DNA from: a virus
Lineage: Duplodnaviria; Caudoviricetes
DNA: 32,641 nucleotides
Virus record (IMG/VR): IMGVR_UViG_3300037483_001801
Location: 1 to 32,641 of that record
Direction: 5' to 3' (one strand)
The translations under genes were made by a program, and so were the position numbers. Shown here in pieces: positions 1-32,641 of this stretch (the stretch's first letter is position 1; the number at the start of each line of letters is the position of its first letter). The notes beneath the pieces were generated by a model. It made no database searches. It saw nothing but the letters and a program-made list of their open reading frames with translations, and was not told where the DNA came from.

Positions 1-528
1 TTATTGCATATGTTCTTTCAGGTCTTCCAGGATGTCACTGAAATACTTTTCATCGAAGCCGGCGTCGCCTTCGAGCATAATAACCCAACCTTTATCGATG
101 TAGAAAAGCATCTTTCGAATAATTTCAGGCCGGTCACCGACGGGCGCGGTAGAATATTGCGTAGCTAAATCCCCGATTCTTTTGTTCAGGTACCCGATCC
201 GCTCCAGTTTAGTAAGTCCTAAAACTTGGTTGGCATCGAGAGCCATGACTAAGTCATCATAAGCGCGTTTAAACGAGGCTTTATCTGCCATCGCCGGCGC
301 GGGGTCTTCAGCATATTGGACAGGCTTGAATGTATACGCCGAGGGATCCCATTCAAAGTCAGCCCAATAAGAGCCGGACCAGCCTGGTACGGTGGCATGC
401 TTAACACGGAATGTATTGTCGCCCGTGACTTCAATGTTTGCTTCAGAAAGATCGATAAAGACTTCTCCTCGCGCATGAACAACCGTTACGAATATGAACA
501 GCACTGTAAGCAGCAATATTTTTTTCAT
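1..528 (-). CDS. Exported hypothetical protein (signal peptide), moron-like
   Basis: 175 aa; N-terminus MKKILLLTVLFIFVTVVHA is a typical signal peptide; ATGA overlap with upstream small gene. Confidence 0.75.
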   Translation of the reverse strand: MKKILLLTVLFIFVTVVHARGEVFIDLSEANIEVTGDNTFRVKHATVPGWSGSYWADFEWDPSAYTFKPVQYAEDPAPAMADKASFKRAYDDLVMALDANQVLGLTKLERIGYLNKRIGDLATQYSTAPVGDRPEIIRKMLFYIDKGWVIMLEGDAGFDEKYFSDILEDLKEHMQ

Positions 529-695
529 GATCCCTCCTGAGTGTGATTTGCCTTTTTCAGTTCGGCCAGGATGCTGTCAAGACGTGCGACGATCATGTTT
601 ATTTTCCAGTACCAGGCCATGACTTCCCTTAACAGCAAGAAAGCGACGACGATCACAAAAATTACTGCGATTGTAAGCGCTAGTCCATTTTGCAT
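525..695 (-). CDS. Small single-pass membrane protein (56 aa, not in ORF track)
   Basis: Translated by hand: MQNGLALTIAVIFVIVVAFLLLREVMAWYWKINMIVARLDSILAELKKANHTQEGS; GGAGG SD upstream; stop overlaps next ATG. Confidence 0.75.
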   Translation of the reverse strand: MQNGLALTIAVIFVIVVAFLLLREVMAWYWKINMIVARLDSILAELKKANHTQEGS

Positions 696-720
696 CTTCC
701 GATCCTCCCTTTAAAGGCGT

Positions 721-1533
721 TTAGCTTTCCGTCCCGCCGCTTTCCAGCACCCCTCGGCCAACTAATTCCGCTGAACTTTCTTCCGCCTGATGTTGTTGCC
801 CCGGCGTTTCGTTCGTCGCTGGAGTTATCGCACTACGTTTTTTCTCTTTCTTGGCCTGTTCTTTTTTGATGCAGCTTTTGGCCATGTCATAAAGCTCGGT
901 GCTGAATAGTTTGCCGATGCTTTTTTCTATCGCTTCGTTTTTTACATTATGGCCGGTGATATTTTTCAGTTCCAGCCGGATCGCGTTCAGAACTCTATCC
1001 GACAGCACTGCCTGGGCAAGGTTCTTGTCCCCAAGGGAAGTGGCCTCGGCAATGTATTTGTCGATGTGTCCTTTCCTGAAGCTTTCTTTGGAGAGAAGAT
1101 AGATTTTGCCGGCAACGGTATTAATGTCTTCATCGAGAAGATTGAAGGCCAGAACCATATTGGTTTCAATTTTCGCTTTGTCCCACGTGAGATAATAGAG
1201 GCGGTAATCCGTGCCGTTTGTAAGTACGCACAAATTCACGCCACCGGTTGCGGCATAGTTCGTGGCCTGGTAAGCATGAGTGTCCCGCAGGGTGGTATCT
1301 GCCGACTTTGCTTCGATGAAGAAAATTATTTTGCCTTTGTTTTTGACTGTCAGGTCTACATAGTGGCCCTGAACCATGTGCTCCTGCGTGATTTCCTCCA
1401 AAAGGTCGTACCCGAGAACTTCGGATAGCAGCAGCCGGATCCGCATCCGGGTGTCGGCTTCGTTTAGACTCCTTTCTTTTGCGTCCCGTAGTTTCGGAAG
1501 GAACTTCCTAAGTTTGTTTTTGAATTCTTTCAT
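721..1533 (-). CDS. Type I restriction HsdR N-terminal-like PD-(D/E)xK nuclease-domain protein
   Basis: NEADTR...VDL...FIEAK...QATNYA...VLTNG pattern typical of stand-alone HSDR_N proteins; start taken at MKEFKNK (1533). Confidence 0.8.
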   Translation of the reverse strand: MKEFKNKLRKFLPKLRDAKERSLNEADTRMRIRLLLSEVLGYDLLEEITQEHMVQGHYVDLTVKNKGKIIFFIEAKSADTTLRDTHAYQATNYAATGGVNLCVLTNGTDYRLYYLTWDKAKIETNMVLAFNLLDEDINTVAGKIYLLSKESFRKGHIDKYIAEATSLGDKNLAQAVLSDRVLNAIRLELKNITGHNVKNEAIEKSIGKLFSTELYDMAKSCIKKEQAKKEKKRSAITPATNETPGQQHQAEESSAELVGRGVLESGGTES

Positions 1534-1547
1534 GAAAATCCCCCTTT

Positions 1548-1745
1548 TTAAATTTTTATTTGTCCTGCGGTCCGGAGCAGCAGCGCCCGCAGTCGCGCCA
1601 GTTCTCTTTTGTATATGCAATCCCCGCACTGTGGTTTATCGAACGGCAGCTTAAGCTGACCGTTGATTCTTGTCTTGTTCTTTCTCCCGGCTTTCCTGAA
1701 ATCGGCCAGCCTCACTATCTTTTTTATCTCCCCGATCCTCTTCAC
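1548..1745 (-). CDS. Possible small protein overlapping the repressor 3' end
   Basis: GTG start with GAGGGAG upstream; 65 aa with CxxC; fills the gap before the HsdR_N-like gene. Confidence 0.4.
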   Translation of the reverse strand: MKRIGEIKKIVRLADFRKAGRKNKTRINGQLKLPFDKPQCGDCIYKRELARLRALLLRTAGQIKI

Positions 1746-2130
1746 GCTCCCTCGCCTGATAATCTTTTGCGAGCACTTCCGATATATGGTAAATTTGCTC
1801 CTTCAATTGCTCGGCCTTTCGCATCTTGTCGACGACTGCTCTCTCTTTATAATTCGAGAGAACGTAGCTTTCTTCATGCATCAGGAATTCTTCGAAGTCC
1901 AGATCGTACGTCCGGCTTAAAACCTCGATGACCCTGTCTGTGATCGGGCGTTTACACCGCTCCATGTCGCTGACGACGTTTTCTTTTACGTGGAGAACCT
2001 CCGCTATTTCCCGCTGCTTAAGACCCATGCGCAGCCTTAACCTTCTGAGGTTCCAGGCTTTTCTTTTCCATAGCCCTGTGCATTTCTCATCATAACGCGT
2101 CATGTCATAAATTCTAGGGAAATCTAACAT
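1651..2130 (-). CDS. XRE-family HTH repressor (CI-like)
   Basis: NLRRLRLRMGLKQREIAEVLHVKENVVSDMERCKR HTH_3 pattern; divergent from the early operon. Confidence 0.85.
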   Translation of the reverse strand: MLDFPRIYDMTRYDEKCTGLWKRKAWNLRRLRLRMGLKQREIAEVLHVKENVVSDMERCKRPITDRVIEVLSRTYDLDFEEFLMHEESYVLSNYKERAVVDKMRKAEQLKEQIYHISEVLAKDYQAREREEDRGDKKDSEAGRFQESREKEQDKNQRSA

Positions 2131-2226
2131 TCTTGTATATCCTCAAAAAAAGGCATAAATAGTCCGATAAAAATAACTCTTATAGGCACATTAAATCTTT
2201 AAATAACATCTGATGTCATTATTGTC

Positions 2227-2255
2227 TTGACAGATATAACTGTCAGAGTTATATT
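2227..2255 (+). promoter_or_regulatory. Sigma70 early promoter with overlapping operator palindrome
   Basis: TTGACA(2227-2232)-17 bp-TATATT(2250-2255); TGACAG-N6-CTGTCA inverted repeat at 2228-2245. Confidence 0.75.
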
Positions 2256-2490
2256 TTCTATCATGATCTCTGGCGATAACAAAAAATTACAAACCAACCA
2301 GCCCGAAAGGGAAGCGGCTCGCGGGCCGATTCTGCGCGTCCCACCTTGCCAGAGGTCATGCGTGCGGGTCGGCCTCAGGGCCGCTTTATTTTCAAGCGCC
2401 GGGAGGGGCTTTCTGGGAGGCAAGCCCTCCGGCGCCTTTAAATTCGTTTGTTCGTTCATCTCCATCCTGTCCATCGGAGATGATCTCCCC

Positions 2491-2537
2491 GGCAGGAGGG
2501 CGCGCCGATTCCCCGCCCTCCTGCCCTTTGCATATTT
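2491..2537 (+). terminator. Strong hairpin in early leader (attenuator/terminator candidate)
   Basis: GGCAGGAGGGCG/CGCCCTCCTGCC 12-bp stem followed by a T-rich tail. Confidence 0.5.
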
Positions 2538-2624
2538 AAGGCTCAAAAACATAAAAAATTTTGTCTTTTTGCTCAAGGTAACGACAAGTAACGTTTGTTT
2601 AAGCGCCGTTACGGGAGGGGCTTT

Positions 2625-3035
2625 ATGAACAACGGGAACGGCCAGCAGCCTTTGTTTTATGAGGATATCATGGATGCCCTGAACAAGATGATAAACATCA
2701 ATCCCAAAGGGCTGACCATCAAGCAAATAGCCATGGAGTTGTGGCCTTCCCGGAATCCTGACACTGCCCGGTCTGTGCTTTCGAGGGCAATGAATCCAGA
2801 GCATCACGATCACAACCTCTCCCCGGAAGAGCTTCTTCAGACGATGAAAATCACAGACGCTCCGGAACATATTATCAATTTCCTTTGTGATGAATTCGGC
2901 TTTGAAAGGCCGCCCAAGAAAGAGCGCGGGCATTTCGAGCGCACTGTGAAGGAAGGCGTTAAATCTATCCAGGAGCAATTGAAGCAACTGACCCGCGAAA
3001 TTGCGCGGATGGAGAAGATGAGCAATGAGAAGTAA
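2625..3035 (+). CDS. Phage CII-like regulatory protein
   Basis: KQIAMELWP...SVLSRAMNPEH..HNLSPEELLQTMKIT...INFLCDEFG pattern; first gene of early operon; SD GGGAGGGG. Confidence 0.6.
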   Translation: MNNGNGQQPLFYEDIMDALNKMININPKGLTIKQIAMELWPSRNPDTARSVLSRAMNPEHHDHNLSPEELLQTMKITDAPEHIINFLCDEFGFERPPKKERGHFERTVKEGVKSIQEQLKQLTREIARMEKMSNEK

Positions 3036-3450
3036 GGCCGCTGAATCCCGATCCCCACGGCGGTCCCAGGCAGGGGCAGGAACCCCCTCCTCGGCCCCTG
3101 CCTCCAACCCCCCTTCGTCCCCCCTTATCAAGGGGGATGAACACAGGACGACGATCTCCCTGACCAGGAGAACTGCTCGGGCCGGTGCACCCTCGCCGGC
3201 CCCTTCTTTTTCCCGCACTGACATTGAGGAACTGAAGAAGCGGATGGAGAGATTGGAGGCCGAACTGGCGGCGCTGAAAGGCACTCCTCCCCCTACTAAA
3301 GTAGGGATGGATCTATACAGTCCGGAGAGCATAGCAGAATTCAAGCGGGCAATAAGACGCTGGCACATTTATAACGACAGGAAACCGCTGGAGAGCTATC
3401 TGGAAAAGACCGGCGGGAAGGTGCCGAGAACAACAGAGGAGGGATCATGA
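3025..3450 (+). CDS. Hypothetical protein with coiled coil
   Basis: Overlaps both neighbours; IEELKKRMERLEAELAAL. Confidence 0.6.
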   Translation: MRSKAAESRSPRRSQAGAGTPSSAPASNPPSSPLIKGDEHRTTISLTRRTARAGAPSPAPSFSRTDIEELKKRMERLEAELAALKGTPPPTKVGMDLYSPESIAEFKRAIRRWHIYNDRKPLESYLEKTGGKVPRTTEEGS

Positions 3451-3689
3451 ACAGAAGTGGTTTTTTGGGCTGTATGTTCCTTGTGGCAGTCATTTTTCTT
3501 TTCGCCGGGTATTTCTGGCGGATGGCGGTCGAGAGTGACATCAAGATTCGTGCTTATGAGCACGGCAAGCACGCTATGGTGGCGGCGATCCAGCACGAGG
3601 TCAACAAAGGTTATGACTTCTGGATCGACGGCCTGCATTTCATCCCCTGGGCGGACAAGAAGACCGTCGTCGCAAAAGTGGAGGAATAA
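3447..3689 (+). CDS. Small membrane-anchored hypothetical protein
   Basis: N-terminal hydrophobic helix; ATGA coupling. Confidence 0.65.
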   Translation: MNRSGFLGCMFLVAVIFLFAGYFWRMAVESDIKIRAYEHGKHAMVAAIQHEVNKGYDFWIDGLHFIPWADKKTVVAKVEE

Positions 3690-3690
3690 G

Positions 3691-3978
3691 GTGGGCCATT
3701 ACAACGTGCTTTACGCAGTCGAGGACCCGGAAGGGAAAATCAGGCATGGAAGCGTACCTGTCTCGGCAGGCAGCACGATGGTGGCGCGCACCTGGGTGTG
3801 TATCATGTTGATCCGTTACTGTCCTTCAACCCGATTCGAGATCACCGGAGTGGAGGACTTACCGTCGAGCTCTGACGTAGACAAAAGTGAGCAAATGACA
3901 CGGAAAACAGGGACGCTTCCTTCCTTTCGTGAAGTGTCCCCGTTTTCCGAGGGCATCACGCCCGACATCTGGGGCTAG
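3691..3978 (+). CDS. Hypothetical protein
   Basis: GTG start at 3691 after GGAGG; 3' part of the 3457..3978 ORF. Confidence 0.5.
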   Translation: MGHYNVLYAVEDPEGKIRHGSVPVSAGSTMVARTWVCIMLIRYCPSTRFEITGVEDLPSSSDVDKSEQMTRKTGTLPSFREVSPFSEGITPDIWG

Positions 3979-4048
3979 GGATTGCAACCCGAAGAGGCAA
4001 CCTCAGCCCTGCCCCGGGAATAACCTGAGGACGTGACAGGAGGTAGTC

Positions 4049-4642
4049 ATGAAATATCTGACGGAAGCAGAGGAGAAGAAGCTCATCAGGACGGTTAGGG
4101 AAATCAAAGGCAAGAAGGCGGAACGGGATCACATGATTCTCTTTCTCGGGTTCAACACAGGCTTAAGGCTATCGGAGATCCTCGGCCTTAACGTCGGGGA
4201 CGTAAGGGGCAAGGAGAAGCTCTTTGTCCGGCCGGAGACGACGAAGGCTACGGTGAAACAGGCGGACGGCACGAAGAAACCCAAGGGCCGGTATATCCCT
4301 CTCAGCAAGAAGCTACAAGTGGAGCTCCGCTCTTTCATAAAACTCAAACTCAAATGGCGAGAGGGCATCCAGGACGAAGCCCCTTTGTTCGTCTCGAAGA
4401 AAGGCGAGAGATTATCCCGCCGGGCGCTACAGGAGATGTTCGAGACATGGCGCGATCGTGCTGACATCGAAGGCGGCTATACAGTCCACTCAATGCGTCA
4501 CACCTGCCTGAAGCGCCTCATCCAGCGCGGAAGTGCTCTCCCGACGATCCAGAAGCTCGCCGGTCACGCCTCCCTGGCCTCGACAGGCGTGTACCTCGAA
4601 GCCGGCTACGAGGAGATGCAGGAAGCTGTGGAGGCGTTATGA
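4049..4642 (+). CDS. Tyrosine recombinase, catalytic domain only (197 aa)
   Basis: TGLRLSE, HSMRH, LAGHAS, TGVY give the R-H-R-H-Y catalytic set; SD GGAGGT. Confidence 0.92.
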   Translation: MKYLTEAEEKKLIRTVREIKGKKAERDHMILFLGFNTGLRLSEILGLNVGDVRGKEKLFVRPETTKATVKQADGTKKPKGRYIPLSKKLQVELRSFIKLKLKWREGIQDEAPLFVSKKGERLSRRALQEMFETWRDRADIEGGYTVHSMRHTCLKRLIQRGSALPTIQKLAGHASLASTGVYLEAGYEEMQEAVEAL

Positions 4643-4857
4643 GCGACCGCATCATAAGGACCGAATACGTTCATGTTCCTACCGGAAATCCTATTGTAAT
4701 TTCTACCGGTCTCGGGGAGAAATGGTCGGTTTATATGGTCAAGCCCAACGGAAGCCTCCAGCGGTGTAAGCAATTCGGCCAATTTCTTATGGCTGGCACC
4801 GCCGGGCAGGAATTAATGAACTATAAAGGCAAGACAATTAAGAGGGCGACGGAGTGA
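4639..4857 (+). CDS. Hypothetical protein
   Basis: ATGA/GTGA coupling with both neighbours. Confidence 0.6.
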   Translation: MSDRIIRTEYVHVPTGNPIVISTGLGEKWSVYMVKPNGSLQRCKQFGQFLMAGTAGQELMNYKGKTIKRATE

Positions 4858-5081
4858 GCGGCGATATCTGCGTTCAGGCGCGAGATCTCTCATTGGAGAC
4901 TGGCTATGCCTATTCGGATATCCAGGAGTTTCTCGCGCGCGGGTTTACACCTGATCAGGTCAGGGTGATTACCGATACCTGCGACAAGCTGGATCCCGCA
5001 TGCCCCGGCATCGGGCATTTCGCTCTCAGGTCTTTCATCCGGATCATTCGCGGAGAAATCCTCTTCGGAGTGCCGGCATGA
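4854..5081 (+). CDS. Hypothetical protein
   Basis: Coupled overlaps on both sides. Confidence 0.55.
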   Translation: MSGDICVQARDLSLETGYAYSDIQEFLARGFTPDQVRVITDTCDKLDPACPGIGHFALRSFIRIIRGEILFGVPA

Positions 5082-5272
5082 AGGTGTTATTACATCTCGG
5101 CAGTCGAATAGATGACTATAAGATTCCAGAGGACAGCCCGCCCGCTGAGGTAGAAATAAGGCTTTTCCCTCCGTTTGCGCCCATGCCTGACACAAAAGTC
5201 CGCTTTTGCCTGGGAGGTCGGGCGGACGGCATGCCGTTATATAGATTGATGATGGCGAAGGTACAGAGATGA
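5078..5272 (+). CDS. Hypothetical protein
   Basis: ATGA overlap at 5078 (MKVLLHLG...). Confidence 0.5.
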   Translation: MKVLLHLGSRIDDYKIPEDSPPAEVEIRLFPPFAPMPDTKVRFCLGGRADGMPLYRLMMAKVQR

Positions 5273-5348
5273 AATATTTTTTTTGCCCGGTGAGGTTTGT
5301 AGGATTTTGGGAAATCGGATGTCGGTAAAAGGACTACGGAGGTATTAA

Positions 5349-5555
5349 ATGTCGGTCCGGTGCATTTACAACTGTGGCAGGGAGACGAACAACACGGACG
5401 GCATCTGCGCCGGCTGCGCGATAGCTATCCACATCGAAGGATATCCCCGGCATATGACGAAAGAGGAGTTCGATAATTTTAATACAGATTGTAGGGGCGA
5501 ATCTTGTGTTCGCCCGAAGGAGGAAGAGATGCCTTTTAAGAAATGCCCTGAGTGA
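5349..5555 (+). CDS. Small Cys-rich hypothetical protein
   Basis: SD GGAGGT; CxxxC...CxxC. Confidence 0.55.
   Translation: MSVRCIYNCGRETNNTDGICAGCAIAIHIEGYPRHMTKEEFDNFNTDCRGESCVRPKEEEMPFKKCPE
5491..5515 (+). repeat. GTAG-family REP-like palindrome
   Basis: GTAG + GGGCGAA-N7-TTCGCCC. Confidence 0.65.
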
Positions 5556-5649
5556 AGGAGAGACAAAGAAAAAATCCGCCACACGAACGGCGGACAAGCC
5601 CCGTGTGTCCCGTCGAAAACCATCGGTTTCAGCAGAAGGGGGCGCGACT

Positions 5650-5829
5650 GTGAAGTCAAAGATAACCGAGCTCGGGGAGAACGATGCTTTTATCATGGAA
5701 AAGCTTGTAGCTGCGTATCTCACGTACAGGGAAGAAGCGGCAAAGCTTAGAGTTGCCATATCGACAATTGTAGCGGTCGCCGGGATCGAGATGCCGGATC
5801 TCGATGAAATGGAGGCGCAGATCCTGTGA
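5650..5829 (+). CDS. Hypothetical protein
   Basis: GTG start after AGGGGG; stop overlaps next start. Confidence 0.5.
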   Translation: MKSKITELGENDAFIMEKLVAAYLTYREEAAKLRVAISTIVAVAGIEMPDLDEMEAQIL

Positions 5830-6449
5830 GCGAAAAAGAACTGAAGCACTACAACGCCGGGCATGTGTGGGGCAGGGTGGCCGACATCAAGGATGACAAC
5901 TCCACGGAGGGTACGCCCTATCTGGCAATTACCCTCGAATGTCCGAACGACATGTTCGGCAACATCAAGACGTATGGACGTCTTTGGGGGCAGGATAAGG
6001 GCGACCGCTTCAAGGCTGATGTGAAGGCCAATCCGGGTGCTTTATGGAAGCTCCAGGGCTTTTTCTCACAGTACGACAAGGGCGCCGAAAGATATTCGAA
6101 CTATACCTTCTTTACCTGGCAGATCGCGGCCGCGAAAGAGCTGCGCGCGGCTTTTGTTCTAGTCGGTGATGTCGTGAAGACCGAGAAGACCGACGAAGGA
6201 GGTCTCATTTATCTATTTCTCAGTCGTGAGGGATCGGGCCAGTATAAGGGGAAGAACGTTGACGAGGATTTTCAGGTTTACACCCTGAACGCCCTGGAGG
6301 TAGACGGGATTTATCCCGAATCGATCATCAGGGTGAAGGGCGTTCTTCGCTACAGGGAAGCCGAGGACTATTTCGGCGATGTCCCTGAGGGGAAGGTCCG
6401 GCCGTATGTGATGGACCTGAAAGTCCTCCGGGAAAAGGAGGCGTTTTAA
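5826..6449 (+). CDS. Single-stranded DNA-binding-like protein (probable tandem OB folds)
   Basis: Two SSB-like halves: NAGHVWGRV...LWG...LQG and AFVLVGDV...IRVKG; lies in replication operon. Confidence 0.55.
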   Translation: MSEKELKHYNAGHVWGRVADIKDDNSTEGTPYLAITLECPNDMFGNIKTYGRLWGQDKGDRFKADVKANPGALWKLQGFFSQYDKGAERYSNYTFFTWQIAAAKELRAAFVLVGDVVKTEKTDEGGLIYLFLSREGSGQYKGKNVDEDFQVYTLNALEVDGIYPESIIRVKGVLRYREAEDYFGDVPEGKVRPYVMDLKVLREKEAF

Positions 6450-6815
6450 ATGCAGAGCGCAAAGAGCATAGGGCATAGGACTATCAGAAAAGCTCCTTGG
6501 CACACGGAATATTACTGCAAGGCTCTCGAACAGGTCGCGGCGACAACCGGGCAGCTCTGCATCGAGGGCGACTGCGTCGGCTGGCTGGAATGGTTCGAGC
6601 AGAATCATCCCGGCCTTTTTCAGAAATACGAGAGCGCCATGGAAAGGTCGACCAAACTGTGGGGGAGCATGACGCCGGCCGATATGGAGGAGTTCAAGGT
6701 GTCGGTGAAGGTAGAGACGGACGCCATGGTTTGGGCGATACCGAAATATATCGAAAGTAGGGGCATGGCATGCCATGCCCCTACAGAGGCGAAACAGGAG
6801 GCGTTGGGAATATGA
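6450..6815 (+). CDS. Hypothetical protein (REP in 3' end)
   Basis: Directly follows SSB-like stop; SD AGGAGG. Confidence 0.65.
   Translation: MQSAKSIGHRTIRKAPWHTEYYCKALEQVAATTGQLCIEGDCVGWLEWFEQNHPGLFQKYESAMERSTKLWGSMTPADMEEFKVSVKVETDAMVWAIPKYIESRGMACHAPTEAKQEALGI
6757..6784. repeat. GTAG-family REP-like perfect palindrome
   Basis: GTAGGGGCATGGCATGCCATGCCCCTAC; near-identical copy at 11238-11265. Confidence 0.85.
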
Positions 6816-6970
6816 GCATAGAAGATTTCAAGCCTCTGGTCGGCAGGACCATTCCTGATCATTATGTTCAGGGACAATACTGCATGTTTGATCGTCTCTG
6901 CCCGCGGCCGATAAAGAAACTGAAAGATTGCCCCTCCGAGCAGACGGCGGGCAGGGACCAAGACGGATAA
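6812..6970 (+). CDS. Small hypothetical protein
   Basis: ATGA overlap at 6812. Confidence 0.45.
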   Translation: MSIEDFKPLVGRTIPDHYVQGQYCMFDRLCPRPIKKLKDCPSEQTAGRDQDG

Positions 6971-6974
6971 CTCC

Positions 6975-7127
6975 GTGAAACTGTTCTACTGCCATAAGGC
7001 CGAGGACGAATACGACATAAAGAGGATAAGGGAGTTGTTATACATGCGGCTGGGAGGGAAGATCTCGAAAGAGGAGCACGAACAAGAGTTGAAAAAGATC
7101 AAAGAAAGGCAATTAAGTCTCCTATGA
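6975..7127 (+). CDS. Small hypothetical protein (50 aa, not in ORF track)
   Basis: MKLFYCHKAEDEYDIKRIRELLYMRLGGKISKEEHEQELKKIKERQLSLL; stop overlaps next ATG. Confidence 0.55.
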   Translation: MKLFYCHKAEDEYDIKRIRELLYMRLGGKISKEEHEQELKKIKERQLSLL

Positions 7128-7384
7128 TTTCGACGGTTGTTCAGAAGAGGACCTTCGATTTAGTGGCCGGCGGCCAGAGGGTCCTTTATTTCCGGCATAA
7201 GCCGCACTGGGATACCAGGTTCAGGACGAAACCCAGGGCGATTATCCTTCTGAACGGCCGCAGGTGCAGGGCTCAGGCGGGTCAGCCGGTCGAAGACACG
7301 GGACATTCATACCAGGTGGTCCTCGGAGAAGAGATCCATTTCTGGGGAAAGCAGGAAACGCTTCCCCTGGAGGCGACGGCATGA
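7124..7384 (+). CDS. ASCH/PUA-like small protein
   Basis: KRTFDLVAGGQRVLYFRHKPHWDTRF...LLNG resembles phage ASCH N-termini. Confidence 0.45.
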   Translation: MISTVVQKRTFDLVAGGQRVLYFRHKPHWDTRFRTKPRAIILLNGRRCRAQAGQPVEDTGHSYQVVLGEEIHFWGKQETLPLEATA

Positions 7385-7659
7385 AATGCGATAAAGGCTA
7401 TTGCCCCGGCTGCGCGCTAGGGGATTGCCCGAAGATGAATGTTCTCCGCGATTTTGTGCCTATCCCGGAAGCAATCAATTCACTGCCCGACGGGATAAGA
7501 AAATATATCCACGATCTTGAAACATTGTCTGATCCCACTGGGATCATTCAGGAGCATGCGGTTATGAAAAATCGCATTGAGGCACTGATAAAGCTCATTG
7601 ACAATGCACATGCTGAACTTCGGTCACTGAAGGCCGAAGACGGAGTGGCAGGTGATTAA
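7381..7659 (+). CDS. Hypothetical phage protein
   Basis: ATGA overlap; SD GGAGG; INSLPDGIRKYIHDLET motif and coiled coil. Confidence 0.65.
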   Translation: MKCDKGYCPGCALGDCPKMNVLRDFVPIPEAINSLPDGIRKYIHDLETLSDPTGIIQEHAVMKNRIEALIKLIDNAHAELRSLKAEDGVAGD

Positions 7660-7677
7660 AGAGATACCCCACGAGAA

Positions 7678-7854
7678 GGGCTTACGAGTAGCAGGAAAGG
7701 GTGTGCCGGAGGCGGTTGACCTGGGTGACGCCTCCAAGCCGGGCCAGCGGAAAGGCAGAGCGCCCAGGCGAGAAAGTAAGCCCCTGCATGGTTTGAGTGT
7801 TGCTTGACAGCCATGCAGCGATATATAGCGCCCCCGGTGATCTGGCAGCCGGGG
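7678..7854 (+). ncRNA. Candidate structured RNA (intergenic, with possible pseudoknot)
   Basis: Stems GGGCTTAC/GTAAGCCC, GGAGGCG/CGCCTCC, CTGCATGG/CCATGCAG, CCCCGG/CCGGGG; loop CCTGGGTG can pair with CGCCCAGG. Confidence 0.45.
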
Positions 7855-7882
7855 ATTAAAAGGGAAGGAGGTGAGAGAAAGA

Positions 7883-8113
7883 ATGCATTACAAGAACGGA
7901 CGTGAAGCAAAAGTTGGAGATCGGATAGTCGGCGTTGATTCTATGGGCAAGCCCGTCGCGGGCGTGCTGGTAGATGCCAGTTCAGGCTCTACGACGTGCA
8001 ACGGGAATGTTGTTCCCTTCGATGCGCAGACCTGGGGCGTCACATTGAGTGATTGTCTGCACGTTGATGACTTCGCACCGAAGCCGGCCGAAGTGGCCGA
8101 GTCACCGGCATAA
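7883..8113 (+). CDS. Small hypothetical phage protein
   Basis: MHYKNGREAKVGD...CNG...CLHVDD; SD GGAGGT. Confidence 0.75.
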   Translation: MHYKNGREAKVGDRIVGVDSMGKPVAGVLVDASSGSTTCNGNVVPFDAQTWGVTLSDCLHVDDFAPKPAEVAESPA

Positions 8114-8182
8114 CGAGGGATATCCCGGCGGGGCATGTTCCCGCCCCCTCGTCAGATGCTCCGACAAGTTTCGGGCTATCTG

Positions 8183-8989
8183 ATGAAGGCAAAAAAAAGA
8201 AAGAAAGGGGTTTTGATAAAGGTGAGAAAAAGCCAGAGAGGGCAGCCCAGCCAAAAGAAGGGCCTATATAGAGACTGCGAAGTCTGCGGCACAAGATTCT
8301 ACGTCCCGCTGTGTAGGATAGAATCGGCCCGGACGTGTTCGATCCCCTGCCGGAAGATGGCGCCCCATAGGAGTGGGAAGAAAGCCATTTACACGTTCAC
8401 CCCTCACATGGACGCCCTGATTTTCAAAGTCTATCGCGAAGAACAGCCCGCCCGGAAGGACAGGCACGTAAGGAAACTTGCAGAGGCTTTTAGAATGCCG
8501 AGGTGGAAGATCACTCGTCGGGCCAGGGAGATCGGTGCCTATGAGCCAAAGCTAAAGGAGCCTGTCTGGAGCGGAGAAGAGTTGAGGCTTTTGAAAAAAT
8601 TTGCGCACAGGCACCCGGAGGTTATCCAACGGCACTTCAAGAAGCGCGGGTTTAAGCGGTCTGTAACCGGGATTATCCTTAAACGCAAAAGAGAAAGAAT
8701 GATCGCGAACCTGGGTGCATATTCAGCATGTCAGGTCGCTCTGGGCTTGGGCGTTGACAGCCACGCCATAACGCGATGGATTGAGCAGGGTTTATTGGAT
8801 GCGACAAAGAGAGGCACTGCTCGGACGGCCTCGCAGGGCGGCGATATCTGGTTCATAAGAGAGAAGGACCTCCGCAAATTTATCATAGAGAACGTCGGCA
8901 TCATCGACATCAGGAAGGTCGAAAAATTCTGGTTCGTCGACCTTATAGCACACCGGCCGGCAGCCGCCTCTGAAGAGGACGCAGCATGA
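8183..8989 (+). CDS. Putative DNA-binding protein (Zn-finger plus HTH/Myb-like repeats); start uncertain
   Basis: CEVCG...CSIPC, WSGEELRLL...RSVTGI, VALGLGVDSHAITRWI. Confidence 0.65.
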   Translation: MKAKKRKKGVLIKVRKSQRGQPSQKKGLYRDCEVCGTRFYVPLCRIESARTCSIPCRKMAPHRSGKKAIYTFTPHMDALIFKVYREEQPARKDRHVRKLAEAFRMPRWKITRRAREIGAYEPKLKEPVWSGEELRLLKKFAHRHPEVIQRHFKKRGFKRSVTGIILKRKRERMIANLGAYSACQVALGLGVDSHAITRWIEQGLLDATKRGTARTASQGGDIWFIREKDLRKFIIENVGIIDIRKVEKFWFVDLIAHRPAAASEEDAA

Positions 8990-9925
8990 GGACAGCGTTC
9001 TCTGTTGACGAACTGATAATCGACAATTTCGCCGGAGGGGGAGGCGCGAGCCTGGGGATCGAAATGGCGCTGTCCAGGCCGGTCGATATCGCTATTAACC
9101 ACGACGCGGTGGCTGTTGCGATGCATGCCGTCAATCATCCCGGAACAAAGCACTATTGTGAAAACGTCTGGGACGTGGATCCCGCAGAGGCATGCGGCGG
9201 CAGGCCGGTCGGTGGCGTCTGGTTTTCCCCGGACTGCAAGCACTTCAGCAAAGCCAAGGGCGGCAAACCGGTCGAGAAGAAGATCCGGGGTCTCGCCTGG
9301 GTCGTCCTCAGGTGGGCTGCAAAGGTCCGGCCGAGGATCATCTGGCTCGAAAACGTCGAGGAGTTCATCACCTGGGGACCGCTTGTAAAGGACGAAAACG
9401 GCGATCATTATCCGTGCCCGAAGCGCAAGGGCCGGACGTTCAACGCTTTTGTTAATGCATTGAAGCGACACGGCTACGAGGTCGAGTGGAGGGAGCTCAG
9501 GGCCTGCGACTTCGGCGCCCCGACGATCAGAAAGCGTCTCTTCCTGAGATCCGAACCTGCGGGAGCCGCTGCATACGGTTACAACGCGGGACCGCTTTGG
9601 CCTTGTGACTGTCCGGGGAGAAGAGTACCAGATCGTGGATATCGGTATGCGCATGCTGGTCCCCAGGGAGCTTTTCCGTGCTCAGGGGTTTCCGGACTCC
9701 TACATTATAGATCGGGACATAGAAGGCAAGCCGATCACCAAGACCGAGCAGGTCGCCAAGTGCGGGAATTCGGTGTGTCCGGGCGTGGCAGCTGCGCTGG
9801 TTACGGCGAATGTCCGGATAGATATATCCGCGATATCCGGAAAGACTCGGGGATATCCCGACGTCGACGCGATAGATGTATCACGCAGGCGGATCCTCGA
9901 GGAGCTTCAGGAAGGATACATGTAG
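8986..9925 (+). pseudogene. C5-cytosine DNA methyltransferase with internal deletion and frameshift
   Basis: Motifs I (FAGGGG), IV (SPDC), VI (ENV), VIII (RKRLF) in one frame up to ~9546; C-terminal part (DPNLREPLHTVTT..RMLVPREL..QGFP..GNSV) in a different frame from ~9548. Confidence 0.85.
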
Positions 9926-9926
9926 C
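9817..9926. repeat. Array A: three 12-bp palindromic repeats (intervals 54 and 44 bp)
   Basis: GATAGATATATC 9817, GATAGATGTATC 9871, GATACATGTAGC 9915. Confidence 0.9.
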
Positions 9927-10943
9927 ATGAAGGAGATCGCGGAAATAAAAGACCGGCTGCGGGACGTGAACATAGTTTCTTTCTCCGGAGGTAAGGACAG
10001 CACGATTGTTCTTCATCTCGTCCTCAATGCCCTGCGTGAGTTCATGGCAGCCGAAGGCGGCGCGCCACCTCTTTATATTGTCACGTCCGATACTCTGATG
10101 GAGATACCCTTCTACCAGGAATACGTGGACCGAATCAGGCGGCAGATCAAGGACTATGTCGATGCGGCCTGCATTGATGCGGAGATCATCACCGTCCGCC
10201 CGGACTTGTCTTTAACTTTCTGGGTGTGTGTGCTCGGCAAGGGATATCCGGCCGCTCATATGGGTTTCCGCTGGTGCACCGGAGTTCTTAAGGTCGATCC
10301 TATCGAGCGTTTTACAAAGACGATCACAGAAGGCAAGGATTATACCGTGTTTATCGGCGTTCGCCGCGCCGAGAGTGAACTGAGGGCGAAGATCTATAAG
10401 AAGAAGGACTATAAACCCAATCACTACGCGCCGATCCTCGACTGGCAGAATCAGGACGTCTGGACATATCTTTTGACTGAGCCCTGTCTATGGGGATCTC
10501 ATGAGGAACTTGTGAAGGTCTACCGGTACAGCTCGGACGAATGCGTCTACGGCGAAAAGCAGGGCGTGTGCATCGGCAACGCCCGCTACGGCTGCTGGGC
10601 CTGTCCTCTTCAGAGGTCCACACAGCTCAACATGATCGGCTATCACACCGGAGATCCCCGTTACCGCCTGCTTCGCGAATACAAAGAGACGCTGGTAAAT
10701 ATGGCGAACAATACCGCTTATCGCTCGCGCATCAGAAGGAATGGCGAGGAAGGCGCCGGGCCTTTCCTGGTAAAGATCAGAAAGCAACTTTATTCAGCTT
10801 TGAAGAGGTTGGAAGATAAGACACAATGGCCGTTGATTTCGAGAGGCGAAGAAGAAATTATTTTTGATTACTGGACCACCGAAGATGATATCCACAACAT
10901 TCCGGACGATACCAGTCCAATGCTCTGGGAGGTTTGCGGATGA
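9927..10943 (+). CDS. PAPS-reductase family protein, DndC-like
   Basis: SFSGGKDS PP-loop, SDT, RWCT..LKVDPI, GVRRAES, RYGCWAC; start at MKEIAE. Confidence 0.85.
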   Translation: MKEIAEIKDRLRDVNIVSFSGGKDSTIVLHLVLNALREFMAAEGGAPPLYIVTSDTLMEIPFYQEYVDRIRRQIKDYVDAACIDAEIITVRPDLSLTFWVCVLGKGYPAAHMGFRWCTGVLKVDPIERFTKTITEGKDYTVFIGVRRAESELRAKIYKKKDYKPNHYAPILDWQNQDVWTYLLTEPCLWGSHEELVKVYRYSSDECVYGEKQGVCIGNARYGCWACPLQRSTQLNMIGYHTGDPRYRLLREYKETLVNMANNTAYRSRIRRNGEEGAGPFLVKIRKQLYSALKRLEDKTQWPLISRGEEEIIFDYWTTEDDIHNIPDDTSPMLWEVCG

Positions 10944-11356
10944 GAGAGGCGACCATTACCACCCACACACCTACATCACCTTATTGTTCCCATTGCGGGC
11001 GGAGATGCACATGCGGGACTGATAGCGTGAATCCTATAATTGTCATTGCCGCCATGCCTTTTAACTTTGTTGTTCCATCGACTTTTGAGTGCATCCAGAC
11101 GACTGACTTATATATCTCTCAGACCCGCTTTCTGGATGAACTCCGCGAATCGATTAGCGAGAGTGTTCCGGAACGCATAGACAAAATCGCCTACATGCGG
11201 TCGATGTGGCAGGTACCCAGGGCTTTGTCCGTTCCCTGTAGGGGCATGGTATGCCATGCCCCTACAAACCGGAGAAAACCCTTTCGCCGCCGTATGCTCT
11301 TTTCTCATAGCGGCTGGATAGGCCGCGCGGGGCGGGAGAAAAGAGGGCAGAAGTGA
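10940..11356 (+). CDS. Hypothetical protein (REP inside)
   Basis: ATGA/GTGA coupling on both sides. Confidence 0.5.
   Translation: MREATITTHTPTSPYCSHCGRRCTCGTDSVNPIIVIAAMPFNFVVPSTFECIQTTDLYISQTRFLDELRESISESVPERIDKIAYMRSMWQVPRALSVPCRGMVCHAPTNRRKPFRRRMLFSHSGWIGRAGREKRGQK
11238..11265. repeat. GTAG-family REP-like palindrome
   Basis: GTAGGGGCATGGTATGCCATGCCCCTAC, 27/28 identical to 6757-6784. Confidence 0.85.
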
Positions 11357-11643
11357 TTCCCAGGAGGAGTGAGATGAGAGAAACGACCGTTAACACCCTC
11401 GATCTTGCCAGGAAATGGACGCCGGGGCTTTCGCTTACGATCACGGCGATTTGTGCCCAGGATATCATCGAGCATTTCAGACTGAAGCTCGAATGTAGAT
11501 TCGACAAAGGGGATCTCGGCCGCGAGGAGTCGGCGCTGTTTACATACCGGGGTGAAATACTCCGATTAAAAAAGACCTGGATGGGCCGCTGGGAGCTTTA
11601 TCACGGCGACTGGCAGCCCGACCCCAGGTGGACGGGGGATTGA
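11353..11643 (+). CDS. Hypothetical protein
   Basis: Operon position; alternative ATG after AGGAGGAG. Confidence 0.6.
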   Translation: MIPRRSEMRETTVNTLDLARKWTPGLSLTITAICAQDIIEHFRLKLECRFDKGDLGREESALFTYRGEILRLKKTWMGRWELYHGDWQPDPRWTGD

Positions 11644-11644
11644 G

Positions 11645-11872
11645 ATGAAAGTTATTCATGACGCTGATCATCGCCTGAAAGCGGCTTGGTCCGGACGATT
11701 CAAAGGTTTGCCGCCTGAATCTCGCGAGGCGCTCAGATCAGCTCTCCTGGATCTCCGGGCCGATGCGATACAAAGGGCAGAACTCCAGTGGAGACGACAT
11801 AAAGCCCCCATGGCCTTTTACTGGAAAGTGGTCGCTGTTTATGCCGGACATCTTGCGAGGGCATTGAGATGA
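11645..11872 (+). CDS. Hypothetical phage protein
   Basis: Coupled to neighbours; WRRHKAPMAFYWKVVAVYAGH motif. Confidence 0.65.
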   Translation: MKVIHDADHRLKAAWSGRFKGLPPESREALRSALLDLRADAIQRAELQWRRHKAPMAFYWKVVAVYAGHLARALR

Positions 11873-12264
11873 AAAAAGAATCGAATCCACCGCCTCCTGA
11901 AGGGGCAGTCAGACCGCCGGCACCTCTTGGGCCGCCTCGGGTAAAGCAGGAGGATATCGAGAGGGAGGAATTAATGGATTTCAAAGTGATTCAAACGGCG
12001 ATAAATCCGACGACCGGTCTCACTGAACTCGAACAGAGGTGTATGGATGGGCTCATGATTGCCTATGCCTCATGGCTTAAGCTGGAACGTCAGCATCCGG
12101 ATGAAATGAGAGGTTTTGTCGATGCGATTCACAGGATACAGGATCTTTTGGCTGTACGAGTAATCCGCCGCCACTACCCAAACGGCTGGCCGACTCATAA
12201 GGTAAAACCACCAATAACGCCCGAAGCAAGCGACGGGATGCGGAAGCCTGGTGGAGCTGGCTGA
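11869..12264 (+). CDS. Hypothetical phage protein
   Basis: Coupled overlaps; QHPDE..F..AIH.IQ.LLA.R motif. Confidence 0.65.
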   Translation: MKKESNPPPPEGAVRPPAPLGPPRVKQEDIEREELMDFKVIQTAINPTTGLTELEQRCMDGLMIAYASWLKLERQHPDEMRGFVDAIHRIQDLLAVRVIRRHYPNGWPTHKVKPPITPEASDGMRKPGGAG

Positions 12265-12752
12265 TGCAGAGGCAGACCATATTCTCTCCCTGCCGGCAAT
12301 ATCGCTACACACTCTGGCGCGAGTTCGATATGTTCAATTCGTCCTATGCCATGTTCGTAGGGCTGAACCCCTCGACGGCCGATGAAGTGCAGAATGATCC
12401 TACGGTCCGGCGGTGCATCAATTTTGCGAAGTCCTGGGGATATGGCGCCCTCTGTATGACGAATATCTTTGCCTATAGAGCTACAGATCCCCGGGAGATG
12501 GTAGCACAGGCTGATCCGGTCGGTCCCGAAAACGACGAATGGCTCGTGCGCTGTGCGAGAGAAGCGGGCATTGTTGTAGCTGCTTGGGGAAACCACGGCT
12601 CTTACTTAGATCGCGACAGGGAAGTTATGAGAATCCTCGATAATCTGTCCTGCCTCGGGATCACGAAGGCAGGACAGCCGATTCATCCGCTTTACGTGCC
12701 GGCGGACAGAAAGACAATCCCTTACAGAAAGGATATTCACCCGGGCCATTGA
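12264..12752 (+). CDS. DUF1643 family protein
   Basis: YRYTLWR, GLNPSTAD..NDPT.RRC..FA, NIFAYRATDP, AWG, HPLY. Confidence 0.9.
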   Translation: MQRQTIFSPCRQYRYTLWREFDMFNSSYAMFVGLNPSTADEVQNDPTVRRCINFAKSWGYGALCMTNIFAYRATDPREMVAQADPVGPENDEWLVRCAREAGIVVAAWGNHGSYLDRDREVMRILDNLSCLGITKAGQPIHPLYVPADRKTIPYRKDIHPGH

Positions 12753-15700
12753 CCTCTGATTTCGAACGGATAAAAGACAAGCTGGACCTGTTGAGCGTGA
12801 TCACGCAAGAGACAGGTTTTTCCATGCGCGGAAAACACCTGGAGCAGTGCCCTTTCTGTCAGGGGCATGAGTGCTTTTCGATCTTCGATAACAATAAAAG
12901 GTATAAATGCCACCAGTGCCCCTCGGCCGGCGATGTGTTCACTTTCCTCGGGGAATATAAGTCCATCGCGGACAATTACGATGTCCTGAAGTATGCGGCA
13001 CAGCTCGCCGGCATCACGCTCACGGAGAAGGCCAGGCGGGAGGTAAAGCTCTCCACAAAGGAGCGGATATTCATCGAGGCGGCGAATTACTACCACGGCC
13101 ATATGCTGGACAACGGCGGGAAAAAATACCTGGTCGAGCAGCGCGGGCACAAGGAGGACGTCCTCAGGAAGATGCGCGTGGGCTGGACGGACGGCTGGCT
13201 GGTGGAATATCTCCGCTCGAAGAGCTTTACGGACACCGAGATCAAGGCTTCGGGCCTGGCAAAGATCCGGAAAACGGCCGAGGACGGGGAGCACCTGGTC
13301 GATTTCTTTGTGAAGGACGTTGCGATTTTCCCGCATGGGGAAAAAGAGAGCGTCTTGCATTTCACCATCAAGGACCCTCAGAAGAAGTATAAGTATCAGC
13401 TCCCGGAGAAGGAGCGGATAAAGGACTGGCGGTTTTATAACCAGGAGGCTCTCGCGAAGTTCGGGGAGATCATCGTCGTCGAGGGGGAAAACGATGTTCT
13501 GAGCGTGATGGATGCGGATGTGCAGCATGTGATCGGGCTCATAGGCTCGCCGGCGGAATATCAGATGAAGGCCCTGCAGACCTACTGCGCGAAAAAGCAC
13601 CTTTATCTCTGGATGGACAACGACGAGGACCCGAAGGACATCAAGGCCAAGGGGAAAGGCTACATCCGGAGGATCTGCGAGGCGCTTGGGAACCATATCA
13701 ATATCCGCGTTATCAGCTATCCTGCGGAGTTTAAGGACCCGGATGAATATTTAAGGGCCTTTCTCCCGGGTATAGACCGCAGGAAGGAGACCAGGAAGCT
13801 TCAGGATGAGGCCGTGGATTACGTCTCATGGGAGATCCGGGAGATCGGCAGGCTCGAAACGCTGGATGAACGACTGAAGGCACTGAAGGACCGGAAGATT
13901 TTCGCGGCCGTAGCCGAGATGGTGGAGGCCGAGAAGCTGGTCTATATCGAGAAGCTCACGAAGCTTGGGTTCACAGAGAAGGCCGTAGAGCAGCAACTGG
14001 AGTTTAATCACGATCTCCGGCAACGGCTGGCGATCTATTTCGAGCAGGTCCCGAAGAAGGACGCGGACCCGAATTATATCGCCTCGGAGATTTTCAAGAG
14101 CTTGTCTGAGACCGGCAGGTGGTACAGGGACCGCATGGGAGACGTGTATCTGCTCTATCAGCATCACACCTATTCGATCGGGAACAACCGGCCGTTTAAC
14201 GCGCTGGTCAAGAGGCTCACGAGCCTGCTGCCGACAAAGGAGCCGGGCCGGTCGGTCTGGGAGTCCCTGGCGAGCGAGGCTTATAACTCGGGCATACAGA
14301 TTGACCTGGCCTCGTGGATCCACACGGACAGGTCCACGGACACGATCTATATCAACGTGAACTCGCCGAACGCCGTGATCCTGAAGGTGAGCAGACAGGG
14401 GATCGAGGAGATACAGAACGGCATAAACAAAGAGGCCGTCCTGCTGAAGTCATCGAGGAAGATCCTGCCGATGAACTACCTTCCGGACGCGGACATGAGG
14501 GAGGGAATGACGGCCCTGAGGGATCTGGTCTTTGATAATATGACTTGTGAGCGCGAACAGCGCTACCTTATTCTTTGCTGGATGATATCGGCCTTCCTGC
14601 TGGACTTTACGCCCTATATGGGGCTGATGAAGTTCTCCGGCGCATCGAGCGCCGGGAAAACGACGGCCGCAAGGCTCCTTTCTCTTTTGATCTACGGCAA
14701 CGAGCACCTGGGCGACCCGACAGCCGCCTCGGCGTATGCGATCGCGGCGCAGAACCCGCTCCTGATCATCGACAACCTGGAGAGCGACGACTTTACAAAA
14801 TCAATATTAAAATTCCTTCTTCTTTCCGCTACAAAGGGAGGCAAGGAGAAACGCACCCAGGGGACGGACAGCGACACGATCCAGGAGACGCCGAAGGCCC
14901 TGGTCCTCATTACGGCCATAGAGCCGTTTACGAAGGGAGAGCTGATCAACAGGACCTTCGATATCGACTTCTCGTTCAAATTCAAGAACGATGCGTTTGT
15001 CGAGGACGAGGTGATCCGGGCTATCGTGAAGAAGCGGGACCTCATTATCTCGTCCGTGCTGAAGTTTATCCAGAAGGAGATCCTGCCGAATCTTGAGGTG
15101 CGGAAAGACTATATCACCATCCTGAAGAAGGAGCATAAGAACCATGCGAAAAACCGGACGGACGAATACCTGGCGCTCCTTATGCTCATGCTCGAAAAGA
15201 TGCTCCAGTATATCCCGTATTACGACGAGAACGACTTCCTGTACGGCACCCAGGAGGAGATCCCCACGGCCGCAAAGGAGATTAGAAACGCCTGGATCGA
15301 TTACCAGAACGCCAAGGCGAAGGAGACGGAGACGTCCTCCAACAGCATTATTAAGCTCCTGGACGGCCTGGTCCGGGAGTACATGGCGAAGATGAAGGGC
15401 CTCCAACCGGAGAACCACAAGGATTATCCGGACGAGGATGTCTTTGTCTACACGCACACTGACTATCACATCGAGGTGTTCAAGACAAAGGCGAAGAGCC
15501 ACTGCATGGCCTGCCATAAAATCAGGGACTCTTTTGCCGACGGCGAGAAATGCGAATGTACGGACGCACAGGCCGGCGAGATTTATTCGCGCGCGATTTT
15601 TGAATTTATAGCCACCTCCAGTGAAATGGTGGACGCGCTCGACCTGCTTTGCCGGAGCCGAGGCATCAAGAACCCTTACGGGACGGCCGCGATCTTCACG

Positions 15701-15835
15701 AAGCGCTTATCGAACGACGAAAAGACCCTGAAGGCCGCAGGCTGGGAGTTGGTGACGAAGGAAGGCCTCGAGCCGTACTTCAAGAAAGTCCAGGGCACGA
15801 GGTTCCTGAAATTCAGAAAGGTGCTGGTGAGATGA
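12749..15835 (+). CDS. DNA primase-helicase (Zn finger + TOPRIM + P-loop domain)
   Basis: CPFC..H..C..C Zn finger; VVEGEND, MDND, KDPDE TOPRIM motifs; GASSAGKTT Walker A; IIDN Walker B. Confidence 0.9.
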   Translation: MTSDFERIKDKLDLLSVITQETGFSMRGKHLEQCPFCQGHECFSIFDNNKRYKCHQCPSAGDVFTFLGEYKSIADNYDVLKYAAQLAGITLTEKARREVKLSTKERIFIEAANYYHGHMLDNGGKKYLVEQRGHKEDVLRKMRVGWTDGWLVEYLRSKSFTDTEIKASGLAKIRKTAEDGEHLVDFFVKDVAIFPHGEKESVLHFTIKDPQKKYKYQLPEKERIKDWRFYNQEALAKFGEIIVVEGENDVLSVMDADVQHVIGLIGSPAEYQMKALQTYCAKKHLYLWMDNDEDPKDIKAKGKGYIRRICEALGNHINIRVISYPAEFKDPDEYLRAFLPGIDRRKETRKLQDEAVDYVSWEIREIGRLETLDERLKALKDRKIFAAVAEMVEAEKLVYIEKLTKLGFTEKAVEQQLEFNHDLRQRLAIYFEQVPKKDADPNYIASEIFKSLSETGRWYRDRMGDVYLLYQHHTYSIGNNRPFNALVKRLTSLLPTKEPGRSVWESLASEAYNSGIQIDLASWIHTDRSTDTIYINVNSPNAVILKVSRQGIEEIQNGINKEAVLLKSSRKILPMNYLPDADMREGMTALRDLVFDNMTCEREQRYLILCWMISAFLLDFTPYMGLMKFSGASSAGKTTAARLLSLLIYGNEHLGDPTAASAYAIAAQNPLLIIDNLESDDFTKSILKFLLLSATKGGKEKRTQGTDSDTIQETPKALVLITAIEPFTKGELINRTFDIDFSFKFKNDAFVEDEVIRAIVKKRDLIISSVLKFIQKEILPNLEVRKDYITILKKEHKNHAKNRTDEYLALLMLMLEKMLQYIPYYDENDFLYGTQEEIPTAAKEIRNAWIDYQNAKAKETETSSNSIIKLLDGLVREYMAKMKGLQPENHKDYPDEDVFVYTHTDYHIEVFKTKAKSHCMACHKIRDSFADGEKCECTDAQAGEIYSRAIFEFIATSSEMVDALDLLCRSRGIKNPYGTAAIFTKRLSNDEKTLKAAGWELVTKEGLEPYFKKVQGTRFLKFRKVLVR

Positions 15836-15839
15836 CGAT

Positions 15840-16071
15840 GATACATCTATCACCGCGGAGCTCGGCGCCGAGGCCTCGCAGCGGCTATATCTATCGAGTA
15901 CTGCAGCAGGACCTGGTCACGATCGGCGATACATCTATCATCGTCCCTGGGCGGTACCTGGTTCGGCCGAAGATAGATATATCATGCCGGCAGCTGCTCG
16001 GGGATCCGGATCCACGATACATGTATCGGAGCTCAGGGAGGATCCCACTGCAGGGCCCGGATAGATATAGC
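15840..16071. repeat. Array B: six 12-bp palindromic repeats, exact 44-bp period, 32-bp spacers
   Basis: Repeats start at 15840, 15884, 15928, 15972, 16016, 16060. Confidence 0.97.
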
Positions 16072-16085
16072 AAAGGAGGGAGAGC

Positions 16086-16376
16086 GTGAAGTGTCCATAT
16101 ATAAAAGGGAAGAAGCCGTGCGGAGGCGGACTCCTCACAAAGAGGACCCTGGCGAACGGGAACAAAGTCACCAGGGAACGGTATTGTCCGAAGTGTCGGA
16201 ACCGTTTCATGACGGTCGAACAGTTCGACAGCCATATCTGGGCTGAGAAGGCCAAGGAACAGGAGCGGGTACTGCGGCTGGAGAAGAAGATGCAGGACCT
16301 CGACTTGGAGCTGGAGTTCTACAGAAACATCTTTATAAATCTCAAGTCCGCAGTGGAAAGGGCCGCGAAGAGATGA
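16086..16376 (+). CDS. Zn-ribbon protein (NrdR-N/Ogr-like) with coiled coil
   Basis: MKCP....C...RERYCPKCRNRFMTVE; SD AAGGAGG. Confidence 0.75.
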   Translation: MKCPYIKGKKPCGGGLLTKRTLANGNKVTRERYCPKCRNRFMTVEQFDSHIWAEKAKEQERVLRLEKKMQDLDLELEFYRNIFINLKSAVERAAKR

Positions 16377-16381
16377 GCCAG

Positions 16382-17005
16382 GGGGCAGATGATAAAATGA
16401 CATCCTTTGAAAGAGCCGAGGTGCTCACAAAACAGGGAATTTTCGTTACGATTCGTAACATTTTCTTTTTTTTCCACCTTCCGGAAAAGTTTTGGACCAA
16501 TCTTTCTGAAATCACTGCCCCTCTGCCCCTAAACATACCTAACCTTTTAATTTTAAAGTATAAGTTTAAGGGGCAGATGCAGGGGCAGAGAGGGGGCAGA
16601 AGGGGGCAGAAACGGGGCAGGAAACAGGCCGGTCGATTCATCTGCCCCCAGACTTTCTCCAATCTTTTCAAAGGGTTAGTCATTAGGGGGCAGAGGGGCA
16701 GTTCAAAAGATTGGTATCAAACACGTTTTTCGATGAGTTCTCTCTTTTTATACCTAAAAGAAAATAGATTGTTTTTAGTTATTCAAAAGATAGTTATTAA
16801 GGTCAATAGAGTCAATGATATCAACAGTTTAAATTTACTCTGTGCTGGGTCGGTATTGGTTCATCGGTTTCAGGTGGCTTGGAACGGAGCTAAAAAAGCT
16901 AAATCATTAACCGCACATTCTCAGATTATATGCGGTTATGCCTATAGCCGGTCTAATAAAATCAATAAGTTAGGTGGTTTAGATCAACAGAAATATGCGG
17001 TTAGA
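16382..17005. other. Putative replication origin: GGGGCAG iterons, AT-rich DNA, IHF-consensus sites
   Basis: 11 GGGGCAG copies on both strands (five at 10-12 bp spacing, 16570-16620); WATCAANNNNTTR at 16819-16831 and 16960-16972; downstream of primase-helicase. Confidence 0.7.
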
Positions 17006-17217
17006 TTCAAATCCAGTCAGATTCGGGAGGGTCAGCAGACTGGTCAAGGGCACCCCCCCTATCGAAAATTCAGCGGATTGTCCGGTCTCCCCTCCCCCAT
17101 TCATAGCTTTAAAATGGCTGGTTATTCAAAGGGGTTTTCAAAAGGCATAGTCAAAGGATTTTTCTTTTCATTTGTCTTTAGTTTTCGAAAAGTGGGGGGT
17201 CCGGGGGGAGGGAGCCT

Positions 17218-18246
17218 GTGCTGAGCTATCTCGCAGGATTTCAGCGTTCATTGCAGGTCCTAGAGGGGCTCAGCCCCGCGACGACGCATGCCTACAGCTG
17301 GAAAGTCCGTGAGTTCCATGCCTGGCTCGTTGGAAACGATGTCCCCGCCGTCCCTGCTGAAATCACGCGCCGGCACATCGAGCTATACCTGGAACACTGC
17401 TTTTACCGGGGCAACTCGAACCAGACCCGACACACCAAGCTTACCGCCCTCGGCAAATTCTTCCGGTACCTGAAATACGAAGGGACCGTCTCCGAGGATT
17501 TCACTGCCGAGATCCCAAAGCCCAGGATCCACGTAAACCGGATACAGAAATTCACCAAGATCGAAGTACTTTCCTTTTTCCGAGCTATCGATATCGGAAC
17601 GGAAAAAGGCCGCCGCGACGTCGTGATCTTCATCCTGGCCGCTTTCTGCGGCCTGCGCATCGGAGAGATCTGCAAACTCAGGATCGGCAACGTGATCGAC
17701 GACGGAAAAAACATCGACATCGATATCTCCGAGGACATCGGGAAAAAACACTCTATCAGATCAATCTATCTCTGGAAAGTCCCCGGAGAATACGTTCGCT
17801 CCTATGTCATCCAGCGCCTCTCCCAGGGAGCGAGAATACAAGACACCCTACTGGTGAGCTACAAACACGGCCGGCCCTCGAACAAGCCGCTCACCGCCTG
17901 CGCCATAGACGGCCTGATCAAGAAATATGCCGACAAAGCGAGCATCCGGAAGCCCAAAATCTGCTGCCACATGTTCAGGGCAACACACGCTTCCGATCTC
18001 CGCTATATCCGAGGATATGACTCGGCCGCAATCGCCGGCAGGATGGGGCATTCAAACATCGCCACCACAGACCGATACCTCCCCGAACGCGGGCGTATTC
18101 ATAAAATTTATCAGTCCTTGGCTGTCTACTGGAAAGAGTTCAATCACATCTGGGATAAAGGAGAAGCGCATGATCACAACAGCAGCGCCGGCAACACTTC
18201 CGGCCACGATATTCAGGGAGGTAACGCAATTGACGGACAAACCTGA
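17218..18246 (+). CDS. Tyrosine recombinase (XerC/D-like, with N-terminal SAM-like domain)
   Basis: LSPATTHAY...ALGKFFRYL N-domain; CGLRIGE, HMFR, MGHS, TDRY catalytic motifs. Confidence 0.93.
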   Translation: MLSYLAGFQRSLQVLEGLSPATTHAYSWKVREFHAWLVGNDVPAVPAEITRRHIELYLEHCFYRGNSNQTRHTKLTALGKFFRYLKYEGTVSEDFTAEIPKPRIHVNRIQKFTKIEVLSFFRAIDIGTEKGRRDVVIFILAAFCGLRIGEICKLRIGNVIDDGKNIDIDISEDIGKKHSIRSIYLWKVPGEYVRSYVIQRLSQGARIQDTLLVSYKHGRPSNKPLTACAIDGLIKKYADKASIRKPKICCHMFRATHASDLRYIRGYDSAAIAGRMGHSNIATTDRYLPERGRIHKIYQSLAVYWKEFNHIWDKGEAHDHNSSAGNTSGHDIQGGNAIDGQT

Positions 18247-18652
18247 GTGGGGAGCGAGCAGAAAACTATTGAACAGGCTTTTCGAGGGCTACTACAGAGA
18301 TTATGGCGAGGAGGCCGGAGGCCGGATCGTCAAGGCGATTATCGACATCCTGGGCGGCTGCCGGATGACCGTTCCTGAACGCTCCTGCAACTCCAGCAAC
18401 GGCCGCGAGATGTGGTCCCTCTATTGCTATCTCTGCGACCTCTTCGGCGACGCTTCCGGCCAGGAGATCATGCGCAAGTTCATCCTCGAACTGAAAAGCC
18501 GCCGCATCTCCTTCCCCGATCACCAGGACCTCTACCGCGAGGAGCGAAACCGGAAAATCCGCACCATGTTCACCGGCGACAATTACAAAGAACTCTCCGT
18601 GATCTTCGACCTCGACATCAGCCACGTCTGGCGGATCGTGAATGAGGATTAA
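18230..18652 (+). CDS. Mor/C-family transcription activator (start 18230 TTG or 18170 ATG)
   Basis: GG..MTVP and RNRKIRTMFTGDNYKELSVIFDLDISHVWRIV Mor-type HTH. Confidence 0.85.
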   Translation: MTDKPEWGASRKLLNRLFEGYYRDYGEEAGGRIVKAIIDILGGCRMTVPERSCNSSNGREMWSLYCYLCDLFGDASGQEIMRKFILELKSRRISFPDHQDLYREERNRKIRTMFTGDNYKELSVIFDLDISHVWRIVNED

Positions 18653-18656
18653 TTTT

Positions 18657-18689
18657 CTGCCAGAGTATGCAATAATCTTATGATATAAA
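18657..18689 (+). promoter_or_regulatory. Putative activator-dependent late promoter, copy 1
   Basis: CTGCCAGAnTnnGCAA...TGnTAT shared without gaps with 30900-30932. Confidence 0.5.
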
Positions 18690-18713
18690 AAATCCAGACG
18701 CCGGTCGTTCACA

Positions 18714-18820
18714 CCCCTCCACGGGGCCTGTCAGCCCGGAATCTGTAAACTGGTTCAGGTCAGTCGGGAATCCGCAAGGAAACTCCCACATCCTGACAGC
18801 GAAAGATTTCGGGTTTTTTT
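18714..18820 (+). ncRNA. Structured leader/attenuator RNA ending in terminator-like stem plus U tract
   Basis: CCCGGAATCT/AGATTTCGGG + T7; nested GTCAG/CTGAC, GGGA/TCCC and TCC-GCAA-GGA. Confidence 0.55.
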
Positions 18821-18840
18821 ATTTCCCGGGAAGGAGCGAA

Positions 18841-19026
18841 ATGGACGTCAAAGAATGGAAGAAGCGCCTGGCCGATCTGCTCAAAGAAAACCCCGCCATT
18901 GACGACAAGCTTACCGGCAAGATCGAAATCAACCTAAGCGAAGGCGGCGTGACAAAACTCTATAAGATAGAAACCGCCATGGAAGCCGACGGCAAGGTCA
19001 AGGTAACAATCAAGACAGAACTATAA
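18841..19026 (+). CDS. Small hypothetical protein (61 aa)
   Basis: SD AAGGAG; TGKIEINLSEGGV motif. Confidence 0.75.
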   Translation: MDVKEWKKRLADLLKENPAIDDKLTGKIEINLSEGGVTKLYKIETAMEADGKVKVTIKTEL

Positions 19027-19045
19027 ACCGGTCAGTGGATAACCC

Positions 19046-19145
19046 GATACATCTATCCGGGCCCTGCAGCGGGATCCTCCCGGAGCTCTGCTACATTTAG
19101 CAGGCGGCCGGCTCCTCGATCAGCTGCCGGCACGATAGATCTATC
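19046..19145. repeat. Array C: three 12-bp palindromic repeats at 44-bp period; inverted homologue of the end of array B
   Basis: GATACATCTATC 19046, GCTACATTTAGC 19090, GATAGATCTATC 19134. Confidence 0.95.
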
Positions 19146-19156
19146 AGGAGCTATTT

Positions 19157-19195
19157 AACCCGAAGCGGCAATCCCCGTTTCGGGTTTCCGCTTTT
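19157..19195 (+). terminator. Hairpin/terminator candidate
   Basis: AACCCGAAGCGG/CCGTTTCGGGTT stem followed by TCCGCTTTT. Confidence 0.5.
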
Positions 19196-19211
19196 ATATG
19201 AGGATTAATAT

Positions 19212-19799
19212 ATGAACATAAGTAATATACCAGTCGGCGAACTCAAGCCCGCAGCTTACAACCCCCGGAAGATCGCCCGCCAGACGCTCCGGACCCTGAA
19301 GGCCAACATCAAAGAGTTCGGCCTGGTCGATCCCCTCATCGTCAACAAAGACATGACCATCATCGGCGGGCACCAGCGGTTCAAGGCGTGCCTGGAACTC
19401 GGGTTCACCGAGATGCCCTGCATCGTCCTGGACCTTTCCAAGTCAAAAGAAAAGGCCCTCAATCTCGCCCTCAACAAAGTCACCGGCGAGTGGGACAAAA
19501 AGAAACTCGAAAATATCCTGCAAGAAATCGACTCCCTCGACTTCGAATTCACCGGCTTCGACGAAGACGAGCTCGCCAAACTCATCGAAGACGTAAACGT
19601 CACCGCCCCGGAATACGACATCGCGCCCCGGCTCATGGAGGAATATAACTACATCGTCCTCTTTTTCCGGAACACGCTCGACTTCCAGGTCGCTGCCGAC
19701 CACTTCGGCCTCAAGATGCAGAAAGAAGACAAGCGCGAGAAGATCGGCCTCGGCAAAGTCACCGACGGCGCAGCATACCTCCGGCAGATCGGCAAATGA
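19212..19799 (+). CDS. ParB/Srx N-terminal domain protein (phage DNA-modification-associated type)
   Basis: LKPAAYNPR...FGLVDPLIVN..IIGGHQR..EKALNLALNK..GEWD. Confidence 0.88.
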   Translation: MNISNIPVGELKPAAYNPRKIARQTLRTLKANIKEFGLVDPLIVNKDMTIIGGHQRFKACLELGFTEMPCIVLDLSKSKEKALNLALNKVTGEWDKKKLENILQEIDSLDFEFTGFDEDELAKLIEDVNVTAPEYDIAPRLMEEYNYIVLFFRNTLDFQVAADHFGLKMQKEDKREKIGLGKVTDGAAYLRQIGK

Positions 19800-19869
19800 G
19801 CCAGGCCGTCTCCTTCTGCCTCGAAATGCAGATCCAGGGAAGAAAACACCTGGTAGTGGGTCAGTTTAG

Positions 19870-20094
19870 GACTACGACTTTTTCCTCATGTCCCTCTACT
19901 GGAAGCGCTTCATCTGGCGCGACGACCGCTATGCCTTCCTCGCCAAGCACTACACCAACAAAGGCGGCCTCTGCTCGCACCGGTCCACGAACAAAGAGAT
20001 CGAGTGCATCAAGATCCTCCAGCAGAAATTCGGAAAACAGGTCGTCGGGACAGTGAAGGATAAACCGTGGAAAGTAGTTATAAAGAAGCTTTAA
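19870..20094 (+). pseudogene. C-terminal remnant of a GREB1/TAGT-like glycosyltransferase
   Basis: (stop)DYDFFL....RDDRYAF...NKGGLCSHR...E....LQQKFG resembles the EDYD..GG..R C-terminus of these enzymes; no intact 5' part. Confidence 0.55.
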
Positions 20095-20101
20095 AAAAAA
20101 C

Positions 20102-20130
20102 TTGCATAACTGTTAAGCATTTGATATAAT
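20102..20130 (+). promoter_or_regulatory. Strong sigma70 promoter
   Basis: TTGCAT-17 bp-TATAAT with extended -10 TG. Confidence 0.8.
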
Positions 20131-20186
20131 TTGATCATCTTAAAGGCAAAGCGGGGCCTTAGACGCCGCGAAAGGAGGTCAACATC

Positions 20187-21410
20187 ATGGCCAAGTATGA
20201 GATCGAGTACAGTTGTGGACACACCGACACCATCCAGCTCTACGGAAAAACCTCGGAGAGGCATCGTTATCTAGAGTGGGCAAAAGACAATAAGCTTTGT
20301 CCCGAGTGCTGGGAGACTGCGAGGCTTAAAGAGCGCGAAGAAGCCAGCCAACAGGCGGCACAAGAGAACACAGACTTCGGTCTACTACCACTTACCGGCA
20401 CAGAAAAACAGATAGCCTGGGCCGAGACGATCCGTAAGGACAAAGCGACATCACTGACCTCCGCAGTCGCATCCTACGACGAGAAGGCTGCAAAAATCGC
20501 AGCCGATCCCTCTCTACTTCTGAAGCATAACGAAGCATATCAAAAAGAAGGGTTCGATGATTTTGAACATGCCTTATTCTGCGCCCGCGAAGCAGTTGAC
20601 GCCATTATGGGTGAAACATCGGCCCACTGGTGGATAGATCACCGCGATGATAACATGGGGCAGCTTATACTGAACAAGGCAAAAGAGGTTGCGAAGACCC
20701 GCAAGGATAGTACGCCGCAAGCCGTAGACGCCCAAATAGAGGCAACTGTGCGCCCGGAGAAACCTGTGACGGAAACTGTGGCCGAGATCCACATCCGCGA
20801 AAAGGTTGTCGAGGTTGTATTTCCCGAGAAGAGGGAAGACTTCCGGGAACTGGTCCGGTTCAAGCTCGGGTATTCATGGGATAAGGAGAAAACCCGCTGG
20901 GCGCGCAAGCTTGATCTGAAGAGCGGGGCTGCAGAACATCGCGCTGCCGAACTCGGACACAGGCTTCTTTCTGCCGGGTTCCCAGTTCGCATCTTTGACG
21001 AGTCTGTCCGGGGTAAGGCTGTCAACGGCGAGTACGAGCCGGAATGCCACCGGTGGATCATGAAGCGCACTGCAGGGGAGAATGCCGGATGGTTCTCGAT
21101 CTCCTGGCCGAAAGATGAAGACTTCTATAAGGCCGCAAAGAAACTACCAGGCAGCCGCTACAGTAAGCCGGACGTTGTAGCCCCCCCTGAGCAGTTCGAG
21201 CAGATCCTCGATTTCGCCGAGATGTACGGGTTCAAGCTTTCTCCCGGTGCCCAGGAAGCGGCAGATGCTGCACGTAAGGTAAAAGATGCGGCGCTTACAG
21301 CCAAAGTGGAAGAGACCCGCAACGATGCCAGCCCGCCTGAACCCGGCGAGAGGCCGCGTAGACTGGCAGTGCCGGAGAATGTCGAGGTGGCTGATGAATT
21401 TAAGGACTGA
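20187..21410 (+). CDS. Hypothetical protein (first gene of SNF2/IbrAB operon)
   Basis: 407 aa; CGH...CPEC, LTGTEKQIAWAETIR, AHWWID motifs; SD AGGAGGT. Confidence 0.85.
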   Translation: MAKYEIEYSCGHTDTIQLYGKTSERHRYLEWAKDNKLCPECWETARLKEREEASQQAAQENTDFGLLPLTGTEKQIAWAETIRKDKATSLTSAVASYDEKAAKIAADPSLLLKHNEAYQKEGFDDFEHALFCAREAVDAIMGETSAHWWIDHRDDNMGQLILNKAKEVAKTRKDSTPQAVDAQIEATVRPEKPVTETVAEIHIREKVVEVVFPEKREDFRELVRFKLGYSWDKEKTRWARKLDLKSGAAEHRAAELGHRLLSAGFPVRIFDESVRGKAVNGEYEPECHRWIMKRTAGENAGWFSISWPKDEDFYKAAKKLPGSRYSKPDVVAPPEQFEQILDFAEMYGFKLSPGAQEAADAARKVKDAALTAKVEETRNDASPPEPGERPRRLAVPENVEVADEFKD

Positions 21411-22809
21411 CCTTATGGTCCATCAGTCTGAGGCGGTCGAGAAGATGCTGCCGACGCGGATAGGCGCGTTGTTTATGGAGATGGGGACGGGCAAGAGCCG
21501 GACGGCGATTGAGATTATCCATCGCCGTCTTAGCCGGATCAAAAAAGTATTCTGGTTTTGTCCTGTCTCACTCAAGCAGACCATCCGGCACGAGATCCTG
21601 AAGCACACGGACTGCACGGATGCGGATGTCCACGTATTCGGTGATAAGACAAATGAGCGCACTGCGCCTGTATGCCTCTGGTACGTTGTCGGCATAGAGT
21701 CCATGAGCGCCTCAGCGCGAGTTGTCGTCACCGTTAATAAGCTGATCACGGAGGACAGCCTGGTAATTGTGGACGAGTCCAGCTACATCAAAGGGCACAA
21801 TGCCACGCGCACACAGAGGATCACGAAGCTCTCTGAGCGTGCCCGTTACCGGCTTATACTCACCGGCACACCCATCAGCCAGGGCGTAGTGGACCTTTAT
21901 GCTCAGATGCGCTTTCTTTCCCCTAAGATCCTGGGGTATCGGTCGTTCTATTCCTTTGCGGCAAACCACCTGGAATATTCTGAAAAGTTTCCTGGCATGA
22001 TCGTCCGCAGCCACAACCTGGAGTTCATTGCCGCCAAGATCAAGCCATATGTCTACCAGGTCACAAAAGACGAATGTCTCGACCTGCCGGACAAGCTCTA
22101 CGAGACGCGGTATTTTAGTATGACCGGGGACCAGCGCCAGGCATATGAGCAGGCGAAAGAAGAGATCATTCCGGAGATTGAGAACGATACTTTCGATTCG
22201 GTGACGATCTTCCGTCTCTTCATCGCCCTGCAGCAGATCGTATGCGGGTTCTGGAACCAGCACCGCAAAGGCCGGCCAGTAGATCGTCACGAATTCGACC
22301 ATCGTCGCACAGACGTGCTGATGGACACGGTTACAAGTATCCCGGAGAACGAACAAATTATCATCTGGACGAAATACAAGCACGACATCGAGGAGATCAG
22401 CGCCGCCCTGCAGGAGAAGTTCGGCGGGGACTGCGTTGCCCCTTTTCATGGGGCGCTGAATGAAAAGAGGCGGTCTGCCCAGGTGGAAAGATTTAGGGAC
22501 GGTTCACGGTTCTTCCTCGCCACACAGAGCTGCGGAGGGCACGGTCTCACATTGAACGAATCGCACTATGTGATTTACTATAATAACGCCTTCAAATATT
22601 CCGAGCGTCAGCAGTCAGAAGACCGCTGCCATCGCATCGGGCAAGAGCATAAGGTCGTTTACATCGACATCCAGTGCAGCGACAGCATAGACGACCGTAT
22701 TGCCAAGGCACTGGCCTCGAAGGGGAGCGTGGTCGAGCAGTTCAAGGCAGAGGTAGACAAGGTGAAGTGTCAGAAGGGTAAACTGAAAGACATGGTGAAG
22801 GCGCTATGA
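21394..22809 (+). CDS. SNF2-family helicase/ATPase
   Basis: MEMGTGKS, DES, LTGTP, GGHGLTL, QSEDRCHRIGQ; start MNLRTD. Confidence 0.92.
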   Translation: MNLRTDLMVHQSEAVEKMLPTRIGALFMEMGTGKSRTAIEIIHRRLSRIKKVFWFCPVSLKQTIRHEILKHTDCTDADVHVFGDKTNERTAPVCLWYVVGIESMSASARVVVTVNKLITEDSLVIVDESSYIKGHNATRTQRITKLSERARYRLILTGTPISQGVVDLYAQMRFLSPKILGYRSFYSFAANHLEYSEKFPGMIVRSHNLEFIAAKIKPYVYQVTKDECLDLPDKLYETRYFSMTGDQRQAYEQAKEEIIPEIENDTFDSVTIFRLFIALQQIVCGFWNQHRKGRPVDRHEFDHRRTDVLMDTVTSIPENEQIIIWTKYKHDIEEISAALQEKFGGDCVAPFHGALNEKRRSAQVERFRDGSRFFLATQSCGGHGLTLNESHYVIYYNNAFKYSERQQSEDRCHRIGQEHKVVYIDIQCSDSIDDRIAKALASKGSVVEQFKAEVDKVKCQKGKLKDMVKAL

Positions 22810-24125
22810 GCGGGAAGAAGATATATCAGGAGATCAATGTCTACGAGGCCGCACAGCAGCGGCTGAAGTTCATCTTCGACAACTTCGATAATATTTATGT
22901 CTCATTCAGCGGCGGCAAGGATTCCGGCATGCTGCTGAACCTCTGCATCCAATACATGCAGCGGCACGGCATCATACGGAAGATCGGTGTGTTCCATCAG
23001 GACTTTGAGGCCCAGTACACGGAGACGACAAACTACGTGACACGTATGCTCACATCTCCGGAGAACCTGCAATATATCACGCCGTACTGGTGCTGCCTGC
23101 CGATGTCCTGCAAAACGGCGACCTCGATGCACGAGCAGTACTGGACGCCATGGGAGCCGGCGAAGCGAGATATATGGGTCCGGAAGATGCCGGACTATCC
23201 CGGCGTGATCAACCTCGATAATCATCAGTTTGATTTCTACAAAGAGGGAATGCTGCAGGAGGATTTTTATGAGGCATTCACACCATGGTATCATCGGCAC
23301 GTAGGCGGCGGTAAGGGCAAGACCTGCGCGCTCGTGGGTATTCGCGCACAGGAAAGCCTGAATCGCTGGAGAGCAGTCACCAAAGGGCGGTATATGTTTC
23401 AGGGGGTAAGGTGGACCACCGGCTGTGAGCCGGACGTGTTCAGCGCCTATCCGTTGTACGACTGGACTGCCGATGACATCTGGATCGCCAACGCCCGGTT
23501 CGGATTCGACTATAACAAACTCTATGACCTGTTCTACTACGCCGGGCTGTCCATCCACGAAATGCGCGTTGCCAGCCCGTTCAACGACTGGGCTATCAGC
23601 AGTCTTAAACTCTATCGGGTAATTGAGCCGAATATATGGAGCAGGATGGTAGGCAGGGTCAACGGTGCGAATTTTACATCCATCTACGGCGGCACGAACG
23701 CCATGGCCTGGAAGAATATCAAGCTGCCGGAGGGGCACACCTGGCAGAGCTATGCAGAGTTCCTGCTCAAGAGCCTGCCGGAGGAGACGCGCAGGACGTT
23801 CGAAGAGAAGTTCAGCACATCGATAGATTTCTGGCTGAAAAGAGGCGGCGTGCTCTCGGATGAAACTATCGAAGAGTTGCGCCAGATGGGTGTTAAGATC
23901 ACCGAGCACGGCAAGACGAAATACAAAACCGACAAGCGGCGGGTTACGTTCGCGGAATATCAGGACGACCTCGATATCAAGGAATTCCAGAGCGTGCCGA
24001 CCTATAAGCGCATGGCGATCTGCATACTCAAGAACGACCACCTCTGTAAATACATGGGCTTCAGCCAGACGCAGAAAGAAGCGAATAAACGCAAAGAGGC
24101 CATGGCAAAGTACATGGCGCTTTAA
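22806..24125 (+). CDS. IbrA/YbdN-like PAPS-reductase + DUF3440 protein
   Basis: SFSGGKDS, DFEAQY, GIRAQESLNR, YPLYDW..DIW, MRVASPF, RVNGANF, ILKNDH.C. Confidence 0.9.
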   Translation: MSGKKIYQEINVYEAAQQRLKFIFDNFDNIYVSFSGGKDSGMLLNLCIQYMQRHGIIRKIGVFHQDFEAQYTETTNYVTRMLTSPENLQYITPYWCCLPMSCKTATSMHEQYWTPWEPAKRDIWVRKMPDYPGVINLDNHQFDFYKEGMLQEDFYEAFTPWYHRHVGGGKGKTCALVGIRAQESLNRWRAVTKGRYMFQGVRWTTGCEPDVFSAYPLYDWTADDIWIANARFGFDYNKLYDLFYYAGLSIHEMRVASPFNDWAISSLKLYRVIEPNIWSRMVGRVNGANFTSIYGGTNAMAWKNIKLPEGHTWQSYAEFLLKSLPEETRRTFEEKFSTSIDFWLKRGGVLSDETIEELRQMGVKITEHGKTKYKTDKRRVTFAEYQDDLDIKEFQSVPTYKRMAICILKNDHLCKYMGFSQTQKEANKRKEAMAKYMAL

Positions 24126-24137
24126 AAGGAGGGCATC

Positions 24138-24551
24138 ATGATCAGAAAATATATTCAGGGAGAAGGACAGGCCGGGGACCGCGAGTTATTCGGGCTGCTC
24201 GGCCTGTGGATCACGTCGAGGAAAATCAGCGAGACCTTGGGCTCGCCGATCCATAGCGACCAGGGAGACATCTGGCATGTGTTTATTGATCCTGCCGGAG
24301 CGCCGCTCGGTTTTGCATTGACACATATATTCAAGACGACCGATACCGCGCATATCCGCTTTCTGTTTGTCCCGTCAGGGATGCTGAAAATACAGGATGC
24401 GCTGCTTAAAGGAGTGATCGTGCTCGCTAAAGAGCACGGGCTGAAGAGCGTTTACACCTATGACCGCAAGGACAGTATATGGGAAAAAGCCGGCTTCAAA
24501 AAGCACAAGAAGCCCCGCAGCTCATTCTACAAGTGGGAGAAAAGTCTATGA
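24138..24551 (+). CDS. GNAT-like acetyltransferase-fold protein
   Basis: GFAL...HIRFLFV...LLKGVIVLA...WEKAGF pattern. Confidence 0.55.
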   Translation: MIRKYIQGEGQAGDRELFGLLGLWITSRKISETLGSPIHSDQGDIWHVFIDPAGAPLGFALTHIFKTTDTAHIRFLFVPSGMLKIQDALLKGVIVLAKEHGLKSVYTYDRKDSIWEKAGFKKHKKPRSSFYKWEKSL

Positions 24552-25057
24552 CCAGCCCGGCCTACAATATTATTGCGGTTCCAGTGGAGAAGATCCGGGC
24601 AAACGCCTACAATCCCAACAAAGTCGCGCCGCCGGAGATGAAGCTGCTGGAAATTTCCATATGGGAGGACGGCTATACCATGCCTATAGTCTGTTATTAT
24701 ATTTCCGGAGAGGATGCCTATGAGATAGTGGATGGATACCACCGGTATACTGTGATGCTCACAAGCAAGCGCATCCGCGAGCGTGAAAACGGCATGCTGC
24801 CGGTTGTGGTGATCGAGAAGGACATCAACAACCGCATGGCCAGCACCATCCGGCACAACAGGGCGCGCGGATCACACTCCATCGAGTTGATGAAAAATAT
24901 CGTGGCCGAGTTGGTGCAGTCCGGCATGTCCGACCAGTGGATCATGAAGCACATCGGCATGGATGTTGACGAACTGCTAAGGCTGAAGCAGATCACCGGT
25001 CTGACCGCATTATTCGCAGATCAGGAATTCTCGAAAGCGTGGGAGGTGGCCGAATGA
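24548..25057 (+). CDS. IbrB/YbdM-like ParB-domain protein
   Basis: ANAYNPNKVAPPEMKLL..SI..DGYTMPIV..IVDGYHR..ASTIRHNRARGSH. Confidence 0.92.
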   Translation: MTSPAYNIIAVPVEKIRANAYNPNKVAPPEMKLLEISIWEDGYTMPIVCYYISGEDAYEIVDGYHRYTVMLTSKRIRERENGMLPVVVIEKDINNRMASTIRHNRARGSHSIELMKNIVAELVQSGMSDQWIMKHIGMDVDELLRLKQITGLTALFADQEFSKAWEVAE

Positions 25058-25221
25058 AATGTCCGCACTGCAAGAAGGACATTTCGAACAGGCTCATTCT
25101 GAGCGAAGCCGCGAAGATACACAGGAAGAAGTCATCCGGACGCAAACTCACACCGGAAGAAGCGTCCGATATGGCGAAAAAGAGATGGGCGGAAGAGAAG
25201 AAAACAGGAGAAGAATTATGA
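25054..25221 (+). CDS. Small basic CxxC protein
   Basis: MKCPHC...AKKRW; ATGA coupling on both sides. Confidence 0.65.
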   Translation: MKCPHCKKDISNRLILSEAAKIHRKKSSGRKLTPEEASDMAKKRWAEEKKTGEEL

Positions 25222-25754
25222 TACAAAAATTTGAAGTCGGCAAGCCCTTTTATCTGCCGAACCCAGCTGGCATAAATGACAACGTCGTTGCTGCCGTCAC
25301 CGGCGAGTCTTTTGACATAATCTGCTGGGCCGGCGGGCTGAACCCGAAAGAAATCAAAGAGTGGCGAAAGGGCCGGCTGCATTACGGCGTATTTATCCAT
25401 GATGGTATTCCCTTCTTCCTGGTCGATTTCCCTGTGGCACATTGGAACTTTGATATCTCGATAAACATCCTGGCCGAGAAGGAGCACGGCAGGGATTATC
25501 AGGCGTTCCTCGACGGAAAGGGTAATATGGTCAATTTCTTCCTGGTGGATGCGAGGACAAACATACTTAAGGCCATGCGCATGATAGGCATCGAGGATGA
25601 TATTGCCGCCTCGATCAAGACGGCCTGCCGCGCCCAGATCGAACGATACCGAACGTCCGCGAACATTGGCATACAACTTAACCGCCTGATGGCGATATAC
25701 ACAACCGATGCCATGATCCGTGCTACCCATATGGTGCAGCATGTAGCGAGGTAA
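25218..25754 (+). CDS. Hypothetical protein
   Basis: ATGA overlap; SD AGGAG; LVDARTNILKAMR motif. Confidence 0.75.
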   Translation: MIQKFEVGKPFYLPNPAGINDNVVAAVTGESFDIICWAGGLNPKEIKEWRKGRLHYGVFIHDGIPFFLVDFPVAHWNFDISINILAEKEHGRDYQAFLDGKGNMVNFFLVDARTNILKAMRMIGIEDDIAASIKTACRAQIERYRTSANIGIQLNRLMAIYTTDAMIRATHMVQHVAR

Positions 25755-25799
25755 GCATTCCCCCTCCGTCCCCCCTCTCGCCCCTCCCCCATGATTTCC

Positions 25800-25857
25800 T
25801 CTTATAACCCTATGTAAAAAAACAATTTCCCGTCGGCGCACTGTCTGTGGGAGCCTA
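25800..25857 (+). repeat. 58-bp bipartite direct repeat, copy 1
   Basis: TCTTATAACCCTATGTAAAAAAAC-N17-CTGTCTGTGGGAGCCTA; second copy at 27703-27760. Confidence 0.9.
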
Positions 25858-25919
25858 TTATCACAGCATGGGTGAACGGTTGTTCACTTATAATATTTGC
25901 TGTGAGAGGAGGTGATTGA

Positions 25920-26480
25920 ATGACCTTATTCAAGCTTCAGACAGAAAGCGGATATCCCTTCGACGAAGTGGCCTCGGCCCTTCAGAAGGCCATCCGCCGG
26001 GGTCTCGAAGAAGAGGCCATGTACTGGGCGGCCGAGATGGAGACGCGCTTTCCGGATTACCTCTGGAAGCGCCTCCAGGTTATCTCGGTGGAAGACATCG
26101 GGATAGCCGACATGCCGGCGGTCCTCTACGTTGCGGAGATGAGGCGGCTTTATCAGGAGCTCAAGAAGGAATACGACAAAGAGCCCAAGAGAAAGTCGCG
26201 GTCCTTCCGTATGGCCCTGGCCAACGCGATCCTGGCCCTCTGCCGGGCGAAGAAGAGCCGCATCGGAGATGAATTCCAGATCGTCATCTACGGCCGCCGC
26301 GAGGCCGGCTGGAAGATCGACATCCCCGATCACGCGCTCGACATGCACACCAGCAGAGGCCGGGGGATGAAGAGAGGCGCCGCACATTTCTGGACTGAAG
26401 GCACAAAGCTCTCCAACGAAGCCAGGATTAAAAACCCCTATTCCGAGGAGGCCGTGGAGATCCGCACGAAAAAAGGATAG
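25920..26480 (+). CDS. Stand-alone MgsA/RarA C-terminal-like domain protein (no ATPase domain)
   Basis: SALQKAIRRG..AMYWA...WKRL..ISVEDIGIAD; PDHALDMHT.RG; no Walker motifs. Confidence 0.8.
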   Translation: MTLFKLQTESGYPFDEVASALQKAIRRGLEEEAMYWAAEMETRFPDYLWKRLQVISVEDIGIADMPAVLYVAEMRRLYQELKKEYDKEPKRKSRSFRMALANAILALCRAKKSRIGDEFQIVIYGRREAGWKIDIPDHALDMHTSRGRGMKRGAAHFWTEGTKLSNEARIKNPYSEEAVEIRTKKG

Positions 26481-26484
26481 ACGC

Positions 26485-26518
26485 AAAAGGGGCGTCCCGA
26501 CGGTAATCGGGACGCCCC
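26485..26518. terminator. Intrinsic terminator-like hairpin
   Basis: GGGGCGTCCCGA/TCGGGACGCCCC 12-bp stem with A4 on the 5' side. Confidence 0.65.
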
Positions 26519-26558
26519 GCACTAACCCGCTAACCCGACAGAGAAAGGAGCTAGTGAA

Positions 26559-26741
26559 ATGAGTTTATCAATCTACTGGAAAAATGTCAAAACCCGCTAC
26601 CCGCGTTACACCTGGGTAGGAAACAGGATCTCCCCCGACGCCATGGCCGAGATGTACATGATCAGACAGGCCACCGGCAAGCCCATCACACGACAGGTAG
26701 CAGAGGCCGTCGAACAGTATCTCAAAGCAGGGAGGAGGTAA
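26559..26741 (+). CDS. Ribbon-helix-helix-like small regulator
   Basis: RISPDAMAEM....TGKPITRQVAEAVEQYL. Confidence 0.65.
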   Translation: MSLSIYWKNVKTRYPRYTWVGNRISPDAMAEMYMIRQATGKPITRQVAEAVEQYLKAGRR

Positions 26742-26746
26742 AGAAG

Positions 26747-26902
26747 ATGGCTATACCTGTCCTGGAACTAATGAAATGGCTGAAAACCTTCAAACCCGAT
26801 GATCTCGTGGGGATCGACGAAGGAGGGATCGAACTCCGGATCGTCGGCAACGACGTCGCCTATTACGAAATCGGCGGACTGCCCGACGAGGACGAGGAGT
26901 GA
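26747..26902 (+). CDS. Small acidic protein (51 aa, not in ORF track)
   Basis: MAIPVLELMKWLKTFKPDDLVGIDEGGIELRIVGNDVAYYEIGGLPDEDEE; SD GGAGGAGG. Confidence 0.7.
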   Translation: MAIPVLELMKWLKTFKPDDLVGIDEGGIELRIVGNDVAYYEIGGLPDEDEE

Positions 26903-26903
26903 C

Positions 26904-27611
26904 ATGGGCGACGACACAAAAGAGATCATCAAACAACTGGAGATTATCACCCAGCGGGGCTTCAACGCCCGAACCGTCTTCGAAGACTGGATCACCCTCA
27001 TGTTTTGGGCCCTGCAAAGAAACGACGACGAATACTTGAAGGTTGTCGGCCGATATCGAAACGAGCGGCCCCAGGGCGAGAGGGAGATCGATCATTTCTC
27101 TTACGCCTTCGGGCTCCTCATGAAGAAGATGGCCGATACGAACAGAGAGCTCCTCGGCGAGATCTACATGCTGTGGGAAGTCCAGAACAAATACACCGGC
27201 CAGTTCTTCACGCCCTGGACTGTGGCCTATATGATGGCCCAGATGCTACAACCGACCGGAGGCTGCATAAATGACCCCTGCTGCGGCTCCGGCCTCATGT
27301 TCATCGCCGCCGCCAAGACGATGACAAACGAGCAGCTCGACAATACCGTCTTCGTCGGTCAGGACATCGACTTCACCTGTGTCATGATGTGCGCCCTCAA
27401 TCTCACGTTCTTCAACCTCAACGGATACGTCATTCATGGGAATACCCTGGCATTGGAAAGACGCCGGATATTCCGGACAACGCGATCCTACATGGGAGGG
27501 AGCATCGCAGAGATCCCCGTGGAGAAGATCGAACCGGAAGAATTGAAAGTTATCGAGAAGGCGGTCCGGGAGCCAGCTATGCTGAAGATCGTCCAGCCGG
27601 GGTTATTCTAA
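26904..27611 (+). CDS. N6-adenine MTase-like protein (HsdM-like SAM-binding part, no NPPY/F motif)
   Basis: GQFFTP, DPCCGSG, GQDID, GNTL. Confidence 0.8.
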   Translation: MGDDTKEIIKQLEIITQRGFNARTVFEDWITLMFWALQRNDDEYLKVVGRYRNERPQGEREIDHFSYAFGLLMKKMADTNRELLGEIYMLWEVQNKYTGQFFTPWTVAYMMAQMLQPTGGCINDPCCGSGLMFIAAAKTMTNEQLDNTVFVGQDIDFTCVMMCALNLTFFNLNGYVIHGNTLALERRRIFRTTRSYMGGSIAEIPVEKIEPEELKVIEKAVREPAMLKIVQPGLF

Positions 27612-27702
27612 GGCCGCTTTTTTGCATCCAAAATTCCGCTTTATCCTTAGGCCTTTCCGTCTCTTAACCCGCAGGCAGACTCTTTGCATTCCTATGTTTT
27701 CT

Positions 27703-27760
27703 TCTTATAACCCTATGTAAAAAAACGATTTTACAGAGGCCCCCTGTCTGTGGGAGCCTA
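27703..27760 (+). repeat. 58-bp bipartite direct repeat, copy 2
   Basis: 24-bp and 17-bp blocks identical to 25800-25857 with the same spacing. Confidence 0.9.
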
Positions 27761-27786
27761 AGCATGAGGTTAAGAAAGGAGGCCGC

Positions 27787-28029
27787 ATGGACGCAAAGAC
27801 ATTACAGCATTTCAGGGACATGGCGGACGATCTTTCGAAGAGAAAGAAACAGGACATAACAATTTCCTTCACCACGAAGGAAGGCGGAAAGGAGGTGATA
27901 CAGGCGAAATATGACGGGATGTTCTCGACCGTCGAACTCGGGAACGCAACTGTTCCCGCAAGGGAACTCAGGCAATGGCTTAAGCTCCTCTATGGAGCGG
28001 ACGTAAAAACAGTGAACATAACGTATTAA
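27787..28029 (+). CDS. Hypothetical protein
   Basis: SD AGGAGG; 80 aa. Confidence 0.7.
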   Translation: MDAKTLQHFRDMADDLSKRKKQDITISFTTKEGGKEVIQAKYDGMFSTVELGNATVPARELRQWLKLLYGADVKTVNITY

Positions 28030-28060
28030 CCAGCTAACCCGACAAATAAGGAGATTCAAG

Positions 28061-29452
28061 ATGGAAAAGAAAGACACAACGATCACAGTAGCACACGACG
28101 TAAAAGGCAAGGCAGTTGCAGTGGTGACGGCCCCGGCAGTAAAGGAAGCCCCGAAGGCTGAGCAAAAACCTGAACAGAAGAAAGATGTAAAGAAGCCCGC
28201 CCTCAAAGTGGTCCCGAAGAAAGCAGCCGCGCCGAAACCGGAAACCGAGAAGAAGCCGGCTCCGAAAAAAGTCGCAAAGCCTGAATCCCGTCGGACAAGC
28301 GAAAAGCCGGCCAAGGCAGCAAAGAAAGAAGCGAAACCGGCTGCTCAGAAGAAGGCCGCGACACCGAAGACTGACAAGAAAGAGGAGAAGGTCGAGATCG
28401 TCATGCTCCGCATCGCCCGCAAGGAGTTTCAGGAGACCCTCTCTGTTGCCCGGTCCTTCACGGAACCGCGAACGACCATGCCGATTCTCAGTCACATTCT
28501 TTTAAGCGCGAACACAGGCGAATGCACTCTCACTGCAACGGATCTGGAAAAGTCCTGGACAAAGAAGCTCGAATGCTTCGGCGACGACGTGACCCGCTGC
28601 ATCCCTCTGGACATCCTCTATTCCGAGGTCAAGGCTCTCGATGCCGATATCGTAGAAGTCGAACTGCTCTTCGATGAAAAGTCCGTCAAGGTGAACAAAC
28701 GCTGTGAGATATTCACTCTCCCGGCAAAGGAGTTCCCCAAGTCCGTCGCATTCGAAGGCAAGAACGTCGATATCACGGGCCTGACCGAAAAGCTCACGAA
28801 GGTCCTCCCGGCAGTCGGAGAGAGCGACACCCGATACACTCTGAACGGCGTCTTCCTCGATCTCGAAAAAGGCATGATGGTCGGCACAGACGGCCACAGG
28901 ATGCACCTTGAACACATTCCCACGGATAAGGCCGGCCGCAAGATCATCATTCCCCGCCGGACAGCGGCTCTCATGGTCAAACACGAAGCGCCCAATGCTC
29001 TCGGGATCGGGAAGGCCTCGATCTCCTGCACCCTTGCCGGCGGCGTCATGATCTCCAGCCTCATCGAGGGGACCTATCCCACATACGAGGCTGTCATTCC
29101 GAAAGAGAACACGGTCCGGCTGATCTTCCACGGGGCAGAGCTCCTCAAGATCCTCGAAGGGGCTGTCCCTATCACATCGACGACCCATAACGCAATCAGG
29201 ATGATCATAAACGGCCGCCTGGAAATCGAGACGCAGAACCCGGACATGGGACACTATCGCTGGCACCTTCCCTGCGCCATCGAGGGCAAGAAAGGCGGCG
29301 AACTGCTCGTCGGCTTCAACGCGAAATACCTTATCGACGCGATCAAGGCGTATACCACGAAAGACAACGACCGCGTCGAGATGACGATGAACGAAGCCCT
29401 GACCCCATGCATGATCAACGCTGGCGCTATCGTCATGCCGTTGAGGGTGTAA
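28061..29452 (+). CDS. dnaN: DNA polymerase III beta-clamp homologue with ~110-aa Lys/Ala/Pro-rich N-terminal extension
   Basis: MPILSHILL, ATDLE, RYTLNGV, GTDGHR, EGTYP, GFNAKYL, terminal VMPLR. Confidence 0.88.
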   Translation: MEKKDTTITVAHDVKGKAVAVVTAPAVKEAPKAEQKPEQKKDVKKPALKVVPKKAAAPKPETEKKPAPKKVAKPESRRTSEKPAKAAKKEAKPAAQKKAATPKTDKKEEKVEIVMLRIARKEFQETLSVARSFTEPRTTMPILSHILLSANTGECTLTATDLEKSWTKKLECFGDDVTRCIPLDILYSEVKALDADIVEVELLFDEKSVKVNKRCEIFTLPAKEFPKSVAFEGKNVDITGLTEKLTKVLPAVGESDTRYTLNGVFLDLEKGMMVGTDGHRMHLEHIPTDKAGRKIIIPRRTAALMVKHEAPNALGIGKASISCTLAGGVMISSLIEGTYPTYEAVIPKENTVRLIFHGAELLKILEGAVPITSTTHNAIRMIINGRLEIETQNPDMGHYRWHLPCAIEGKKGGELLVGFNAKYLIDAIKAYTTKDNDRVEMTMNEALTPCMINAGAIVMPLRV

Positions 29453-29462
29453 GGGGGGAGCA

Positions 29463-30338
29463 ATGAAAAAGACCGGACACATCACAGACATCGAGCTTTC
29501 CCGGATATATCCTAACCCGGATCAGCCGAGAAAGGACTTCGATCAGGAGAAGCTCGAAGAACTCTCCATGTCCATCAGGGAATACGGGGTCCTGGAGCCG
29601 ATAGTGATCACACCCCGAGGAGAAAGGTTTATGATCATAGCAGGAGAGAGGCGTTACCGCGCCTCTCTCCTCGCCGGCCTCACGGCGATCCCCGCCAGGG
29701 TAATCGAGGCCGACGACGCCCTGGTCGAAGAACTGGCCCTCCTCGAAAACATCCAGAGGCAGGACCTGAACATCATCGAAGAGGGCAAAGCATACCGGCG
29801 GCTGCTCGACAGGGGCTGGACGGTCGAGGACCTGGCCAGGAAGCTGGGCTACAAAAAGACCGGCCCCATATACGACCGGCTGAGCCTGCTCAATCTCAGG
29901 AGCGAGTATCAGGACCTTGTCGTCAAGGGGGCACTCACTCCCTTACAGGCATACGAGATATCCCGGCTCCCTCAGGAGAAACAGGCCATCGCCTATCAGA
30001 AGGTTGTGAAAGGGGAGTTGAACACCTACAACAAGCTCTATGCCTTCGTCACCGCCATGATCACCCTCGAAAGCCAGGGCGAGATCTTCGCGCTCACCCC
30101 GCTGACCGAAGAGGAGAAAGAATCAATCTCCTCATTCGACGGCCTGATCAATTCAGTGGAAAGGTTCATCAAGAGGGTCTATGAACAGGACAAGGCCGCC
30201 CATCTCCAGAAGGCCGTCTTCCACTCCAATATCAACGGCGAAAGACTCGACCACATCATACACCAGCTCCAGAAAATCAGGCGGACCGTCCTCACAGGCG
30301 AGGGCGTCAAGAAAGCGATGAAGGTCAAGGCAGCATAG
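29463..30338 (+). CDS. ParB/Spo0J-family protein
   Basis: NPDQPRKDF, GVLEPI, IIAGERRYRA, ENIQRQDL, followed by HTH. Confidence 0.92.
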   Translation: MKKTGHITDIELSRIYPNPDQPRKDFDQEKLEELSMSIREYGVLEPIVITPRGERFMIIAGERRYRASLLAGLTAIPARVIEADDALVEELALLENIQRQDLNIIEEGKAYRRLLDRGWTVEDLARKLGYKKTGPIYDRLSLLNLRSEYQDLVVKGALTPLQAYEISRLPQEKQAIAYQKVVKGELNTYNKLYAFVTAMITLESQGEIFALTPLTEEEKESISSFDGLINSVERFIKRVYEQDKAAHLQKAVFHSNINGERLDHIIHQLQKIRRTVLTGEGVKKAMKVKAA

Positions 30339-30437
30339 GTATACCGCAGGTATATTTGTACCTTCGGTAGCTCAGCCCGTACACGCTCACGATGGGAAGC
30401 AGTACACGACCCGAGACGAGGACAGGCCGGGCTGAGC

Positions 30438-30470
30438 AAAAAGGCCGGGATATCCCGGCCTTTCTTTTTT
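30438..30470. terminator. Bidirectional intrinsic terminator
   Basis: AAAGGCCGGGATATCCCGGCCTTT perfect 24-bp palindrome with A and T tails. Confidence 0.8.
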
Positions 30471-30650
30471 CTGTCATTCCGGCGCTGGCCGGATTCTTTA
30501 CGCTCTATCAGGTTTTTAAAGGCACCTTCTCCAAAAAGGCAATACCAGACTACCCCCTCCTCTTTTTGAGGCCCTCTCAGGCCTGTTTTGGCTTGATATT
30601 TCGGCATTCCTGAGTTATTCTATTTCAACTTTTACAGATCGGGGGATCCC

Positions 30651-30854
30651 ATGACAAAGCCCAAAATAAGTTGTCAGCTCCGCCGCCGGCCGGACGGCGA
30701 AGTCTTCGGGGAAATGATCGGTGAAGACGGCCAGGTCCTGGATGCGAGATTTTTCGGAAAGTTTACCGAGAAAGAATTTGAGCGGTTGTTTGAAGTGATC
30801 AGGCAGGAGATGCCGTACACAACCATCGCCGATATAGAGCTTTCGGGCAACTGA
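30651..30854 (+). CDS. Small hypothetical protein
   Basis: 67 aa; GGGGG upstream of ATG. Confidence 0.6.
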   Translation: MTKPKISCQLRRRPDGEVFGEMIGEDGQVLDARFFGKFTEKEFERLFEVIRQEMPYTTIADIELSGN

Positions 30855-30899
30855 TTCTTCCGCCGATTACCTATAGCCCATCGCCCATAACCCTTCTCC

Positions 30900-30932
30900 C
30901 TGCCAGACTGCGCAAAGGTTTTCTGCTATGTA
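30900..30932 (+). promoter_or_regulatory. Putative activator-dependent late promoter, copy 2
   Basis: Colinear match to 18657-18689; putative -10 ends 6 bp before the terS ATG. Confidence 0.5.
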
Positions 30933-30938
30933 TAACGC

Positions 30939-31823
30939 ATGGCAGAAAAGGAAGATCTCAAGAAAAAGCTCGACGAGTTGGACGCCTCTGTTGACTGGGA
31001 GACTGCCCGGAAGCTATACAAAGCAAAGCTCGTTGCCCGGATCAATAAAGGGGAAATCGGACTCCTCGACGAACTTGAAAAACTGAAAAAGCTGGAAGAG
31101 CGCAAAGACCCGCCTCTTTCCGGTCTAAATCCTCCATCCGACGACGAACCCGAAGACGACGAGCCAGGCGTTCCTGAACGCCTCCGCTTTAAGCGGTCTT
31201 ACACCGTCACCGAGAAGGCCATCGCTGCCCGGCAGAAAAACGCACAGAAAAGCACGGGTCCGAAGACAGAAGAGGGGAAGAAGAATAGCTCGAAAAACGC
31301 ATGGAAGCACGGCCTGTTCGCTCAAAACTTCGTCATGAACAAGATCAAGCCGTGTCTTTCCACCTGCTCTCAGTACCCGTGTGAGCTGGTGGAAGACGGA
31401 ACAACCCAGCCGGGCGGGCAGTGCCTCGACAAAGCGGCAGTCGTGCAATTCTACTCCGCGATCTGCGAGGCCGTTCAGAACAAGAATTATTCCGAGTTCA
31501 ACGAACTGGCAGCCTTCACCCTGGCCCAGCACATCCATACGGTTCATCTCCTCGTCGAGGACATCCAGCGCGACGGTACGATCCTTAAGAAGGAGAAGCA
31601 CGACAAGAACGGAGCATATCTCGGCTACGAGGTCGTTCCGCATCCTTCCCTTCTTTCCCTGGCGAAACTCGTCGATTCCCTGAACATCACCCCCGGCGAG
31701 CTCATGATCACGCCCCAATCGATAGCAAAGAACAAAGTCGAGAAGAAAAAGGCCCAGACCCTTGCCGACATCTTCAGCGGCTTCGGTGTGACAGAAAGCA
31801 CAGAGGATGAAGAAGACGCATAG
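30939..31823 (+). CDS. Probable terminase small subunit
   Basis: NAQKSTGPKTEEGK...NAWKHG motif; HP.L....L.ITP C-terminus; directly upstream of terL. Confidence 0.65.
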   Translation: MAEKEDLKKKLDELDASVDWETARKLYKAKLVARINKGEIGLLDELEKLKKLEERKDPPLSGLNPPSDDEPEDDEPGVPERLRFKRSYTVTEKAIAARQKNAQKSTGPKTEEGKKNSSKNAWKHGLFAQNFVMNKIKPCLSTCSQYPCELVEDGTTQPGGQCLDKAAVVQFYSAICEAVQNKNYSEFNELAAFTLAQHIHTVHLLVEDIQRDGTILKKEKHDKNGAYLGYEVVPHPSLLSLAKLVDSLNITPGELMITPQSIAKNKVEKKKAQTLADIFSGFGVTESTEDEEDA

Positions 31824-31834
31824 CGTGCAAACTC

Positions 31835-31903
31835 TGTCATTCCGGCTTGCTTGCCCGCCGTTTGTGTGGAGGGTCCGGCCTGTCCCGGATTTGTCGGGAA
31901 ATC
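31835..31903 (+). repeat. Nested REP-like miniature repeats
   Basis: GTCATTCCGGCTT..CCGG..AATC interrupted by a CCGCC..GG element (22/26 to the reverse complement of 5574-5599) and CCTGTCCCG..CGGGA. Confidence 0.6.
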
Positions 31904-31942
31904 TTTTTTGTCTTTTGCTCTTAGCTCTCTGCCCTTTGCCCC

Positions 31943-32641
31943 ATGCCGGTAGTTGAAAAGCCCGAACCCATCCGCCTTCACGAGCTCGATAAAGGCATCC
32001 GGCTCCCCCGCGAGATCTTCGAGGTCTGGCTCGAAGCCTGGGACTGGACCTTTCATCAAATAGGCCGGAAAGAATTCCCCGCCCCTTTTACATCGATAGG
32101 AAATTTTCAGCTTGCCTGCATAGGGGCCGATCCGCTCCTCTGGGTGCAGTGCTTCCTGAGAGAGCCCGAGGACCCTGACCATAAGGACCCCTACAATCTT
32201 TTTAAATATCAGGAACCATCCCTTCGATACCCCAGCCACACAATACACAAGGATGGCGCCGAGGTCGGTAAAACCCGTGAGATTGTCGCCTATTGTTCCC
32301 ACAAGGCATACACGGTCCGAAACGGCTCCGGCCTTGTGGGAGCGCCCTTGCAGTCCCATCTGGAAGAGATCATCGAAGCCATGGACGATCAATGCACATG
32401 GAACCCTGATCTCGCTTCCGCACGCTGGCACAAACGGCACAAGGACGGATGGAAAAAGCATCCGCATCATGCCTTCTATTACACCAACGGCTTCAAGATA
32501 GACTTCAAGCCGGCCGGCGACAAAGGCGTCGCCTTCAGGGGCGTTCATGCCCGGACCTTTGCGATCCTGGACGAAGCGGCCAAGCTGAAGAACAAGCCCC
32601 AGTGGTCGGAGTTCTGGAGGGCGCTCAAACCCGGCTGCGTC
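31943..32641 (+). CDS. Terminase large subunit, N-terminal ATPase part (runs off window; not in ORF track)
   Basis: Open for 233 codons by hand translation; FKYQ Q-motif, GAEVGKT Walker A, RG..ART FAILDEAA Walker B. Confidence 0.85.
   Translation, partial: MPVVEKPEPIRLHELDKGIRLPREIFEVWLEAWDWTFHQIGRKEFPAPFTSIGNFQLACIGADPLLWVQCFLREPEDPDHKDPYNLFKYQEPSLRYPSHTIHKDGAEVGKTREIVAYCSHKAYTVRNGSGLVGAPLQSHLEEIIEAMDDQCTWNPDLASARWHKRHKDGWKKHPHHAFYYTNGFKIDFKPAGDKGVAFRGVHARTFAILDEAAKLKNKPQWSEFWRALKPGCV

Follow-up and report, generated by a model that had tools for sequence, protein, structure and literature searches.

The window, by which we mean the whole stretch of DNA analysed here, is the complete 32,641-base record, given as one strand. 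It reads as part of a temperate tailed phage, judging by the families to which its open reading frames (ORFs) can be assigned, namely an HTH repressor (1651–2130), a CII-like protein, two tyrosine recombinases, a primase, a Mor activator and a weak match to a small terminase. Palindromic 12-bp boxes occur in it in three arrays, which lie among the following features.

8986..9930, + strand: C5 cytosine methylase in two frames (8986–9930 and 9605–9925), both of which cross array 1
9817..9926, no strand: array 1, three boxes at 9817, 9871 and 9915 (steps of 54 and 44 bp), between the point where the cytosine methylase homology ends and the DndC-like start codon
9927..10943, + strand: DndC-like gene of the PAPS-reductase fold, with its start codon immediately next to the last box of array 1
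12749..15835, + strand: 1028-aa replication protein with a primase domain, directly upstream of the main array
15832..16089, + strand: 85-codon open frame through the whole main array
15840..16071, no strand: main array, six 12-bp boxes at 15840, 15884, 15928, 15972, 16016 and 16060 (five steps of 44 bp), with five 32-bp GC-rich spacers that hold 18 six-base palindromes
16086..16376, + strand: 96-aa NrdR-type zinc ribbon with a 48-residue helix and without an ATP-cone, the likely binder of the boxes
19046..19145, no strand: array 3, three boxes at 19046, 19090 and 19134 (steps of 44 and 44 bp), 66 bp upstream of a ParB-N-domain gene
19212..19799, + strand: ParB-N-domain gene, followed by SNF2, DUF3440/PAPS-reductase and N6-methylase genes

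The arrays are real. A scan with a strict box pattern returned exactly 12 matches in the 32,641 bases, none of them outside the three arrays, in full agreement with the initial annotation, which had given the numbers (6, 3 and 3), the positions, the 44-bp period and the single 54-bp step, and had noticed no copies elsewhere. Dinucleotide shuffles of the window (n = 300) held 0.06 boxes on average, at most one, and zero pairs at 44 bp. Nor are the arrays an artefact of assembly, since contigs of run X2, from a separate study, cover 9797–10709 and 19043–19731 with 0 differences, and two 151-base pieces of run X5, also from a separate study, cover 15863–16150 with 3 differences each. Boxes four to six of the main array (15972–16071) recur, inverted, as array 3 (82 of 100 bases identical), and orthologues of the main array occupy the equivalent place in two related contigs, L001 and L029.

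The 85-codon frame overlaps the stop of the primase gene (ATGA) as well as the start of the zinc-ribbon gene (GTGA), and is probably a translational coupler rather than a functional protein. Among the arrays collected below, all six with at least five boxes, three of which are orthologous, keep an open frame, against an expectation of 0.28–0.62 for each. The cytosine methylase appears to be broken; it has a short middle, with an apparent internal loss near 9524–9551, and the DndC-like gene matches TIGR03183 with an E value of 3.7e-49, below the cut-off. Between the zinc-ribbon gene and the integrase (16380–17200) lies a likely replication origin, AT-richer, with short inverted and direct repeats and partly conserved in L029. 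Further on, genes for ParB-N, SNF2, DUF3440/PAPS-reductase, ParB-N, MgsA-C-like and N6-methylase proteins are clustered at 19212–27611, which suggests a DNA-modification module, and are followed by a DnaN-like clamp with a long charged N-terminus (28061–29452).

The spacers had been described as differing from each other at a fixed length, a reading that missed their content of restriction sites. In the 298 bp of its nine spacers the window has 33 perfect 6-bp palindromes, where base shuffles predict 6.5 and dinucleotide shuffles 8.4 (maximum 19 in 2000); this density is seven times that of the window. GGATCC occurs five times and CTGCAG, GAGCTC and GCCGGC three times each, along with others, and the spacers read like a cloning polylinker.

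Distribution of the arrays and of a shared gene

Pattern scans returned one viral locus, 74 genome loci and at least 120 metagenome loci. Arrays were called by eye, on at least three boxes or on GC-rich, non-repetitive spacers, by which 22 of the 74 genome loci (duplicates included) were accepted and 52 rejected, and three of the metagenome loci were accepted (L081, L107 and L197, with L160 repeating L107); among the matches listed, nearly all other metagenome loci were unrelated tandem repeats. With the window, the collected set spans 19 contig groups and comprises at least 36 distinct arrays, 20 of the 36 with three boxes, for a total of 123 boxes and 87 spacers. The period is 44 bp in 73 of the 87 cases, 54 in six, 43 in four, 52 in two and 55 and 41 in one each, the peak at 44 being partly built in, as the genome scan required one pair at that distance. 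In two scans with free spacing, polylinker spacers appeared only at periods of 43–54 bp among the matches listed; the viral one (68 loci) yielded them in the L001 contig only, and a relaxed three-box scan gave nothing beyond that contig.

Among the carriers are tailed prophages and P-type conjugative elements, as well as tailless phages (elements with a PM2-like coat protein) and a satellite-like element; the hosts named in the genome scan are mostly Nitrospirota, plus a deltaproteobacterium. In five host bins all boxes spaced at 44 or 88 bp were confined to the contig with the array, and the remaining matches stood alone except for one pair 1.7 kb apart; a scatter of phased boxes through these host genomes is therefore ruled out. 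Searches with the DNA of the arrays gave only chance matches of 24–39 bp, and no description of this box, period or gene was found in a literature search whose coverage of subscription papers was poor. Arrays are located at gene junctions within operons, in many cases next to a ribosome-binding site and crossed by an open frame, and the last box precedes a start codon by 14–17 bp in the window, L001, L022 and L107. In L027, L053 and L073 arrays flank small groups of genes, and in L004 the genes on either side of the array at 10001 appear to be convergent. The 123 boxes avoid perfect symmetry at their two free positions (8% against 27%), and the box carries almost no GATC or CATG, because the cores AGATCT and ACATGT are rare.

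In order to find a partner, the 1,789 ORFs of the 19 contig groups were compared all against all. The most widely shared protein family consists of homologues of 16086–16376, which occur in 13 of the 19 groups, whereas none of the 52 rejected box pairs has a gene of this family. The distance from gene to array, upstream or downstream, is 0–87 bp in 13 of 14 loci and 427 bp in the other. The scan for a co-occurring gene family proposed in the initial annotation thus led to an NrdR-type zinc ribbon beside the array. That annotation had favoured a phased protein-binding scaffold for a ParB, an RHH protein or a tyrosine recombinase; the scaffold is supported, while co-occurrence replaces these partners by the zinc ribbon. 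ParB/RHH-like proteins are ruled out by having few or no relatives in other array loci (the ParB-HTH protein of the window has none, and the ParB-N protein has one in L029 only). A tyrosine recombinase, present in 10 of the 19 groups, is rejected because it also occurs in L002 and L003, relatives of the window by their primase that have neither an array nor a zinc-ribbon gene in the stretches examined.

Searches in the reverse direction, starting from the protein, covered 401, 401 and 390 overlapping genomes and found one new full-length member, L221, all else being known loci or frames of NrdR length. L221 has a degenerate array of three boxes (44, 44) just upstream of the gene. In L236, which came from a box scan with free spacing, a distant zinc-ribbon gene (5064–5369) is followed by two boxes (5001–5052) that are 40 bp apart with an ordinary spacer, possibly a simpler relative of the array system; support from the reverse direction consists of these two independent cases only. 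Twelve loci with frames of NrdR length (L198–L200 and L211–L219) had no perfect box, and INPHARED phages and PLSDB plasmids contained no family member beyond one NrdR. The family comprises 60 clusters at E values up to 1e-10, and viral NrdR-N-terminal clusters are listed in the Atlas at 0.88–0.90, which we take as a lead only.

The family gene is absent in six of the 19 groups, and whole-bin searches of five of these gave only frames of NrdR length or nothing, so that for these groups one has to suppose that the protein is provided in trans or that its gene is lacking in the bins. Good arrays without a family gene in the bin were found in satellite-like, relaxase-bearing and conjugative elements (L015, L052, L063/L034 and L067), which may use the protein of a helper. 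In L054, a second, divergent zinc-ribbon gene (4814–5083) stands in tandem with the family gene.

The zinc-ribbon protein and its predicted complex

The 96-aa protein matches Pfam PF22811 with an E value of 1.9e-5 and a score of 24.9, under the curated cut-off of 27.2. NrdR chains were the top hits both in a profile search against the PDB (7p37_A, E 1.1e-6) and in a fold search, with an rmsd of 0.9 Å over 49 columns but an E value of 0.025. The model of the protein is a three-stranded ribbon with one helix (residues 48–95; pLDDT 92), and no ATP-cone family was detected in it. Of the residues that set specificity in NrdR, the arginine is invariant in 17 of 17 aligned members and D15 is replaced by threonine. 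The C-terminal arm measures 46–59 residues in 60 of 67 relatives and is never under 46, as expected for a ruler.

Modelling of four copies gave a score of 0.42, against 0.00 for the best control; this is exactly at the mark, a level that 20 of 30 solved pairs attained, as did 1 of 23 single chains, although the job was unlike that calibration in having four copies and its own alignment. Contacts agreed between runs by at least 67%, with a partner pLDDT of at least 71, and fell at residues 41–49, along the helix and, between dimers, at 79–94. The predicted complex thus consists of zinc-ribbon dimers in a parallel coiled coil, two of which are joined at their C-terminal tips into a tail-to-tail tetramer. 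The ribbon dimer may be remembered from NrdR, whereas the modelled tip-to-tip contact (79–94) has no counterpart there. By arithmetic rather than from coordinates, the heads of such a rod would be about 115–145 Å apart, near the 150 Å contour of 44 bp.

According to the accessible parts of two studies, NrdR places two ribbons on each palindromic box, bends the box in a kink of about 90 degrees and reaches across two boxes three turns apart, the sites being 80 Å from each other (PMC9110341, PMC12176259); the first of these also gives R17 as essential and D15 as selective (PMC9110341). The present system resembles NrdR in its homologous zinc-ribbon DNA-binding domain with the specificity arginine kept, in a palindromic box with an AT core, in the phasing of its boxes and in a predicted tetramer with two DNA-binding heads. 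It differs in that the protein lacks the ATP-cone, and hence nucleotide sensing, and has a long helix instead, besides the change of D15 to threonine. The period is 44 or 54 bp rather than about three turns, an array has up to seven boxes, the spacers are polylinkers, and no ribonucleotide reductase gene is found among the annotated neighbours of the arrays.

Restriction sites between the boxes

The 87 collected spacers hold 182 six-base palindromes against 66.5 ± 7.5 expected. The excess persists in the 55 non-redundant spacers (108 against 40) and in loci chosen only by their zinc-ribbon gene (125 against 46, and 92 against 38.5 when the window is left out), whereas the 52 rejected box pairs show none (26 against 25). 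It also remains when shuffling preserves purine/pyrimidine, strong/weak, amino/keto or column patterns, and these four kinds of shuffle rule out a single degenerate motif behind the palindromes. In the spacers, mirror and direct repeats are flat and inverted repeats with loops of 3–5 nt are not enriched; what is in excess is exact reverse-complement symmetry without a loop. Palindromes are centred about 4–5, 10, 16, 22 and 27–28 bp into the spacer, and no internal column is conserved across 73 spacers. Palindromes of at least 8 bp are somewhat more enriched than those of 6 bp, so that six-base cutters alone do not explain the pattern. Site diversity within arrays is no greater than chance (157 against 152, p 0.12).

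Orthologous spacers of the window and L029 keep their order and share 20–24 of 32 bases. Among 41 related spacer pairs, which are not independent, a palindrome centre was kept with the same word in 39 cases against 12.6 expected, and with a symmetric double change in 9 against 3.1 ± 1.8.

We compared this enrichment with the targets of known methyltransferases, whose prevalence was counted as whole-word occurrences in tables S3 and S4, the part of PMC4752239 used here; degenerate motifs were excluded, and 56 of the 64 palindromic hexamers were counted, the eight without G or C being left out. On these counts the enrichment correlates with prevalence (rho 0.41 over 56 words, p 0.002; within-GC permutation p 0.0014), with a rho of 0.67 among the 32 GC-rich words and of −0.10 among the 24 AT-rich ones. 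Words named in table S3 for at least three methyltransferases were seen 132 times against 31 expected, whereas words named for none were seen 8 times against 8.6. For the array flanks the same tables gave a rho of 0.17 (p 0.22), and the Biopython enzyme list, our first proxy for prevalence, gave no significant correlation (rho 0.20, p 0.12). Some degenerate or short sites are enriched as well (CCWGG 32 against 13, GCWGC 34 against 13, CCGG 79 against 35), and the common targets GAATTC, AAGCTT, TCTAGA, TTCGAA, GANTC and GATC are not. We consider it probable that the spacers are truly linked to restriction-modification. Mobile elements generally lose 6-bp palindromes, as stated in the accessible text of PMC10359461, and against this trend the present arrays hoard words used by methylases and nucleases.

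The closest precedent, missed when the arrays were proposed to be an undescribed system, exists in IncP-1beta plasmids, whose regions of clustered restriction sites are called possible integration hotspots and left unexplained as to function in the available portion of a review (PMC3590792). In R751 (L291) we found five arrays (18–128, 7010–7144, 14974–15168, 30995–31104 and 39158–39369), each with three to five palindromic boxes of 20 bp at periods of 28–59 bp. Their spacers contain 21 six-base palindromes against 9.7 ± 2.6, and the preferred words match those of the present arrays (rho 0.49 over 64 words). All copies of CTGCAG, TGGCCA, CTCGAG, GAGCTC and GGGCCC in the R751 backbone are in the arrays, with 0 elsewhere in it against 18–33 expected for each. 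One R751 array overlaps the start of an annotated adenine methylase, one is in klcB near an antirestriction gene and one follows kfrABC. KfrA is a rod-like DNA-binding protein, and is a candidate binder of the R751 boxes. The IncP-1beta repeats were presumably described in the 1980s–2000s, with a link to transposon insertion.

Both systems have several dispersed intergenic arrays, palindromic boxes and spacers rich in restriction sites, and DNA-modification genes follow arrays 1 and 3 in the window and one array in R751. They differ in the box, which is GC-rich in R751 and AT-rich here, and in the spacing, variable in the former and fixed in the latter. They may also differ in avoidance, as five words are purged from the R751 backbone and the depletion of array words outside the arrays of the window is not significant (O/E 0.69 against 0.88, p 0.20). 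The best BLAST matches between the two sets of arrays are 12–14 bp long, R751 has no zinc-ribbon family gene, and its 20-bp box has one lone near-match in L001, away from the L001 array. The layout is thus known but unexplained, while the box, period and gene were not found described; the present arrays are an independent version of this layout, with fixed spacing and a candidate binder.

Possible roles of the arrays

The arrays and the zinc-ribbon protein very probably form a protein-binding scaffold. The protein would bind the boxes and bridge neighbouring ones as the rod-shaped tetramer predicted above, and, by analogy with NrdR, each head could kink its box by about 90 degrees, which would make both spacing and helical phase important (44 bp, or roughly an additional turn). 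Since the arrays are at junctions of genes within operons, a bound clamp would be a roadblock to transcription.

The reading that we favour, tentatively, is that the clamped array is an operator whose spacers report the restriction-modification activity of the host: binding, methylation or cutting of any single spacer site by a host enzyme would release the clamp. A polylinker, with one or a few copies of many common sites, is what would be expected if the enzyme of any new host must find a site, and it would suit an all-or-none event at any single one. With the ATP-cone of NrdR lost from the protein, sensing would have passed to the DNA that the boxes enclose, and elements that lack the gene may exploit the protein of a helper. 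With the IncP-1beta clusters as a second instance, mobile elements may have evolved such a host-agnostic reader, a polylinker of the most common target sites between protein-bound boxes, at least twice independently. Some observations sit less well with sensing. Additional restriction sites should be a burden when the element enters a restricting host, a roadblock in the L004 array, apparently between convergent genes, would do little, and promoter-like sites in 8000–20500 are at chance level (6 against 7.3). If sensing is nonetheless true, phages and conjugative elements would have a new way to read host immunity. Unlike the IncP-1beta case, the zinc-ribbon arrays combine fixed spacing with one small candidate binder, which makes binding, bending, protection and switching testable with a 96-aa protein and 100-bp DNA.

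The main rival, which we hold to be unlikely, takes the spacers as break points that any restriction enzyme present may cut while the tetramer holds both ends; the break would then be rejoined, a compatible fragment captured or recombination directed to the gene boundary, making the arrays natural cloning sites for the exchange of modules. The polylinker design fits this, as do the two boxes that flank every spacer, the position at gene junctions with the open frame kept, the small gene groups flanked in L027, L053 and L073, the five words confined to the arrays in the R751 backbone and the mention of integration hotspots in the available portion of the review (PMC3590792). However, there is no captured fragment or jump in length, as the periods other than 44 bp stay within 41–55, orthologous arrays keep the order of their spacers and most of their bases, and among the listed joints of four runs zero fell at arrays. 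The benefit would also be long-term, yet the spacers look conserved.

Still less probable, in our view, are plain dispersed operators or an architectural wrap, with a protein that represses or compacts DNA at the arrays and with palindromes that are a by-product of stiff GC-rich linkers or of template-switch mutation near bound protein. NrdR is itself a repressor in the accessible text of PMC9110341, the last box stands close to a start codon in the four loci named above, the spacer between the two boxes of L236, where a related gene is present, is an ordinary one, and copying across the dyad could produce the symmetric double changes. A by-product would not, however, be expected to be limited to words that the tables used here name as real methylase targets and to be absent from the others, to leave little excess in the outer flanks (49 against 37 ± 6 and 112 against 107), or to recur with the same words between different boxes in an unrelated plasmid family. 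The layout is also compatible, by analogy, with a block of elongation as at the stoperators of cluster A mycobacteriophages, dispersed repressor sites that stop transcription elongation and that, in the part of PMC9283540 available, are asymmetric and bound by a monomeric immunity repressor. Both kinds of site are dispersed over a phage genome; here, unlike there, symmetric boxes form phased arrays, and the gene belongs to the replication operon, apart from the HTH repressor.

A decoy, in which clamped spacers occupy restriction enzymes, with no lethal cut, and thereby protect the remaining genome, seems improbable: common targets are dense in the arrays (33 of the 210 copies of the palindromic words in the window, in 0.9% of its DNA) and DNA-modification genes stand beside arrays 1 and 3, but one to five copies per site could not titrate the enzyme pool of a cell, and the five words without another copy in the R751 backbone leave nothing to protect. 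A transcript processed into 44-nt guide or structural RNAs, the alternative offered by the initial annotation, would suit a repeat-spacer layout inside transcribed operons, but is largely refuted and can be set aside as highly improbable, given the mean folding z of 36 arrays (−0.4 and −0.3) and of single spacers (−0.12 ± 0.15), the avoidance of self-pairing at the variable positions of all 123 boxes (8% against 27%), the pairing of neighbouring boxes below chance (130 against 152), the lack of matches over 16 bp outside arrays in 1.69 Mb searched, the lack of looped inverted repeats noted above and of any Rfam match, and the absence of Nop or Cas families.

The exclusion of CRISPR and TIGR arrays, made at the outset on the length of the repeat, the layout and the gene content, is upheld. 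Only the repeat-spacer look is shared with these systems. In the accessible text of PMC12045711 a TIGR unit is 36 nt long, with edge and loop repeats and two short spacers; the unit here is 44 bp, without a second internal repeat and without a Nop-domain Tas gene. Unlike CRISPR spacers, those of the arrays have no targets in the 1.69 Mb searched, are inherited in place and diverge by point change. Nop and Cas families were absent among the 53 ORFs of the window, a record that is possibly an incomplete genome, and among 125 neighbour ORFs.

Two other repeat families turned up in the scans. In large gut-type phage contigs (L223, L224, L244, L247–L249, L252 and similar), two box-like 12-mers stand in inverted orientation 56 or 60 bp from each other as a conserved pair, with no zinc-ribbon family gene near it. 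An unrelated family of metagenome contigs (L079, L082, L091, L093, L154, L156 and similar) carries GATACATGTATC every ~60–72 bp among degenerate sub-repeats.

Follow-up and report, generated by a model that had tools for sequence, protein, structure and literature searches.

The virus genome analysed here carries three arrays in which short boxes alternate at a nearly constant period with unique spacers, and exact 6-bp symmetry is selected in the spacers of the family to which these arrays belong. The carriers of the family are of distinct kinds, among them tailed prophages, conjugative elements and non-tailed proviruses. Our preferred reading, to which we assign a probability of about 0.4, is that the arrays act as operators or roadblocks, with spacers that present target sites of many host methylases and restriction enzymes, and that they would work as a host-independent methylation switch.

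The window, that is, the whole stretch of DNA analysed (32,641 bases), is the complete record IMGVR_UViG_3300037483_001801 (G000). Its 43 ORFs were searched against Pfam and PHROGs, 26 ORFs against PADLOC and the DNA against Rfam. It encodes a repressor-like HTH protein, two tyrosine recombinases, a primase-helicase and a Mor-family activator, together with numerous DNA-modification genes (C5 and N6 methyltransferases, two PAPS-reductase-like proteins and ParB-like proteins). The box of the window is a 12-bp near-palindrome, GMTAnATnTAKC, repeated in three arrays with a period of 44 bp and one step of 54 (table 1). Array A forms the last codons of a C5 methyltransferase ORF, whose frame reads through the array to its stop, and lies immediately upstream of a DndC/PAPS-reductase-like gene. 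Array B, with five unique 32-bp spacers, starts 4 bp past the stop codon of the primase and ends 14 bp upstream of the zinc-ribbon gene. Array C duplicates the final two units of array B in inverted orientation (83%), is missing from the related phage L026, and precedes a run of ParB-like, SNF2, PAPS-reductase and methylase genes. Arrays A and C flank DNA-modification genes.

Table 1. Arrays and neighbouring genes in the window.
Feature	Positions	Strand	Description or basis
Array A	9817..9926	.	Three boxes at 9817, 9871, 9915 (periods 54, 44); 7 hexamer palindromes
Array B	15840..16071	.	Six 12-bp boxes at 15840, 15884, 15928, 15972, 16016, 16060 (period 44)
Array C	19046..19145	.	Three boxes at 19046, 19090, 19134 (44, 44); 8 hexamer palindromes
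Zinc-ribbon protein gene, 96 aa	16086..16376	+	PF22811 match, structure model, NrdR similarity, co-occurrence
Primase-helicase gene, directly 5' of array B	12749..15835	+	Domain searches
C5 cytosine methyltransferase, 3' end overlapping array A	8986..9930	+	Domain searches, PADLOC
XerC-like tyrosine recombinase, downstream of the zinc-ribbon gene	17218..18246	+	Domain search

Several other features of the window deserve mention. At 20187-25057, genes for an SNF2 helicase, a PAPS reductase-DUF3440 protein and ParB-like proteins form a single run common to L026, a candidate phage DNA-modification operon. The AT-rich stretch between the zinc-ribbon and XerC-like genes (16440-17220) holds inverted and direct GGGGCAGA repeats, with an inverted repeat near 16905-16940; it looks like a replication origin with a recombinase site, and a 283-aa ORF within it may therefore be no gene. 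Locus L075 has a region of similar build downstream of its array. Finally, two 29-bp palindromes at 6757-6785 and 11238-11266, 97% identical and beginning GTAGGGGCA, resemble GTAG-type REP elements.

An earlier note on this DNA had listed 18 hexamer palindromes in the five spacers of array B (15852-16059), and all 18 are present. Dinucleotide-preserving shuffles of each spacer give a mean of 4.19 (sd 1.94) and a maximum of 14 in 20,000, so the excess persists, and the two or three that had been expected should be read as about four given the 70% G+C of these spacers. The enrichment also proposed for arrays A and C is borne out, with 7 palindromes against 2.35 (P 0.002) and 8 against 1.81 (P 0.0002), respectively. 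Ranked by palindromes per 208 bp, the arrays take the first three places in the window (20, 12 and 12; the next-densest stretch has 10). In array B the excess is strongest at six bases: 4-mer palindromes number 18 against 13.6 expected (P 0.09), not significant alone, all 18 of the 18 extend to 6-mers, and 6 reach 8-mers (vs 1.3, P 0.003). The near absence of AA/TT steps is real in number (2 of 155) but largely a matter of composition, mostly due to the high G+C content (6.4 expected, P 0.026). The statement that phages avoid such sites stands for CCGCGG, GGGCCC and CTCGAG, each below 0.1 of expectation outside the arrays, but not for GCCGGC, TCCGGA and GATATC, which are above it.

The word list of array B resembles a commercial multiple cloning site, as a cloning-vector polylinker or a misassembly would produce, an artefact to which we attach practically no credence. 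None of 72,556 natural plasmids covers the array, with four short chance matches in a collection that is not a cloning-vector library. Related phages have orthologous arrays (L026, 75% identity over 3.4 kb; L067, 81% over 238 bp), and spacers diverge across 21 records; the divergent orthologues already refute the artefact. In addition, contigs from soil run X5 of another study span 15863-16150 as two segments, both with 3 differences, and cover of the array comes from the independent runs X5 and X3 (soil and marsh runs); run X1, possibly the source run, was left out. The sequence of array B is natural.

To delimit the family, a three-box pattern search returned 1 viral, 11 genome and 15 metagenome loci, and a two-box pattern 1 and 40. 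From the 67 pattern loci, arrays of 23 locus ids and of the window were kept and duplicates merged, while tandem repeats and AT-rich two-box chance pairs were left out by eye. The resulting set contains 21 records (the window included), 33 arrays, 88 spacers and 121 boxes, with 2-7 boxes per array and one to five arrays per element. The steps across the 88 spacers are of 44 bp in 77 cases, 43 in 3, 54 in 7 and 55 in 1. Spacers differ between records yet are equally palindrome-rich. In an unselected scan of spacings 32-62, 19 of 98 pairs lie 44 bp apart, 18 of them G+C-rich; these 19 hold 46 palindromes against 52 in the remaining 79 pairs, and no spacing other than 43-44 and 54-55 was found. 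A G+C-rich two-box pair with a 43-bp spacing at L173:401-455 is possibly another array.

Named hosts are mostly Nitrospirota, with some Deltaproteobacteria, Nitrospinota and bins of doubtful assignment. Among the carriers, L040 is a tailed prophage (terminase, Rep O), L033 and L039 are conjugative elements (type IV secretion in the former, TrwC nearby in the latter), L059 is a RepA/ParA replicon whose arrays are near-identical to those of L049, and L048 is a provirus with a P2-type coat protein. One 66-kb contig (G003:C23; loci L043, L030, L125 and L126) combines four arrays with conjugation-type and bacterial-looking genes in an archaeal bin, and is probably mis-binned. ParE toxin genes lie near an array at L019:11680-11934 and L039:10417-10683, in both cases in elements without a zinc-ribbon gene, and DUF932 and RadC genes are found downstream of arrays in L043 and L053.

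Selection on the spacers was examined in 55 non-redundant 32-mers. They contain 119 hexamer palindromes, against 41 in dinucleotide shuffles, 34.6 in column shuffles, and 34.8, 44.5 and 69.4 under Markov models of orders 1 to 3 (order 3: sd 8, maximum 98 of 400). The palindromes peak at distances of 11, 22 and 33 bp from the centre of the box, 37 of the 119 being centred exactly and 65 within one base, although the P values for this phasing are optimistic, the spacers being related. The sites lie in phase with the 12-bp box and at least 2 bp outside it. At these slots symmetry extends to four and to six bases with probabilities of 0.79 and 0.84, and then 0.43. The suggestion of the earlier note that the boxes are protein sites is supported, these being predicted from sequence and in helical phase; the 11-bp phasing itself and the gene for a predicted cognate protein are additions to that note.

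Selection in the spacers favours exact, restriction-type palindromes. One orthologous spacer has GGTACC at its centre in the window, whereas L004 and L067 have GATATC there and L001 has GGATCC; judged from these alignments, the swaps are paired changes that preserve symmetry. A wider comparison of palindromes at the same centre gave 21 swaps, 81 identical words and 267 present in one spacer only, but with non-independent pairs and a low identity threshold, and only the orthologous examples are firm. Two of 32 odd five-base classes stand out: CCWGG (22 vs 7-13 expected), whose enrichment survives the order-2 null, and GCWGC, which is not significant under it (24 vs 17.8, sd 4.5). Neither GANTC, GGWCC nor CGCG is enriched, and GAATTC and AAGCTT do not occur in the spacers. 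Inexact instances of degenerate six-cutter sites are mostly unenriched, RCCGGY alone of the 24 tested being raised (5 vs 1.6). Within an array, words are only slightly more diverse than chance would give (P 0.001 raw; 0.007 and 0.096 once overlaps are removed). Enzyme names for the words were taken from the Biopython list, and the array words are probably among the commonest restriction-modification motifs. The main text of Blow et al. 2016 does not list the motifs sought. Two further ideas were rejected. If the array words formed a protected list, tolerated or avoided elsewhere, their avoidance should be distinctive, and outside the arrays it equals that of other palindromes. An origin of the spacers by inversion or gene conversion would leave whole-spacer dyad symmetry, which is clear just at the central hexamer, reaches at most about 2.5 sd beyond it, and comes with no hairpin excess.

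Could DNA mechanics alone account for these patterns? The protein would kink the boxes, and the spacers would be straight or in-plane-bending arms, with the phased hexamers a by-product. The common helical phase of palindromes and box fits such a scheme, as do the mild depletion of AA/TT (73 vs 98), the depletion of CGCG and of GCGCGC (zero in the spacers), the enrichment of CAG/CTG, and the lack of enrichment of asymmetric restriction words (non-palindromic Type IIS words, 130 vs 121 and 21 vs 32). However, hexamers symmetric in purine/pyrimidine alone are not enriched (131 vs 145), nor are inexact ones with strong/weak symmetry, and hexamers one pair off are slightly depleted. The palindrome excess survives the order-3 null, symmetry falls past six bases, and 82 of the 119 palindromes lie outside the three exact slots. 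We therefore regard mechanics as a sole cause as unlikely, and the plain DNA-shape option raised in the earlier note is weakened.

The spacers are not acquired foreign DNA, as had been argued: their fixed order is inherited with point changes, and units are copied between arrays. A function at the RNA level, as guide array, structured RNA or coding sequence, seems to us very improbable. One frame per strand is open across array B, and arrays are probably transcribed, since they often sit within runs of co-directional genes. Yet neither as RNA nor as DNA do the spacers fold better than shuffled sequence, and the fold of array B (z -1.7) is driven by its palindromic boxes. There is no Rfam match in the window DNA and no Cas or Nop-domain match among its ORFs; spacing changes by steps of one helical turn, and the period of 44 brings box stop codons into every frame (e.g., L005).

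The 96-aa protein is the sole small protein common to array loci, with its gene in 14 of the 21 records and usually immediately next to an array, on either side. Its match to PF22811 has an E value of 1.9e-5, below the curated cut-off. The best profile match is NrdR, as are all of Foldseek ranks 1-10 (E 0.03-0.14), and the structure model (pLDDT 94) predicts a three-strand zinc ribbon (residues ~1-46) followed by one 48-residue helix. The protein thus carries the DNA-binding zinc ribbon of NrdR on a long helix, a relationship newly recognised here. It lacks the ATP cone, and its near relatives are nearly all 84-104 aa long and without PF03477. Clustering at 90% leaves ~80 proteins in the family, with 62 representatives at E 1e-10; a member occurs in 5 of 401 genomes of a phylum sample. 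In cultured phages and plasmids no family member was found, the only match being a true nrdR; a single-protein viral scan gave no match, and VIA-align gave only uninformative alignments of the helix with generic coiled coils.

Linkage between gene and array was also apparent from the protein side. All three new full-length loci found by a protein-first search (L075, L078 and L082) bear arrays, that of L078 having two boxes 6 kb from the zinc-ribbon gene, and arrays are present at none of 46 loci with just NrdR or a partial zinc ribbon. From homology and linkage together we consider it very likely that the zinc-ribbon protein binds the boxes. The gene is missing from the DNA read in 7 of the 21 array records; for four of these gene-less records the whole genomes were searched and lack a full-length member, and the 66-kb contig with four arrays, read end to end, has no zinc-ribbon gene. 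Such arrays may depend on a co-resident element, be relics, or have a different reader. In L041, a second, diverged copy of the gene (4817-5086, minus strand; E 2e-9) is in tandem with the first. In a 165-aa protein, P0079, the primase C-terminus continues in frame into the latter half of the zinc-ribbon protein, a fusion that implies a relative from which array B was deleted, unless it is a misassembly.

The predicted long helix would also suit bridging, and arrays and coiled-coil protein might loop or tether the element, as centromere-like or tyrosine-recombinase accessory sites, with other dimeric proteins reading the palindromes. Elements carry one to five arrays, tyrosine recombinases lie close to the module in many of them, and parA is directly 5' of the zinc-ribbon gene in L049 and near the arrays in L059, the only two elements with it. 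Nevertheless, no ParA is encoded among the window ORFs, no recombinase lies beside some arrays (L039, L046, L059), and a single reader does not explain some twenty different words. A role in segregation or recombination architecture is, in our estimation, quite unlikely.

The relation to NrdR needs closer definition. In the accessible parts of the NrdR literature, the boxes conserve C4, A6, A8, T9, T11 and G13, residues D15 and R17 read C4/G13, and each box is kinked by ~90 degrees (PMC9110341, PMC13584703, PMC12051234). Like NrdR, the array protein has a zinc-ribbon DNA-binding domain, and the array box, with its AnATnT core, retains A6, A8, T9 and T11; whole-helical-turn spacing is common to both. 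Unlike NrdR, the array protein has the long helix in place of the ATP cone and keeps R17 but has T for D15. At the C4 place the array box has A in 192 of 242 strand-pooled copies, its outer pair being mostly A/T, and both critical bases, C4 and G13, occur together in just 4 of 121 array boxes. Box centres are 44 or 54-55 bp apart in the arrays and 31-32 or 40-43 in the NrdR examples given in those same parts, where linkers are unconstrained in sequence, whereas array spacers are constrained (PMC9110341, PMC13584703, PMC12051234). No RNR gene is found among the 43 window ORFs, and no array upstream of 10 host RNR loci. The arrays therefore do not belong to an NrdR regulon: the zinc ribbon is shared, while ATP cone, box bases and spacing, and RNR location all differ. 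Host NrdR was considered as the binder and set aside: host proteins retain D-S-R, and hosts keep canonical NrdR-box pairs 32 bp apart at reductase genes (3 of 10 loci; the strict box-pair pattern occurs in none of 5 genomes), against the 4 of 121 array boxes noted above. Judging from these residues and boxes, host NrdR is unlikely to bind the arrays.

How might the arrays act? They tend to begin at a stop codon and finish ahead of a ribosome-binding site by two tests, given as raw counts: in 17 of 33 arrays the end of an open frame falls between -5 and +6 bp relative to the first box, the box itself supplying stop codons, and a strict co-directional test holds for 12 of 33. Orientation shows partial polarity (17 lean one way and 5 the other, n=27), and in several elements the array lies downstream of the zinc-ribbon gene. 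Since the arrays tend to start at stop codons and lean to one orientation, as phage stoperators do, a transcription roadblock at gene junctions is plausible, and we rate it as somewhat probable. Many different dimeric readers best explain a six-base symmetry that is exact, phased and interchangeable, and restriction-modification enzymes are the obvious class of such readers; that the palindromes are maintained as restriction-modification sites seems likely, and we infer that they may act in cis as a sensor. In the switch that we propose, the zinc-ribbon protein would bind and kink the helically phased boxes, and the spacers with their many palindromes would offer a pad to host methyltransferases and restriction enzymes. 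Action of a host enzyme on this pad would switch the hold of the protein, turning read-through into the next genes on or off, and with about twenty specificities the switch would be workable in nearly any host.

The same sites might instead be an anti-restriction decoy or trap, in which enzymes would be caught on the sites on offer, bound but unable to cleave DNA under such constraint. The words are indeed exact and restriction-type, and some that are otherwise avoided lie largely in the arrays (copies inside and outside: CTCGAG 1 and 1, CCGCGG 1 and 1, GGGCCC 2 and 1, GGATCC 5 and 7). Titration is nonetheless disfavoured by numbers, with 38 palindromes in the arrays against 201 same-word copies elsewhere in the window and one to five copies per specificity on a single-copy element. 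Moreover, the protein would be absent at entry unless packaged, and neither a reverse transcriptase nor another amplifier is found among the 43 window ORFs. A simple decoy is unlikely, and the trap in general decidedly so. A further possibility is that the bound protein shields the sites from methylation, so that its loss would expose the element to a break by the host restriction enzyme, as a fuse, or that cutting at junctions would aid gene capture. The arrays do lie at gene junctions and are gained, lost and duplicated, as the derivation of array C and the shared arrays of L049 and L059 illustrate. In the available text of two studies, OxyR binding blocks Dam methylation (PMC2909390), and gene capture at clustered sites is proposed for IncP-1beta plasmids (PMC3590792). 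On the other hand, a break usually kills a single-copy element, and orthologous spacers are intact rather than broken and rejoined; we find a pad for cutting improbable.

With the decoy and plain DNA shape both weakened, a sensing pad is left as the best, albeit unproven, of the options in the earlier note. The methylation switch is favoured because a switch in cis requires one event only, whereas the numbers disfavour titration, and by analogy with OxyR/Dam at P22 gtr and the Dcm-sensing retron. Its weakest step is the methylation read-out, since the sites lie beside the boxes and not within them, with no direct methyl read-out evident. Also counting against it are the lack of enrichment of Type IIS words, the absence of several common sites such as GAATTC and AAGCTT from the spacers, and the gene-less 66-kb contig with its four arrays. 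More tentatively, the whole could be a portable sensor of restriction-modification status, in which an NrdR-derived protein would kink the DNA every 44 bp, the arms would show about twenty specificities on one face, and genes of phages, conjugative elements and non-tailed proviruses would be gated. If true, an element could tell, for any of the common methylases and restriction enzymes, whether it is already under the protection of that enzyme or has only just been exposed to it, and we would see how a broad-host-range element reads host methylation without knowing the enzymes of its host. The arrays also record specificities that matter in uncultured Nitrospirota and Deltaproteobacteria, and would represent a reuse of the DNA-kinking module of NrdR beyond nucleotide metabolism.

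Mobile elements are expected to lose restriction sites; in the arrays, positive selection maintains such sites at set positions on the helix and exchanges one word for another, words nearly purged from the remainder of the genome among them. Among known systems, the operator of phage Mu mom is reportedly methylation-gated, and, by analogy with it and with P22 gtr, the arrays would place methylase sites beside predicted regulator sites on phage DNA. At gtr and mom, one methylase acts on one motif (GATC) inside the site of a host regulator, whereas the arrays have some twenty motifs beside the boxes of a predicted element-encoded binder. CRISPR repeats are ~23-47 bp long and accompanied by cas genes; the array repeat is of 12 bp, and no Cas protein was detected in 43 window ORFs (Pfam, PHROGs) or 26 (PADLOC), nor any Rfam match. 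For P22 gtr, the portion of the study available describes OxyR and Dam coupling phage gene expression to methylation (PMC2909390). Retron Ec86 msDNA, in the accessible part of the report, senses Dcm via a CCWGG site displayed on a nucleoprotein (10.1101/2023.08.16.553469); there the DNA is multicopy, reverse-transcribed and paired with a toxic effector, whereas the arrays are single-copy genomic DNA, with neither a reverse transcriptase found among the window ORFs nor an effector recognised. Like CRISPR and TIGR, as the latter appears in the sections available, the arrays alternate short repeats with unique 32-nt spacers beside a small gene (PMC12045711), but they have no Cas or Nop protein, a single repeat type, and spacers that are inherited and duplicated. 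TIGR-Tas, from the same sections, combines a Nop-domain protein with alternating edge and loop repeats in 36-nt units (PMC12045711), against the one repeat type, period of 44 and zinc-ribbon neighbour of the arrays.

Cluster A mycobacteriophage stoperators, as presented in the accessible text, are repressor sites dispersed in short intergenic spaces, with a proposed block to elongation (PMC9283540), and the arrays may resemble them in a tendency to lie at gene junctions and in partial polarity. In that text each stoperator is a single asymmetric 13-mer, oriented with transcription, to which a monomeric repressor with HTH and Stoperator domains binds, with no arrays or palindrome pads (PMC9283540); the array box is instead near-palindromic, the polarity is partial, and the predicted binder is a zinc-ribbon protein. 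IncP-1beta plasmids have clustered restriction sites between backbone modules, called insertion hot spots, which are natural site clusters in a mobile element like the arrays, but with no phased boxes or cognate protein described in the available part of that paper (PMC3590792). This single sentence is the nearest description in the accessible portions of the open-access literature searched, which do not describe the box, the protein family or the array (PMC3590792). The arrays are thus members of none of the CRISPR, TIGR, NrdR regulon or stoperator classes. Their parts have precedents, but we know of no kind of system in which putative operator arrays in phase are combined with pads of many specificities under positive selection; whatever the mechanism, the arrays amount to a new kind of constraint on non-coding DNA, common to very different elements.
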